Program-made: the position numbers and the translations under genes
Notes under the pieces: model-generated
What the model was told of the DNA's origin: nothing
Databases searched by the model: none
What the model saw: the letters and a program-made list of their open reading frames with translations, nothing else
Part shown: positions 1 through 44,551 of the stretch, in pieces
Layout: every line of letters starts with the position of its first letter
Numbering within the stretch: the stretch's first letter is position 1
Sequence record: MW331437.1
Reading direction: 5' to 3' (one strand)
Source of the DNA: Escherichia phage phiWAO78-1
Length of the DNA: 44,551 nt

Positions 1-13
1 TATAACTGATACA

Positions 14-34
14 AGCCCTCTACGGAGGGCTTTT
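14..34 (+). terminator. Rho-independent terminator-like hairpin (AGCCCTC-TACG-GAGGGC + TTTT)
   Basis: GC stem 14-20/25-30 followed by T-run 31-34, directly upstream of the packaging genes. Confidence 0.5.
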
Positions 35-35
35 C

Positions 36-65
36 TGTACATCCCGCCCAATCCCCTTATATAAT
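36..65 (+). promoter_or_regulatory. Candidate sigma70-type promoter for the packaging/structural operon (TGTACA-N18-TATAAT)
   Basis: Consensus -10 TATAAT at 60-65, weak -35 TGTACA at 36-41, 18-nt spacer; about 65 nt upstream of TerS start. Confidence 0.35.
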
Positions 66-71
66 CCCTTT

Positions 72-90
72 AGACGCGTAGGGCGCGTCT
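72..90 (+). promoter_or_regulatory. Perfect 7-bp inverted repeat AGACGCG-N5-CGCGTCT just downstream of the candidate promoter
   Basis: Read directly; sits at the predicted 5' leader of the terS transcript; possible operator, leader hairpin or packaging-related site. Confidence 0.3.
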
Positions 91-130
91 GGTGCGCTCT
101 GATGGTCAGACGCATATGCAAGGGGATTCT

Positions 131-640
131 ATGAAGCTGAAACTCAAGCAGCCATCGCCAGAGGTGGTGCAAGCTGCACATGAAGAAGCTGTTAGCGCAA
201 ACCGTCGCCGTAGACGACCGCGCGGCAAACAGAGCCTTTATCAATCATCCCGTAATTCCGCAGCATTGTGGGACCCGGACTATTGCGACGAATTGATTCG
301 TTTCTTCGACCGCACGTCGTGGGAACTTGTGCCTACGTCTAAGGGCGACGAACGCCCACTGATTCAGGATAAACCGCCATCACTGGCCCGCTTCGCCTTA
401 CACATCGGCGTCACTATCCCGATTATTAAGCTGTGGCTGCGCGAGATTCCCGCATTTGCCGAAGCCTACGAGACAGCTCAAGCGCTGGAAGAGGCATATT
501 TCACTGAGACAGGGGCCGCGGGTATCTCTGCTACGTTCGCTGCGGCTAAGTTGGGGCTGAATAAAACAGTTGCCGCCGAAGAAGTACGCGACGAGCCAAT
601 CAGTGAAGTAACAATTAAGGTGGTGTCCGGTGAACGTTAA
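131..640 (+). CDS. Terminase small subunit (putative)
   Basis: ORF immediately upstream of and overlapping TerL; Arg-rich basic stretch RRRRRPRGK; start chosen at ATG 131 with GGGGA SD (ORF is open from 92). Confidence 0.5.
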   Translation: MKLKLKQPSPEVVQAAHEEAVSANRRRRRPRGKQSLYQSSRNSAALWDPDYCDELIRFFDRTSWELVPTSKGDERPLIQDKPPSLARFALHIGVTIPIIKLWLREIPAFAEAYETAQALEEAYFTETGAAGISATFAAAKLGLNKTVAAEEVRDEPISEVTIKVVSGER

Positions 641-1901
641 TATCACGGCAACGGAACCGCAAGGCGCATTTCTCGGTATGCATTGCAAGTTCCCCGCGTT
701 CGTAGCTGGCTTCGGCACCGGGAAATCCGAAGTTATGTGTAACTCCGCGCTACTGGACAGCATGGAAGGCGGCAGCGATTCTATCATCGCCATGTATGAG
801 CCAACTTATGACCTGGTGCGCCTCATCCTTGCGCCTCGTATGGAAGAGAAGCTGACGGACTGGGGTATCCGATACAAATACAATAAGTCTGACAACATAA
901 TCTATACGTCATCCGGTCAATTTGGGGATTTTGTCCTGCGTACATTAGATAATCCGGCACGAATCGTTGGCTACGAATCGTTTCGTGCAAAAATCGACGA
1001 ATTGGACACCCTTAACATGGAACACGCGGAGCACGCGTGGAATAAAGTCATAGCCCGCAATCGTCAGCTACCGCGGACGTATAAACCTATTACCCCAAAA
1101 CCGGCTAATACCGTTTCCGTGTTCACTACGCCGGAAGGGTTCCGTTTCGTACATGACCGCTGGGTAGTCAAAAAGAATCCGGGCTATGAGATGATTCAGG
1201 CATCCACCCTGTCGAACCCTTTCCTGCCAGAAGATTATGTGCAGTCATTGCGTGACACATACCCCGGTCAGTTGATTGACGCCTACATCAACGGCGAGTT
1301 CGTAAACCTCACGGCGGGGACGGTCTACTACGCTTACGACCGCAGGAAAAACAGCAGCCGCGAAACAATCAAGCCTGGCGAGACTCTGTATATTGGACAG
1401 GACTTTAACGTAGGACACATGGCGAGCACAGTTTACGTGCAACGCGGTAAGGTATGGCATGCTGTAGCCGAGTTGGTTGATATGTTCGATACGCCGGATG
1501 TAGTGCGGGCCATAACTGAGCGATGGAAAAGTAAGGGCCACTATATCGTTATGTACCCGGACGCCAGCGGTAAAAACCGTAAAAGCAACAACGCCAGTAC
1601 CTCAGACATCGCTCAGCTACAGCAGGCCGGTTTCGAAGTACGCACTAAATCGACAAACCCACCGGTTAAAGACCGCGTATCTGCGATGAATAAGGCGCTT
1701 GAATCTGGTATGGTCATGATTAATGAACAGGCTTGCCCAGTTACGGCGCGATGCCTGGAGCAACAGGCTTACGACAGGAACGGCGAACCGGATAAATCCG
1801 GCGGCGTGGACCACCAGAATGACGGAACCACATACCCTATCGCGTATGAGATGCCGGTGGTTAAACCAGTAATCAACATCCCGGTGACTTTCGCACTTTA
1901 A
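630..1901 (+). CDS. Terminase large subunit
   Basis: 423 aa, Walker A-like GFGTGKS near N-terminus, GTG start overlapping terS stop, followed by portal gene. Confidence 0.8.
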   Translation: MNVNITATEPQGAFLGMHCKFPAFVAGFGTGKSEVMCNSALLDSMEGGSDSIIAMYEPTYDLVRLILAPRMEEKLTDWGIRYKYNKSDNIIYTSSGQFGDFVLRTLDNPARIVGYESFRAKIDELDTLNMEHAEHAWNKVIARNRQLPRTYKPITPKPANTVSVFTTPEGFRFVHDRWVVKKNPGYEMIQASTLSNPFLPEDYVQSLRDTYPGQLIDAYINGEFVNLTAGTVYYAYDRRKNSSRETIKPGETLYIGQDFNVGHMASTVYVQRGKVWHAVAELVDMFDTPDVVRAITERWKSKGHYIVMYPDASGKNRKSNNASTSDIAQLQQAGFEVRTKSTNPPVKDRVSAMNKALESGMVMINEQACPVTARCLEQQAYDRNGEPDKSGGVDHQNDGTTYPIAYEMPVVKPVINIPVTFAL

Positions 1902-1913
1902 GAGGATTATTCA

Positions 1914-3383
1914 ATGTTAATTATGAACGGTCAGAATCAGGGTGTTAAGACAAAACACCAGGAGTGGCTGCATCACTTTAATAAATGGCAGAAGGTACGA
2001 CACGCGCTGGAAGGCGACCTTATTCGTTATTTGCGCAACGTCGGAAAGAACGAACCTGACCCAACTTACGCCGCCCAGCGTCAGGAAGAATATGAGAACG
2101 GCGCTATCTGCTACAACTTCACTAAACGTACCCTGGCCGGGATGGTCGGCAGTGTCATGCGCAAAGACCCCGAGCAAATTATTCCGCGTGAACTGGAGTA
2201 CCTGTTACGTAATGCTGACGGTTCAGGCGTTGGGCTGTGGCAGCACGCGCAGGACACGCTGATGGAGATTGACTCGGTAGGCCGTGGTGGGCTGCTGGTG
2301 GACGCGCCGGAGACAGCCGCGGCAACGGCAGCCGAACAGAACGCAGGATTATTAAACCCGGTCATCGCATTCTATACCGCAGAGAACATCATCAACTGGC
2401 GGCTGACCCGCGTCGGTTCGGTTAACCGTGTGACAATGGTCGTGCTGCGTGAGGTATGGGAATATTCAGAACCGGGGGCAGAGTTCGAAACCAAGTTCGG
2501 TGAGCAATACCGCGTTCTCGATTTGATTGACGGGCGCTACCGCCAGCGCATTTACCGCTTCGACGCTGAAGGTGGTGCCCAGGATGAAGTAATCGAAATA
2601 TTCCCGGAACTCGGCGAACAGTTGCGCGGTAAAATCCCGTTCACCTTCATTGGGGCAAGCAACAACGACGCTACTATCGACGACGCCCCTTTGCTGCCGT
2701 TGGCTGAGCTTAACATCGGGCATTTCCGCAACAGTGCGGACAATGAGGAATCCAGCTTCGTTGTAGGCCAGCCAACCCTGTTTATTGCCCCGGGCGAGAA
2801 CATGAGCATGGAACAGTGGAAAGAAGCCAACCCCCACGGCGTGCGTATGGGGTCGCGCTCAGGTCATAACATTGGCTACGGCGGCAATGCGTTTCTGGTT
2901 CAGGCAGGAGAGAACAACCTAGCCAAGCAGAACATGCTGGATAAAGAGAATCAGGCCATCCAGATTGGTGCGCAGCTTATCACCCCGACGCAGCAAATCA
3001 CCGCAGAATCGGCCCGCCTGCAACGTGGTGCGGATACGTCCGTTATGGCAACAATCGCGCGTAACGTAAGCATGGCGTACACCGATGCGTTGCGCTGGGT
3101 AGCTGCGATGCTTGGATTGCGTGAAGACACAGAGATTGAATTCAAGCTGAATATGGAGTTCTTCTTGCAACCGATGACCGCGCCCGAACGAGCGCAGTGG
3201 ATGGCGGATATTAACGCTGGCCTGCTGCCTGCTACTGCTTACTACGCGGCATTGCGTAAGGCGGGGGTAACTGACTGGACTGACGAGGACATTCAGAACG
3301 CTATCGAGGACGCACCACTGCCGTTAGGTGCTGTCACTCAGGTGGCGGGGGAGATTCCGCAGTCGGCACAGCAACAGGAGTAA
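1914..3383 (+). CDS. Portal protein
   Basis: 489 aa ORF directly after TerL with AAGAGGA SD; size and position typical of portal. Confidence 0.75.
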   Translation: MLIMNGQNQGVKTKHQEWLHHFNKWQKVRHALEGDLIRYLRNVGKNEPDPTYAAQRQEEYENGAICYNFTKRTLAGMVGSVMRKDPEQIIPRELEYLLRNADGSGVGLWQHAQDTLMEIDSVGRGGLLVDAPETAAATAAEQNAGLLNPVIAFYTAENIINWRLTRVGSVNRVTMVVLREVWEYSEPGAEFETKFGEQYRVLDLIDGRYRQRIYRFDAEGGAQDEVIEIFPELGEQLRGKIPFTFIGASNNDATIDDAPLLPLAELNIGHFRNSADNEESSFVVGQPTLFIAPGENMSMEQWKEANPHGVRMGSRSGHNIGYGGNAFLVQAGENNLAKQNMLDKENQAIQIGAQLITPTQQITAESARLQRGADTSVMATIARNVSMAYTDALRWVAAMLGLREDTEIEFKLNMEFFLQPMTAPERAQWMADINAGLLPATAYYAALRKAGVTDWTDEDIQNAIEDAPLPLGAVTQVAGEIPQSAQQQE

Positions 3384-3391
3384 AATGGGAA

Positions 3392-3415
3392 AGCCCCGTT
3401 ATGGGGCTTTAACTT
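3392..3415 (+). terminator. Terminator-like hairpin after portal gene
   Basis: AGCCCC-GTTAT-GGGGCT stem-loop followed by T-containing tract; U-tract is imperfect. Confidence 0.4.
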
Positions 3416-3718
3416 TCCAGACTTCCCTGAGCGCTACGAGTTTATGATTGCCGATATCTCTCGATATTATTGAATCAGTAAAGCCATTGAACCATGACTT
3501 CATCCAGTCAGACGTTCTAAAATCGGCGTACAGAATGTGTATTGTTTGTGGGGCGTCAACGTTGTAATGTTGGCAGACATAAATGCATCCGCTGGAGATT
3601 ATAATAGCTTTGAACGTATCGTAGTCTTCTGAATCCGGGAACTCGCTAGAATCCCCGACAAGATATCTGTACGCGTATTTTTTTTATTCGTCTTTTTTCT
3701 TTTCCGCATAGTACTTTC

Positions 3719-3958
3719 TCAGAAGTGCCTGACTGGTTGTTTAAACTTCCAGTCACAATCTACATGTTTAATAGCACCTTTCGCAACAAGACTGTCTATA
3801 AATTCCGGCCCTGAATTTGTCTTGTACCATGTGTATCTGTTGCCGACTTTTACGTTTGGGAGGCTGTGGTACACAACATCACCAACCACCATAAAAGAAA
3901 CACCGATAGCCCCTTTTTCTGCATAAAGTTTTTTAGCAATACCCCTCATGTATAACAT
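3719..3958 (-). CDS. Hypothetical protein (accessory cassette A)
   Basis: 79 aa ORF on opposite strand to the flanking structural genes, second gene behind promoter element A. Confidence 0.4.
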   Translation of the reverse strand: MLYMRGIAKKLYAEKGAIGVSFMVVGDVVYHSLPNVKVGNRYTWYKTNSGPEFIDSLVAKGAIKHVDCDWKFKQPVRHF

Positions 3959-3969
3959 CTCCTGCGTAG

Positions 3970-4164
3970 TTAGTAAGGTAAGGCCTTGCGAATTGTATAC
4001 CCATATCCGAGGTAGCCGTTTTCCTCTTGCATAGCGGAGGCACGCAGCAGAGCAGCATTCTCGCCTTTTACTACAGCTACCACATAATCCGTAGAGTCTG
4101 GGCCGTTTTCTACAACTCCATACGCCTGTACGTTCTTGGTGGTAAGTTCATATGTGTTAGTCAT
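3970..4164 (-). CDS. Hypothetical protein (accessory cassette A)
   Basis: 64 aa ORF; ATG 4164 preceded by AGGAA SD and the conserved promoter element A. Confidence 0.45.
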   Translation of the reverse strand: MTNTYELTTKNVQAYGVVENGPDSTDYVVAVVKGENAALLRASAMQEENGYLGYGYTIRKALPY

Positions 4165-4195
4165 TTCTAAATTCCTTATCTCTCGTTTCGATAAC

Positions 4196-4228
4196 TGAAT
4201 AGTACCCTATTATATTGGGGTCTGCAAA
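4196..4228 (-). promoter_or_regulatory. Class-1 conserved promoter-like element, copy A (TTGCAG-N17-TACTAT with AATAG-N4-CTATT dyad)
   Basis: 33-bp element shared with copies at 6082, 15681, 37611, 39002; about 35 nt upstream of the minus-strand ATG at 4164. Confidence 0.6.
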
Positions 4229-4271
4229 TATTATTTTTATGCGTTACACTGGCGATACCACAGGAGGGCAT

Positions 4272-5315
4272 ATGAGCTTACTTACATCCCTAATCAGCCA
4301 CCAGATATGGCTGCAACGCACCGCATCCGGCGAAGTGAAAGACCTTGCACCATTTCTTCAGGAAATGCGGGACGAAATCAAACGGCAGGTCCTGTTATTC
4401 GGTGACGACGGGCGAAGCACTGCGCGACTGAATAAACTGTTACGCGACCTTGAAGAAGCACTGGCAGGACTTACCGGTGACTGGCAAACAAAGCTGACAG
4501 AAGACCTTAAGGAACTGGCGGCATATGAAGCAGAGTGGAACGTAAAAACGCTAACGGCTAGCGTTAACGCGGAATTTGTTACACCTACCGCCGAACAGGT
4601 GTGGGCCGCTGCCGAGTTTCAACCGCTCTCATTGAGCGACAAGCCTGTCGATTTCACTAAGTTGATGTCCGGTTGGGGTGAAGCCGAAGTCGCTCGCCTT
4701 GTAACAGGCGTTAAGATGGGTTTCGTACAAGGTCAGACGACACGGCAGATTGTTAAGAATGTCGTAGGCGCGGGCGGGCTGGCTGACATCTCCGAGCGAA
4801 ACGCCGCTACAGTAATACGTACTGCGCTATCGCACGTGTCCAACGAAGCCCGCAACGAGACGTACAGGCAAAACGACGACATCATCGAGAAGTACGAATG
4901 GGTGTCAACGCTGGACAGTCGTACCAGTACGATTTGCAGAGCCAGAGACGGAATGACGTGGGAAATTGGTATGGGGCCGATGCCCCCCGCCCATCCGAAC
5001 TGTCGATCGTGCACAGCCCCGGTAATTAGCTCGGAGTTCGACTTCCTCGATAAAGGCGCGAAACGTGCAGCTAAGGGTGCGGAAGGTGGTACCCAGGTGA
5101 GCGCGGACACCGCCTATTATGAGTTCCTTAAACAACAACCGGCATGGTTTCAGGACCAGGCACTAGGGCCGGTTCGCGGTAAGATTTTCCGCAACAGCGG
5201 TATATCGCCGGAAGAGTTTCGCGTAATATCTGTAGATGGTTTCGGGAATCCGCTCACGCTTAAGCAGATGGCGGAACTCGATAAACGTGTCGCTGATTAT
5301 CTGAAAGGGGAATAA
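4272..5315 (+). CDS. Head morphogenesis protein (phage Mu F / SPP1 gp7-like minor head protein)
   Basis: Region TLDSRTSTICRARDG...PPAHPNCRSCT resembles the conserved C-terminal signature of this family; position after portal; start at ATG 4272 with GGAGGG SD (ORF open from 4215). Confidence 0.7.
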   Translation: MSLLTSLISHQIWLQRTASGEVKDLAPFLQEMRDEIKRQVLLFGDDGRSTARLNKLLRDLEEALAGLTGDWQTKLTEDLKELAAYEAEWNVKTLTASVNAEFVTPTAEQVWAAAEFQPLSLSDKPVDFTKLMSGWGEAEVARLVTGVKMGFVQGQTTRQIVKNVVGAGGLADISERNAATVIRTALSHVSNEARNETYRQNDDIIEKYEWVSTLDSRTSTICRARDGMTWEIGMGPMPPAHPNCRSCTAPVISSEFDFLDKGAKRAAKGAEGGTQVSADTAYYEFLKQQPAWFQDQALGPVRGKIFRNSGISPEEFRVISVDGFGNPLTLKQMAELDKRVADYLKGE

Positions 5316-5776
5316 TGATGGGCTTTTTCAAAGTAACCGATGTACCGTCGCGTCGTGTTGTCCAGTACGCCCGCGTGTCTGGCTCCGGTGAGAACGTTGT
5401 GTTTATTGAAGATGAAAGTGTACTTGGTACACCGGTAGACGATATGCCGTTTGCGGATAAGACCGGTATCGCGCTACCAGCGGCTGGTATGCTTTATGAG
5501 ATTCCGTATCTGGCTGATGCTGGCGACGTGTACTTCTCTGTGCAACCGAAAGACACTGAACTGGCTGACGGCAGCGCAACCATCACTGTCGAAGTTAAGG
5601 CGGGCAAAGCGCCATACGCGCTTACCTGGTACAAAGACGGCAAGGAAGTGGTAAACGCCCCGGAAGAGGCTTTGTCTCTGACGGTTAATGTAGTCGGTGA
5701 ATACTTCGTTAAAGTTACTGATGCTGATGGCGTAGAGGCAGTTAGCAAAGCGGCGAAGGTCACTAAACCGGAATAA
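5315..5776 (+). CDS. Ig-like domain-containing structural protein (putative)
   Basis: C-terminal motif YALTWYKDGKEV...GEYFVKVTD resembles immunoglobulin-like domains; start overlaps stop of upstream gene (TAATGATG). Confidence 0.45.
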   Translation: MMGFFKVTDVPSRRVVQYARVSGSGENVVFIEDESVLGTPVDDMPFADKTGIALPAAGMLYEIPYLADAGDVYFSVQPKDTELADGSATITVEVKAGKAPYALTWYKDGKEVVNAPEEALSLTVNVVGEYFVKVTDADGVEAVSKAAKVTKPE

Positions 5777-5777
5777 A

Positions 5778-5805
5778 CTGAGGCCCCGAAAGGGGCCTCA
5801 GTTTT
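5778..5805. terminator. Bidirectional rho-independent terminator (CTGAGGCCCC-GAAA-GGGGCCTCAG)
   Basis: 10-bp perfect GC-rich stem with T-runs on both strands, between convergent genes ending at 5776 and 5804. Confidence 0.75.
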
Positions 5806-6055
5806 AATACCCAGTCTCTTGGGTTAAGTTAATCTCTTTATTCCAGACGTTTCGGTCATACTTTTCACGAATCTGGCGCATACTTCTGCCGACCGCGGCG
5901 GATAGAGACGTATCCCCATCTTCTTGCGCGTCCAATTGAATCCGCCGAAGCCCAATATACGCCGAAATATCGCCGCGTAATTCGGCCTGTTCATACTCTT
6001 TTTTAAGAAAAGAACCAAGGTCCTGTACACGATGTTTTGCTGGTTTCGTAATCAT
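5804..6055 (-). CDS. Hypothetical protein (accessory cassette B)
   Basis: 83 aa ORF; ATG 6055 with GAGGAGAG SD about 25 nt downstream of conserved promoter element B. Confidence 0.45.
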   Translation of the reverse strand: MITKPAKHRVQDLGSFLKKEYEQAELRGDISAYIGLRRIQLDAQEDGDTSLSAAVGRSMRQIREKYDRNVWNKEINLTQETGY

Positions 6056-6081
6056 TTCTTCTCTCCTCTTGTTGGTGTGAA

Positions 6082-6114
6082 TGAATAGTACCCTATTATA
6101 TTGGGGTGTGCAAA
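6082..6114 (-). promoter_or_regulatory. Class-1 conserved promoter-like element, copy B
   Basis: TTTGCACACCCCAATATAATAGGGTACTATTCA on the minus strand; the best match to the family consensus. Confidence 0.6.
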
Positions 6115-6179
6115 CTATTTGTTTACGTATTCCAGTTATTCAACTGATTTGTAAATGATGGAATAAACTATTCGAATAG

Positions 6180-6208
6180 TTGACTTTTCACTAAAAATGT
6201 GCTAAGCT
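6180..6208 (+). promoter_or_regulatory. Candidate sigma70 promoter (TTGACT-N17-TAAGCT) preceded by palindrome CTATTCGAATAG
   Basis: Good -35 with 17-nt spacing and a weak -10; palindrome 6168-6179 abuts the -35. Confidence 0.3.
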
Positions 6209-6214
6209 CCACCT

Positions 6215-6412
6215 GAGCTTGTGAAGTATGAACAAGCGACCGCGGCGCGGGCAGGTAACGGAGCGGGACGTAAGTCCTGAGTGTAGTTACGCTGACGCGT
6301 TCGGAAGGGCCGTACTCTATTGCTTGTGTAAAAAGTAACTGGTTTACTGAGATTACGCCGTTTCTATGTTTAAATGATAAGGCCTAGCGCCCCGCTTTAC
6401 GGCGGGGCTTTA
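6215..6412 (+). ncRNA. Candidate small non-coding RNA or leader transcript (about 200 nt)
   Basis: Promoter-like element at 6180-6208 and intrinsic terminator at 6389-6415 bracket a region with no ORF of 60 aa or more (only a 36-codon basic ORF from 6228 lacking a clear SD). Confidence 0.25.
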
Positions 6413-6415
6413 CTT
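6389..6415 (+). terminator. Rho-independent terminator (GCCCCGC-loop-GCGGGGC + TTTACTT)
   Basis: 7-bp GC stem followed by T-rich tract, 18 nt upstream of the spanin start. Confidence 0.6.
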
Positions 6416-6432
6416 ATCGAGAAAGGAGAAAC

Positions 6433-6819
6433 ATGAATCTTAAAGCAACTGTCGTAGCGGGGGCGTGTTTCATCATCCTGGCTTACGCACACGGCCTCTA
6501 CCAGTATCGCATCGGCTGGAATGAAGGCCGGGCGAATCTCGTTTCGCAGCAACAGCAGAAAGCACAGGCTGAGTTAGCGAAGAAAACACAACGGCAGCAG
6601 CAGGACGAATCGAAGGCCGCCGCCGCTGACAACGAAGGCAAGACGAAATCAGAGGTAATTACCCGTGAAGTCGTTAAGTACATTAAAACGCCTGGCCGCA
6701 GCGTGTGCACTTTTGACCCTGAGCGCGTGCGGCTCAAGTCCCGCGCCGTCGCAAACGCCAATTCCATCCCCGGATACGACGATGATGCAGCCGCCGTGCA
6801 AACTGGCACCGCCAAGTAG
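6433..6819 (+). CDS. i-spanin (Rz-like inner-membrane spanin component)
   Basis: N-terminal transmembrane segment VVAGACFIILAYA followed by Q/K/A-rich coiled-coil-like region; a lipoprotein ORF overlaps in the +1 frame. Confidence 0.6.
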   Translation: MNLKATVVAGACFIILAYAHGLYQYRIGWNEGRANLVSQQQQKAQAELAKKTQRQQQDESKAAAADNEGKTKSEVITREVVKYIKTPGRSVCTFDPERVRLKSRAVANANSIPGYDDDAAAVQTGTAK

Positions 6820-6928
6820 CGACGCTGACGAGGATTTAGCTATCGACGTTCAGAATGCCGAATGTGCACGGCAACTGAGACTGAAAGTGTTCATGTTGCA
6901 GGATTACGTGAGGAATATTCTGGAATAG
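6665..6928 (+). CDS. o-spanin (Rz1-like outer-membrane lipoprotein), overlapping the i-spanin gene in another frame
   Basis: Lipoprotein signal MKSLSTLKRLAAACALLTLSAC with lipobox LSAC; Pro-rich mature part; GTG start with GAGGT SD 8 nt upstream; begins inside 6433-6819 and extends past it. Confidence 0.6.
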   Translation: MKSLSTLKRLAAACALLTLSACGSSPAPSQTPIPSPDTTMMQPPCKLAPPSSDADEDLAIDVQNAECARQLRLKVFMLQDYVRNILE

Positions 6929-7010
6929 TTGCCTTGCATGTTGGAATAATTTATTCTTGACATGTAAATCCGGGCGGCCCGGGTTCCAACGTCCAGGGGA
7001 CATACTGACT

Positions 7011-7712
7011 ATGAATCGTTTTTTACGTTATCCGTTCCAGGAAGAAGCTGGAGCAGAAGATAAAGCTGGCGGCGGTGACGCGCCGAAAATGTTCACCGCT
7101 GAAGAAGTTCAGGCGCTGATTGAGAAAGAAGTCGCCGGGCTTAAGGCTAATCAGGAAGCGTTACTTGCGGAGAAGAAAGAAGCCGCTCGTAAAGCAAAAG
7201 AGGCCGAAGAAGAACGGCAGCGTGCCCATCAGGAGGCGTTAAAAGCCGCTGGTAAGATGGACGAGTTCGAAAAAACGATTCGTAGCCAGTATGACCCGGT
7301 GTTAGCCGAGAAAGACGGTCGCATCTCCAAAATGGCAGAGCGTATCCTCGGCAGCGAACGTAAGGCGGTGTTAGGCTCTTTCGCGGGCGACTTTATCACC
7401 CCGGAAGCAGTAGACATTCTTGCTCCGTTCGTTAAAACTGAGTTCGAAGGCGATGATGTGGTTACTAAGTTTGTTGGCGCAGACGGCAACGTAATCACGA
7501 CTGACCCGGAACAGTTCCGCAAATATCTGCGCGAACACAAAGCGTTTTCGCATTTGATTAAAGCAAATGCAGCTTCCGGCGGCGGGGCTTCCGGTGGCAA
7601 AGGCGGCGGGGCCGCACCAGCGTTTAAAGACATGAGTGAAGCGGAGCGTTTAGCTCTGTATAAATCGAACCCTGCCGAATTTGAACGGCAACTTAAAGCC
7701 CTGAGGAAATAA
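7011..7712 (+). CDS. Scaffolding protein (putative)
   Basis: Charged, Ala/Glu/Lys-rich helical protein with Gly-rich C-terminus immediately upstream of the major capsid gene; start at ATG 7011 (ORF open from 6957). Confidence 0.55.
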   Translation: MNRFLRYPFQEEAGAEDKAGGGDAPKMFTAEEVQALIEKEVAGLKANQEALLAEKKEAARKAKEAEEERQRAHQEALKAAGKMDEFEKTIRSQYDPVLAEKDGRISKMAERILGSERKAVLGSFAGDFITPEAVDILAPFVKTEFEGDDVVTKFVGADGNVITTDPEQFRKYLREHKAFSHLIKANAASGGGASGGKGGGAAPAFKDMSEAERLALYKSNPAEFERQLKALRK

Positions 7713-7714
7713 TA

Positions 7715-8764
7715 ATGGCAATTACCACTATCGGCGATATCGTAACTGGCAACATCCCGGTCCTGGCGTCTTATATGACCGAGGACCCGGTGGAAAAAAC
7801 CGCGTTCTTCCAGTCCGGTATTCTGACCCCGACTCCGTACGCCGCTGAGATTGCTCGCGGTCCGTCCAACGTCGCTAATATTCCTTTCTGGAAAGCGATT
7901 GATACTTCTATTGAGCCTAACTACTCGAACGATGTGTATCAGGATATCGCCACCCCGCGTAATGTGCAAACCGGCGAGATGATGGCCCGTGTTGCGTACA
8001 TGAACGAAGGTTTCGGCCAGGCGGATTTGACTGTCGAACTGACCAGCCAGAACCCGCTGCAATCCGTAGCGTCCCGTCTGGATAACTTCTGGCAACGTCA
8101 GGCACAACGCCGTCTGATTGCTACCGCGCTCGGTCTGTACAACGACAACGTAGCCGCTACCGATGCTTACCACGAGAAGGATGACATGGTAGTGGACGTG
8201 TCGGCTACTTTGGGCTTCGACGCAGGTGCGTTCATCGACGCCACCCAGACTATGGGTGATGCTCTGATGGGTAATGGCGGTGAAGTGCTGGGCGCTATCG
8301 CGATGCACAGCTTCGTTTATGCGCAGGCACGTAAGCAGCAGCTTATTGACTTCATCAAAGACGCTGACAACGACACCCTGTTTGCCACCTACCAGGGCTA
8401 CCGTGTGATTGTCGACGACAGCATGACCGTAGTCGGTACCGGCGGCAGCCGCAAGTTCATCTCCATCATCTTCGGCAACGGCGCTATTGGTTACGGAGAA
8501 GGCAACCCATCCAACCCGCTGGAATACGAGCGTGAAGCGTCTCGCGGTAACGGTGGTGGCGTTGAAACCCTGTGGACCCGTAAGACCTGGTTGCTGCATC
8601 CGCTGGGCTACAGCTTCACCAGCACGGTAATCACCGGCAACGGCACCGAGACTACCCCGCGCTCTGCTTCATGGCAGGACCTGGCGAACGCCTCCAACTG
8701 GAACCGCGTTGTTGACCGTAAGCACGTACCAATCGCCTTCCTGGTAACTGGTGTAGGGTCTTAA
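7715..8764 (+). CDS. Major capsid protein
   Basis: 349 aa ORF with GAGGAAA SD following scaffold and followed by a strong terminator; position and size typical. Confidence 0.75.
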   Translation: MAITTIGDIVTGNIPVLASYMTEDPVEKTAFFQSGILTPTPYAAEIARGPSNVANIPFWKAIDTSIEPNYSNDVYQDIATPRNVQTGEMMARVAYMNEGFGQADLTVELTSQNPLQSVASRLDNFWQRQAQRRLIATALGLYNDNVAATDAYHEKDDMVVDVSATLGFDAGAFIDATQTMGDALMGNGGEVLGAIAMHSFVYAQARKQQLIDFIKDADNDTLFATYQGYRVIVDDSMTVVGTGGSRKFISIIFGNGAIGYGEGNPSNPLEYEREASRGNGGGVETLWTRKTWLLHPLGYSFTSTVITGNGTETTPRSASWQDLANASNWNRVVDRKHVPIAFLVTGVGS

Positions 8765-8780
8765 GGTTAAGATATAATCG

Positions 8781-8808
8781 AGAGGGACTTCGGTCCCTCT
8801 TTTCATTT
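8781..8808 (+). terminator. Rho-independent terminator (AGAGGGAC-TTCG-GTCCCTCT + TTTCATTT)
   Basis: 8-bp stem with tetraloop and T-run directly after the capsid gene. Confidence 0.7.
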
Positions 8809-8823
8809 ACTAAGAGGTAAATT

Positions 8824-9195
8824 ATGGCTAAGACCGGAAAAGGCTTGCCGCGAAGCCTTCAGAATGTCGACTTCGGCGACCTGGATATCAGCGTAGGCTG
8901 GGGAGAAGTAACAGGTAAACCGGCGGTAATCGCCGCGGGGGCGACCCAAGAGGCGGCCCGTACCGCTATTGGTGCAGGTACGTCAAGCCTTGTGATCGGA
9001 ACAACTTCGACTACCGCGATGGCCGGGAATAAGTTCGTTCAGGGCACTGCGGTTACCGACGTCGGCTCGCAGACCGTTACCGGTGAAGAGGCCGCCGCGG
9101 TTGCTACGTCCGCACAGACTGCGGTTAACGCAGTAGGCACTAAACTAAACGAACTTCTGGCGCAGCTTCGTGCCGCTAAAATCATCGCATCCTGA
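8824..9195 (+). CDS. Hypothetical structural protein (possible head decoration/fibre protein)
   Basis: 123 aa Ala/Thr/Gly-rich ORF with AAGAGG SD after the capsid gene. Confidence 0.4.
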   Translation: MAKTGKGLPRSLQNVDFGDLDISVGWGEVTGKPAVIAAGATQEAARTAIGAGTSSLVIGTTSTTAMAGNKFVQGTAVTDVGSQTVTGEEAAAVATSAQTAVNAVGTKLNELLAQLRAAKIIAS

Positions 9196-9206
9196 GGAGA
9201 TTAAAA

Positions 9207-9548
9207 ATGGTTGATGTAATCAAACGTCGTATTAACGGTGTGTCCGCCGATACCGTAGGTGTTAAAATCGATATGGCAAATATCGCCCCTGCGTCTTTTT
9301 CCACCCCACTGAACGCCACAACGGCAGTAACCTCCGGGCAGACGATGACTCTTACCGTAGTTGTAGCTGGTGGACTCGAGCCGTACTCTTACCAGTGGTA
9401 TAAGAATAACAACGCTATCCCTGGTGCTAACGCCGCCACCTACGAGAAAACTTCGCTCGCTACCACCGATTCTGGTACGTATAAAGTGGTCGCGCAGGAT
9501 GTGTATGGTAATATTATCTCCAGCAGCACTGTAGCAACTGTGTCTTAA
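9207..9548 (+). CDS. Ig-like domain-containing protein (putative)
   Basis: Motif YSYQWYKNNNAIPGANAATYEK...DSGTYKVVAQD resembles immunoglobulin-like domains; GAGGAG SD. Confidence 0.45.
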   Translation: MVDVIKRRINGVSADTVGVKIDMANIAPASFSTPLNATTAVTSGQTMTLTVVVAGGLEPYSYQWYKNNNAIPGANAATYEKTSLATTDSGTYKVVAQDVYGNIISSSTVATVS

Positions 9549-9584
9549 TGCAACGGCCCTTCGGGGCCGTAATAAGGAAAGGTC

Positions 9585-9764
9585 ATGGCAGATAATTACG
9601 TAATCCGCGAAAAGTACACCCGCGTTGACATTGTTGACGGTCAGGTGATGCCTGTTCGCGGCGTTGTAGAAGCGGGTGAACTGGTTGCGACTCAACCGGA
9701 CAGCGAAGAAGCGCACAACAACGGCGGCGGTACTAAGCGTCGTCGCCGTAAGTCAGAGGAATAA
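9585..9764 (+). CDS. Small hypothetical protein (59 aa)
   Basis: Just below the ORF-track cutoff; AAGGAAAGG SD before ATG 9585; C-terminal basic tail; fills the gap between flanking genes. Confidence 0.3.
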   Translation: MADNYVIREKYTRVDIVDGQVMPVRGVVEAGELVATQPDSEEAHNNGGGTKRRRRKSEE

Positions 9765-9767
9765 TTT

Positions 9768-10295
9768 ATGTCGCTAATCGTGGAAACGGGAGAAATCGTC
9801 CCTAATGCTGACAGTTACGTTAGCCTGGCTGACGCCCGCGCGTTAGCGGCTAATTACGGTCTTGAGCTACCGGCGGACGATACCGCCGCAGAGGTGGCCT
9901 TGCGCAACGGCGCTACCTATGTCGGGCTTGCAGAACCGCAGATGTGCGGTCGCCGGGCGTCAGCAGAACAGTCTCTGGCGTACCCACGCACCGGCGTTAC
10001 GTTAAACGGGTTCCCTGTAGCAAACAATGCCATCCCGAAACAAGTAATTCTTGCGCAGGTAATCGCCTCCGCTACATATGGCGCTGGTACTGAGGTGCGG
10101 GCTAACTCAGACGGTCGCTCTGTGCAGACTGAGCGCGTAGAAGGCGCAGTAACCGTCACCTACTTCAACAACGGCAACAGTGGCGCTACGACCGCGATAC
10201 CGCTGCGGACGACGCTTTACGCCCGTTACTGTGTGGTGGTCTTAACAATGGCTTCTCGTTTAACGTGTACCGGGGTTAAAAATGGCGAAGACTAA
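9768..10295 (+). CDS. Head-tail connector/adaptor protein (putative)
   Basis: N-terminal ADSYVSLADARALAANYG resembles the start of gp6-like head-tail connector proteins; position between head and tail genes. Confidence 0.4.
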   Translation: MSLIVETGEIVPNADSYVSLADARALAANYGLELPADDTAAEVALRNGATYVGLAEPQMCGRRASAEQSLAYPRTGVTLNGFPVANNAIPKQVILAQVIASATYGAGTEVRANSDGRSVQTERVEGAVTVTYFNNGNSGATTAIPLRTTLYARYCVVVLTMASRLTCTGVKNGED

Positions 10296-10896
10296 AACAG
10301 AGATGTTCGCCCTTATCGGGACAAATCTCGCAGATAATACAACTGGCGCTATAACGCCTGAGTTGTTGCGCGAGGTAAACACACAGTTAGCGGACTCCAT
10401 GCTTTACGCTGCGTCAGGCGTGAAAGAGGTTGAAGTTCTCCGTGCCGCGGCAACCGTGATACAAGCGCCTACCGCAGTAGATACAGCATTGCAGTTAACT
10501 TTTGGCTCCGCTCAGGGCAGCGTGTCAGACCCGGTAATGCTTAATGCTGCGGGGCTGGTTACGTTCAACACTGCGGGTAACTATGCCGTTCGCATCAAGT
10601 TACAGGCCGGGCGCACTGGGGCAAGCGGCACGTCTATCCTGTTATCGCGTATTCTTATCAACGGTGCTCAGTATGGCTCACCCGCCGCTACGAAACTGGT
10701 AAGCGCGGATACCACAATCCCGATTGAATCTCGTGTCGTTATTAGCCCAACAGCAGGCCAGACGTTTGCCGTTCAGATTATGCGAGATAGCGCCGGAAGC
10801 GACTTCGGCGGTGTATATCCGCAAGCGGCTACCGTAACCGCATGGGGCACAGCACCGTCTGCACTACTGGTTATTTCGAGACTGGAGGCCGCGTAA
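10282..10896 (+). CDS. Hypothetical structural (neck) protein
   Basis: 204 aa ORF in the collinear late operon, overlapping neighbours. Confidence 0.4.
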   Translation: MAKTKTEMFALIGTNLADNTTGAITPELLREVNTQLADSMLYAASGVKEVEVLRAAATVIQAPTAVDTALQLTFGSAQGSVSDPVMLNAAGLVTFNTAGNYAVRIKLQAGRTGASGTSILLSRILINGAQYGSPAATKLVSADTTIPIESRVVISPTAGQTFAVQIMRDSAGSDFGGVYPQAATVTAWGTAPSALLVISRLEAA

Positions 10897-11255
10897 TGAG
10901 CACCGCTTTCAGTAGACGTATGCAAGGCGTGGGCACACGCCTGCTAACTAAATTCGGCAGCACGGTATCTCTGATTCGCGCTGGCTCGAAAGTGTGGGAC
11001 GAAGTCCTCGGCGAGTACGTCTGGTCCGCGGATGAAGTGTTGCCGTTGAATACTGTACCAGTTCCGGTTAATGCGGGACTGGTAAACGGTACGACGATTC
11101 AGGCTGGCGATATGATTGTTAAAGCGGATTGCAGTGTCGTTCCGAAGATGGAAGATAAGGTGCAATTCGGCGGCAAGCAATGGTCTGTCGTAGCCATCGA
11201 GAAGAAGATGATTAATGATGATGCCTTGGTCTACTTTATTCAGGTGAGAAAATGA
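10896..11255 (+). CDS. Hypothetical head-tail joining protein
   Basis: Start at ATG 10896 overlapping upstream stop (TAATG); ORF open from 10842. Confidence 0.4.
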   Translation: MSTAFSRRMQGVGTRLLTKFGSTVSLIRAGSKVWDEVLGEYVWSADEVLPLNTVPVPVNAGLVNGTTIQAGDMIVKADCSVVPKMEDKVQFGGKQWSVVAIEKKMINDDALVYFIQVRK

Positions 11256-11647
11256 GTTTCGCGCTTGATGTCTCTAAGTTCGTGGAAAAGGCGAAGAAGA
11301 ACCCCGAGAAGGTGATGCGTCAGGTGTCTATCAAGCTGTTTTCCGCTATCATAAAGGCGAGTCCGGTAGATACAGGCCGATTCCGTATGAACTGGATGGC
11401 ATCTGGTGGAACTCCTGCCTCTGGAACTACAGACGCTACGGATAAATCAGGAAACACGGCAACCGGAAACGCTACAAGTTTCGTACTGAAAGCCACCGAC
11501 TGGCGCGAGTTCACGCTGACTAATAACCTGCCATATGCGCAACGGCTGGAGTACGGTTGGTCGCAACAGGCCCCGCAAGGTGTGGTAAGGACTAATATAT
11601 CGCGTTTCCAGCAACTCATTAACGAAGAAGCCAACAAGGTGAAATGA
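11252..11647 (+). CDS. HK97 gp10-like tail component (putative)
   Basis: Motif PVDTGRFRMNW resembles the conserved DTGRLR motif of HK97 gp10-family proteins. Confidence 0.45.
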   Translation: MSFALDVSKFVEKAKKNPEKVMRQVSIKLFSAIIKASPVDTGRFRMNWMASGGTPASGTTDATDKSGNTATGNATSFVLKATDWREFTLTNNLPYAQRLEYGWSQQAPQGVVRTNISRFQQLINEEANKVK

Positions 11648-12060
11648 TGGGCTACTTTGAGGACTTAACAAAAGCGTTTGATGTGCCGCTGGTAGCCTTC
11701 GGAACCACCAACGGCATCAAGGTTGCGCTTGAAAACATCGACGCACCTACATCAACCGATACGCCGTATCTGGCGAGTTACATGTTGCTGGCAGATACGG
11801 AACAGGCGGATTTGTTCTTCACGGAACAACGCTCTGGTATTTATCAGGTAGACATTAACTACGCATCGGTGAAAGGTAGCGCGTCAATCAATAAAATGGC
11901 AGACTTACTTAACACGGCATTCAAAGCAGGTAAGTCATTTTCACGTAACGACATCTGCGCCGAGGTTCAATCGGTTAGCCTGGGGCCGCTGATTGTAGAA
12001 AACGGATGGGCCAAACGACCATTGTCAATTAACTTTATTGCATTCACCAAGAGGCTGTGA
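11644..12060 (+). CDS. Hypothetical tail protein (possible tail terminator)
   Basis: 138 aa ORF immediately upstream of the putative major tail gene. Confidence 0.35.
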   Translation: MMGYFEDLTKAFDVPLVAFGTTNGIKVALENIDAPTSTDTPYLASYMLLADTEQADLFFTEQRSGIYQVDINYASVKGSASINKMADLLNTAFKAGKSFSRNDICAEVQSVSLGPLIVENGWAKRPLSINFIAFTKRL

Positions 12061-13229
12061 ATATGGCTACAACTCCTTTTAAGGGCGCGAATACCGCGCA
12101 ATTCTATGTGGCGGAAACTACCCCGGGCGTAACACCTACTAACCCGGTCTGGTCGCCATTGCGTAACACTGGCGGTGTTCCAGCGGTAACCCGCGATGCG
12201 CTGACTTCCAACGAACTCGACGGCAGCCGAGAAACTACATCCATCCGCACCGGTAACAAACAGGTTAGCGGGGAGTACGCCATCGAACTTAGCTCACGTA
12301 GCCAGGATGATTTCCTTGCGGGTGCTATGACTTCTACGTGGCAGGATGGGGTAGAGATTACGGGTGCCGAAATTACGGTCGCCCCAGCAGGTAAAACATT
12401 CACCCGCGCTGCCGGTAGCTTCATTACTGACGGTGTAGAAGTTGGCGACCTGATTGCGTTCACCGACTTAACCGGCGACAACGCAAAACCGTTTATCGTT
12501 ACCGCTGTTTCCGACCTTGTAGTTACGGGGGCGGGCATTCAGCACACGCTGACAGCAGAGACTGTAACCACCGACGCTAAAACTGGCGATAAACTGGAAA
12601 CCGGTAACGCGTGTAAGACGTTCTCCATCCTGACATGGTTCAAAGGCCAGTGCGGCAACCCAGACGCGTACATGTTGACCAAAGGCGTGGAAATCTCCGG
12701 TTTCACCATTGAACAGGCCGTAAACGCGATGGTGACAGGCAGCTTCCCGTTCATCGGTCTAAGTCAGGAAATTCTTTCCGAACCGCCGGCAGGTTCCGAC
12801 TTCTCTCGGGTCACATTCACTGACGAGCCGTTCTCATCTGTAGATGTGTCTGTTTTCGACGGTTCTACGCCGTTGCGTTGCGATACTCTGACCATCACCA
12901 ACGACAACAGCGCATCCGCGCAGTTCGAACTTGGCAACAGTAGCGTTGCGTTCGTGGAACGTGGCCGCGCGGCTAACACCTTCTCCATCTCCGGGAAGCT
13001 GTACGACATGGCGATGATTCAGAAGTTTATCGACGAGCAGCAGGTAGAGATTAACTCTATTCTGGCGGGGGTAAACGGGGCTATGTCTTTCAGTTTGAAA
13101 CGTGCAGAGCTTACGGCGGTTACACCAGAGATTGGCGGACCTGAGTCAATCACTCAGTCCATTGAAGGCCAGGCTACTGGCAACCAGTACCAGTCGTCTA
13201 TTGTCATCCAGCGTATCACCTACGCATAA
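12057..13229 (+). CDS. Major tail protein (putative)
   Basis: 390 aa Thr/Gly/Ala-rich ORF, last gene before a bidirectional terminator and upstream of the chaperone/tape-measure genes. Confidence 0.55.
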   Translation: MNMATTPFKGANTAQFYVAETTPGVTPTNPVWSPLRNTGGVPAVTRDALTSNELDGSRETTSIRTGNKQVSGEYAIELSSRSQDDFLAGAMTSTWQDGVEITGAEITVAPAGKTFTRAAGSFITDGVEVGDLIAFTDLTGDNAKPFIVTAVSDLVVTGAGIQHTLTAETVTTDAKTGDKLETGNACKTFSILTWFKGQCGNPDAYMLTKGVEISGFTIEQAVNAMVTGSFPFIGLSQEILSEPPAGSDFSRVTFTDEPFSSVDVSVFDGSTPLRCDTLTITNDNSASAQFELGNSSVAFVERGRAANTFSISGKLYDMAMIQKFIDEQQVEINSILAGVNGAMSFSLKRAELTAVTPEIGGPESITQSIEGQATGNQYQSSIVIQRITYA

Positions 13230-13233
13230 AACT

Positions 13234-13260
13234 AAGGCCCCTTTTGGGGCCTTTCTTCTT
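13234..13260. terminator. Bidirectional rho-independent terminator (AAGGCCCC-TTTT-GGGGCCTT)
   Basis: 8-bp stem with T-tracts on both strands between convergent genes ending at 13229 and 13259. Confidence 0.7.
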
Positions 13261-13813
13261 ACAAACCTAATTTTAAAGCAATGTCTATAACGTTCGATTT
13301 AACGTCACCCGGTATGATATATGTGTCGCAATCTTTTACACCATCAACATCATACAAGTAACCACGGCTATCCCCGTCAAACGTATAGCCGTCTCGGTGC
13401 AAGCGAACAATTCGCACTTCATGCCCAGCGGCGACGATAGGAGCCACTTCACTGGCGAACCCACCGTCGGACACTACAAAAACTTCGTCGCCGTCGGGCA
13501 AGTTTTCAGCAAGATACTTACCGAAATAATCATCGCCGAATACCGGTTTAATGAATTGTTCAGAGATAGCAATCATGAATTGACGGCGAGACAAACCATT
13601 AAGGAATCCTTCTGGCTTTTCTTTCCGCGCCCGGTCGTCGTAGCCGTCGAGAAACTCGTGGTAAGCATCCGGGCCTAACGCTGCCAGAGCGATATTGAAC
13701 ATTGGATTCTTGAAACTGGTAGTTCCTTTCGCAAAGCCCATTTCTACCAGTGCCATAGCAAGTGTGTCTTTCCCGCAACCCGCAGGGCCATTAAGAATAA
13801 TTACATTAGCCAT
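13259..13813 (-). CDS. P-loop nucleotide kinase, deoxynucleoside-monophosphate-kinase-like
   Basis: N-terminal Walker A LNGPAGCGKDT at residue 7; size and GKDT loop resemble phage dNMP kinases (T4 gp1 type). Confidence 0.55.
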   Translation of the reverse strand: MANVIILNGPAGCGKDTLAMALVEMGFAKGTTSFKNPMFNIALAALGPDAYHEFLDGYDDRARKEKPEGFLNGLSRRQFMIAISEQFIKPVFGDDYFGKYLAENLPDGDEVFVVSDGGFASEVAPIVAAGHEVRIVRLHRDGYTFDGDSRGYLYDVDGVKDCDTYIIPGDVKSNVIDIALKLGL

Positions 13814-14298
13814 TATTTATCGCTCCCATGTGATTTTAAGCGTGTAGAGTTCCCGTTACAGTCGTATTCAGTAACCGCGTGCGTCGTGATTCCTAAGCCA
13901 CGGAAATGCTTAATCACCGCTGGCGAGTCGTCGAATGCACACAAGATTCTTTCCAGTCCGATAGCGCGCAACACCTCTTCTTTAATTACGATGTCTTTTC
14001 TGTTGTCGTGTTTGCTACGCATGATTAACTGATAAAATTCGACGCGGTGGCGCTGCAGCCACATTCTGGTTTCTTTTTCTGCATCATCACTGCGACCGGT
14101 TAAAATAATAACGGCGTATCGCCGATTAAGGGCGTTACATAGTTCGATATTATCTCTAATTGGCTCATCGTCTTTGCACGCCATGTTAAATGGCCTCCAA
14201 GCCCATGTTTCGCCGTAGTTATCTTTTGGCAGCAGGTGTAAACGATGTGTACCATCTGCTAATGTCCCGTCTAAATCGAAAATTACAATATCTTTCAT
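13813..14298 (-). CDS. HAD-superfamily phosphatase/hydrolase
   Basis: N-terminal motif I IFDLDGTLADG (DxDGT nucleophile motif) typical of HAD phosphatases. Confidence 0.6.
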   Translation of the reverse strand: MKDIVIFDLDGTLADGTHRLHLLPKDNYGETWAWRPFNMACKDDEPIRDNIELCNALNRRYAVIILTGRSDDAEKETRMWLQRHRVEFYQLIMRSKHDNRKDIVIKEEVLRAIGLERILCAFDDSPAVIKHFRGLGITTHAVTEYDCNGNSTRLKSHGSDK

Positions 14299-15317
14299 CC
14301 CAGCATCTCCGGTGAAATAGTTAAACGCGCAACCTCGCCATATTTGGCGCTATAAGTAATTACATTTGCGCTACGGCCCGACATCCATCCGCCGCGGGAG
14401 GCGTAGGCGTCTTTAGCCGCTAAGGTGCGGTGTTGCTCAACAATCATGTTACGGCTTTCTACAATCTTCTGATGGTGCAGGTGACCTACGTGTGCGTAGC
14501 TGTAGACGCTCTCGCCGAACGCTTTGCGGAACTTGGCAATCATAACTGGTTCGATAGCGTCGAATCGCGCCTTGTGTCCGTGGGTAAAGAACAGCGTCGT
14601 TTTGCCGTGCTGCACCATCTTGTAAACATCCGGCGACGTATCGACGAACACACGCGGCTCATTGTCGTACAGCGTACTGAACATCTCAGCCAACCAAATC
14701 ATACCCGATTCGTCGTGGTTCCCTTGCACGATAAGCAGTCGGACGTTTTTATGTTTAACGAGCGCCATATCAACAACACGGCGTACCATACGAATCATGT
14801 AGCGGACAAGTTTCTGATAACGGGTGTCGGCGTCAAGAGCGTGACCGCTTGCAGGTGTAACGGCAACCAGACTATCGAAGTGCGCGAAGTCGCCTAGCAG
14901 GTTAATAACTCCGGTCCCAGCGTCCGGCGCTTTCTGAAACGCCTCGTCGAACCATCGGGAGAACAGGCCCTCCGCGATTTTCATATCCCAGTCGTCGCCG
15001 CTCTCGTCGGCCCAGGCCAGCATACCGAGATGGAAATCAGACACAGTGTAAAGATTGAGTAGTTTATCGTCGCGTTTGGCGCGAATGGTTTTAACAGGTG
15101 CAACGGGGGTAATCTCTGACTTCATGCCTTCAATTACGGCTTTCATCAACTCGACCTGACGTTCGGCGTCGGTTTCTGTCTTAACCCATTGCAACTTAGT
15201 ATTGCCGAGTTCGTCCACCAGAGACGACGTCCCCTTAATCTTGTAGCCGTCCGGGACAAGGTGACTAACGTCGCGACCGTGACCTACGCCTTTCTTGGCC
15301 AGCTCGCTTTCGGACAC
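14295..15317 (-). CDS. Calcineurin-like metallophosphoesterase
   Basis: Ordered motifs D-x-H (VSDFHLG), GD (LLGDFAHFD), GNH[DE] (VQGNHDE), FTHGH and GHLHH; GTG start; roughly 80-aa N-terminal extension before the first motif. Confidence 0.7.
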   Translation of the reverse strand: MSESELAKKGVGHGRDVSHLVPDGYKIKGTSSLVDELGNTKLQWVKTETDAERQVELMKAVIEGMKSEITPVAPVKTIRAKRDDKLLNLYTVSDFHLGMLAWADESGDDWDMKIAEGLFSRWFDEAFQKAPDAGTGVINLLGDFAHFDSLVAVTPASGHALDADTRYQKLVRYMIRMVRRVVDMALVKHKNVRLLIVQGNHDESGMIWLAEMFSTLYDNEPRVFVDTSPDVYKMVQHGKTTLFFTHGHKARFDAIEPVMIAKFRKAFGESVYSYAHVGHLHHQKIVESRNMIVEQHRTLAAKDAYASRGGWMSGRSANVITYSAKYGEVARLTISPEMLG

Positions 15318-15423
15318 GAATTACGCGGTCTGAGATGCCGTATTTACGGGCTATATCGATAGTTTTAACTCCGGCGTTCAATTCTTCCTGTAATTGTTCG
15401 TCGGTTATTTTCTTCTGGGCCAT
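15265..15423 (-). CDS. Small HTH-containing protein (52 aa), overlapping the 5' end of the metallophosphoesterase ORF
   Basis: ATG 15423 with GAGGAAG SD; sequence TIDIARKYGISDRVIRVRKRA looks like a helix-turn-helix; different frame from 14295-15317. Confidence 0.3.
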   Translation of the reverse strand: MAQKKITDEQLQEELNAGVKTIDIARKYGISDRVIRVRKRAGQERRRSRSRR

Positions 15424-15461
15424 GCTTACTTCCTCGTGTTTAGGATTTGTCCTATACTAGC

Positions 15462-15653
15462 TCACTTCTCGTTAACATTCGAGTTGCATGCCCAGATTAA
15501 AATAAAGACCCACGGCAGCAGAATCCAACCAAGAAACAGATTGGCCATGAATATCGCCAACTTCGCTTTATGGTTGCGGAAATACGCAACCAGGAAAGGT
15601 GCGAAATAAGCGAGCAGCGCAAATAGAATTAGGGAAACCGGTAAACTTGACAT
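15462..15653 (-). CDS. Superinfection-immunity-like small membrane protein (Imm family-like)
   Basis: 63 aa, two hydrophobic segments; motif YFRNHKAKLAIFMANLFLGWILLPW resembles the superinfection immunity protein family; first gene behind promoter element C. Confidence 0.55.
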   Translation of the reverse strand: MSSLPVSLILFALLAYFAPFLVAYFRNHKAKLAIFMANLFLGWILLPWVFILIWACNSNVNEK

Positions 15654-15680
15654 TTTAAACCCCTTCGTTGTCGGTGTAAG

Positions 15681-15713
15681 TGAATAGTACCCTATTATAT
15701 TGGGGCGCGCAAG
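15681..15713 (-). promoter_or_regulatory. Class-1 conserved promoter-like element, copy C
   Basis: CTTGCGCGCCCCAATATAATAGGGTACTATTCA on the minus strand, about 30 nt upstream of ATG 15653. Confidence 0.6.
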
Positions 15714-15819
15714 TAATGTGATAGAATAATTTTGCGCCTAGTGTCGCACACGAAAAGCGGGTGGTTCCCGTCTGGCGCAACACCATCAACCAGTAACCTC
15801 TTAACCAAAGGATTAAAGA

Positions 15820-16236
15820 ATGAAACTTTCTGATTTTTATTTCGAAGAGAAAGCACTGGTAGGCAAGAAGATGCCGATTCTGCTACCAAACGGCGAAGAC
15901 TCCGGTGAGTGGCTTAATGTTGTAGGCCCTGATGCGGATGCCGCCGTTAAAGCGGGGCGGGCTTTCATTATCGCGTACCGCCGCGGGTTGGCGCGTTTTG
16001 AAGAACTGGAAAAAGCCGCCAAAGAATCCGGCGACTATACTGAATATAACCTGGCGGTTAACGAACTGGCGGAAGACCTCAACCGACAACTCGCATCGGA
16101 AGTCGTAAACGGCTGGAGCTTTGATGAGCCTTTCTCTAAGGAAGCGCTTAACAAATTGCTGGATCAGTTCAAGGCATTGGGTACACAGGTGGCGGCGTTC
16201 CATAACGACGAGCGCAAAGCATTACAGGAAAAGTAG
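15820..16236 (+). CDS. Tail assembly chaperone (putative)
   Basis: 138 aa acidic ORF immediately upstream of the tape measure gene. Confidence 0.5.
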   Translation: MKLSDFYFEEKALVGKKMPILLPNGEDSGEWLNVVGPDADAAVKAGRAFIIAYRRGLARFEELEKAAKESGDYTEYNLAVNELAEDLNRQLASEVVNGWSFDEPFSKEALNKLLDQFKALGTQVAAFHNDERKALQEK

Positions 16237-16601
16237 ACGCGCTGTACAGGTTCGCCACCTACGAGTTTGTGGATAAGCATAAAATCAGAGAGTTTGATTC
16301 TATAGCCGACGGACACGAACAGGCGCTTATCGCGATGGGTGTAATCGATAAGAAAAAACGTGCAGCGCGACGGGGTGGGCCGGAATGCCCGCCCCTTTTT
16401 ATATCCACCTTTGAGACGTATTGCGACATTAAGTTTACGCGACACGTGCGCGAGGACGCTGTAGTATTGTTTGCAAGAGAATCCGTTACGTGGCAAGACC
16501 TGAAAGCCTATCTCGATGTTACGCAAAAACAGCTTAGCCTGTTCGAGATAGACATTATCATGGGCTTAGAAGCAATCTTTGAAGGTAGAAATCATGGCTG
16601 A
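16206..16601 (+). CDS. Tail assembly chaperone -1 frame extension (candidate programmed frameshift product)
   Basis: Frame -1 relative to 15820-16236 is open from 16206 and runs to 16601, overlapping the upstream ORF's last 10 codons; candidate slip site G-GAA-AAG at 16227-16233; no SD before the GTG at 16269. Confidence 0.4.
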   Translation, partial: RRAQSITGKVDALYRFATYEFVDKHKIREFDSIADGHEQALIAMGVIDKKKRAARRGGPECPPLFISTFETYCDIKFTRHVREDAVVLFARESVTWQDLKAYLDVTQKQLSLFEIDIIMGLEAIFEGRNHG

Positions 16602-18867
16602 TACCGCTAGCTTGATAGTACGAGTATCATCGACCGGCGTCGATAAAACCACATCACAACTGAACGGGCTTACTAAGGCGGCTGGGGCCGCTGCTGCTGC
16701 CGTCGTCAGTCTGGAAACCGCTAAGCAGGTGTTCAGTGCGCTGGTGGACTCCCAGCGCAACTTCGATAAGCTGAATTCCGGCCTCATCACGATGACCGGG
16801 AGCGCTGAGAACGCGGCTAAGGCTTTCAGCGTCCTGCAACAGTTCGCAAAAGAAACCCCATATGGTCTTAACCAGGCGGTGGAAGGCTTTACTAAGCTGG
16901 TGGCCCTCGGCCTGAACCCCAGCAAAGAGGCGTTAATCTCCTACGGCAACACCGCGGCAGCGATGGGTAAAGACCTTAATCAGATGATTGAGGCCGTGGC
17001 GGACGCCAGTACCTTTGAGTTTGAGCGACTGAAAGAGTTCGGTATTAAGTCATCACAGCAGGCGGATACAGTTTCGTTCACGTTCCGCGGTGTAACGACC
17101 ACGGTTAAGAAGAACTCCGAAGAGATTCAGAAATACCTTCTGAATATCGGTAACACTGATTTCGCCGGGGCGATGGAGACGCGCTCGAAGACATTAGATG
17201 GTCAGTTGTCGAGCCTGGCGGACTCCTTTGACGGCCTTGTACTTGCGGTGGCGCAATCAGGTTTCGGCGACGCCGTAGGCGAGCAAGCTGCGACCGCGGA
17301 AGATGCTATCACGGCGCTTACCGACGCCATCGCGTCTAATGAGATAGCCGCCACGCTCCAGGATTGGGCAACACTGTTCAATGAATCGTTCAAGTTTATT
17401 TCTGATGCCCTGAATGACCTGGCATTCGATACCGAGGACAAATCCGTTGATATGTCAGACTCGCTGGGGGCTATACCGGATGCTATTCGTGAGTGGTTGC
17501 CGGAGATTCAAAGAATAGCGAAGGATATGTATGTAGAGTTCCAGGCTATCGACATGCAAGCGGCGCTTCTGGCGCAGTCTATTAAGTCGGCCTTCACTCC
17601 GGGAGAAACAGCGGAGGGTACATTTGCCGCAGGTCAGGCCGCTATTCAGTTCTTCAAAGACACAGAAAGGGCGAAAAACAAGGCTGAGGCGGACGGGATA
17701 ACCCAACGCTCGAAGCAGCGTAAGAAAGAAATTGAGGAACAGCGCAAGCAGTACGACGAGCGCAAGAAGCAAGAAATAGACTTAGCCAGCCTTGTTAATA
17801 AAAATGGCGGAACTGGTGGGGCGGGAAATACCAACGACAAAGACGCGAAAGCCGCCGCTAAGAAAGCGGAGCAATTGCGTAAACAGGCCCAAGATTACCT
17901 CGACACTTTGGCCCGTCAGAACAACGACGAGTTAAAGGCGATTGACGCGCAGGAAAAGCAGAAACTTGCTAAGGCAAAAGAGTTCTACAGCCAGGGCGCG
18001 TTGTCTCTGAAAGAATACGAGCAAGCAAAAACGGCTATTGTCCTTGAAGCAGGGCAAAAACGCCAAGATGAACTGGATAAACGCCAGAAAGAAGCCCAGG
18101 AAAAGCAGCAGAAAGGTGACGACTTCATGGCTCAGATTATGGGCCAGAACGCTACTGAACTTGAGCTTCTAGACATCCAGGAACAGCAGAAACTGGCGGT
18201 AGCCGATAAGTACCGTGAGCAGGGTCTGATTAGCGAGAAGCAGTATCAGGCTGCGCTTAACGCCATCAACGAGCAGTACGCCACAAAGCGTGCCGACGCA
18301 ACGGCAACCGCCTTTGGTAACATGGCTTCAAACATCGGGTCTGCGTTGGGCGAGGCTTCTGGTGCGTACAAGGCATTTGCTATCGTACAGGCCACCATAG
18401 CCACGTACACCGCAGCTATTGAGGCGTACAAGTCCACAGCAGCTATCCCTGTAGTCGGTCCGTTCCTGGCTCCTGTAGCTGCCGCCGCTGCCGTTGGGGC
18501 GGGTATGGCGCAGATTTCCGCTATCAGGTCCGCCCGTGAACAGGGCGGTCAGTTATCCGCGGGGCAGGTTTCCACCATCGCCGAACGTGGTAAACCAGAA
18601 GTTATCATGCCAGCAGGCGCATCTCGCGTACGAACTGCGCAGCAGATGAAAGAAATTATGGGGCAAAACGGGTCTTCTTCTGGACCGTCTAATGTTACCA
18701 TCGTAAACAACACGAGTTCTCAAATCGGCAACGTATCCACTGAGCAGGATGATGAAGGCCGTTTGCGCATCATCATAGAAGAGCAAGTGGCGGCCTCTTT
18801 GCAGAACAGCAACAGTAAGATTAGCAAGGCTCGCAAGGCCACAAGAAACGCACCGGGGTTTAAATAA
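16594..18867 (+). CDS. Tail tape measure protein
   Basis: 758 aa from ATG 16594, Ala/Gln/Lys/Glu-rich with long helical stretches, preceded by chaperone pair. Confidence 0.8.
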   Translation: MADTASLIVRVSSTGVDKTTSQLNGLTKAAGAAAAAVVSLETAKQVFSALVDSQRNFDKLNSGLITMTGSAENAAKAFSVLQQFAKETPYGLNQAVEGFTKLVALGLNPSKEALISYGNTAAAMGKDLNQMIEAVADASTFEFERLKEFGIKSSQQADTVSFTFRGVTTTVKKNSEEIQKYLLNIGNTDFAGAMETRSKTLDGQLSSLADSFDGLVLAVAQSGFGDAVGEQAATAEDAITALTDAIASNEIAATLQDWATLFNESFKFISDALNDLAFDTEDKSVDMSDSLGAIPDAIREWLPEIQRIAKDMYVEFQAIDMQAALLAQSIKSAFTPGETAEGTFAAGQAAIQFFKDTERAKNKAEADGITQRSKQRKKEIEEQRKQYDERKKQEIDLASLVNKNGGTGGAGNTNDKDAKAAAKKAEQLRKQAQDYLDTLARQNNDELKAIDAQEKQKLAKAKEFYSQGALSLKEYEQAKTAIVLEAGQKRQDELDKRQKEAQEKQQKGDDFMAQIMGQNATELELLDIQEQQKLAVADKYREQGLISEKQYQAALNAINEQYATKRADATATAFGNMASNIGSALGEASGAYKAFAIVQATIATYTAAIEAYKSTAAIPVVGPFLAPVAAAAAVGAGMAQISAIRSAREQGGQLSAGQVSTIAERGKPEVIMPAGASRVRTAQQMKEIMGQNGSSSGPSNVTIVNNTSSQIGNVSTEQDDEGRLRIIIEEQVAASLQNSNSKISKARKATRNAPGFK

Positions 18868-19367
18868 TGAGCGACTTATATTTCCCACGTAGCCTTAAGC
18901 CGGTGGTGTCGAAAGGCTACTCGATGGCCCGACGTAACAACGTCTGGAGTGTTGATTTAGCGGGCGGCGGTGTACGTCAGGGCCGTGACACGTATTACGA
19001 CGTGTTCCCGATAAGCGTAACCCTGGTTACATCGGCGCTGGGGCGGCAGGCGTTTCTGTCGTTCCTCGAAAAAGTAGACGGCGGTGCTTCAAGTTTCTGG
19101 ATGGCGCATGACTTCGGCATGGGTATCGAGGATTATCAGGTAACTATCACGTCAACCATCGCAGAGTCCACAGAAGATGGCATTAACTGGACGATTACTT
19201 TCACGGCAACCGCTGAGAAATCGCCGTTCCAGGACCTCGAGAATCAGTGCCTTGTTAACAATCTGCCCGATTTGTATGGTTGCTATGGTGATGGGCTGGG
19301 ATGTTTCCTCAAAGCCTACGGAACTGCACAATCAACGTTCCCACGAATTTGGGATCCGATGCAATGA
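18867..19367 (+). CDS. Minor tail protein (distal tail)
   Basis: Position immediately after tape measure; overlapping stop/start (TAATGA). Confidence 0.45.
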   Translation: MSDLYFPRSLKPVVSKGYSMARRNNVWSVDLAGGGVRQGRDTYYDVFPISVTLVTSALGRQAFLSFLEKVDGGASSFWMAHDFGMGIEDYQVTITSTIAESTEDGINWTITFTATAEKSPFQDLENQCLVNNLPDLYGCYGDGLGCFLKAYGTAQSTFPRIWDPMQ

Positions 19368-19879
19368 GCCAAGAATCAGTAGAAGCCGCCTATCGCCGTA
19401 AACTGGCCTCAAACCCCGACGGCGAGATGGACTACATCACGTTGCAAATCAGCCACCCGCTGTTGTCGAAGACGTATTATCTTGTGCGTGGGTTGCAGGA
19501 GCTTACGGCGACACTGGAGACGGGCGAAACAATCACGTTCGAGCCAACCCCGATGGAAGCGGCGGGGGCCGCTAACAACAGTGATATGGACCAGACGACG
19601 ACGTTCACTTTACCGGATATTCTCAATCAACTGGACGATGAGATGGATAAAATCCCGATGAGTAACACTGAGTTGCCGAAATTCGTCTTCCGCCGTTATG
19701 TCAGCACCGACCTGTCTTACCCGGCTGACGGCCCTGTCGTGTATGAGTTGCAGGCTATCAACCAGGAGAAAGGCGAGTTCTCCGCGGATGTTGGTACGCC
19801 TATGCTGAACCAACGAAGCACTGGTATACTGATGACACCTAAAGAGATACCGTTATTACGCGGCCTGTTGACCACATGA
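19364..19879 (+). CDS. Minor tail protein
   Basis: ATG 19364 overlaps upstream stop (ATGA); position in tail tip gene series. Confidence 0.45.
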   Translation: MSQESVEAAYRRKLASNPDGEMDYITLQISHPLLSKTYYLVRGLQELTATLETGETITFEPTPMEAAGAANNSDMDQTTTFTLPDILNQLDDEMDKIPMSNTELPKFVFRRYVSTDLSYPADGPVVYELQAINQEKGEFSADVGTPMLNQRSTGILMTPKEIPLLRGLLTT

Positions 19880-20241
19880 ATATTAACGACTACACGGGCA
19901 TACCTTACGACTTTCGTAAACGCAATTGCTGGCATCATGTGCGCATTGTCCGCGCGGATGCCGGGTTAGATACGCCAGCGTTCGACGTTACAAGCCCAAC
20001 GGCAATTAACGACGCGTTTGACGAAGGACATCGCAACACGAAGGGGCTTACAAAAATTGATAAGCCTGAAAACTTCTGTGCTGTGCTTATGGGGTATCGC
20101 CGTGGTGGTCGTATCGTGTGGCACGCAGGAGTTTACTTCGACGGGATGGTCAGCCATTGCGAGCTTGCGTCCCGTCAGGTACGGCTTGACAGGCTGGCGG
20201 ACCTCAGAGACACATACACGGAGATTGAATTTTGGCGATAA
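19876..20241 (+). CDS. Tail assembly protein (lambda K-like?; Cys/His-containing)
   Basis: 121 aa with NCWHHV and downstream His residues, positioned like lambda gpK between minor tail and central fiber genes; family assignment tentative. Confidence 0.35.
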   Translation: MNINDYTGIPYDFRKRNCWHHVRIVRADAGLDTPAFDVTSPTAINDAFDEGHRNTKGLTKIDKPENFCAVLMGYRRGGRIVWHAGVYFDGMVSHCELASRQVRLDRLADLRDTYTEIEFWR

Positions 20242-20297
20242 TCCTGCACTACACGCGAAACGCTGATGGCGCTTTCGACCGTACAAAACACGTCGGG

Positions 20298-22787
20298 ATG
20301 CCGATGGAGTTTGTCGTTAACCGTATCCCGGACGGCGTGCCGGTGCGCGTCTACCTGGGCGAGATTGGCGATGATACTGATGTCACCGACGACTTCGACG
20401 CACTCAAAGACGAAGACGCCGTGTACCACATTATTGAGGGCGCGGGTAGCGGGGCGCTCGGTGCAGTTAGTAAGGTGTTCGGTTTTATCCTTAAGCCAAT
20501 TGCCAAGTTGTTTGGTCTGAACACGGCCGCCAACGCCAACTACACGGCGACTAACAACCAGACAACATCGCCGAATAACAGCCTCACAGACCGCTCCAAC
20601 AAGCCGCGTCCTTACGAGCGCTCTTATGACATCTGCGGTACTGTGCAGACAATCCCTAATGACCTGATGCAGACGTACAAGGCGTTCAACTCCACGGGTG
20701 CTTTGCTGGAGTATTCATACTACGACGCAGGGCGCGGACATCTGCATATTGAGGCGGATGGCGTCACAGAAGGCGACACCCTGATAAGCGACATCACAGG
20801 CTCCTCTGTTGCCGTGTATGCGCCGTATACTTCCCCGAACAACACCGCATCGCCTCAACTACAAATCGGCGACGTCATTGACCAGAAACTCTATGTGACA
20901 TACTCCAACGACGACGTTGATGGTATTGTACTGAAGGCGCCAAACGACATTGGGGCTAACCCAAGCGCCGGCGGCACAGCTAAACGTATTTCAACCACAG
21001 GCTACATCTACGACCCGTCGGGCGGCTCTGCTTTTTCTGAGTTTCTTAGCGTCGGTGATGTCGCGGTGCTTAGCAACTTCGATGTTGCTGACGTCACTAA
21101 CCTGAACGGCTCGTTTGAGGTTTTATACGTTGACGACTTTGAGGTTCGGTTGTACGTCGGGGATATAGGTAACTGGGGCAACCTTAATAGCGGAGAGACT
21201 TACGCACTTACAGAGCGTTCTGATACATTCATTGGCCCAAGCAACACCTATGGCGTATCTCTTACGGACTGGTATTACATGGTTCGCGGAGAGGTTGACC
21301 GTGTGCTCGCTAACGTCGCGGGGCAGAACGGCCTCTACAAATACGACGGCGGATATAACCGCACCAGCGTAACCGTAGAACTCCAGTACCAGATGATTGA
21401 CTCTCAGCGTAACCCGTTGAGCGATATTTACACGGTACAGGCCACAATTACAGGCAACAACACGGACTACGTCGGCACGTCTATCTACGGTCAACTGCCT
21501 ACTGCATCGCGTTTCCGCGCCCGTATGCGTCGTATAACGAATTTTGATAAAGACTACGACGGTACGGTAAGCGACGAGATAACCTTCATCAACCTGTACG
21601 GTCAGTCTCTGGACACAACCCCGCACTACGGCAACCGAACTACCGTACATTGTGCCCGTAAACAGACGCCGCGTGCCGCCAGTATCGACAACCCGGAACT
21701 GCGCATGATTGCAACCGAGATGTGCTACAAATACCTCGGCAATGGGGTATTCGATACCGTAATGACGCCGAATACGCAGGCCGTGCAATCTCTAATCCGA
21801 CTGGCGCGTGACCCGGCGGTTGGTAATCTGGAACTCACAACGGCAAACATGGATAAGTTACTATCCGTGCAGGAAGAAATTGAGTCCTATTTCGGAAGTG
21901 AATTGGCGGGGCAGTTCTGCTACACGTTCGACGACTACGACACCACGATGCAGGACATCGTTCAGACTATAGCGGAAGCCGTGTTCTGCACAGCGTACCG
22001 TAAAGGCGCGGATATTATGTTGCGCTTCGACCGTCCAGTTGCGGGGCCTGAGATGGTGTTCACCCACCGCAGCAAAACTACCGGTACAGAGAAATGGACG
22101 CGCACGTTCAACGATTCTACTACCTACGATAGCCTGTCGTTCTCATACATCGACCCGGATACTAACGTACAGGAAACGATTTATATCCCGGAAGAACTCG
22201 GGGTAAATACAGAGGAATATGAATCGAAGGGCGTGCGCAACTACCAGCAAGCGTACTGGCTGGCGTGGCGTCGCTACCAGCGCAATGCGTTAAGTAAAGT
22301 TGTCGTAGAGTTCGAAGCTACGGAAGAAGGCGCTCTAGCTACTCCCGGCGGCGTAATCAGCGTGGTTAAAGGCTCCCGCATTGCCACGCAGGATGGCTAT
22401 GTTGTTGCCGTTAATGGGCTTACACTTACGTTATCTCAGCCGGTTACATTTACCTCTGGCGACGACCACTCCATCATCCTCAAGAAGCGCGACGGCTCCG
22501 TACAGAGTATCTCCGTTATCAAAGGAAGTCACGACCGCGAAGTGATTATGCTCTCCGCGCCGGAGGAGGCAATCTATACGGGGAATAGCGCACTAAAAAC
22601 TGAGTTTTCATTCGGCAACGAAGCAAGGCATAATGCTCAGAAGATAGTTGTTTCTTCAATCGACCCGGGCGACGACCGCACGGTCAAGATTACAGGCTAC
22701 AACTATGACGACGGATTCTATAAATACGACGGCGTCGCGCCATACGGCAGCGGTTTCTCCGACGGATTCAGCAATGGTTTTAATTAA
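20298..22787 (+). CDS. Central tail fiber / tail tip protein (host specificity J-like, putative)
   Basis: About 830 aa ORF after the minor tail genes; start uncertain (ORF open from 20232 with TTG; first ATG at 20298). Confidence 0.5.
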   Translation: MPMEFVVNRIPDGVPVRVYLGEIGDDTDVTDDFDALKDEDAVYHIIEGAGSGALGAVSKVFGFILKPIAKLFGLNTAANANYTATNNQTTSPNNSLTDRSNKPRPYERSYDICGTVQTIPNDLMQTYKAFNSTGALLEYSYYDAGRGHLHIEADGVTEGDTLISDITGSSVAVYAPYTSPNNTASPQLQIGDVIDQKLYVTYSNDDVDGIVLKAPNDIGANPSAGGTAKRISTTGYIYDPSGGSAFSEFLSVGDVAVLSNFDVADVTNLNGSFEVLYVDDFEVRLYVGDIGNWGNLNSGETYALTERSDTFIGPSNTYGVSLTDWYYMVRGEVDRVLANVAGQNGLYKYDGGYNRTSVTVELQYQMIDSQRNPLSDIYTVQATITGNNTDYVGTSIYGQLPTASRFRARMRRITNFDKDYDGTVSDEITFINLYGQSLDTTPHYGNRTTVHCARKQTPRAASIDNPELRMIATEMCYKYLGNGVFDTVMTPNTQAVQSLIRLARDPAVGNLELTTANMDKLLSVQEEIESYFGSELAGQFCYTFDDYDTTMQDIVQTIAEAVFCTAYRKGADIMLRFDRPVAGPEMVFTHRSKTTGTEKWTRTFNDSTTYDSLSFSYIDPDTNVQETIYIPEELGVNTEEYESKGVRNYQQAYWLAWRRYQRNALSKVVVEFEATEEGALATPGGVISVVKGSRIATQDGYVVAVNGLTLTLSQPVTFTSGDDHSIILKKRDGSVQSISVIKGSHDREVIMLSAPEEAIYTGNSALKTEFSFGNEARHNAQKIVVSSIDPGDDRTVKITGYNYDDGFYKYDGVAPYGSGFSDGFSNGFN

Positions 22788-22799
22788 AGAGGACTCTAT

Positions 22800-24833
22800 A
22801 TGTCAAGCGGATGCGGTGACGTTTTAAGCCTGGCGGATTTGCAAACCGCTAAGAAACACCAGATTTTTGAGGCAGAGGTTATTACCGGTAAGTCGGGTGG
22901 GGTGGCTACAGGGGCTGGTATCGATTACGCGACCAACCCTGTTACAGGCCAGACCCAAAAAACGCTCCCCGCCGTGTTGCGTGACGTTGGATTTTCTCCC
23001 GTGTCGTGGGACTTTTCTACCGGCGGTACGTTAACAGTTAATGACCGTGACAAAGTGGTGTACGACCCGGTTAGCAAAACATGGTACTCATACGCAGGTA
23101 CGCTACCGGTTACAGTTCCGGCAGGCTTTAGCCCCGTCGGTAACGCCGACTGGAAACCGCAGACCGACCCGGATTTGAGAAATGACCTGTCTGCCCAAGA
23201 CGGGTTAACTTTAATTGGTAGCGTTCCTGATGTCTTGGCGTTAGCTACGGTCAGTGCTTCGGAGGGGGATAGTATTATCCTCGATTCTTACGCGGGCAGT
23301 AACTTAGGCGGCGGCATTATGGTGGCGGTTTCGTCGACAGTTGATGTCGATAATATCGTAACATTTCCCGGTGATGGTGTTGTCTGGAAAAGGAAATTCT
23401 TCGATGGGTGTGCAACAGTGTATGACGCGGGGTTTAACGGCACGGGAGATTTAGCCGCGTACATTAATAAAATAAATTTGGCAGGTTATGACTGTGTGGT
23501 GCCTATTTCTGGTGAGATAACAACACCGATTGTTTTAGACATAGCAAAAGGCGCACTTATCGGAAAAAATAAATGTACTTTAACAGAATCTGCTTCCGTA
23601 ACTGGTGACTACTACCTAACCATTATTAACTCAAACACGGACTACACTAATAGAGATGTAATTAACGCAACTGCGTTAATGACTGGAGTGTCATTTGTTG
23701 GAAAAGGGGCCAGGAAATTGGCGATCGGTGGTTCTACCAGTGGGGAAGTCTCAGAGTTAAGAATATCTAATTGTGGGTTTATTTCAACAGCCGGAGTCGA
23801 GTTCCTTGATAATGCATACCGCGTATTGTTTGATAAATGTACGTTGTCCAGAAGTTTCACGGACTCGGTTATTTTCAATTCTCCTGCTAACGCTGGTGAG
23901 GCTATTAAGTTTAATCACTGTTGGATGGTGGATAACGGCGGACCATTTACGTTAACTAACGGGCAATTCATCTTTGATAGTTGCTCGCTGCCGGCGGGTA
24001 AGAGATCGGGATACTTTGACCCTGTATTGGCACTTTCTGATAACGCCCACGTAGTATTCGCCAACGGTAATATAGAGTACCAGCCGGGGCAAAGTTTCGT
24101 CGGATTCACGGTTGCAGGTAGCTCACGGCTGAGCATAAAAGACTCGACTGTCCTTCTGCCGTCTGATTACGCTTCGGCTCCTATTGTATGTAATGGCGAC
24201 GGGGTTGTCAGTCTTAGCAATTGCTCTTTGCCGTTATACGGCAGCACCTCCATCGCCACCGGGTTCCCTACCCGGCAGTTGGTAGGCGGCTTGAGCAAAA
24301 AAGTTATGTCACGCGGATGCTACCCTAGAGCTGGTTTTATATCTAGCAACTGGAATTTAGGGGCCATAGTAAGCCCATACATAAACAGTCTAAGCAATGG
24401 CTCAGGACAGTTCTTATCAATTTCAAACTGGACGCTATCGCAAACTGGTACAGGCACGGTAACTGTATCTGTAAACAATGACGTACCGAATACTCAAATG
24501 TTTACGACAGCGTTTTCAGTCACTACCCCGGCGTCATCTGCGAGCGCCAACTTCACACAGACTTGTGAAGATTGCGAGCCGGGTCGATATTTCCAGTTAG
24601 GATTTTGGGCTAAAGGGTTAGTGCCTGTGCTTGCAAGCATTAGGTTTTTAGATAAAAGTGGTAACGCCGTAGCGTCAAGTTCGGGGTACTCTATCCCGCA
24701 ATCCTCTACTTATGCTTTCTTTGCTTTCGTGGACACCGTCCCTCCTGGGGCCTTAACCGCTGAAATAAATTTTGCGATAGGGGGGTCAGCTGGTAGTTTC
24801 TCTTTACATAACGTCATATACGGTTTGATTTAA
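22800..24833 (+). CDS. Tail fiber / tailspike (receptor-binding protein, putative)
   Basis: 677 aa, last gene of the late operon, followed by a strong terminator; C-terminal half is Asn/Ser/Thr/Gly-rich with short repeats suggestive of a beta-helix; GAGGA SD. Confidence 0.6.
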   Translation: MSSGCGDVLSLADLQTAKKHQIFEAEVITGKSGGVATGAGIDYATNPVTGQTQKTLPAVLRDVGFSPVSWDFSTGGTLTVNDRDKVVYDPVSKTWYSYAGTLPVTVPAGFSPVGNADWKPQTDPDLRNDLSAQDGLTLIGSVPDVLALATVSASEGDSIILDSYAGSNLGGGIMVAVSSTVDVDNIVTFPGDGVVWKRKFFDGCATVYDAGFNGTGDLAAYINKINLAGYDCVVPISGEITTPIVLDIAKGALIGKNKCTLTESASVTGDYYLTIINSNTDYTNRDVINATALMTGVSFVGKGARKLAIGGSTSGEVSELRISNCGFISTAGVEFLDNAYRVLFDKCTLSRSFTDSVIFNSPANAGEAIKFNHCWMVDNGGPFTLTNGQFIFDSCSLPAGKRSGYFDPVLALSDNAHVVFANGNIEYQPGQSFVGFTVAGSSRLSIKDSTVLLPSDYASAPIVCNGDGVVSLSNCSLPLYGSTSIATGFPTRQLVGGLSKKVMSRGCYPRAGFISSNWNLGAIVSPYINSLSNGSGQFLSISNWTLSQTGTGTVTVSVNNDVPNTQMFTTAFSVTTPASSASANFTQTCEDCEPGRYFQLGFWAKGLVPVLASIRFLDKSGNAVASSSGYSIPQSSTYAFFAFVDTVPPGALTAEINFAIGGSAGSFSLHNVIYGLI

Positions 24834-24841
24834 ATAAAACT

Positions 24842-24867
24842 AAGGCCCCTTTCGGGGCCTTTTCTCT
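24842..24867. terminator. Bidirectional rho-independent terminator (AAGGCCCC-TTTC-GGGGCCTT)
   Basis: 8-bp stem plus T-run between the convergent late and replication modules. Confidence 0.7.
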
Positions 24868-25003
24868 ACTCTTCTGATAACTTCTCCAGTACAAACGCCA
24901 GTTGCGCATTAGCGGCGTCTCTTTGCTGCCGTAGTCGCAGAACCTCTTCTTCGAGTTCCTTGATACGTTTTTGCAATGCCGGAATCGGGGCTATGATGTT
25001 CAT
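24866..25003 (-). CDS. Small coiled-coil protein (45 aa, hypothetical)
   Basis: ATG overlaps the stop of the upstream Toprim ORF (ATGA); below ORF-track cutoff. Confidence 0.25.
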   Translation of the reverse strand: MNIIAPIPALQKRIKELEEEVLRLRQQRDAANAQLAFVLEKLSEE

Positions 25004-25515
25004 CTGGTAAATTTCCTCGCAAGATACGTTATTTCTTCTTCACAAAGTTCATCAAGGTCGTTTGACACAAATCCTCTGGTGAATGTTTTGCTGAACTTTA
25101 AGCCAGCTTTATCATTGTCGCCCGCGCACACCCAGTCATACGGCAAAAGTGCCATTTGCTGCCGTAGGTCGGTTGGTATATTTGACCCAAGTGCGCTTAC
25201 GGCATTGAACCCGCAATTCATCAAAGCAACAGCTTTAAATATGCTTTCGGTAACAAATACGGTCCCGCTTTCCGGAAGGTATTCGAGCCCCCATAAACAA
25301 GGTCTTGTTGTTCTGGTGAAGTACCGCGCGTCTTTAGGATTTTTACAGTTCTTTTCAGCATGTGGCTTGTAGTGCTGATATCCGCGTAGCTTACCGTCAA
25401 ACCCCCACAGGTAAAATGTAGCTACACCGGGGGCTAAGACTACTCGTAAACGGCCGGCGTCAAAACCACGTGACAGCAGATGTGCCTTAAGTAGAAACTC
25501 CTCGCCATCCATCAT
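25000..25515 (-). CDS. Toprim-domain protein (putative DnaG-like primase core)
   Basis: Conserved Glu in VFVTESIFKAV and DxD in CAGDNDKAG match Toprim catalytic motifs. Confidence 0.5.
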   Translation of the reverse strand: MMDGEEFLLKAHLLSRGFDAGRLRVVLAPGVATFYLWGFDGKLRGYQHYKPHAEKNCKNPKDARYFTRTTRPCLWGLEYLPESGTVFVTESIFKAVALMNCGFNAVSALGSNIPTDLRQQMALLPYDWVCAGDNDKAGLKFSKTFTRGFVSNDLDELCEEEITYLARKFTR

Positions 25516-26909
25516 TTCTTACCTCTGCGCTTCATATAATTAAGTAGTTCGTCCTGTACAGACCTTTTCTCGTCTGTACGCGCGGCGACAACTTCATCAA
25601 GAGTATCTCTGGCTATTATTTGGTAAATGAATACAGACCGTTTGTACCCAGATTGCATCTGCCTTACTGGCCCTATGCGCTCGATAACCTGCAAATAGTG
25701 TTCCAGGTTCCACCCCTGACTTATAAATGCCATGTGATGCCCGCCGTGTTGTAGTGACAGCCCGTGACCTGCGGAGGCCGGGTGTATCAGGAGCATAGGT
25801 ATTTCACCGCGGTTCCACGCTTCCATCTGCTTATTGCCCTTCGCGCCTTTAGCAAACGCCTGTGCCTGCGGGAATCGCTTAAGGATGCGCTCCAGTTCGT
25901 GCTTAAACTGATAGGCCACCAGCAACGGAGCACCCTGTAGCTCCTCAACAATGGACTCAAGCGCATCAAGCGCATCAAGTTTCGTGTCGTGCACTTTCTC
26001 CCATTCTTTGGTTGCTTCGCCGTCTGGTCCTGACACATATACGGCGCCGGATGCAATCTGCAAACACTTAGACGTCTTCGCCGCTGCGTTAGCCGCTTCG
26101 ACTTCTCCGCTCTCCAGTTCCGCAAATAACTTTTCCTCCATATCGATGTACGCCTGTCGCGCTTTCTTCGGCAGGTCGATTTCAACCGGTACGATAATCG
26201 GCGCTTCGCACCCGAACCACTCGGCGGCGTCAATCGTGAGACTAATGTCCTTCATCTTCTGGTGAATTTCATTATCCGCACCGGGGCGAGCATGATACTC
26301 GCGCGCCATTGCCGACTTACCTTTCTGTACCGAGTTAAACCAGCGGTCGGTGAATGCTGTGTACGATGAGCCGAGGCGCTCGCCAGCGTCGATAAACCAG
26401 TTCTGCCCCCACAAGTCTTTTAGGCCGTTTGGTGATGGTGTGCCCGTCAGGTTGATGAAACGCTTAACCTTACCGAACGCAACTTTGCTAAGTGCCTTAG
26501 CTCTCTTGCTACCACCAGACCGGCTGCGGAATGATTTAAGTTTCGTGCTCTCATCGGCAACGATAACAGTAAAAGGCCAGTCATCTTTGCCGTAGTAGTC
26601 AATCAGCCATTCGATAACTTCATAGTTAGTGCACACCACATTAGCGTCTGACTCCAGAGCCTCGATGCGGCGCTTCTCTGAACCGGTCGCATCTACGACA
26701 CTCAGGCATGGAAATCGCCATTTCTCTTGTTCTGCGGGCCATGTGCCGGATGCGACGCGCAACGGAGCGAGGATTAACACGCGGTCGTCGTCCGTAAGCT
26801 GCCCGTTGCGGAACAGGCGGTTTAATGCCCACAGTACGCTGCCAGTCTTCCCGGCACCCATGCTTGCCCATATGTTGCAGCGATGGTGCCGCAACATGAA
26901 CGAGGTCAT
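25512..26909 (-). CDS. SNF2-family (superfamily 2) helicase
   Basis: Walker A SMGAGKTGS, DExx-type box VIVADESTKLK, LTGTPSPNG, and C-terminal helicase motifs. Confidence 0.75.
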   Translation of the reverse strand: MTSFMLRHHRCNIWASMGAGKTGSVLWALNRLFRNGQLTDDDRVLILAPLRVASGTWPAEQEKWRFPCLSVVDATGSEKRRIEALESDANVVCTNYEVIEWLIDYYGKDDWPFTVIVADESTKLKSFRSRSGGSKRAKALSKVAFGKVKRFINLTGTPSPNGLKDLWGQNWFIDAGERLGSSYTAFTDRWFNSVQKGKSAMAREYHARPGADNEIHQKMKDISLTIDAAEWFGCEAPIIVPVEIDLPKKARQAYIDMEEKLFAELESGEVEAANAAAKTSKCLQIASGAVYVSGPDGEATKEWEKVHDTKLDALDALESIVEELQGAPLLVAYQFKHELERILKRFPQAQAFAKGAKGNKQMEAWNRGEIPMLLIHPASAGHGLSLQHGGHHMAFISQGWNLEHYLQVIERIGPVRQMQSGYKRSVFIYQIIARDTLDEVVAARTDEKRSVQDELLNYMKRRGKK

Positions 26910-26936
26910 GAGCTTCTGGTACTCGCGCCTTTGAAC

Positions 26937-27620
26937 TTAGACATGATTAGCCTCGTAAACTGCTTTTGCGAAACCCCGCGGAGTAAGGCTGCGGATTGTT
27001 TTTGTTCTGGCGCTCTTTCCGCCGAGTTTAGCCCAACCAGGGTTATCTCCGCTGCCCACGGCAACCTCGGCAACGTCGGGCATAACAAACCCATTTCCGA
27101 CCCACAGGCACGTCTTTTTAACATATGCGTCCCGCGCCGGGATAACGTCAGGGAACATTGGATGGGTGTCGTCTTCGGGTAAATAGCCGCCGTATTCGTA
27201 CGGGTTGAACGCGTAGTCAGGCTTACGCCATAAAGACGAAAGAACGCTAACAGGGTTCTCAATCATATAAGGTACGTTGTACTTTTTAGCCAGACGCGCC
27301 GCCACTTTGCATGTAATCACGGCCTCTACCTGGAACGTCGGATTCTTCTTCCGCTTCGTTTCAAAATGCGCCGCGCCGCTAACGGCTAAATCTGTGCACG
27401 GAGGGAACTCGAAAATAATATCCGGCGCGACCTCGAAGTCGAATTTATTATCAATCCACGCGTTTATATAGTGGATATTTTCATGTTCAACTTTTGCGCC
27501 CAATCGTGCGTAGTCTCCGTGGTCGGCGCCGTCGTAGTTGAAACAATAGCAAGTATGGCCCGCTTCTGCCCACGGTTGGGCCATAAGGCCCGAGCCGTCA
27601 AACAATGACCAGACAATCAT
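26937..27620 (-). CDS. DNA (cytosine-5)-methyltransferase-like protein
   Basis: FxGxG (SLFDGSGLM), PC motif (FPPCTDLAVSG) and ENV-like (MIENPVSV) in the canonical order; short (227 aa), so target-recognition region is small. Confidence 0.5.
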   Translation of the reverse strand: MIVWSLFDGSGLMAQPWAEAGHTCYCFNYDGADHGDYARLGAKVEHENIHYINAWIDNKFDFEVAPDIIFEFPPCTDLAVSGAAHFETKRKKNPTFQVEAVITCKVAARLAKKYNVPYMIENPVSVLSSLWRKPDYAFNPYEYGGYLPEDDTHPMFPDVIPARDAYVKKTCLWVGNGFVMPDVAEVAVGSGDNPGWAKLGGKSARTKTIRSLTPRGFAKAVYEANHV

Positions 27621-27808
27621 TTCGCCACCAGCACCAATTCTTTACGCCCGAACGCTGTAACGTTACCGGTTACATCTTCAATAACCAGTTTACCGTTCGA
27701 CTCGACGTATACCGTATCAACGGCAACAGGCCGACGGGTCTTAACGTTGAAAATCATGTCGTCCGGTACGAGGTCACGTGCTGGTTTGCGGTCGTATTCG
27801 TGTTTCAT
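27617..27808 (-). CDS. Hypothetical small protein
   Basis: 63 aa ORF with GGAATTGAG SD behind promoter H; start/stop overlap with the methyltransferase gene. Confidence 0.4.
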   Translation of the reverse strand: MKHEYDRKPARDLVPDDMIFNVKTRRPVAVDTVYVESNGKLVIEDVTGNVTAFGRKELVLVAK

Positions 27809-27838
27809 TTCTCAATTCCTTATATTGTTGGTGTGTGA

Positions 27839-28138
27839 TTAACTATAATAGTTCGCTATTAGGTCGTCAACTTGTTTAAACGATCCGACGACAAAAACAT
27901 TTGCGCCACGTTTACGCATACGCTCATGTTCTCGCAGCTGGTGCGGGTCAGGCTTCGTGTTTTCGTCTTTCTTAACCTCGACGAACCAGATGATGCCGCC
28001 GGGGAGGATTACTAGCAGGTCAGGAGCGCCGGAGCGCCCCTCGAAGGAAAGTTTACGAACGAGGCCACCAATGGCCTCGAATCGCTCTTTTGCGTATTTC
28101 TGTACGCGCCCCTCTTTAGTCATGAGCGCAGAACCCAT
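27839..28138 (-). CDS. VRR-NUC domain nuclease
   Basis: 99 aa with PD-(D/E)XK-type core (APDLLVILPGG...FVEVKKDEN...HQ) characteristic of VRR-NUC proteins. Confidence 0.65.
   Translation of the reverse strand: MGSALMTKEGRVQKYAKERFEAIGGLVRKLSFEGRSGAPDLLVILPGGIIWFVEVKKDENTKPDPHQLREHERMRKRGANVFVVGSFKQVDDLIANYYS
27842..27870 (-). promoter_or_regulatory. Class-2 promoter H: TTGACG-N17-TATAGT with AATAG-N4-CTATT dyad in the spacer
   Basis: Near-consensus sigma70 hexamers at optimal spacing, read on the minus strand; about 30 nt upstream of ATG 27808. Confidence 0.6.
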
Positions 28139-28272
28139 GTAAGGAAAGCCCCTCCTAGAACGGCAACACCGACAAACTTAAAGAACAGGCCGTAACAGAA
28201 CATCGCAGCTATTCCTGCACCGAGTAACAGTGCGAGCATGGTTACTATCGTCCAAAATACAAACATTGTCAT
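28120..28272 (-). CDS. Small hydrophobic membrane peptide (50 aa)
   Basis: Translated by hand; GGAG SD; ATGA overlap with upstream gene; two hydrophobic segments. Confidence 0.3.
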   Translation of the reverse strand: MTMFVFWTIVTMLALLLGAGIAAMFCYGLFFKFVGVAVLGGAFLTWVLRS

Positions 28273-28472
28273 AACAAAGGCTCCGCATCCGGGTTACGCA
28301 GGAAGTACGCTTGATAGATGTCGTGTTCCGAATAGTAAACACCTTTGTGTGTGCACCCCGCACAAACGTCACTAAAGAACCCATCACCCATTACCATGAT
28401 AAATTCCCATTCCGGCGTATCCACTAACGCGGCTAGCTTCTTACTAAATGGTTTGTTACTCATAATACGCAC
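28269..28472 (-). CDS. Hypothetical small protein
   Basis: 67 aa ORF in operon context with translationally coupled neighbours. Confidence 0.35.
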   Translation of the reverse strand: MRIMSNKPFSKKLAALVDTPEWEFIMVMGDGFFSDVCAGCTHKGVYYSEHDIYQAYFLRNPDAEPLL

Positions 28473-28666
28473 CCCTCACGTTTCGTATGCTCAATATCAC
28501 AGCGCGGGCAGATTCGACAGTCTTCTTCGTATAACCAGTATATTTTCATTCCAGCACCCACAAATAAATTGCGATGAACATGCCTAATACAGCGACAATC
28601 ATGCCGTATTGGCCTTCGTGACAGTAGACACCGGCGGCGAATCCCGCCAGTACCGCGATAATCAGT

Positions 28667-30847
28667 TTACTTGGCATAACGTTTTAACTCCTGACCTTCC
28701 GCTACAAGAGGGAACCCCTCGGCCCACTCTGGTAATTCGCACATCAACCGTTCCAGTTCTGCGACATTGTATTCCGGTGAATCTGGTGTCTCGCAGATAA
28801 TCTCATCGTGTACGTGAAGCACAATCGGGTAGCCGTTTGCTTCAACGTTCAGCAGTGCATTAGCCAGCAAATCACGGCACAGCGCCTGAGTGCAGTTTTC
28901 CACCAGTTTACCGGAGTAGGTGTACTGGAAGCCCCACTGACGGGTTAGCTGATTTTCGCCCTGGTACTTGATGCGCACGTTAGTAGACACCTTCCCATCT
29001 TCGTCTGTCTCTTTCGACACGCTCAATCCTACGCCCGGGTAAGACATAACGCGACCTGACGGCAGCGTCATACGCAACCACCAACCGGCGACTTTGTTGC
29101 CGTTGTTGTCTGTCTCCGCGTTACGCGAAAACTTAACCCCCCGCGGCCCTGCGGTGAACTCTTTACCAGGATTGCGGATAGCTGCCATAGCCGCGTCTTC
29201 AATATCTCGCCAGAAAGCTACGGTTTCCGGGTGGGACTCACGCCACATGCGTTTGATAGCGTCACAGGTACGCCACACTTTCTTATCAAGAATATATGAT
29301 GGTCGGTCATCCTTTTCACCGGGACGCGGAGGTCGCTTGGCCTCCTGAATGCGCGCCCACTCGTATCCGCGTGCGGTAGCAGCCCATATATGGTCGGGGA
29401 AAGTACCGTCCATTGTTTTAGCCATATCAACGAGGTCAAGGCCGAGGTTCTTAGCAAACTGAACGAAAGCACCAACACCACCTGCGTAGCCGAGGCCCAA
29501 TTCACAGGCTTTACCAATCTGGCGTAAGTCTTTACGTTCCTTCTTAATGTAATCTGGATCCATGCCGAACATCTTACCTGCGGTTACGCAGTAAATATCA
29601 AGACCGGCGCGGAACGTATCGAGTGCGGTTTCTTCTCCTGCCAGCCATGCCAACCCGCGGCCTTCAACGTTAGAGTAATCGGCAACAACAAACTTATGCC
29701 CAGCTTCCGGTATGATGCAACTACGAACCGTCGATGCCGTTAGTTTGGCTACATCGAAACGGCGATGCGCGCGGCCCTTAAGTAACGCAGAAATCCCTTT
29801 ATCCAGTTCATCATCGTGATAGTACCCGCGTGCCAGGTTCTGCGGCTGGAAGCCTTTGCCAGCAAACCGTAGCGTACGCTTTGCCCCGCCATACTGGATG
29901 CAACCGCGACGGCGGTCGTCAGACGAGCGACCCAACAGCAGCGGGTTATATTTCGTTGACGCGGTGGACGCGGCCCCGAGGCGCATTTCGATAATAGTGC
30001 GGGCGTCGTCAGGTAAATCATCATCAGCCAACAGGTCGTTAAGCGTTGACTTCTGCGCGTTGTGGATGCGGTGCGCTGGTGCAAGTTCACGCAGAATCGG
30101 AAGGAAGTCTTTACCTGTAAGCGAGCCGCCGTATTTGCGTTGGGCTTCTTCTTGTAACTGCGCCTTGTGTTTCTCTACGGCTTCAATCGCGGCTTCTGCC
30201 AGTGCAACGTCAACCTTAAACCCGCGGTCATTGATTAACTGGTCAAGTTCCAGTACACGGTCTTCGAACTCGGAGTTACCCCACCGCGGCAGCTTATGGA
30301 ACACTTCACGCATCGCAGTGATGTCGCTCACGGCGTACTTGATGAACAGCGCCCACTCGTCCGGGTGTGTTTCAGCGGTGTAACGGCGGATTTTGTAGTT
30401 CTTCGGTGTCGGTTTAGAGAAACGCTGAATCAGCGCCTTACCACGTTTGTCTTTTGCATTGTCAGCAGACACCCCCAGCACTTCACACAATGCGTCAAGT
30501 GAACCCGGCAACGCGTGACGAAACGCCCAAATCATCGTATCAATGGTGTTGCTTACCGGAATATCAAAGCCCCAGCAGTGCTTCATGATGAGCCTATCGA
30601 ACATTGAGCCGTTGTGCCACACCATCTTGATGCGGCTGTTCGGCTTCACCAGGCGGCGTAACGCGCGGTGTAAATCTCCCGGCATGTCGCCGCCGTCGGT
30701 GCAATCCCACACCTGCACAGGCTCGTCATCAAAAGCATAGGTACAGATTAGCACTTCGGTAGTTGGATGTTCGGCGTAGGCATAAGAACCGACTTTCTTT
30801 AAATCGGCTTCGGAGAATGTTTCAAAGTCTAAGAACAGGTAACTCAT
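28667..30847 (-). CDS. DNA polymerase, family A, with 3'-5' exonuclease domain
   Basis: Exo I FLDFETFS, pol motif A DYSNVEGR, motif B RQIGKACELGLGYAGG, motif C LHVHDEI. Confidence 0.9.
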   Translation of the reverse strand: MSYLFLDFETFSEADLKKVGSYAYAEHPTTEVLICTYAFDDEPVQVWDCTDGGDMPGDLHRALRRLVKPNSRIKMVWHNGSMFDRLIMKHCWGFDIPVSNTIDTMIWAFRHALPGSLDALCEVLGVSADNAKDKRGKALIQRFSKPTPKNYKIRRYTAETHPDEWALFIKYAVSDITAMREVFHKLPRWGNSEFEDRVLELDQLINDRGFKVDVALAEAAIEAVEKHKAQLQEEAQRKYGGSLTGKDFLPILRELAPAHRIHNAQKSTLNDLLADDDLPDDARTIIEMRLGAASTASTKYNPLLLGRSSDDRRRGCIQYGGAKRTLRFAGKGFQPQNLARGYYHDDELDKGISALLKGRAHRRFDVAKLTASTVRSCIIPEAGHKFVVADYSNVEGRGLAWLAGEETALDTFRAGLDIYCVTAGKMFGMDPDYIKKERKDLRQIGKACELGLGYAGGVGAFVQFAKNLGLDLVDMAKTMDGTFPDHIWAATARGYEWARIQEAKRPPRPGEKDDRPSYILDKKVWRTCDAIKRMWRESHPETVAFWRDIEDAAMAAIRNPGKEFTAGPRGVKFSRNAETDNNGNKVAGWWLRMTLPSGRVMSYPGVGLSVSKETDEDGKVSTNVRIKYQGENQLTRQWGFQYTYSGKLVENCTQALCRDLLANALLNVEANGYPIVLHVHDEIICETPDSPEYNVAELERLMCELPEWAEGFPLVAEGQELKRYAK

Positions 30848-30863
30848 TATTTTCGACCCTTAG

Positions 30864-30887
30864 TAAAAAGGCCCAATGAAGGGCCTT
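30864..30887 (-). terminator. Rho-independent terminator on the minus strand (AAGGCCC-TTCATT-GGGCCTT + TTT)
   Basis: Stem-loop about 20 nt downstream of the minus-strand gene ending at 30907. Confidence 0.55.
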
Positions 30888-30906
30888 AGTTAAATTGATT
30901 CAGATA

Positions 30907-31533
30907 TTAGCGGCGACGACGTTCGCGGCGTGGTGCTTCATCTTCTTCGTCGTCTTCGAGGTCATCGACGCTCGCAGCAACTTTAGAACCACCGAACGCT
31001 TTACCTTCACCGACGTATTTAATCGCCAGCAGGTTAACACCGAGAACTTTGTATTTCTGGCTGAACCAGATTTCAACGCTTACGTTAGCGACGCAGCCGC
31101 TGTAAACCTGTTCACCTTCAATCTGTTCGCCGTCTACGTTGAAATCCTGTTCTACCTGAGTCTCGCCTTTTTTAGATGTTACGATCAGTGGCTGTTTCTG
31201 TGCCTTCGCTTTGAAGTAGAAGCCTTCCGGGAAATCTTCAAACGGATTGTCGCGCTCGGCAATGTCTTTAATCGCACATTTATCCATGTGCTTTCCTTCG
31301 CCGTAGTTTGACTTCATCCACTTCTCGGCGGCGGCAGCACCTAATGCTTCTTCAACTACAGCGTAAACAGTGTCGTAGAGCGCATCGATTTGCGCATGGT
31401 CAGACGGCAGGATAATAGTCGCGCTGTACTGACCCTTAGTGATTGAGCCATCGTCGTTTTCACGGTCTTTTTCGCGTTCGAATACGTTAACCCATGCAGT
31501 GTTTACTTTACGCAGATTCAGTTTAATACCCAT
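30907..31533 (-). CDS. Single-stranded DNA-binding protein-like (putative)
   Basis: 208 aa with strongly acidic C-terminal tail (DDLEDDEEDEA) as in many SSBs; adjacent to Cas4-like nuclease and DNA polymerase; family assignment by context and memory. Confidence 0.45.
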   Translation of the reverse strand: MGIKLNLRKVNTAWVNVFEREKDRENDDGSITKGQYSATIILPSDHAQIDALYDTVYAVVEEALGAAAAEKWMKSNYGEGKHMDKCAIKDIAERDNPFEDFPEGFYFKAKAQKQPLIVTSKKGETQVEQDFNVDGEQIEGEQVYSGCVANVSVEIWFSQKYKVLGVNLLAIKYVGEGKAFGGSKVAASVDDLEDDEEDEAPRRERRRR

Positions 31534-31591
31534 CTTGATTTCTCGCTTTTAGGTTTCGTCTACTCCGGGAGCTGCCCGGCCAGTGATTATA

Positions 31592-31620
31592 AATATAATA
31601 GCTAACTATTCAGGTGTCAA
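31592..31620 (-). promoter_or_regulatory. Class-2 promoter F: TTGACA-N17-TATATT with AATAG-N4-CTATT dyad in the spacer
   Basis: Consensus -35 and near-consensus -10 at 17-nt spacing on the minus strand upstream of 30907-31533. Confidence 0.6.
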
Positions 31621-31624
31621 CACT

Positions 31625-31828
31625 TTATTTAAGTTTCTTCGGAACTACCTTATAAATATAGGGCTGCACCGCCTCATGCTTTGAGTTCTTCTCTTCTGCA
31701 ATTTTGTCGGCGTCGGCGCGTTTAGCGTGAACAGAAACAATATCAAGTTCTTGAATGGAGTATCGGCGGTGATACCGCGTGAGAATATAAACCATCATTC
31801 TAAATCCTCCTCTGTTACCTGATTCCAC
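31625..31828 (-). CDS. Hypothetical small protein
   Basis: 67 aa ORF overlapping the 3' end of the upstream nuclease gene. Confidence 0.35.
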   Translation of the reverse strand: MESGNRGGFRMMVYILTRYHRRYSIQELDIVSVHAKRADADKIAEEKNSKHEAVQPYIYKVVPKKLK

Positions 31829-33060
31829 TCAGGACGTTTGTCGTCTGCCGTTGCAACACATGGCACCCCTGGCTTGCGTGTTATAAATGGTTCAAGCGCC
31901 GCCATCTCATCTGCCGAAAGAACTTTTGCTGCCTCCGTAGGGGACATCAATACCTCTTTTTTGAGAATGTCGCCGTGTGATACTTTAATAGCATCGGCAT
32001 CTTTCCACGCACGATTACCCGGGCGACCCTCAACCAGTTTGTACCCCAGCACTTTCTTACCGGAATGCAATGCAGCAGCCATAGCTTTCTCAACCTTGTC
32101 GATGTGCTGGCGCAACAACGGCAACTTCTCATACTCAGCTACGAGTTGCTCCAGCGTAAGTTCCAACGCAAAGTCGTCTTCCAGTTCTTCCGCCAGTACC
32201 GCGTTAACGGTTTTTGTACGCGCGGCGCACTGTTCGGAGAACCGACACCACTGGCAACCATCTACCGACGGCCTGAAGTCTGACGTTTTCAGGTTCTTCT
32301 TGCCACGGGAATAGGCATCAAGGGCCAACAGTGCACGTTTCTGTGCGAACTTAGCAAACAGTTCAAGGCCTTCAACCGAGATGTCCCACTCCGACGCGCC
32401 ACCAGCATACGGCTGGAAGATTACCAGACGCACAACTGTGATGTTATAACGTCTCTTGAGTCTGCGATAAACACCGAGAGCATAGAGCATAAGCTGCTTG
32501 TTTTCTTTCGCTTCGACACGATGTCGTCCTGTTTTAAGGTCGGTGACATTGAGGATATGTTCGTCTGTGTTAGCCTTTTCAAGAACGGCAACAAGGTCGG
32601 CTGTTCCGAACGTCTCGACGCCTTCATACCCCGGATGCAATACCTCAGTAAGATTTACGCGCATTTCCAGCTTGGCGTAAGTAGCAACGTCTATAATCGC
32701 TTTGCAGTAGTCGGTGTACTTGCGCACCTGCTCAATCATGTCAGCCGTAATCAGTACCGCGCCTTTCATCGGGCTTATTAATGCCTTAATCTGGCCTTTA
32801 CCTTCATCCAGCACGTAAGCACCAACTTCACGCTCTAACGGCAACGCAGTGCCTTTGATGTACTGGTTTAGATGAATCTCGGCTATAGTGTGCATCGCTG
32901 TGCCTAATACCGCGGCTTTACCTGACGTGTTAGGAATATCTTTTTCACACGCCAGTGATGCCGCGCAACTTAGCCACTTCTTAGCACCTGACGGCGACAG
33001 CAGGGCGTGTACGTCGTTATTGCCGCCGCGTTCCTTTAAAATCATACCCTGTTCTCCCAC
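31795..33060 (-). CDS. PD-(D/E)XK nuclease, Cas4/RecB-like exonuclease (putative recombination exonuclease)
   Basis: 421 aa; N-terminal LSPSGAKKWLSC, and C-terminal Cys cluster CQWCRFSEQC typical of Cas4-like Fe-S nucleases. Confidence 0.65.
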   Translation of the reverse strand: MGEQGMILKERGGNNDVHALLSPSGAKKWLSCAASLACEKDIPNTSGKAAVLGTAMHTIAEIHLNQYIKGTALPLEREVGAYVLDEGKGQIKALISPMKGAVLITADMIEQVRKYTDYCKAIIDVATYAKLEMRVNLTEVLHPGYEGVETFGTADLVAVLEKANTDEHILNVTDLKTGRHRVEAKENKQLMLYALGVYRRLKRRYNITVVRLVIFQPYAGGASEWDISVEGLELFAKFAQKRALLALDAYSRGKKNLKTSDFRPSVDGCQWCRFSEQCAARTKTVNAVLAEELEDDFALELTLEQLVAEYEKLPLLRQHIDKVEKAMAAALHSGKKVLGYKLVEGRPGNRAWKDADAIKVSHGDILKKEVLMSPTEAAKVLSADEMAALEPFITRKPGVPCVATADDKRPEWNQVTEEDLE

Positions 33061-33314
33061 TGGTCAATTAAATGTCGTGTCTTATGGTCACAGTGCATAG
33101 CCCACCCATACATCGACTCGAAGACATAAAAGTCAGGCTTGGCGAAAGTCGTGCGCTTAATCTGCGACACGTGACGGCCTATATCTTTAGGCCGTGGTAC
33201 TTTGCCCAGGTACGCCATCTCTTCCATCTGATGCGCACCGGACGGCGCACGCAACAGCCACAACGCCTCCATGTTATCCCGCCTGTCAACGGCGCGGTAG
33301 AGTTGGTAAATCAT
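33042..33314 (-). CDS. Hypothetical protein
   Basis: 90 aa ORF in the early operon with overlapping start/stop. Confidence 0.35.
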   Translation of the reverse strand: MIYQLYRAVDRRDNMEALWLLRAPSGAHQMEEMAYLGKVPRPKDIGRHVSQIKRTTFAKPDFYVFESMYGWAMHCDHKTRHLIDQWENRV

Positions 33315-33553
33315 TCCGCGTTCCTCGCTTCCAGCATTGCGTCTGCCATGATGTACGCCATTTGCGCTACTTGCGCGGTGTTCCCCGCGGCCACAGGGTG
33401 CACTGCATCCGCTGGGTAACTAGCAAGCCACCCTTGAAGGGCTTTAGCCGCGAAATAGTCACGTAATGTCATACCGTCTTCCGTAGTCCAATCTGAGTTG
33501 TAGTCCACGTTACCCAACATAGGGAAAGCCTGTCCGCCTGTATTTTTACACAT
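33311..33553 (-). CDS. Hypothetical protein
   Basis: 80 aa ORF in the early operon. Confidence 0.35.
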   Translation of the reverse strand: MCKNTGGQAFPMLGNVDYNSDWTTEDGMTLRDYFAAKALQGWLASYPADAVHPVAAGNTAQVAQMAYIMADAMLEARNAE

Positions 33554-33573
33554 AATTACGACCCTCAGTTAAA

Positions 33574-33589
33574 GCGGCCCGAAGGCCGC
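33574..33589 (-). terminator. Weak terminator-like hairpin (GCGGCC-CGAA-GGCCGC)
   Basis: GC stem after the gene ending at 33597; poor U-tract, so efficiency doubtful. Confidence 0.3.
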
Positions 33590-33596
33590 CGGATAG

Positions 33597-34118
33597 TTAT
33601 TCTTCTTCGAAATACTTGTTCTTGATTGCTGTCAGGCGTTCCAGATATTCAGCCAGGTCTTCGTCTTTAATCGCGGCAATCTTCATCTTCTTACCGGTGA
33701 ACTCTTCCAGCAGTTCATCGGAATCATCACACGCGGCGTCGCTCGGACCTTCGTTAATCGCGTCGTCGATAGCCTGAATCTGGTCACGCAGAGACTTATA
33801 GTCTACTTCTTCTTTCTCTTCTTCCGGCTCTGGAGCAGGCTCCTCTACTTTAGCTTTACGCGGCTTGCGTTTCGGCTTCTCTTCTTCTGCCGGTTTAGTG
33901 TCAACGATGTCTTCGCCCTCGACTGGGAGTTCTTTCGCTTTCTCGACTTCTTCAAGTGCTTTAGCCAGTTCTTTTTTAACTGTTTCTACCCCCGTGACCG
34001 CGACGTCAACGGTTAATTCACCTACTGATTTGCCGTTTTGCGGTTTCACGCTATTCGCAGCAATCAGTTCATGCGCAACTACGAAACGTTCCAGTAATAC
34101 TAAGAATTTCTCTAACAT
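33597..34118 (-). CDS. Highly acidic early protein (hypothetical; possible DNA mimic)
   Basis: 173 aa, very Glu/Asp-rich with one basic patch; first gene downstream of strong promoter G. Confidence 0.45.
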   Translation of the reverse strand: MLEKFLVLLERFVVAHELIAANSVKPQNGKSVGELTVDVAVTGVETVKKELAKALEEVEKAKELPVEGEDIVDTKPAEEEKPKRKPRKAKVEEPAPEPEEEKEEVDYKSLRDQIQAIDDAINEGPSDAACDDSDELLEEFTGKKMKIAAIKDEDLAEYLERLTAIKNKYFEEE

Positions 34119-34149
34119 TTGTTTCTCTCCTCTCGTTTGGTATGGGTTA

Positions 34150-34179
34150 ACTATAATAGCTAACTATTCAGGATGTCAA
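34150..34179 (-). promoter_or_regulatory. Class-2 promoter G: TTGACA-N18-TATAGT with AATAG-N4-CTATT dyad in the spacer
   Basis: Consensus -35 and near-consensus -10 on the minus strand; divergent from the XRE-type regulator gene. Confidence 0.6.
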
Positions 34180-34243
34180 CGGGCTTTTCTAAAATAATTA
34201 ATATGGTACTATTCACATATCAACTGACTAAGGAGTAACTGAC

Positions 34244-34459
34244 ATGCAACCATCTGAACTAGGCATCCGTGTAGAGCAACGCCGTAAAGAACTCGGCATC
34301 TCCCAGCGCCGTCTGGCAGTCCTGACCGGCGTTTCCCAGGGCGCAATTAACCAGCTGGCACTTGGGGTAACTCAGGACGTCCGCCCGGCGACGCTGTTTA
34401 AACTGGCGGAAGTGCTGCAAGTAGACGCGAAGTGGCTGGCGCTAGGTGAAGGGGCTTAA
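34244..34459 (+). CDS. XRE-family helix-turn-helix transcriptional regulator (Cro/CI-like)
   Basis: 71 aa; ISQRRLAVLTGVSQGAINQL is a classic XRE-type HTH; AAGGAG SD; divergently transcribed from the early operon. Confidence 0.7.
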   Translation: MQPSELGIRVEQRRKELGISQRRLAVLTGVSQGAINQLALGVTQDVRPATLFKLAEVLQVDAKWLALGEGA

Positions 34460-34476
34460 TGCCCCTTTCTTTTTAC

Positions 34477-36717
34477 CTATTCCAAATCATCCTCTGTCAC
34501 CACCAGCATTTCATTCGGTTCGTATATTGTCTTTGGCCTCAATCTGTCGCCCATCTTTTCAGGTATCCGGTATGTGCCTGGTATAACTTCACCGTTAACA
34601 TCGCACCCGAGCATCAACTCACCGTCTTTCAGCATCTTCTCAAGATGGTGGTTGGTGATGGCGTGGTCCCCCGAGTTCGCCACTATCTGCCGTTGGGTAA
34701 AACCTCGTCCGGTGTCGTCGGACTGTTGCAGGTCTTCCAGCGCGGCGAGTATTGATTCCTTACGCCCTTCATCCTTCCCGCGTTTTACAGCATTCTTTAC
34801 GTTTTCTTTACCTTCTTTAGTTAACCCTTCTTCCCGCTCCTTCTCCTCGTCAGTTTTGAACGGCTCGAAGCCCCACGGCATCAGCACAAGCGCCTTGTGC
34901 GGCTCAGGCAGATCGAGGTTTACGATTGTGCCGTATTCCTCTGTGCAGCCGAGGAACTCAACAGCGCGATACTCTTTCGGCGGCGGAGCCTCACGGAACT
35001 GTACCGACTCCAGCACCATGCCAACCGTTTTCTGTTGAGGCCCGTGCTTAAATTTAGAGTGGTATACGTTTATCTGGCGGTCGGTCGCACGCTCAATTGT
35101 TAGCTCCACGTCGACACCCGCATACAGTGCCCCACTACCTCGGGCTTTCTTTCCACCCTTCGGAGTATGGTGGACAACACCCACCGCGGCTTTGGTTGCA
35201 TCACGCACTTCTTTCAGGATGGCAATGACTTTACCCATGCCGATTGCCGTCGATGAACTGTTCTCGTCGAACTTATCAATCGTCAGGGCCAGCGTCTGGT
35301 TAAGGGTGTCGAAGGCAACCATGCCAATTGGCTCGTCGCCTGCGGTTTCGCGCATTAGCTTAATAAGGCTTTTCAGTTTTCCAACTTCACCCATGTCGAT
35401 AACATGTACATAATCTTTACCTTCCTCGCCGTATTTAGCCGCGAGTGCGTCGATACGGGTGCGTGTAGCTGCGCCCCCCTCACCGTCAATATAGAAATGG
35501 TGGCAACGCTGGGTGTCGGCCCCGGCAAACCGGTATCCGGCAGCACTAAGGTACATCATACCCAGCGTATAGAATGATTTGTACGTGCCAGATTCCCCGA
35601 CGATGCCCCAGATACAATCCGATGGCATGTACCCTTCAACGACGAAATCAGCCTTTACCGGTTCTGGTAGCTCGTCCTCCTCTGGGTCATCGTCGTCTTC
35701 CAGGTCGTCGAGGCTGCATGAAACAGATTCACGCGCACCCCAGCCGATAGCCTCTGCGACTTCACTGAACGGCAGGCCAGTCGCATCGCACGCATATTTC
35801 CACACCTCTTTCGGCGACATACCTTCGGTTGCCATAATGTCGGTGTCGTGAATCATGGTTACGTTCGGCGCTTCATATCCTTCACGCGGGAAACACAGCA
35901 GGAAGTCGTCCGGACGCGGCGTCGGGTCGCTGTAGTTTTCTGCATGCTCTGGTGTGGCTGGCATCTTAAGGCCGCGTGGTGTCATAACACCGCCGTACTC
36001 GAACGCCAGTGCCTCAAACGCATCAGTAAACGCAGTGCGCAGTTCTTCCGGTATCTGGTAATCCGATGCGCTGCTCACCTCATAATCCGGTACGCCTTCC
36101 AGTAACTCGTCCGGGTCAATCAGGTCGTTGCGGCGCGACCAGATAACGGTAGAGCCTACCGGTGGCAGGTACATCGGTTGTGACAGAGTGAACCCGCTGC
36201 GGTCGGCGCCCATGCCTTTGAAGAAGTGCTCCAGCAATCCATGACGAACACGAATGATGTCACCGCCCTCAACCGTTCGGGCCAGCGGCATGACGACGCG
36301 AAAGCGCGGGGCTTCGTCTGTGTGTGATGCCGTGGTATAGAGGCACATCGCCCGCCGGCTGCGCTTAACCAGGCGCACAGCTTCCTGATACTCTTCCAGG
36401 GTTGCACTGTCAAAGTCCAGGTACGCCAGCGACGATTTGCTTACAGACGCGTCGCAGCGATAGAAAAAGCCTTTACGCGCTTGCTTAAAGTCACCTGTTT
36501 CCGGGTCTTTTACGGTGCTGTGCGTAGAGTCGCACGCGGCGGTGATGTAGCCAGGCGCGGTCTTCGAGTTAATCCCGTCACGGACGGCATCGAGCGGCTG
36601 GATTAAATCTTTCAGGTCGTCCAGTGTTGCCGTGTGTGTCGTTCTGACGTTTATATCCTTTTTCTCCGCCCTCGCGTTGCGACGGGACCACGAGTAGGAT
36701 AAAATCACATCGGACAT
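34477..36717 (-). CDS. DNA primase/helicase (RecA-like P-loop ATPase with N-terminal primase-like region)
   Basis: 746 aa; Walker A GIVGESGTYKS and downstream RecA-fold features in the central domain; size and context of phage primase-helicases. Confidence 0.7.
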   Translation of the reverse strand: MSDVILSYSWSRRNARAEKKDINVRTTHTATLDDLKDLIQPLDAVRDGINSKTAPGYITAACDSTHSTVKDPETGDFKQARKGFFYRCDASVSKSSLAYLDFDSATLEEYQEAVRLVKRSRRAMCLYTTASHTDEAPRFRVVMPLARTVEGGDIIRVRHGLLEHFFKGMGADRSGFTLSQPMYLPPVGSTVIWSRRNDLIDPDELLEGVPDYEVSSASDYQIPEELRTAFTDAFEALAFEYGGVMTPRGLKMPATPEHAENYSDPTPRPDDFLLCFPREGYEAPNVTMIHDTDIMATEGMSPKEVWKYACDATGLPFSEVAEAIGWGARESVSCSLDDLEDDDDPEEDELPEPVKADFVVEGYMPSDCIWGIVGESGTYKSFYTLGMMYLSAAGYRFAGADTQRCHHFYIDGEGGAATRTRIDALAAKYGEEGKDYVHVIDMGEVGKLKSLIKLMRETAGDEPIGMVAFDTLNQTLALTIDKFDENSSSTAIGMGKVIAILKEVRDATKAAVGVVHHTPKGGKKARGSGALYAGVDVELTIERATDRQINVYHSKFKHGPQQKTVGMVLESVQFREAPPPKEYRAVEFLGCTEEYGTIVNLDLPEPHKALVLMPWGFEPFKTDEEKEREEGLTKEGKENVKNAVKRGKDEGRKESILAALEDLQQSDDTGRGFTQRQIVANSGDHAITNHHLEKMLKDGELMLGCDVNGEVIPGTYRIPEKMGDRLRPKTIYEPNEMLVVTEDDLE

Positions 36718-36775
36718 ATTGTATATTCCTTCAGCAAGTAATTTAGCCTCGGCGCTCTAACGCTGGGGCTTTCTT

Positions 36776-37009
36776 TTATTCCAGGTCTTCTAAAGTAGCG
36801 GCCATTCCGCGAACTTCAGCAACAGCGCTATATCTCCCGCCAACATTTTTCACGACACCGGATTTAACCAGTACCTTTAACGACCCTTCAATAATGGCTG
36901 AACTATAGTACTTAAAATAACTACGGCGCAAGTCGATAACGCTGCATGACCCTTTTTTACGTGTTAATGAAACGACTGCCGTAAACACTCGTGATTGAAA
37001 CTCAGTCAT
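36776..37009 (-). CDS. Hypothetical protein
   Basis: 77 aa ORF overlapping the upstream HTH gene. Confidence 0.4.
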   Translation of the reverse strand: MTEFQSRVFTAVVSLTRKKGSCSVIDLRRSYFKYYSSAIIEGSLKVLVKSGVVKNVGGRYSAVAEVRGMAATLEDLE

Positions 37010-37176
37010 TTCACGTTCTCCTTAATCCACGCTTCCACTTTCTCTCGGTCAAACGTACCAGGCTGGCGGCGACCCATAATGCGGATACAACAATCCGGGA
37101 ACTTCCCACTCTTTAACCAGTTATTCAGCGTGCGACGAGTAACCCCGATACGCTCGGCTACCTCATTCTGCGTCAT
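37006..37176 (-). CDS. AlpA/excisionase-like HTH DNA-binding protein
   Basis: MTQNEVAERIGVTRRTLNNWLKSGKFP matches the AlpA-type HTH pattern; start at ATG 37176 with GAGGG SD (ORF open from 37209). Confidence 0.5.
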   Translation of the reverse strand: MTQNEVAERIGVTRRTLNNWLKSGKFPDCCIRIMGRRQPGTFDREKVEAWIKENVK

Positions 37177-37208
37177 TCTCAAACCCTCATTATCAGTTAA
37201 CGGAGGCA

Positions 37209-37237
37209 AGTATACATTGCGAATAGTGGGAAATCAA
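37209..37237 (-). promoter_or_regulatory. Candidate sigma70 promoter TTGATT-N17-TATACT for the AlpA-like gene
   Basis: Hexamers at optimal spacing on the minus strand; spacer contains a GAATAG half-site. Confidence 0.4.
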
Positions 37238-37517
37238 ACATAATTGCACCTATTGACATTATGAAAATCTTCGTTTAAGGTGCTTCTATATCTTAGTTAC
37301 TTTGATTCTTGTTCACCTTGTAAAACCCGCCGAAAACGAGCGCTCAACGCGAAGTGTTAGGCGGCAGTTTACTGAACATGAGAATTATCGTAACTTTCCT
37401 TCCTAAGTATCTCCGGTTGCCCTGGGCAAGCTCTATTCTCATCGGCAGCATACCTCTTAAGTATCTGATTTTCTTAATGTGCCGTAGATTCGCAACCGTA
37501 AAAATGTAACGATTATC

Positions 37518-37541
37518 GGGCAGGCTTAATGCCTGCCCTTT
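37518..37541 (+). terminator. Terminator-like hairpin (GGGCAGGC-TTAAT-GCCTGCCC + TTT)
   Basis: 8-bp perfect stem in a roughly 450-bp region without convincing ORFs. Confidence 0.35.
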
Positions 37542-37610
37542 AGTTACCAAGTAATAAGAATAAAGGCACGACCCTCCCTAAAGAATCACAACGGCAACGT
37601 AACTATTCTC

Positions 37611-37643
37611 TTGCACACCCCAACATAATAGGATACTATTCAC
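37611..37643 (+). promoter_or_regulatory. Class-1 conserved promoter-like element, copy D
   Basis: TTGCACACCCCAACATAATAGGATACTATTCAC on the plus strand about 30 nt upstream of the first gene of the rightward small-ORF array. Confidence 0.6.
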
Positions 37644-37673
37644 TTATCGGAACGATACAGAGGAGTGAGGGTT

Positions 37674-37865
37674 ATGTTTAAGAAGGGTCAGTTGGTTAAA
37701 TGCGCCGACGGTAAACACGGTGTGATTGAATTAAAATCTGCTTTATTTCCGGGAGAGTACGTAGTTACTGTGCAAAAGGTGAGAGGAGTAAATTCGGTGG
37801 TATACGTAGCGGAAGAGAATTTAAAACTAATCGGCAACAATTTTAAATTCAAAGGGGAGAAGTGA
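37674..37865 (+). CDS. Hypothetical small protein
   Basis: ATG 37674 with GAGGAGTGAGGG SD (ORF open from GTG 37665). Confidence 0.4.
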   Translation: MFKKGQLVKCADGKHGVIELKSALFPGEYVVTVQKVRGVNSVVYVAEENLKLIGNNFKFKGEK

Positions 37866-38104
37866 TGCAAATCATAATTACAGATAACACAGTTTCCTAC
37901 GAAAAAGATGACGACGATACTTTGGAGAGCATAGGCGTAAATATCGGTGATGTTTTCGATGTCCTTGGTATCGTATCAGGCAGCTGGTGGATTAAGGTCG
38001 GTCGCTACAAAGTTCCGGTAAGCAAGGCAGAAGCGAAAATATTCTCAACGGCATCGAATCATGATGCTCGTGCCGACGACTCTGAGGGAGGTTGCCGTGA
38101 ATAA
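37862..38104 (+). CDS. Hypothetical small protein
   Basis: 80 aa; ATGA overlap with upstream gene. Confidence 0.4.
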   Translation: MMQIIITDNTVSYEKDDDDTLESIGVNIGDVFDVLGIVSGSWWIKVGRYKVPVSKAEAKIFSTASNHDARADDSEGGCRE

Positions 38105-38164
38105 TTACCTGTTTATTTTAATTGTCAGCGCCGTTTGTGTGGTGCACGCGTTGTGGGGGCTGGT

Positions 38165-38356
38165 ATGAGAATTCGTATAACCAAGATAAATGGCTTTCTA
38201 CCACTGCCTTACGGTGACTATCCTCTTTACCACTTTGGGGTATGCGTTGGGCAGGAGTTCGATACTATCGGCGAAAACGAGTATGGCTTTGTCGTAGAAC
38301 ATGACGGAGAGCCGCTATTCATTAGACGCAGTGAATGTGAAGTTCTGGAGGACTAA
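38165..38356 (+). CDS. Hypothetical small protein
   Basis: ATG 38165 (ORF open from 38135). Confidence 0.35.
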   Translation: MRIRITKINGFLPLPYGDYPLYHFGVCVGQEFDTIGENEYGFVVEHDGEPLFIRRSECEVLED

Positions 38357-38359
38357 GTT

Positions 38360-38503
38360 ATGAGAGAAGCATTTGAACGGTGGGCTGTCGTCGAGGGTCT
38401 GCCGGTTAACAAGGGTTCGAAGAAAGAGTACCTGAACGTTAAGACGCGTCTCGCGTGGCGGGCGTGGAAAGCTGGTGTTCGAACTGCGATGAGTAAGAGG
38501 TGA
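38360..38503 (+). CDS. Hypothetical small basic protein (47 aa)
   Basis: GGAGGA SD before ATG 38360; below ORF-track cutoff. Confidence 0.3.
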   Translation: MREAFERWAVVEGLPVNKGSKKEYLNVKTRLAWRAWKAGVRTAMSKR

Positions 38504-38506
38504 GAT

Positions 38507-38701
38507 GTGTGTGAGTGGGTTAAGTGTAGTGAGCGGATGCCAGATGACTTTGAAGATGTACTGGTTTCAGATGGGGGTAACGTTGAGGTGATGTGGTGGG
38601 ATTGCGATGGCTTCTGGGATTGTTGGGCACCGCGTAACTCAAATATCAGTAGTGACGATGTGACTCACTGGATGTCGTTACCTGAGCCGCCGGAAGTGTG
38701 A
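38507..38701 (+). CDS. Small Trp/Cys-rich protein, possibly DUF551-like
   Basis: MPDDFEDVLV...VTHWMSLPEPP pattern resembles DUF551 phage proteins (from memory); GTG start. Confidence 0.35.
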   Translation: MCEWVKCSERMPDDFEDVLVSDGGNVEVMWWDCDGFWDCWAPRNSNISSDDVTHWMSLPEPPEV

Positions 38702-38825
38702 TGTTCAATAGTTTGTGATTTTACTGAGTGACTTACGCTGCTACACAGCAGCGTATCATTTTTCTCATTTTTGTTCTATTTCACCAAACGCAACCATCGA
38801 AGCGACTATTGCAGGAGATGCAACA

Positions 38826-38996
38826 ATGAAACTGAATGACATCGTAACCTGGACCGGTAGAAACGGAGAAAAGCGATTCGGGCTTATTGTTGCATCAAAC
38901 GGCAACAAGTACCGTGTTATGCGATGGCGTCAGTGGGCACGACGCCAGAGGTACTACTGGATTCGCAGTGAACGTTTATCTTTAAAACACCAATAA
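38826..38996 (+). CDS. Hypothetical small protein (56 aa)
   Basis: ATG 38826 with AGGAGA SD (ORF open from 38715). Confidence 0.35.
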   Translation: MKLNDIVTWTGRNGEKRFGLIVASNGNKYRVMRWRQWARRQRYYWIRSERLSLKHQ

Positions 38997-39001
38997 AATT
39001 T

Positions 39002-39034
39002 CTTGCCACTGGGATAGAATAGGCTACTATTCAT
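39002..39034 (+). promoter_or_regulatory. Class-1 conserved promoter-like element, copy E (diverged)
   Basis: CTTGCCACTGGGATAGAATAGGCTACTATTCAT keeps TTGCC, the AATAG-N4-CTATT dyad and TACTATTCA; 27 nt upstream of ATG 39062. Confidence 0.45.
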
Positions 39035-39061
39035 TTACACAGACGAGAGGAGAGACAGAGG

Positions 39062-39199
39062 ATGAAATACGAAATTTTAGACGTAACTAAATTAGCCGAG
39101 AATTACGCAATATATGGCTTGGCTGTTGTTTGTGACGGGGGTGCAAAGCGTGCCTACACTGCGGGCACTGAGGAGCCAGAAGATGTTCCTGGAATGTAA
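39062..39199 (+). CDS. Hypothetical small protein (45 aa)
   Basis: GAGAGGAGAGA SD; below ORF-track cutoff. Confidence 0.3.
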   Translation: MKYEILDVTKLAENYAIYGLAVVCDGGAKRAYTAGTEEPEDVPGM

Positions 39200-39393
39200 A
39201 TCCTACGAGGGCTATTGGGTGCTGACTAAAAACGACCTGTACCACCTCAAAGAAGACGGCGACGAGAGCCGCTGCTAAGTAATAGACGACAACGGCACTG
39301 AACTTGATGTCTATTACACCGGGTATGGTCGGTGGGCGCTATCTGCGGACGATGACTTTGTGTTTGAAGAATATAACGGGGAGGAGTCAGAAG

Positions 39394-39930
39394 ATGAGTA
39401 ACAAAAACGAAGTATTCGAGTACCTGATTGACCAACTACGGCAGCAGGTAAATAAGAAAGATGTCACATCTTTCAATGTGTCTGTACAGATATCCGACCT
39501 TGATGAGGTCAAGCAGGTAATCCACAACCTACAGCAGCATATCGCTGGTAGGGACGACGAAATACGTGTGCTGAAAGACACCCTACGGCAGCGGGTAAAT
39601 AACAACCAGTGCGAAGACCTGGCCCATGAGGTGTTGTCACTTAAGAACCAGTTACGTGATGCTTCGGCGCAGATTAAGGAGTTGCATCTGGCGTTGGTCA
39701 AAGCTGTGGGTGACAGGGAGGCGTACAAACTTATCCGCAAACAGGAGCAATCTGGTTGCTGTAAAGAAGATACTCAGGAATGCCACCATAACTGGCGATT
39801 CGTTAACGGAAAGGCTCCCGCCGTATGTATTAATTGCGGCGTGACCAAAACTGAGGAGTGTGGACACGTGTGGGAATATTATTACCCAAACGGCCGGCGT
39901 TGTACCAAATGCGGGGCGATAAACTTATGA
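39394..39930 (+). CDS. Coiled-coil protein with C-terminal Cys4 zinc-ribbon-like cluster
   Basis: ATG 39394 with GGGGAGGAG SD; C-terminus CINCGV...CTKCG. Confidence 0.45.
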   Translation: MSNKNEVFEYLIDQLRQQVNKKDVTSFNVSVQISDLDEVKQVIHNLQQHIAGRDDEIRVLKDTLRQRVNNNQCEDLAHEVLSLKNQLRDASAQIKELHLALVKAVGDREAYKLIRKQEQSGCCKEDTQECHHNWRFVNGKAPAVCINCGVTKTEECGHVWEYYYPNGRRCTKCGAINL

Positions 39931-40130
39931 CCAGCATCTTATTTATCTGGGTACTAAGTGTGGGCCAGATGCAACTAGCGGCATCAGAAACGTTTTACTC
40001 GATGGAGGCGTGCCAGTCAGCGGCACGCGCCGCAGAGAACGCGCACTTCCTGTTTCAGGGTGACAAGCCCAACGATTCAGAGGTACGCGCTATCTGCTCA
40101 CCTAAGCGACTTGGTAAACAGGAGAAGTGA
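39927..40130 (+). CDS. Small protein with N-terminal signal/TM segment
   Basis: ATGA overlap with upstream gene; hydrophobic N-terminus SILFIWVLSVG. Confidence 0.35.
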   Translation: MTSILFIWVLSVGQMQLAASETFYSMEACQSAARAAENAHFLFQGDKPNDSEVRAICSPKRLGKQEK

Positions 40131-40132
40131 TT

Positions 40133-40426
40133 ATGGTACAGAGATATGAGTTAAAAGAAGACTGTGTTACCGGGCATATTGACTTAGAGGAAGATGCCGG
40201 CGGTGATTGGGTTGGCTATGAAGATTACGTAAAACTTGAAGCTGAACTTAGTGGACTTAAAGAGTGGCGGGCGCAGGTAATAGACGTTGCCTTAAAAGCG
40301 TCCGAGGAAGCACGCACCACGATAGCTAATCTCGAAGCCGAGTTACAGAAATACAAAGACCAGTTCCCGGATTACATCGAGTGCGCGAACTGTGGGTCAA
40401 TTACACATGTGGAAGGGGTGGAGTGA
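40133..40426 (+). CDS. Hypothetical protein
   Basis: ATG 40133 (ORF open from 40127). Confidence 0.4.
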   Translation: MVQRYELKEDCVTGHIDLEEDAGGDWVGYEDYVKLEAELSGLKEWRAQVIDVALKASEEARTTIANLEAELQKYKDQFPDYIECANCGSITHVEGVE

Positions 40427-40719
40427 TGTCGTTAGCAACTGACATCCTGAAACGAAGCGGCCTTGCGCCGCTGTCACCGAGAGCTAAAACACAGATATAC
40501 AAACGTCAGGGTAATGCGCTGTTCCCCGAGATTCAGGCCAGACGCAAAGCGGTCCGCGCCTGTGGATTCCAGAACGGGAAGGCCGTGAATCTCGGTGAGT
40601 TCAAAACGCAGGAACGCGCGGCTATCGCTAATCGGTTATTTAATTACTGGAAATCGCTGGGTTATGAAGATATTCCGACGAAACCACAGAGACGACAATA
40701 CATCTGGCGCCATAAATAA
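40426..40719 (+). CDS. Hypothetical protein
   Basis: ATG 40426 overlapping upstream stop (GTGATG). Confidence 0.35.
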   Translation: MSLATDILKRSGLAPLSPRAKTQIYKRQGNALFPEIQARRKAVRACGFQNGKAVNLGEFKTQERAAIANRLFNYWKSLGYEDIPTKPQRRQYIWRHK

Positions 40720-40794
40720 ACCGTTATTAGGATAATTCCTACCCGTGGTATCCTCCAGTTACTGCATACTTAATACGCACCTGGAGGATTCATC

Positions 40795-41103
40795 TTGGAT
40801 AAATTTACTGAAACAGTGACAGGCTGGCTTCTCGCAGCCGCACTCGCCGGAGGAGTCATCGGACTACGACAACATAAGTCCGTCATTTCCGGCCCTATCG
40901 ACGGCTTCTGCTTTATTGCAACCGGCTTCACTTGCGCCGTATTTGGTGCGCCTCTTGCCGCTCAATGGTTCGGTATCACAGGCGACCGTGAAATCGCGGG
41001 CCTCGGATTCATCATCGCTATTCTCTGGATGCCTATCTATTCCCGCCTCTCCGGTATCGTCGCCGGGGAATACATCGCACGTCGAGGAGGCCCAGATGAA
41101 TGA
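40795..41103 (+). CDS. Holin-like membrane protein (putative)
   Basis: 102 aa with several hydrophobic segments, first gene of a three-gene cassette ending in endolysin. Confidence 0.5.
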   Translation: MDKFTETVTGWLLAAALAGGVIGLRQHKSVISGPIDGFCFIATGFTCAVFGAPLAAQWFGITGDREIAGLGFIIAILWMPIYSRLSGIVAGEYIARRGGPDE

Positions 41104-41368
41104 GTTATTCTGGTTCGGCGGTATGCTGGCAATAGGAGGCACATCGCTGTTTAATGTATATCATCCCAGCGTGGACGACGGATTATTTGGCCGGGTGCTC
41201 TATATCCTGACTGCTATTGTCTGCGCTGCCGGGTGTATCCACATGTTACAGGGCAGCATGTCACCGACGTTGCCCGAGACATTAATCACATTAGTCGCGC
41301 TGCGCCAGATTCGTCAGGCGTGGCTATCGTACGGAGGACATAAGCGTGTCTCGAAACATTTCAGATAA
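41096..41368 (+). CDS. Second holin/antiholin-like membrane protein (putative)
   Basis: GGAGG SD; hydrophobic segments FWFGGMLAIGG and VLYILTAIVCAAG; overlaps both neighbours. Confidence 0.4.
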   Translation: MNELFWFGGMLAIGGTSLFNVYHPSVDDGLFGRVLYILTAIVCAAGCIHMLQGSMSPTLPETLITLVALRQIRQAWLSYGGHKRVSKHFR

Positions 41369-41831
41369 TGGATTGCATTTTACCGCTGCGTTCGAGGGAT
41401 TCCGTGGAACCGCGTATCGCGCTACACCTTCGGAAAAATACTTAACCATAGGCTACGGAAGCTACGGCCCTCATGTGTATGAAGGACAGAAGATTACGAA
41501 GAGGCAAGGCCTCCTGTTGCTGAATCGCGATATGGCTAAGGCCGTAGCTGCGGTTGATGCAGCGGCGCACCATTCACTGACACAGGCGCAGTTCGACGCA
41601 GTGTGCGACCTGGTCTATAACGCGGGTACTGGCGTGGTAGCAGCTACTACTGGCACGGGTAAGGCGCTGCGTTCCGGCGATATTGCGACGCTGCGGGCTA
41701 AGCTGGCTCTGTTCATCAACCAGAACGGCAAACCGTTACTTGGTCTACGCCGCCGTACTGCTGGGCGCCTGGCGCTGTTCGACGGTAAACCGTGGCAGGA
41801 GGCTGAGGCTATCGGGAGGGCCATTAAATAA
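41346..41831 (+). CDS. Endolysin, GH24 lysozyme-like (T4 lysozyme family)
   Basis: N-terminal catalytic pattern EGFRGTAYRATPSEKYLTIGYG matches the E...D/T...TIGxG lysozyme signature. Confidence 0.8.
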   Translation: MSRNISDNGLHFTAAFEGFRGTAYRATPSEKYLTIGYGSYGPHVYEGQKITKRQGLLLLNRDMAKAVAAVDAAAHHSLTQAQFDAVCDLVYNAGTGVVAATTGTGKALRSGDIATLRAKLALFINQNGKPLLGLRRRTAGRLALFDGKPWQEAEAIGRAIK

Positions 41832-42044
41832 TGGACGAATATGAAGGCGTTTAGTATTCTGGTTAGGCCAAGTTTTTCGTATTTGCTAATGGAGGCCAAT
41901 ATGGCATTGCAAGAGTTCACTAACCCTGTTAAATCTCGTGATGATATCGACGAGTCTATTGGTTACGGCGAAGGTTGACACCTAAGAGTGATCCGACGAT
42001 ACTTAAATTACCTCCTGTTCCATCCCTCTGCTCTCCAGTTTTAT

Positions 42045-42074
42045 CCCGGCCCTGACCCAGCCGGGATTTTTTTT
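42045..42074 (+). terminator. Strong rho-independent terminator (CCCGGC-loop-GCCGGG + T8)
   Basis: 6-bp GC stem followed by eight consecutive T residues. Confidence 0.75.
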
Positions 42075-42159
42075 ATCTATTTTCTGCAATGACTAGTTGA
42101 CTATTACTCTGACACCAATTATATTTACTCCATCGACAACGAGAACGGAGTAGGCAGAA

Positions 42160-42348
42160 ATGATGACTAAGATTAAGCACACCGATAATTGGGGCGATTT
42201 CCTGGAGATAGATAAGTGCAGGGACGGGTCATTACTTATAACTTGTACCGACGGTGATAGCGACGAATCAGGTAATGTTAATATGAGCCTGGATGATTTT
42301 ATGACTATTGTTGAGCAGGTTCTGGCGTTTTATGGAGATGTTAAATGA
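42160..42348 (+). CDS. Hypothetical small acidic protein
   Basis: 62 aa ORF after terminator. Confidence 0.4.
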   Translation: MMTKIKHTDNWGDFLEIDKCRDGSLLITCTDGDSDESGNVNMSLDDFMTIVEQVLAFYGDVK

Positions 42349-42494
42349 AAATCACAGATATCGAAGCATTCAAAGACGCGCAACTGATGGCACGCATTGC
42401 CGTTAGTCACCTGGGTGGAAGCATTCCTGCGGATTCGTTCTGGGCAGCAGCGGTGAAGGCACTGAAAGCAGCTTATGCAGGAGAGAAGAAATGA
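42345..42494 (+). CDS. Hypothetical small protein (49 aa)
   Basis: ATGA overlaps with neighbours; below ORF-track cutoff. Confidence 0.3.
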   Translation: MKITDIEAFKDAQLMARIAVSHLGGSIPADSFWAAAVKALKAAYAGEKK

Positions 42495-42700
42495 ACAATG
42501 TTACTGTCGGCGGAATCTATATGAGTGATTACTCGTGGGAGGGAGAGGGTGGCGCCAGATTCATCGTAACTGCGGTTGGGTTGGACCACGTGCTTATTGC
42601 AGACCTCCCATTGATAAAATTCAATGAATCCTATTTGGAATATTGTGTTGGCCGAAAGGAGTTCGAGGCTAAATTTAAGTTTGCAGGAGAGAATAAATGA
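42491..42700 (+). CDS. Hypothetical small protein
   Basis: 69 aa ORF, translationally coupled. Confidence 0.4.
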   Translation: MNNVTVGGIYMSDYSWEGEGGARFIVTAVGLDHVLIADLPLIKFNESYLEYCVGRKEFEAKFKFAGENK

Positions 42701-42894
42701 AAGTTAAAGCCGCTAAAATTCTCTGGTTAGCCGCCCTTGACTATGTGACAGAGGGTAAAGTGTATGATGTATACAACCCGACAGCTACTGGTTTCGGTTA
42801 TATAGACTCCGACGACGACTGCCATATTTTCATAGACTTTGGTAACGATGATGGTGATGGTTTCCATGGCGTTAAATGGGAGGTTGTAGAATGA
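42697..42894 (+). CDS. Hypothetical small protein
   Basis: 65 aa ORF, translationally coupled. Confidence 0.4.
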   Translation: MKVKAAKILWLAALDYVTEGKVYDVYNPTATGFGYIDSDDDCHIFIDFGNDDGDGFHGVKWEVVE

Positions 42895-43049
42895 GCGAAC
42901 AAGGTCCAGCAAGCCAACCATTACGGGTAGGCCGTAAGGTAAGTCACACCCCGTTCCCGACACGCGAGGAACTGATGAAACGTAACAGTTTCCCGGGGCC
43001 GGACAAGAACAAGTATCTCAATCGCATGTGGGGAGAGCGCAAAGAATGA
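42891..43049 (+). CDS. Hypothetical small protein (52 aa)
   Basis: ATGA overlaps at both ends. Confidence 0.3.
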   Translation: MSEQGPASQPLRVGRKVSHTPFPTREELMKRNSFPGPDKNKYLNRMWGERKE

Positions 43050-43228
43050 AAGTAAAATGTGTGTTGCTTAAGGGTGATTGGGTTGAGTTTACACTAAACG
43101 GGGTGTACGAAGCCGTCGCGCTACCGAGTTATGGGTACCTAGTTGGAGACTTCTACCTCAATAACTCTCTTGAGGTTGAAGGCTACGAAAGTGAGTGCGT
43201 ATTTGAGGCGGTGAACAATGACCAATAA
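43046..43228 (+). CDS. Hypothetical small protein
   Basis: ATG 43046 (ORF open from 43028). Confidence 0.35.
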   Translation: MKVKCVLLKGDWVEFTLNGVYEAVALPSYGYLVGDFYLNNSLEVEGYESECVFEAVNNDQ

Positions 43229-43391
43229 CGAATACGAGAAACTTAGCGTAGGAGCGGCGACCGGTGAATCTGAAATAGCGTGGATTGACGCCAACATCGA
43301 GCACTACCTACGGCAAGTAGACATCCTTATGGAACGCCGCCGTGAATTGATTAACCGCTTCAACCTGAACAAAGGTGACGCCAATGCCTAA
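43218..43391 (+). CDS. Hypothetical small protein (57 aa)
   Basis: Hand-translated; overlaps neighbours. Confidence 0.3.
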   Translation: MTNNEYEKLSVGAATGESEIAWIDANIEHYLRQVDILMERRRELINRFNLNKGDANA

Positions 43392-43623
43392 AATCACAAT
43401 CGCATCACTCGAGCGCCGTATTCTGGTGCTTGAGTCGGAGAAACAGACGTTGGGCGGGCAACTGTCAATTAATGGTGAGTTTCAACTGGAGGCGTTTAAG
43501 TTGTTGCTTGATAAGTTGAAAGAGGGTGAAAAGCCTTGTGCGCATGACTACTACATACGTGTTGGTGGCGGGTCCCGACATATCACATGCCTGAAATGCG
43601 GTAAAACGTATGGGGGCACCTGA
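43384..43623 (+). CDS. Small protein with C-terminal zinc-ribbon-like Cys/His cluster
   Basis: CAHDYYIRVGGGSRHITCLKCG at C-terminus. Confidence 0.4.
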   Translation: MPKITIASLERRILVLESEKQTLGGQLSINGEFQLEAFKLLLDKLKEGEKPCAHDYYIRVGGGSRHITCLKCGKTYGGT

Positions 43624-43792
43624 ACCAGTAGTTATTGATGGCGTCCTGTGGAAACCCTACTCGGTTAACCACATCGACGCCGACGGGAAGAAGTTCAGCT
43701 TCTACATTTTTGCAATTAGCCGTGAGCACGCCGCTTGCGTGGTCGACGATATTCGAGAAACGGCGTGGCTCGGCGATGAGATAGGGGGGTAA
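43610..43792 (+). CDS. Hypothetical small protein
   Basis: 60 aa ORF. Confidence 0.3.
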   Translation: MGAPEPVVIDGVLWKPYSVNHIDADGKKFSFYIFAISREHAACVVDDIRETAWLGDEIGG

Positions 43793-43879
43793 GAGTATGA
43801 GTCTTGAGGTTGTTATTGGCCTGGTCGGTCTTAGTTACTTCATTGGGTTATTAGTTGGTTTTCTGTGGGGTAGATACTG

Positions 43880-44050
43880 ATGTTCGACAATATTGACGCG
43901 GCAATCGAAGAAGCAATCTGGCGTCGCTACAACGGCGAACAACAGCGACACTTCTGCCTTGTACAACGCGGTAACATGGTCGCCGTAGTGCAGGACCGCG
44001 ATAACAAATATCCGAATGCGATGTGGACAACGAGGAATTTCTTAGGATGA
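43880..44050 (+). CDS. Hypothetical small protein (56 aa)
   Basis: Hand-translated; ATGA overlap with downstream gene. Confidence 0.3.
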   Translation: MFDNIDAAIEEAIWRRYNGEQQRHFCLVQRGNMVAVVQDRDNKYPNAMWTTRNFLG

Positions 44051-44283
44051 TTACCAGCATTCCGAACCTGATTAAAGAATACGGCACGATGGCGGAGACA
44101 TGCCGACAAACCGGCATCAACGAAATGACGATTGCCAAGTACAGCAAAGACGTTGATTGTGAGCGACATGTAATTTATAACAACCGTCTGATGACGCACG
44201 TTAAGACAAGCCCGGTGTTATTCACGCGCCGAGGTATCACTAAAACAGAGCAACGTATCGCTAAAGAGGAGAGCGGGGAATGA
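44047..44283 (+). CDS. Small putative HTH DNA-binding protein
   Basis: ETCRQTGINEMTIAKYSKD resembles a helix-turn-helix. Confidence 0.35.
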   Translation: MITSIPNLIKEYGTMAETCRQTGINEMTIAKYSKDVDCERHVIYNNRLMTHVKTSPVLFTRRGITKTEQRIAKEESGE

Positions 44284-44462
44284 TTGAGATTTTGAAAGCT
44301 ACAAATGCCGTGGGCAACCTGGTGTTCTGGCTGGCGTTTCTCGTTGTGCTGATAAAACAACCGACTTTGTTTAACAGTCTTCCTCGCCATCTGTGGTGGC
44401 CTATGTTTTTAGGCATGGGTGTATCAGGAGTGGCAGGCATCCTGTTGTGGTTTTTCAAATGA
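44280..44462 (+). CDS. Small membrane protein
   Basis: 60 aa with two hydrophobic segments. Confidence 0.35.
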   Translation: MIEILKATNAVGNLVFWLAFLVVLIKQPTLFNSLPRHLWWPMFLGMGVSGVAGILLWFFK

Positions 44463-44551
44463 GACTGCTAATCACCCATAACGCATGGGATATCGCCGTA
44501 GCTAACGACCATTACGGCGGAGATGGTAAAAGAGCACCACGACACGGACTA

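Follow-up and report, generated by a model that had tools for sequence, protein, structure and literature searches.

The duf2800-gp2.5-polA module of Escherichia phage phiWAO78-1 and the SSB-type acidic C-terminal peptide carried by its nuclease and other replication proteins

The window analysed here, a 44,551-nt stretch of DNA from Escherichia phage phiWAO78-1, appears to be the complete genome of a K1G-like Kagunavirus. Two minus-strand open reading frames that a preliminary description had singled out were located as described, at 30907..31533 (208 aa, beginning with ATG) and 31795..33060 (421 aa when read from GTG), and judging by their sequences they are genuine genes and not chance ORFs. 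Together with the polymerase gene next to them they make up a trio consisting of a RecB/Cas4-like nuclease (DUF2800), a T7 gp2.5-type SSB/annealing protein (DUF2815) and a family A DNA polymerase, and the three genes are contiguous and co-oriented; all other features considered below also lie on the minus strand. The length of 421 aa originally given for the nuclease is that of the maximal ORF, which opens with the GTG at 33060, but the most likely start is the ATG at 33045, which yields a product of 416 aa (31795..33045). This ATG overlaps the stop codon of an upstream 90-aa gene as ATGA, the identical phiWAO78-1 protein in the database has 416 aa, and the annotated K1G homologue measures 1251 nt; the GTG start was dropped on these grounds.

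The nuclease matched the Pfam family DUF2800 (PF10926) over the full length of the profile (positions 1-368 of 368, residues 18-410 of the 421-aa ORF; E = 1.2e-66, 225.8 bits against a cutoff of 21), and further matches were obtained to PDDEXK_1 (PF12705; 5.5e-10, 40 bits, cutoff 22) and to PHROG 69, 'exonuclease' (8e-119). Its catalytic core (32482..32598) comprises the motifs GTAD150, D169-L-K171 and Q184LMLY188 (Q184-x3-Y188), numbered as in the window protein, and therein the D...(D/E)xK...QxxxY pattern of the RecB family is present. When 146 family representatives with 29-58% identity to the window nuclease were compared, D150, D169, K171, Q184 and Y188 were invariant (146/146). The window protein holds these five as well as H13, S19, C27 and H52, and likewise C264, C267, C273, K336 and D402/R404, each of the listed family residues being conserved in 133 to 146 of the 146 representatives. 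The PD-(D/E)XK assignment made in the preliminary description is thus upheld, by the PDDEXK_1 match and the invariance of the catalytic motifs, and we infer a metal-dependent RecB-family enzyme. DUF2800 occurs in 1,575 of 50,697 phage records and comprises about 10,700 representative clusters, and we found no report in the literature of a biochemical characterisation or assay of any DUF2800 protein.

Conserved cysteines flank the nuclease core on either side. In the N-terminal motif S17-P-S19...C27 (32965..32997), which aligns to the SPS...C motif of AdnA, S19 is found in 143 and C27 in 145 of the 146 representatives, and a triad C264-x2-C267-x5-C273 (32227..32256), invariant in 146/146 sequences, closes the nuclease domain and aligns to the CxxCx5C region of AdnA and of 9iac. 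This layout, C...(long)...C-x2-C-x5-C, is the 'iron staple' pattern of AddB, AdnA, Dna2, EXO5 and Cas4, and the motif predicts a 4Fe-4S cluster held by C27, as the first ligand, together with C264, C267 and C273. C33 was discarded as a ligand because, in contrast to C27, it is not conserved across the family. The cysteine cluster reported earlier is therefore present and invariant, but it is not C-terminal, since about 140 residues follow C273, and its putative fourth ligand, C27, lies near the N-terminus.

The closest folds to the structural model of the nuclease were the nuclease domains of AdnA, Dna2 and Cas4; AdnA, a nuclease of double-strand-break resection, was the nearest, and both AdnA and Dna2 were structurally nearer than Cas4. 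Dna2 and MGME1 were among the best structural matches, and the fold also matched RecE, lambda Exo and RecB. A Cas4-like fold was thus found in the model, and the label 'Cas4-like' used in the preliminary description is apt for the fold, the catalytic motifs and the four-cysteine signature, but it does not extend to membership of the Cas4 family. The Cas4 profile search proposed there returned no match to Pfam PF01930 at E ≤ 0.01, and at E ≤ 1 no NCBIfam model of any kind, the Cas4 models included, matched the nuclease.

The nuclease domain is followed by a family-specific C-terminal domain of about 130 aa (residues ~286-400; 31846..32190). It opens with an internal acidic motif, EELEDDFALEL, which is followed by a long helix and then by a small alpha/beta unit bearing the conserved signature GxKLVxGRxGNRxW; in this domain K336 is invariant, and G329, G334, G343, R345 and W347 are at least 90% conserved. 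In the AF2 model the pLDDT was 72-74 at about residues 281-300, a linker, and mostly above 80 at residues 301-416, by which the domain is modelled as folded and not disordered. A search of PDB sequences with the domain profile gave no credible solved homologue, only spurious matches to designed proteins.

The second gene of the trio (30907..31533) encodes a gp2.5-type (Enc34 ORF6/DUF2815) ssDNA-binding and probable annealing protein of 208 aa. The preliminary description had called this SSB-like partner uncertain, and its identity is now provided by profile matches: to Pfam Enc34_ssDNA-bd (PF10991, formerly DUF2815; 8e-16, 58.6 bits, cutoff 26, profile positions 3-173 of 176), to PHROG 112, 'Gp2.5-like ssDNA binding and annealing protein' (2e-42), and, with a profile of its homologues, to the three solved DUF2815 structures in the PDB, 4jg2 (7.7e-8), 4klk and 5odj (the Enc34 SSB). 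Both the DUF2800 and the DUF2815 searches proposed earlier therefore gave matches well above the curated cut-offs. The sequence alone, searched with phmmer, reached only 4jg2, at 2e-4. Structure prediction was poor (AF2 from 11 sequences, pLDDT 38, with helices at residues 47-93 in an unreliable model), so that the assignment as a T7 gp2.5-type OB-fold protein of the Enc34 ORF6 family rests on the profile matches. No NCBIfam model matched this protein at E ≤ 1.

What is known of the activity of such proteins comes from homologues: Enc34 ORF6 (PDB 5odj/5odl), a member of the same Pfam family, has been demonstrated to bind ssDNA and resembles T7 gp2.5 (PMC5686142), and the homologue in Staphylococcus phage phi12 was shown to perform single-strand annealing in vivo, an activity abolished by R79C/R83C (PMC2896510). 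In an alignment with its homologue from the S. aureus Triavirus, K89 stands where the latter has R83, and K or R occupies this position in homologues; judging from the alignment, K89 would be equivalent to the annealing-critical R82 of T7 gp2.5 (1je5) and R83 of phi12, a conserved basic residue shared in spite of low direct sequence similarity to Enc34 ORF6 and T7 gp2.5. When 30 window ORFs were scanned against PHROGs, the scan brought up no further SSB or annealase, and no PHROG or Pfam match of the RecT, Erf or Rad52 type was obtained among them. The C-terminal tail, AASVDDLEDDEEDEAPRRERRRR (30910..30978), consists of an acidic block, DDLEDDEEDE, followed by an atypical, conserved Arg-rich end, APRRERRRR, and both parts (DDLEDxEED and APRRxRR) are kept in homologues down to 49% identity. 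The protein was hence rightly described as acidic-tailed in respect of the former block, but its final stretch is basic.

Directly downstream of the SSB gene lies the gene for the family A DNA polymerase (28667..30847, 726 aa), the neighbour named in the preliminary description and recognised here by its matches to Pfam DNA_pol_A (PF00476; 3.7e-16, 59.5 bits, cutoff 34.3) and PHROG 17, 'DNA polymerase' (1e-139). A weak DNA_pol_A_exo1 match marks the region of the 3'-5' exonuclease, neither Pfam nor NCBIfam revealed a 5'-nuclease domain, and the matches to NCBIfam PolA models were partial and below the equivalog cut-offs. Matches to DpoZ, considered as a sign of aminoadenine DNA, were set aside as far below cut-off (29 versus 500 bits). 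On the other side of the nuclease gene we found the gene for a primase-helicase (34477..36717, 746 aa; PHROG 3228, 5.5e-299; Pfam AAA_25) and that for a 77-aa protein of unknown function (36776..37009; PHROG 5169) ending in ATLEDLE.

A search for related loci, seeded with two narrow alignments, recovered 165 loci, in 160 of which the SSB gene lies directly downstream of the nuclease gene on the same strand (median gap 89 nt), and in 140 of which the order nuclease, SSB, PolA is maintained. The same order was observed in Dhillonvirus, an Acinetobacter phage, the S. aureus Triavirus and Casjensviridae. It corresponds to the 'duf2800-gp2.5-polA module' published by Steczkiewicz et al. in 2021 (PMC8093625), and Lopes et al. 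(2010; PMC2896510) had already noted in phi12 that the Gp2.5-like gene has a recE-like and a PolI gene beside it. The window is a further instance of this module, with the same three families in the same order and orientation and nothing essential that differs; its lineage-specific details are the Leu-for-Phe tail motif (EDLE), the Arg-rich end of the SSB and a variable small ORF. The parallel with exonuclease/annealase pairs and the linkage to PolA, both drawn in the preliminary description, are accordingly correct, published (PMC8093625) and ordinary: the phiWAO78-1 record itself annotates the module, as do those of hundreds of relatives, and publications have described it since 2010, so that finding it here adds nothing new.

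The small ORF occupies a variable slot between the nuclease and SSB genes (31625..31798, 57 aa), its ATG overlapping the nuclease stop codon as ATGA. It had no match in Pfam, PHROG or NCBIfam, is missing in K1G, and is replaced in Bas74 by an unrelated ORF of 67 aa. Just upstream of the SSB gene we noted a sigma-70-type promoter-like site, TTGACA-17-TATATT (31592..31620, 11/12 match), whose -35 hexamer is also found in K1G and whose -10 element is kept as TATAGT in K1G and Bas74, the aligned part of Bas74 beginning only past the -35 position. The gap between the SSB gene and the polymerase gene contains a predicted terminator-like hairpin, AAGGCCC-UUCAUU-GGGCCUU, with a U-run after it (30865..30887). 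The minimum-free-energy fold includes its 7-bp stem, with a z of -1.8, only modestly better than shuffled sequences; the hairpin is identical in K1G and Bas74, and Dhillonvirus EP23 has at the same place a hairpin of different sequence with a T-run. A consensus scan did not list the hairpin, and Rfam had no match within 30700-33200. A second hairpin, CCGGG...CCCGG in the 5'-UTR ahead of the SSB start codon, is shared by close relatives and was rejected as a regulatory RNA, as it folds like shuffled sequence (z of +0.4 to -0.4). Another promoter-like site, TTGACA-18-TATAGT (34150..34179, 11/12 match), precedes a 173-aa gene and is the probable start of a unit that includes the nuclease gene, the ORFs in the order 173 aa, 80 aa, 90 aa and nuclease overlapping or abutting one another. 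The trio had been described as one operon, which agrees with the contiguity and common orientation of the genes, but not with the promoter-like and terminator-like signals that the SSB gene has of its own.

What is new at this locus is confined to one detail: an acidic C-terminal peptide of the SSB type is also found on the nuclease and on other replication proteins. The nuclease tail, DDKRPEWNQVTEEDLE (31798..31845), combines a conserved D-K/P-R-P motif, with D402 in 138 and R404 in 133 of the 146 sequences, with a terminal acidic/hydrophobic peptide, and tails across the DUF2800 family bear a motif of the DDF(E/D)D(L/V) type. In the window, (E/D)DLE is the common terminus of the nuclease, the primase-helicase and the 77-aa protein and matches the DDLEDD stretch of the SSB, the peptides compared being NQVTEEDLE, VVTEDDLE, AATLEDLE and SVDDLEDDEEDE. 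The primase-helicase bears the acidic peptide twice, in an interdomain linker, SLDDLEDDDDPEEDE, and as the C-terminal VTEDDLE; among all six-frame ORFs, DDLEDD was found only in this linker and in the SSB tail. The primase-helicase tail is present in 64 of 79 homologues, and all 23 homologues of the 77-aa protein terminate in [DE]DL.{0,3}. In Casjensviridae an SNF2 helicase and the small terminase bear the tail as well. The tail can thus be described as an acidic run with a hydrophobic end, taking the lineage forms EDLE, DDFxDL...DL[IV], DDDL and DDEV, and the tails of the nuclease and its cognate SSB co-vary across phage lineages, as judged by a permutation test that ignores the shared ancestry of the loci. 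The matching of the tails and this co-variation suggest a shared docking peptide. In the fuller form of this proposal, for which we see about an even chance, the peptide would be lineage-coded and several DNA-processing enzymes would compete through it for one replisome receptor; candidates for the latter would be the ssDNA cleft of the SSB, its Arg-rich end, or the polymerase.

The replisome of phage T7 (gp2.5, gp4, gp5 and gp6) has the same functional cast, namely an SSB, a fused primase-helicase, PolA and, by prediction in the window, a 5'-end nuclease. The tails of T7 gp2.5 (...DGDF) and gp4 (...DTDF) match each other, as do DDLEDD of the SSB and ...DDLE of the primase-helicase in the window, but the T7 gp2.5 tail, ...EDGDF, is acidic and aromatic, whereas that of the window SSB ends in APRRERRRR, and the window primase-helicase is of the AAA_25 type, in difference from T7. 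Unlike T7 gp6, the window nuclease is of the RecB-family PD-(D/E)XK type with a predicted Fe-S cluster, and it bears the shared tail, which gp6 does not. From AdnA/AddB, Dna2, EXO5 and Cas4 it differs in standing alone, without a helicase motor, and also in its family-specific C-terminal domain, for which there is no solved homologue. Lambda Red (Exo/Beta) and RecET employ a Rad52-like annealase of the Red-beta/RecT/Erf type, whereas the partner here is an OB-fold gp2.5-type SSB; the window nuclease moreover has the Fe-S signature and the extra domain, and the pair is joined to a replication module with PolA.

Taken at a probability of roughly two in three, our reading is that this K1G-like siphophage has here the central part of a replication/recombination module resembling that of T7. 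In this model, the metal-dependent DUF2800 nuclease, its fold stapled by the 4Fe-4S cluster at C27, C264, C267 and C273, would most likely act at DNA ends, nicks or flaps and there trim or degrade the strand with the 5' end, the gp2.5-type OB-fold SSB would cover the exposed ssDNA and could anneal complementary strands, and the family A polymerase would then extend the annealed 3' end. The trio would thereby serve repair by single-strand annealing, replication that depends on recombination, and the formation of concatemers. A further place of action for the SSB would be the replication fork, as the scanned ORFs included no second recognisable SSB. It may be expressed from a strong promoter of its own, and the terminator-like hairpin may let little transcription pass on into the polymerase gene, an arrangement that fits a protein needed stoichiometrically. 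Through (E/D)DLE, the nuclease, the primase-helicase and the 77-aa protein would probably be recruited to a common hub, either the SSB cleft or the polymerase.

The same evidence can be read with the nuclease as mainly replicative, removing 5' flaps or primers in the manner of Dna2 or MGME1. Functionally it would then fill the place that gp6 has in T7, or the 5'-nuclease in Pol I, and its part in recombination would be incidental. The presence of Dna2 and MGME1 among the top structural matches, the fact that the polymerase shows polymerase and 3'-5' exonuclease regions only, the tight linkage of the nuclease to PolA and SSB, and its replisome-type tail, common to the primase-helicase, all speak for such a role, as does the annotation of gp6 in the T7 record as required for recombination and host-DNA degradation. 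We nonetheless consider it unlikely as the main function, because published gene context and in-vivo data favour exonuclease/annealase recombination (PMC2896510) and the closest fold is that of the resection nuclease AdnA. In Dhillonvirus Bas14, moreover, the DUF2800 gene tolerates truncations in retron escapers (bioRxiv 10.64898/2026.07.14.737667) and is therefore non-essential, although host Pol I could compensate for its loss.

That retron type IX was recently reported to be triggered by a DUF2800 nuclease (bioRxiv 10.64898/2026.07.14.737667) links the family to the phage-defence interface, and T7 gp6 is annotated as degrading host DNA too; both would suit an enzyme whose main task is to break down the DNA of the host or of competitors, be it to scavenge nucleotides, to shut off the host or to counter defence, and whose gene lies next to that of the SSB only incidentally. 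Such a role seems quite improbable to us given that the ordered linkage to SSB and PolA holds in phages of Gram-positive and Gram-negative hosts, temperate ones included, and that the co-varying tails favour an integrated replisome/recombination role over a free-acting DNase. We give hardly any weight to the reading of the nuclease as a true viral Cas4, disturbing the acquisition of CRISPR spacers by the host or turning it to the phage's use: Cas4 Pfam and NCBIfam models are unmatched, the protein is a full-length member of the distinct family DUF2800 with its extra domain of ~130 aa, AdnA and Dna2 are the structurally nearer relatives, and across the 165 loci it is SSB and PolA that constantly accompany it, and not cas genes. 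In the window, too, no cas1 or cas2 adjoins this nuclease, which by its gene neighbourhood is not CRISPR-associated, its neighbours being SSB, PolA, primase-helicase and small ORFs.

For the replication/recombination module, the co-varying C-terminal peptide provides an inexpensive way to test by what contacts the nuclease is connected to the SSB and the polymerase, and the shared peptide may also be a reason why defence systems are able to sense the module. If the docking proposal is true, the tail principle of T7 gp2.5 and gp4 would extend to a nuclease and to a very large, uncharacterised phage family.

Both open reading frames of the proposed recombination module were borne out on the minus strand, with the nuclease gene at 31795..33045, the gene for the 208-aa gp2.5-type SSB at 30907..31533, and the family A DNA polymerase gene (PolA; 28667..30847) directly downstream. 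The DNA of this replication region is ~91% identical to that of Escherichia phage K1G (Kagunavirus, Guernseyvirinae) and of many relatives. Judging by the sequence, the true start of the nuclease is most likely the ATG at 33045, which overlaps the stop codon of the upstream 90-aa gene as ATGA and yields a product of 416 aa. The same length occurs in K1G, and the 416-aa protein is 100% identical to the phiWAO78-1 database entry 'PD-(D/E)XK nuclease superfamily protein'. Between the nuclease and SSB genes we found a 57-aa ORF (31625-31798, minus strand) without a family match, whose ATG is translationally coupled to the nuclease stop. K1G has nothing in this slot and Bas74 has a 67-aa ORF unrelated to it, so the slot is a variable insertion point within the module.

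The nuclease matched the Pfam family DUF2800 over its full length (1.2e-66; profile positions 1-368 of 368), as well as PDDEXK_1 (5.5e-10) and PHROGs family 69, 'exonuclease' (8e-119). Its motifs (416-aa numbering: S17-P-S19...C27, H52, GTAD150, D169-L-K171, Q184xxxY188 and C264-x2-C267-x5-C273) read as the RecB-family catalytic signature combined with the four-cysteine spacing of iron-sulfur 'staple' nucleases. Searched exhaustively with HMMER, a set of 1.84 billion representatives yielded 10,689 relatives, and in an alignment of 146 of these (29-58% identical to the window nuclease) residues D150, D169, K171, Q184, Y188, C264, C267 and C273 were invariant and C27 was kept in 145; C33 was not conserved. 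When the family profile was compared with PDB sequences, the SPS...C, DLKxG, QLxxY and CxxCx5C motifs lined up with those of AdnA (6ppu; 6.2e-4) and the Cas4-family protein 9iac (5.6e-4). DUF2800 had been placed with RecB-like nucleases in 2012 (PMC3424549), and annotations in the 1,575 of 50,697 phage records that carry the protein (tblastn) range from 'exonuclease' to 'Cas4 or RecB-like nuclease'.

An AlphaFold2 model built from 80 diverse homologues was confident (pLDDT 92.2, pTM 0.83). The label 'Cas4-like Fe-S nuclease' given in the preliminary description holds for fold and motifs but not for membership of the Cas4 family, because none of the Cas4 models of Pfam and NCBIfam match the protein and its constant neighbours are SSB and polymerase genes, not cas genes. 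Nor does the cysteine cluster lie at the C-terminus, since it is followed by a family-specific domain of ~115 residues (~286-400; 31846-32190, minus strand). This domain, confidently folded in the model, consists of a long helix and a small alpha/beta unit, in which GxKLVxGRxGNRxW is conserved, with D-K-R-P coming after it; no solved homologue of it was detectable. The matching region of Bas14_0045, the DUF2800 homologue of the Dhillonvirus Bas14, was called disordered in a retron preprint (bioRxiv 10.64898/2026.07.14.737667). The interdomain linker of the nuclease carries an internal acidic EELEDDFALEL (about 32160-32190, minus strand).

The SSB-like identity of the partner was likewise upheld, and the DUF2800 and DUF2815 profiles proposed for the pair both matched. 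The SSB hit Enc34_ssDNA-bd (PF10991, formerly DUF2815; 8e-16, profile positions 3-173 of 176) and PHROG 112, 'Gp2.5-like ssDNA binding protein and ssDNA annealing protein' (2e-42), and a profile of its homologues recovered 4jg2, 4klk and the Enc34 SSB, 5odj, which are the three DUF2815 proteins with solved structures. The fold is probably the OB type of T7 gp2.5, an assignment based on profiles and literature because the predicted model was poor (pLDDT 38). Cernooka et al. found that Enc34 ORF6 binds ssDNA, has the OB fold in its T7 gp2.5 variant and owes its ssDNA specificity to an acidic tail (PMC5686142). The Gp2.5-like homologue of Staphylococcus phage phi12, whose gene Lopes et al. found beside recE-like and PolI genes, performs single-strand annealing in vivo, an activity lost in R79C/R83C (PMC2896510); K89 of the SSB (K or R in relatives) shares an alignment column with R83 of the S. 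aureus homologue. No other SSB or annealase occurred among the other 28 window ORFs scanned against PHROGs, in agreement with the published remark that gp2.5 neighbourhoods are without ssb genes (PMC8093625).

The gene order nuclease, SSB, PolA is kept in annotated phages as distant from one another as Dhillonvirus EP23, Acinetobacter phage 4316, S. aureus phi2958PVL, Pectobacterium phage MA11 and Streptococcus phage Javan531. Of 165 loci drawn from IMG/VR and GenBank, 160 have the SSB gene as the next gene downstream of the nuclease, in the same orientation and at a median gap of 89 nt, and PolA follows in 140. Of the remaining 25 loci, 20 retain the SSB gene in this position, with no PolA gene detected in the stretch covered; a contig end truncates many of the fetched stretches. 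This arrangement was named the 'duf2800-gp2.5-polA module' by Steczkiewicz et al. in 2021, with phages of Gram-negative hosts included (PMC8093625). The observation of a nuclease and SSB beside PolA is hence confirmed and its interpretation supported, but since the module is already known and annotated, it is in itself of low interest.

The view of these genes as one operon needs qualifying: they adjoin one another in the same orientation, but a promoter-like site and a terminator-like hairpin, both conserved in Kagunavirus, flank the SSB gene. The former (31620..31592, minus strand; TTGACA-17-TATATT, near-consensus sigma-70) lies between the 57-aa ORF and the SSB gene; its -35 hexamer also occurs in K1G, and its -10 is kept as TATAGT in K1G and Bas74, the aligned stretch of Bas74 starting downstream of the -35. 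The hairpin (30887..30865, minus strand), located between the SSB and polymerase genes, has a 7-bp GC-rich stem with a T-run after it; its sequence is the same in K1G and Bas74, and EP23 has a hairpin of other sequence, with a T-run, at the same position. Its stability is modestly above that of shuffles (z -1.8), and the consensus scan did not list it. We infer that the SSB, needed stoichiometrically, forms a boosted sub-unit, and that transcription running on into the polymerase gene is attenuated. Another strong promoter-like site (34179..34150, minus strand), upstream of the 173-aa gene, probably governs the nuclease gene together with the 173-, 80-, 90- and 57-aa genes. Taking both strands together, 34150-34460 resembles a divergent control region, in which a plus-strand gene for a 71-aa HTH repressor-like protein (34244..34459) opposes this site and another at 34223..34194 on the minus strand, both leading toward the nuclease-containing unit.

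RecB-family Fe-S nucleases (AddB, AdnA, Dna2, EXO5, Cas4) have as their substrate 5'-ended ssDNA or, at DNA ends, the 5' strand, and T7 gp2.5 coats ssDNA and anneals complementary strands. In the best-supported model, the nuclease would process the 5' strand, the SSB would coat ssDNA and anneal strands, and PolA would extend after annealing, serving single-strand-annealing repair, recombination-dependent replication and concatemer formation, with the same SSB also serving the replication fork. The suggested functional parallel to exonuclease/annealase pairs has been published, together with the PolA linkage, for the 'duf2800-gp2.5-polA module' (PMC8093625). As the main rival, the nuclease could chiefly be a flap or primer-removal enzyme for a polymerase that has no 5'-nuclease domain, a task that T7 gp6 performs; in structure, the nuclease closely resembles Dna2 and MGME1. 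End processing and flap removal are not mutually exclusive. In Bas14 the nuclease is dispensable: truncation mutants of Bas14_0045 escape retron type IX (Sen3), which a report of July 2026 describes as being triggered by this protein (bioRxiv 10.64898/2026.07.14.737667). The phiWAO78-1 nuclease may be sensed likewise.

Elsewhere in the window, the otherwise plus-strand structural region is interrupted by a minus-strand cluster (13259-15317) that gives the genome a second nuclease and end-repair set: besides a 'DNA repair exonuclease' (PHROG 704, 2e-153), it encodes polynucleotide and dNMP kinases (PHROGs 415 and 139, respectively). Next to the SNF2 helicase, a 171-aa ORF (25000-25515, minus strand) hits several PHROGs labelled 'DNA primase' (849, 9.5e-48), in a genome that also encodes the 746-aa primase-helicase; the ORF may represent a primase-like fragment or an accessory domain protein.

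The SSB had been described as acidic-tailed, and an acidic stretch, SVDDLEDD, is indeed present in its tail (30910-30978, minus strand), but the terminus itself is a conserved basic APRRERRRR (30910-30936), whereas T7 gp2.5 and E. coli SSB end acidic/aromatic. In Dhillonvirus SSBs the acidic-then-basic unit is repeated (...DEDEAPRKRRK...DEDEAPRKRRRR). Throughout the window, in all frames, DDLEDD recurs only as SLDDLEDD in the interdomain linker of the primase-helicase (SLDDLEDDDDPEEDELPEP; ~35650-35710, minus strand; residues ~335-355), which repeats the SSB string S(V/L)DDLEDD. When all 545 six-frame ORFs of 40 aa or longer were compared, just three terminated in [DE][DE]L[DE], against 0.03 expected from composition (Poisson P ~4e-6), and all are minus-strand replication genes: the nuclease (...VTEEDLE; 31798-31845), the primase-helicase (...VTEDDLE; 34477-34500) and a 77-aa protein (...ATLEDLE; 36776-36800). 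The basic end of the SSB might pair with these acidic tails of partner proteins.

Across phage lineages, sharing of tails or co-variation of the nuclease tail with that of the cognate SSB was seen in the phage loci numbered L003-L006 and L087-L169. Over 84 non-independent loci of the enterobacterial clade, [DE]DL.{0,3}-COOH ended 74 of 82 nucleases, 64 of 79 primase-helicases and 23/23 homologues of the 77-aa protein, as compared with 10 of 9,352 other ORFs, and was found in none of the clade's polymerases, SNF2 helicases, VRR-NUC proteins or SSB termini. In the family as a whole, the C-terminus of DUF2800 proteins reads ...DKRPA...(D/E)(D/E)F(E/D)(D/N)(L/V/I)..., often followed by ...DL(I/V)-COOH, and this bipartite motif also appears in the cognate SSB tail (for example, nuclease NDFDDVSEDAIAADLI versus SSB DDFDDISEGADAEGLV in L118); both proteins end in DMI in L135 and in EF(I/V) in L166. 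Within 25 residues of the C-terminus, the strict motif occurred 63 times in 5,812 ORFs from 51 loci, 60 of these in SSBs (38) or nucleases (22). Cognate tails were more alike than permuted pairs (0/5,000 permutations reached the observed score; z 5.4-7.6 over 57 dereplicated loci, uncorrected for shared ancestry). The sharing is wider in Casjensviridae, where as many as five or six proteins have the terminal peptide in common, the SNF2 helicase and small terminase among them. In MA11, DD(D/E)L terminates the primase, the nuclease, the SSB and the helicase; in Klebsiella phage Salado, D(D/E)V terminates the primase, the nuclease and the SSB as well as a 130-aa protein and the small terminase.

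In T7, gp2.5 (...EDGDF) and gp4 (...NDTDF) share such a tail, which the gp6 exonuclease lacks, whereas here the nuclease carries the shared tail too. The T7 gp2.5 tail touches polymerase and helicase and competes with ssDNA for the SSB cleft (PMC10359462; PMC5686142). A shared docking tail was not found described in literature mentioning DUF2800 or DUF2815. The pattern suggests that the tails are a lineage-coded docking peptide for a putative common receptor, and it is the sole element that might repay follow-up.

Follow-up and report, generated by a model that had tools for sequence, protein, structure and literature searches.

The small-gene array at 37674-44462 of Escherichia phage phiWAO78-1 (MW331437.1) is, with a probability of about 80%, an ordinary Kagunavirus siphophage right arm, a mosaic of small genes that host sigma-70 RNA polymerase would read as three or four transcription units. 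This reading draws on the genes observed in the window (the whole stretch of 44,551 nt), on their coding status and pattern of conservation, and on the conserved sequence signals. All features described lie on the plus strand.

Phage identity and coding status of the array

The window is the genome of a Kagunavirus (Guernseyvirinae), of which the array forms the standard right arm. The array region was matched by 414 phage records, the best of which were Kagunavirus genomes with 88-92% identity that covered only 60-68% of the region. In the annotated phages fBC-Eco01, Bas74, hz69 and Bas73, small genes are likewise followed by two holins, the endolysin, further small genes, NinH and terS, in this order.

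An array of about 25 tightly coupled small ORFs, mostly of unknown function, had been proposed from the letters of the DNA (the sequence-only reading), and both points were borne out. ORFs of at least 45 aa spanned 93% of 37674-44462 on the plus strand and 43% on the minus strand, and 200 shuffles averaged 38% coverage and reached 57% at most. Gene calling yielded 26 ORFs and two doubtful short ones (g7b, 39183-39278; g15, 41841-41978) at a coding density of 89%; the four genes singled out in the sequence-only reading (38507-38701, 39394-39930, 43384-43623 and 44047-44283) were called at identical coordinates. Genes overlapped at 16 of 27 junctions, by 4 nt (ATGA) in nine cases, by 1 nt (TGATG) in three and by 8-23 nt in the others; these stop-start overlaps would couple translation along each unit. 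A PHROG or Pfam family was matched by 22 of the 28 ORFs, all except g7, g7b, g15, g16, g19 and g21, and at least 20 ORFs have no known function. Seven of the proteins (g2, g3, g5, g10, g16, g19 and g21) demonstrated a pI of 4.1-4.5.

It is extremely improbable that many of these reading frames are open by chance, in DNA that is non-coding or coded in another way. The six ORFs without a family match and the small size of g7b (31 aa) and g15 (45 aa) would fit such an artefact, but the coverage far exceeds the shuffle maximum, and dN/dS against relatives was 0.06-0.39 in the called frame of all 25 ORFs with usable pairs, including g7b and g15. Shine-Dalgarno sequences accompany the stop-start overlaps, and even for g21 there are six clusters of homologues, in which 27 columns are invariant.

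Gene presence was determined over 55 related loci, and the counts below are out of 35 anchored loci for left-part genes and 37 for right-part genes. About 12 small genes were found at 80-97% identity across the genus, several of them across the subfamily (Kagunavirus-like and Jerseyvirus-like loci), under strong purifying selection; they look core or regulatory rather than arms-race cargo. About nine genes (g2, g7, g7b, g15, g16, g18, g19, g21 and g27) occupy slots that are empty or otherwise filled in relatives, the usual signature of accessory genes. Among 50,697 phage records, core genes occurred 458-550 times and accessory genes 0-38 times. Conservation profiling, recommended with the sequence-only reading, yielded in this way a backbone and a variable set; the accessory genes would have been dropped into recombination slots between backbone genes, two of which (AP2-like g11 and NinH-like g26) probably encode DNA-binding regulators.

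Promoter-like and terminator-like signals

The sequence-only reading had placed the array as one unit behind a single dedicated promoter. Instead, at least three promoter-like sites were found, terminator-like hairpins at 38734-38765 (T1) and 42043-42075 (T2) interrupt the array, and the three promoter-like, terminator-delimited units are kept in relatives. P1 (37611-37646; TTGCAC, 17 nt, TACTAT) lies upstream of g1, embedded in a conserved motif (...AATAGGATACTATTCACTTA). P2 (39003-39037; TTGCCA, 16 nt, TACTAT), an exact match to the motif, lies upstream of g7, and its location between g4 and g9 is kept in relatives. Both belong to a promoter-like element of about 35 bp that has six near-identical copies in the window, with none expected by chance, and two plus-strand copies occupy equivalent positions in 32 of the 55 related loci; the same repeated motif was reported in fBC-Eco01 (PMC9825357). 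P3 (42097-42125; TTGACT, 17 nt, TATATT) is sigma-70-like, with 10 of the 12 consensus positions matched. The pattern TTGACN-(16-18 nt)-TANANT was present in 35 of 47 loci, every one reading TTGACT...TATATT, and all 35 loci with P3 have a T-run about 30 nt upstream of it. Across the whole promoter scan, sites were no more frequent than in shuffles (9 vs 10.5), so the case for P1-P3 rests on repetition and conservation and not on match score.

The terminator scan placed T1, a hairpin with a T-run, 3' of g5 (fold energy -17.7 kcal/mol, z -4.7); a terminator-like hairpin occurs in the g4-g9 interval of 25 of 34 loci, and most of those printed share the stem TACGCTGCT. T2 (AUCCCGGC...GCCGGGAU, then U8) had a fold energy of -13.8 kcal/mol. 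T3 (13-38; AGCCCTC-TACG-GAGGGCT with a T-run), read directly from the sequence, lies ahead of terS, and a hairpin with a T-run was found between g26 and terS in 35 of 36 loci. The g26-terS distance of 399 nt is the same as in related loci, and the two ends of the window are therefore contiguous. The leader of terS contains a TATAAT box that lacks a good -35 element and precedes a hairpin.

If these predicted promoters and terminators are active, P1 would drive g1-g5 as far as T1 (unit A1), and P2 would drive g7-g11, two holins and the endolysin as far as T2 (unit A2), with g6 sitting apart between the two units. The near-consensus P3 would drive g16-g27 to T3 (unit B), across the window ends and directly upstream of terS. 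The small-gene units are probably expressed early. In Kagunavirus RNA-seq, the lysozyme and NinH genes were classed as 'middle' in a gene table that is not mappable onto this window, and only one of four early genes, an HTH-domain gene, is named (PMC12645636).

Genes upstream of the lysis cassette

The first gene, g1 (37674-37865; 63 aa), encodes a basic protein with divergent alleles (phrog_12538 at 4e-12) and was found in 27/35 loci at a median identity of 46% (dN/dS 0.22). The acidic g2 (37865-38104; 79 aa) is a chimeric accessory gene whose separate halves match two PHROGs; it was full length in only 5/35 loci (dN/dS 0.23). The acidic g3 (38165-38356; 63 aa; phrog_10916 at 2e-11) was present in 19/35 loci at 44% identity, and g4 (38360-38503; 47 aa; phrog_15836 at 3e-33), a Kagunavirus core gene for a very basic protein (pI 11), in 32/35 at 89% (dN/dS 0.27). 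The DUF551 call made earlier for g5 (38507-38701; 64 aa), a stand-alone, Trp-rich acidic protein, was confirmed by Pfam PF04448 (E 1.4e-13, 51.9 bits, cutoff 22). In Stx phages, DUF551 has been described as a portable domain at the C-terminus of Ea22 variant V2 (PMC10834534).

Between T1 and P2, g6 (38826-38996; 56 aa; phrog_9384 at 1e-15) encodes a very basic protein (pI 11.7) that was found in 7/35 anchored loci, plus Jerseyvirus-like loci at about 50% identity (dN/dS 0.14). The rare accessory ORF g7 (39062-39199; 45 aa) has a good Shine-Dalgarno sequence, yielded no match in the PHROG search, and was present in 1/35 anchored loci and three loci overall (dN/dS 0.33, 2 pairs). The doubtful g7b, with GAGGAG upstream, was present in 3/35 loci (dN/dS 0.14, 3 pairs); a 219-nt gene occupies its position in Bas74, and g7b resembles a truncated copy of that longer gene.

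Two zinc-ribbon-like proteins had been proposed, and g8 and g23 indeed have a conserved CxH...CxxCG motif in common. The 178-aa g8 (39394-39930; phrog_6094 at 4e-46) comprises a conserved N-terminus, a coiled coil and two CxHxW...CxxCG zinc-ribbon-like units. Structure prediction, also recommended earlier, yielded an AlphaFold model (pLDDT 74) with four helices and two beta-hairpin units, the latter at the CxH...CxxCG motif. The family has 1308 clusters at 90% identity, and the best 120 homologues, of 128-276 aa, carried 0-4 units with 138 distinct unit sequences; g8 belongs to a modular and highly diverse family of coiled-coil and zinc-ribbon proteins. Its modules are under purifying, not positive, selection (dN/dS 0.2-0.37). 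In unit B, g23 (43384-43623; 79 aa; phrog_9023 at 1.5e-36) has a coiled coil and one CxH...CxxCG zinc-ribbon-like unit, with C52, H54, C69 and C72 88-94% conserved, and matches g8 across the motif by BLASTP (E 0.003).

The core gene g9 (39927-40130; 67 aa; phrog_3766 at 4e-35) encodes a hydrophobic N-terminus, either a signal peptide or a membrane anchor, and two fully conserved cysteines, Cys29 and Cys57; 31/35 loci carry it at 97% identity, and it also occurs in Jerseyvirus-like loci (dN/dS 0.13). In relatives, g9 and g11 are separated by 3 to 792 nt, and here this variable slot holds g10 (40133-40426; 97 aa; phrog_29624), an acidic coiled-coil protein with a C-terminal CxxCG, whose conservation is confined to the C-terminal third.

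Lysis cassette

The middle of the array is a lysis cassette of two holins and an endolysin, which the sequence-only reading had missed. It is adjoined upstream by the core gene g11 (40426-40719), whose basic 97-aa product is a candidate AP2-like DNA-binding protein and a likely regulator. The holin g12 (40795-41103; 102 aa, TTG start; phrog_2359 'holin' at 4e-29) has at least two hydrophobic segments; its counterpart is annotated as a holin in Bas72-74 and fBC-Eco01, and as class II-like in relatives. The second holin, g13 (41096-41368; 90 aa; phrog_2508 'holin' at 3e-33), was present in 35/35 loci (dN/dS 0.06). The endolysin g14 (41346-41831; 161 aa), a phage lysozyme, matched PF00959 (E 2.3e-26; 93 bits, cutoff 22.3) and endolysin PHROGs. 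Of the small membrane or secreted proteins noted earlier in the array, two are thus holins; g9 and g27 also encode hydrophobic segments.

In the g12 leader, a predicted hairpin (40750-40790; -23.8 kcal/mol, z -2.5) pairs CCUCCAG with the CUGGAGG Shine-Dalgarno sequence and may thereby sequester it. The stem arms occurred in seven distinct versions over 28 loci, and the sole change was one substitution in one locus that kept a G-U pair; no covariation was detected among these versions. The lysis genes downstream of P2 would need a delay until late in infection, which speaks against the proposed units, and the candidate holin hairpin is a prediction.

Between the endolysin and T2, g15 (45 aa) is a doubtful or rare accessory ORF, present in 3/37 loci (dN/dS 0.18, 3 pairs), with no family match in Pfam or PHROG; other loci also have insertions at this position.

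Genes of unit B

Unit B alternates conserved and sporadic genes. The acidic accessory g16 (42163-42348; 61 aa; dN/dS 0.21), with no match in the PHROG search, was found in 3/37 loci and 19 of the 50,697 phage records. The core gene g17 (42345-42494; 49 aa; phrog_2180 at 5e-21) was found in 37/37 loci, Jerseyvirus-like ones included. The following gap to g20 is 397 nt here and 0 in 18 of 47 loci; it holds the accessory genes g18 (42491-42700; 69 aa; phrog_20019 at 2e-37; 1/37 loci and 20 phage records, among them the 121-kb phage Av-05) and g19 (42697-42894; 65 aa, acidic; 5/37 loci and 38 phage records), the latter without a match in the PHROG search. The core gene g20 (42891-43049; 52 aa) encodes a DUF2737 protein (PF10930, E 7.5e-10, 39 bits, cutoff 25).

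The acidic, nearly orphan g21 (43046-43228; 60 aa) is inserted between g20 and g22, where the gap is 0 or less in 32 of 46 loci. It had no PHROG or Pfam match and occurred in none of the 55 loci or the 50,697 phage records; its six homologous clusters were found in 5.8 billion proteins at 62-88% identity, and in one locus (L058) a homologue occupies a different slot. The core gene g22 (43218-43391; 57 aa), with divergent alleles, matches phrog_1402 at 2e-18 and the N-terminal part of phrog_268, and was found in 37/37 loci and 458 phage records. Two Kagunavirus core genes follow g23, namely g24 (43610-43792; 60 aa; phrog_10509 at 9e-34; 27/37 loci, 95% identity, dN/dS 0.08) and g25 (43880-44050; 56 aa; phrog_5407 at 2.5e-24; 23/37 loci, 91% identity, dN/dS 0.07).

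The putative HTH protein noted earlier, g26 (44047-44283; 78 aa), proved NinH-like, with a Fis-like HTH (phrog_268 at 1.7e-30; 35% identity to lambda NinH over 51 aa, E 3e-10; Pfam NinH 26 bits, under the cutoff of 29.8). It was present in 36/37 loci and is a likely DNA-binding regulator. The last gene, g27 (44280-44462; 60 aa; phrog_10956 at 4e-34), encodes an accessory membrane protein with two hydrophobic, predicted transmembrane segments and was found in 9/37 loci.

Possible roles of the small genes

A doubtful alternative is that g4, g9, g11, g17, g20 and g22-g26 chiefly control processes of the phage itself, namely late and lysis transcription and pre-packaging DNA transactions, with g11 and g26 regulating the lysis and structural operons. 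AP2-like g11 lies directly ahead of the holins and of an intergenic region that hardly varies, which is consistent with this, as is the NinH/Fis-like character of g26; lambda NinH binds and bends DNA (PMC7166090). The genes are kept across Kagunavirus-like and Jerseyvirus-like loci, and the terS leader fits an activator-dependent late promoter. However, lambda can do without its nin genes in the laboratory (nin5 deletion), the analysis identified no binding sites, and to our knowledge no late activator has been described in the Guernseyvirinae.

It is less likely still that most ORFs are early inhibitors of host defence or machinery, co-expressed right after injection. Small, often acidic proteins, variable slots with sporadic gene content, the highly diverse modular g8 and the host-type promoter-like elements directly upstream would suit such an island, and tools predicted small hypothetical ORFs of one Kagunavirus as anti-CRISPR candidates, without experimental validation (PMC12919940). 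Against it, three members are lysis genes, about 12 genes are conserved under strong purifying selection, and the g8 modules likewise lack positive selection. No ORF matched known host-takeover or defence-related families in Pfam, PHROGs or NCBIfam, and a PADLOC scan of ten ORFs yielded no match beyond coiled-coil noise. BASEL phenotyping reported that Kagunavirus isolates are highly sensitive to restriction-modification and that their sensitivity to Old varies (PMC11990801). Because of the missing family matches and the restriction-modification sensitivity of relatives, an anti-defence role is a possibility for a minority of genes.

For the mosaic right arm read as three or four transcription units, the accessory genes may modulate the host; this description is by analogy, because so many ORFs have no known function. 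The content of units A1 and A2 resembles the lambda exo-xis/ea early accessory region, with a DUF551 domain and a coiled-coil protein whose C-terminal modules can be swapped. The NinH-like and DUF2737 genes of unit B recall the lambda/P22 nin region, and g20 is common to lambdoid and Stx phages, being found in 550 phage records that include mEp043 and Stx-converting phages.

Coding status and kinship of the array

Plus-strand ORFs of 45 aa or longer take up 93% of 37674-44462, compared to 43% on the minus strand and a mean of 38% (maximum 57%) in shuffled controls (n = 200). Calling of ORFs by start codons with Shine-Dalgarno sequences gave 26 ORFs and two doubtful short ones, g7b and g15 (the ORFs are numbered g1 to g27 in order along the array). 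Overlaps were counted at 16 of the 27 junctions, nine of them ATGA, and a PHROG or Pfam family was matched by 22 of the 28 ORFs. When compared to homologues in 55 related phage loci, all 25 testable ORFs showed a dN/dS of 0.06-0.39 in the called frame. Coverage relative to the shuffles, family matches and dN/dS confirm that the packed small-ORF array is real and coding; the sequence-only reading had described it with accurate coordinates and with the ATGA overlaps that were counted here. Genes for tRNA were looked for and none was found, and the Rfam matches were all sub-threshold and fell on the hairpin that follows the endolysin gene.

A DNA search with a 6.95-kb query matched 414 phage records. 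The closest were E. coli Kagunavirus genomes (hz69, Bas72-74, fBC-Eco01 and others) with 88-92% DNA identity, the aligned share in any single genome being only 60-68% of the 6.95 kb. Synteny was observed with fBC-Eco01 (taxonomy line Guernseyvirinae; Kagunavirus), Bas73, Bas74 and hz69, and by DNA similarity and gene order the region is a Kagunavirus right arm. Measured over the joined window ends, g26 and terS lie 399 nt apart, as they do in related contigs in which both genes are contiguous. The 44.5-kb window, with terS at one end and the array at the other, appears to be an entire Kagunavirus (Guernseyvirinae) genome.

Published Kagunavirus right arms, such as those of hz69, Bas72-74, fBC-Eco01, Golestan and K1H, have the same gene order as the window, with a divergent control region followed by small genes, two holins, the endolysin, more small genes, NinH and terS. 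They also share with it the repeated promoter-like motif and the terminators. Unlike those arms, the window joins the rare slot fillers g16, g18 and g19 with the nearly orphan g21, and it has no counterpart of the 'HslV family peptidase' gene found in some relatives between g11 and the holin. More than 100 deposited Kagunavirus genomes contain the module, and almost every gene in it is annotated there as hypothetical. What the window carries is a mosaic form of this known module, an ordinary and already sequenced kind of phage genome arm whose combination of accessory genes is new, and the current view of phage genome organisation is unchanged by it.

Promoter- and terminator-like signals

An element of about 35 bp, TTGCAC-N17-TACTAT within ...CCCCAATATAATAGGGTACTATTCAYTTA, was present in six copies in the window, with 0 expected by chance. 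Two plus-strand copies are directed into the array, P1 (37611-37646) upstream of g1 and P2 (39003-39037) upstream of g7, and two plus-strand copies were found at equivalent positions in 32 of the 55 related loci. The same repeat was reported in fBC-Eco01 and ascribed to a phage RNA polymerase (PMC9825357). No RNA polymerase gene was seen among the window's large ORFs, as viewed without a family-library scan, and the hexamers and spacing of P1 and P2 would resemble those of a host sigma-70 promoter.

On the plus strand, 3' of g5, a stable hairpin with a T-run (T1, 38734-38765; z -4.7) was detected, and a terminator-like hairpin was found in the same interval in 25 of 34 loci, with the same stem in most of those printed. 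The endolysin gene is followed by a second plus-strand hairpin with U8 (T2, 42043-42075) and, about 30 nt past it, by the promoter-like sequence TTGACT-17-TATATT (P3, 42097-42125, plus strand); this T2-P3 pair is kept in 35 of 47 loci. The third hairpin with a T-run (T3, 13-38, plus strand) lies after g27 and ahead of terS, and 35 of 36 loci have an equivalent hairpin. Instead of the one dedicated promoter that had been proposed for the array, P1, P2 and P3 with T1, T2 and T3 were thus found to be conserved in relatives. The transcription units would be P1 with g1 to g5 and T1 (unit A1); g6; P2 with g7 to g11, the holins, the endolysin (and g15) and T2 (unit A2); and P3 with g16 to g27 and T3 (unit B). 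We infer that all of these promoter- and terminator-like signals are active. The promoter scan tool gave no overall excess of promoter-like sites, and the case for promoters therefore rests on repetition and conservation.

Further copies of the P1/P2-type element were located on the minus strand at 4175-4209, 6061-6095 and 15660-15694. These three leftward copies face small minus-strand ORFs inside the structural region (3970-4164 and 3719-3958; 5804-6055; and a block that extends from 15317 to 13259). A weaker plus-strand copy at about 34185-34215, in the 34118-34477 gap, is antisense to the helicase-primase gene. The four extra copies suggest that small accessory units scattered over the genome are co-regulated.

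Past T3, the terS leader (39-130) contains a TATAAT box at 58-63 for which no -35 element could be recognised, and a GC-rich hairpin (GACGCG-TAGGG-CGCGTC, about 74-90) lies between this box and terS. The leader looks like an activator-dependent or antitermination-type late promoter; to our knowledge, no late regulator has so far been identified in Guernseyvirinae. The accessible text of a Kagunavirus RNA-seq paper classes lysozyme and NinH as 'middle'; it names few phage genes, and no temporal class in that text could be mapped onto the window genes (PMC12645636).

Conserved backbone and variable slots

Four gene classes were obtained from presence and absence across the 55 loci. Conserved in both Kagunavirus-like and Jerseyvirus-like loci were g9, g11, g13, g14, g17, g20, g22 and g26, while g4, g12, g24 and g25 were conserved within Kagunavirus at 89-95% identity. 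Most loci carried g1, g3, g5, g8 and g10 as divergent alleles (about 45% identity). The rare genes, g2 (5/35 loci), g7 (1/35), g7b (3/35), g15 (3/37), g16 (3/37), g18 (1/37), g19 (5/37), g21 (0/37) and g27 (9/37), lie in discrete slots. For example, g20 follows g17 without a gap in 18 of 47 loci, and 397 nt holding g18 and g19 separate the two here; g22 likewise borders on g20 in 32 of 46 loci, and 169 nt holding g21 separate the two here. In a set of 50,697 phage records, g22 and g20, both core genes, were found in 458 and 550, and the accessory genes g19, g18, g16 and g21 in 38, 20, 19 and 0, respectively. Homologues of g21 formed only six clusters among 5.8 billion proteins, 62-88% identical, which indicates that g21 is a real but very rare gene; in one contig its homologue occupies a different slot.

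Kagunaviruses are frequent candidates in phage therapy and synthetic biology, and the unannotated small-gene arm holds about a third of their genes. The main value of the analysis is practical, in that the conserved backbone, with the likely regulators and the lysis genes, can be told apart from the exchangeable slots, which hold the most plausible candidates for host-specific functions. Together with the gene classes, the precise coordinates of the promoter- and terminator-like signals can guide deletion, screening and retention in phage engineering.

A 52%-identity homologue of g18 (42491-42700) was found in the 121-kb Escherichia phage Av-05, outside Guernseyvirinae, which suggests that g18 may have been exchanged between unrelated phage groups. 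The interval 37210-37580, from the leftward HTH gene to P1, is a further variable slot, found in only 12-17 of 37 loci that match the intergenic region; it contains a 68-aa minus-strand ORF (37344-37550), slightly better conserved than the plus-strand frames there, and a hairpin at 37518-37538.

Lysis genes

The genes in the middle of the array are a lysis cassette, which the sequence-only reading had overlooked. The plus-strand genes g12 (40795-41103) and g13 (41096-41368) encode hydrophobic segments and matched the holin PHROGs phrog_2359 (E 4e-29) and phrog_2508 (E 3e-33), and g14 (41346-41831, plus strand) matched Pfam Phage_lysozyme with 93 bits against a cutoff of 22.3. Transmembrane holins thus lie beside a muralytic endolysin, and the annotation of the relatives agrees (holin, holin, endolysin). 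As in the lambda S-R-Rz/Rz1 cassette, two holin-family membrane proteins are followed by an overlapping lysozyme-family endolysin. Unlike in lambda, the spanin pair is in the structural region (6433-6928), and the first holin has a TTG start and a predicted hairpin, which would sequester its Shine-Dalgarno sequence.

No ORF with the lipobox expected of a spanin was found in 37674-44462, and spanins are not adjacent to the endolysin. An Rz-like ORF of 128 aa with an N-terminal membrane segment was detected at 6433-6819 on the plus strand, overlapped out of frame by an Rz1-like ORF of 87 aa (6665-6928, plus strand), a Pro-rich lipoprotein whose lipobox reads LLTLSAC. Genes for lysis are therefore found in two separate genome regions, and the alternative that the phage has no spanins, with g9 or a basic peptide as a substitute, was rejected.

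The sequence between g11 and the first holin (40719-40795) was almost invariant in 28 related loci (7 distinct versions). In a hairpin predicted there, CCUCCAG pairs with the holin's Shine-Dalgarno sequence CUGGAGG, and this hairpin may act as a translational brake on lysis timing.

Zinc-ribbon-like proteins and other single genes

Two copies of the motif CxH...CxxCG are found in g8 and one in g23, and the two proteins share it in BLASTP (E 0.003). In g8, the ligand residues C130, H132, C145 and C148 show at least 90% conservation, and those of g23 88-94%. The AlphaFold model of g8 has four long helices followed by two beta-hairpin units (hairpins 134-145 and 160-170), with pLDDT averaging 69-83 per 10-residue block there. 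Two conserved metal-ligand pairs on beta-hairpin knuckles were thus found for g8 and g23, and zinc-ribbon-like, as both had been labelled from the sequence, is a fair description, with metal binding putative.

The family of g8 (39394-39930) comprises 1308 clusters at 90% identity, compared to 42 for g11. Its 120 best homologues range from 128 to 276 aa and carry 0-4 zinc units, with 138 distinct unit sequences. Entire modules differ between members: some have a 49-aa coiled-coil segment that others lack, further segments occur as insertions, and the zinc-ribbon units fall into several subtypes. Homologous modules had a dN/dS of 0.2-0.37, which does not support positive selection on g8 and points to module gain, loss and exchange as the source of its diversity. 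A BFVD structure search with g8 yielded nothing but uncharacterised proteins from the g8 family itself. The g8-g23 pair was the only one below E 0.01 in all-against-all BLASTP of the array ORFs, and the idea that g2, g3, g19 and g21 are paralogous small beta-rich proteins was not supported by that comparison.

The interpretation made from the sequence was partly supported overall: its zinc-ribbon-like, DUF551 and HTH calls held, and its one dedicated promoter did not. The DUF551-like call was borne out by g5, a stand-alone DUF551 protein (PF04448, profile 1-68 of 68) with 51.9 bits against a gathering threshold of 22. The HTH call was also upheld, g26 (44047-44283) being NinH-like (35% identity to lambda NinH over 51 aa, BLASTP E 3e-10; phrog_268, E 1.7e-30), though its score to Pfam NinH (PF06322) was 26.0 bits, just below the gathering score of 29.8. 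Binding and bending of DNA as a homodimer is known only for the lambda protein, which is Fis-like; the abstract on lambda NinH mentions no metal site (PMC7166090). In g26, C19, C38, H41 and H51 were invariant in 34 distinct NinH-like homologues and could form a metal site. A DUF2737 match (PF10930, 39 bits against a gathering threshold of 25) was obtained for g20, a family common to lambdoid and Stx phages. A hydrophobic N-terminus and two invariant cysteines were found in g9, and two predicted membrane segments in g27.

Upstream of the holins, g11 is a candidate small AP2-like protein and a likely regulator. It did not match the Pfam AP2 model at E up to 0.05, and its structure model gave nothing below E 0.26 against the PDB (Foldseek). 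PDB sequence searches with g5, g8, g11 and g26 gave nothing below E 0.03 and only coiled-coil noise. Overall, the most promising leads are the g8 family with its modular make-up, the candidate AP2-like protein g11 and the near-orphan gene g21, the first two being most worth an experiment.

Possible host-takeover and anti-defence functions

Host-takeover or anti-defence genes had been suggested for the array. No ORF matched a characterised takeover, anti-defence or defence family in Pfam or PHROGs, and none showed homology there to inhibitor families such as Ocr, ArdA, Gam, Acr and Tad. NCBIfam gave no significant match for the ten conserved ORFs scanned, and the sole PADLOC match among ten ORFs was that of g8 to JetC (E 0.0026), in a coiled coil. 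Anti-defence proteins often have no detectable homology, and the lack of library matches is weak evidence against such a role. In the BASEL phenotyping, Kagunavirus isolates were highly sensitive to restriction-modification and variably sensitive to Old (PMC11990801); this argues against an effective general anti-restriction function and leaves other targets open. No experimental or functional work on the array genes or on Bas70-76 was found in the literature, and a genome-reduction study used a Skatevirus, not a Guernseyvirinae phage (PMC9825161).

If the anti-defence reading is true, g8 and the genes in the variable slots are its most plausible subjects, rather than the entire array. In a bolder form, which we consider rather unlikely, g8 would be a modular counter-defence or host-targeting factor whose tandem zinc-ribbon units are shuffled between phages to track variable host targets, at least one of g16, g18, g19, g21 and g27 would be a new small inhibitor of E. 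coli defence, and the conserved slot boundaries would serve as a Guernseyvirinae cassette-exchange system for genes of this kind.

Likeness to the lambda nin and ea regions

Like the nin region of lambda and P22, unit B consists of short overlapping genes that include a NinH-like gene and a DUF2737 gene; some DUF2737 genes on the lambda/P22 side are annotated 'NinZ-like'. Unlike nin, which lies between the replication genes and Q, unit B comes after the lysis genes and directly before terS, and no homologues of NinB, NinG or Q were found in the array region. A role in integration or excision is not applicable here, since the window phage is virulent. Units A1 and A2 resemble the lambda exo-xis (ea) region in their small, putatively early accessory genes and the portable DUF551 domain.

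In Ea22, a conserved N-terminus and coiled coil are joined to C-terminal domains that can be swapped, among them, in variant V2 of Stx phages, the portable DUF551 (PMC10834534). The same design logic is seen in g8, a coiled-coil protein with swappable C-terminal modules; g8 did not match Pfam Ead_Ea22, and the likeness is one of architecture, any homology being putative. Unlike in Ea22, the variable modules of g8 are one to four tandem zinc-ribbon-like units, and DUF551 is encoded in the window by a separate 64-aa gene, g5.
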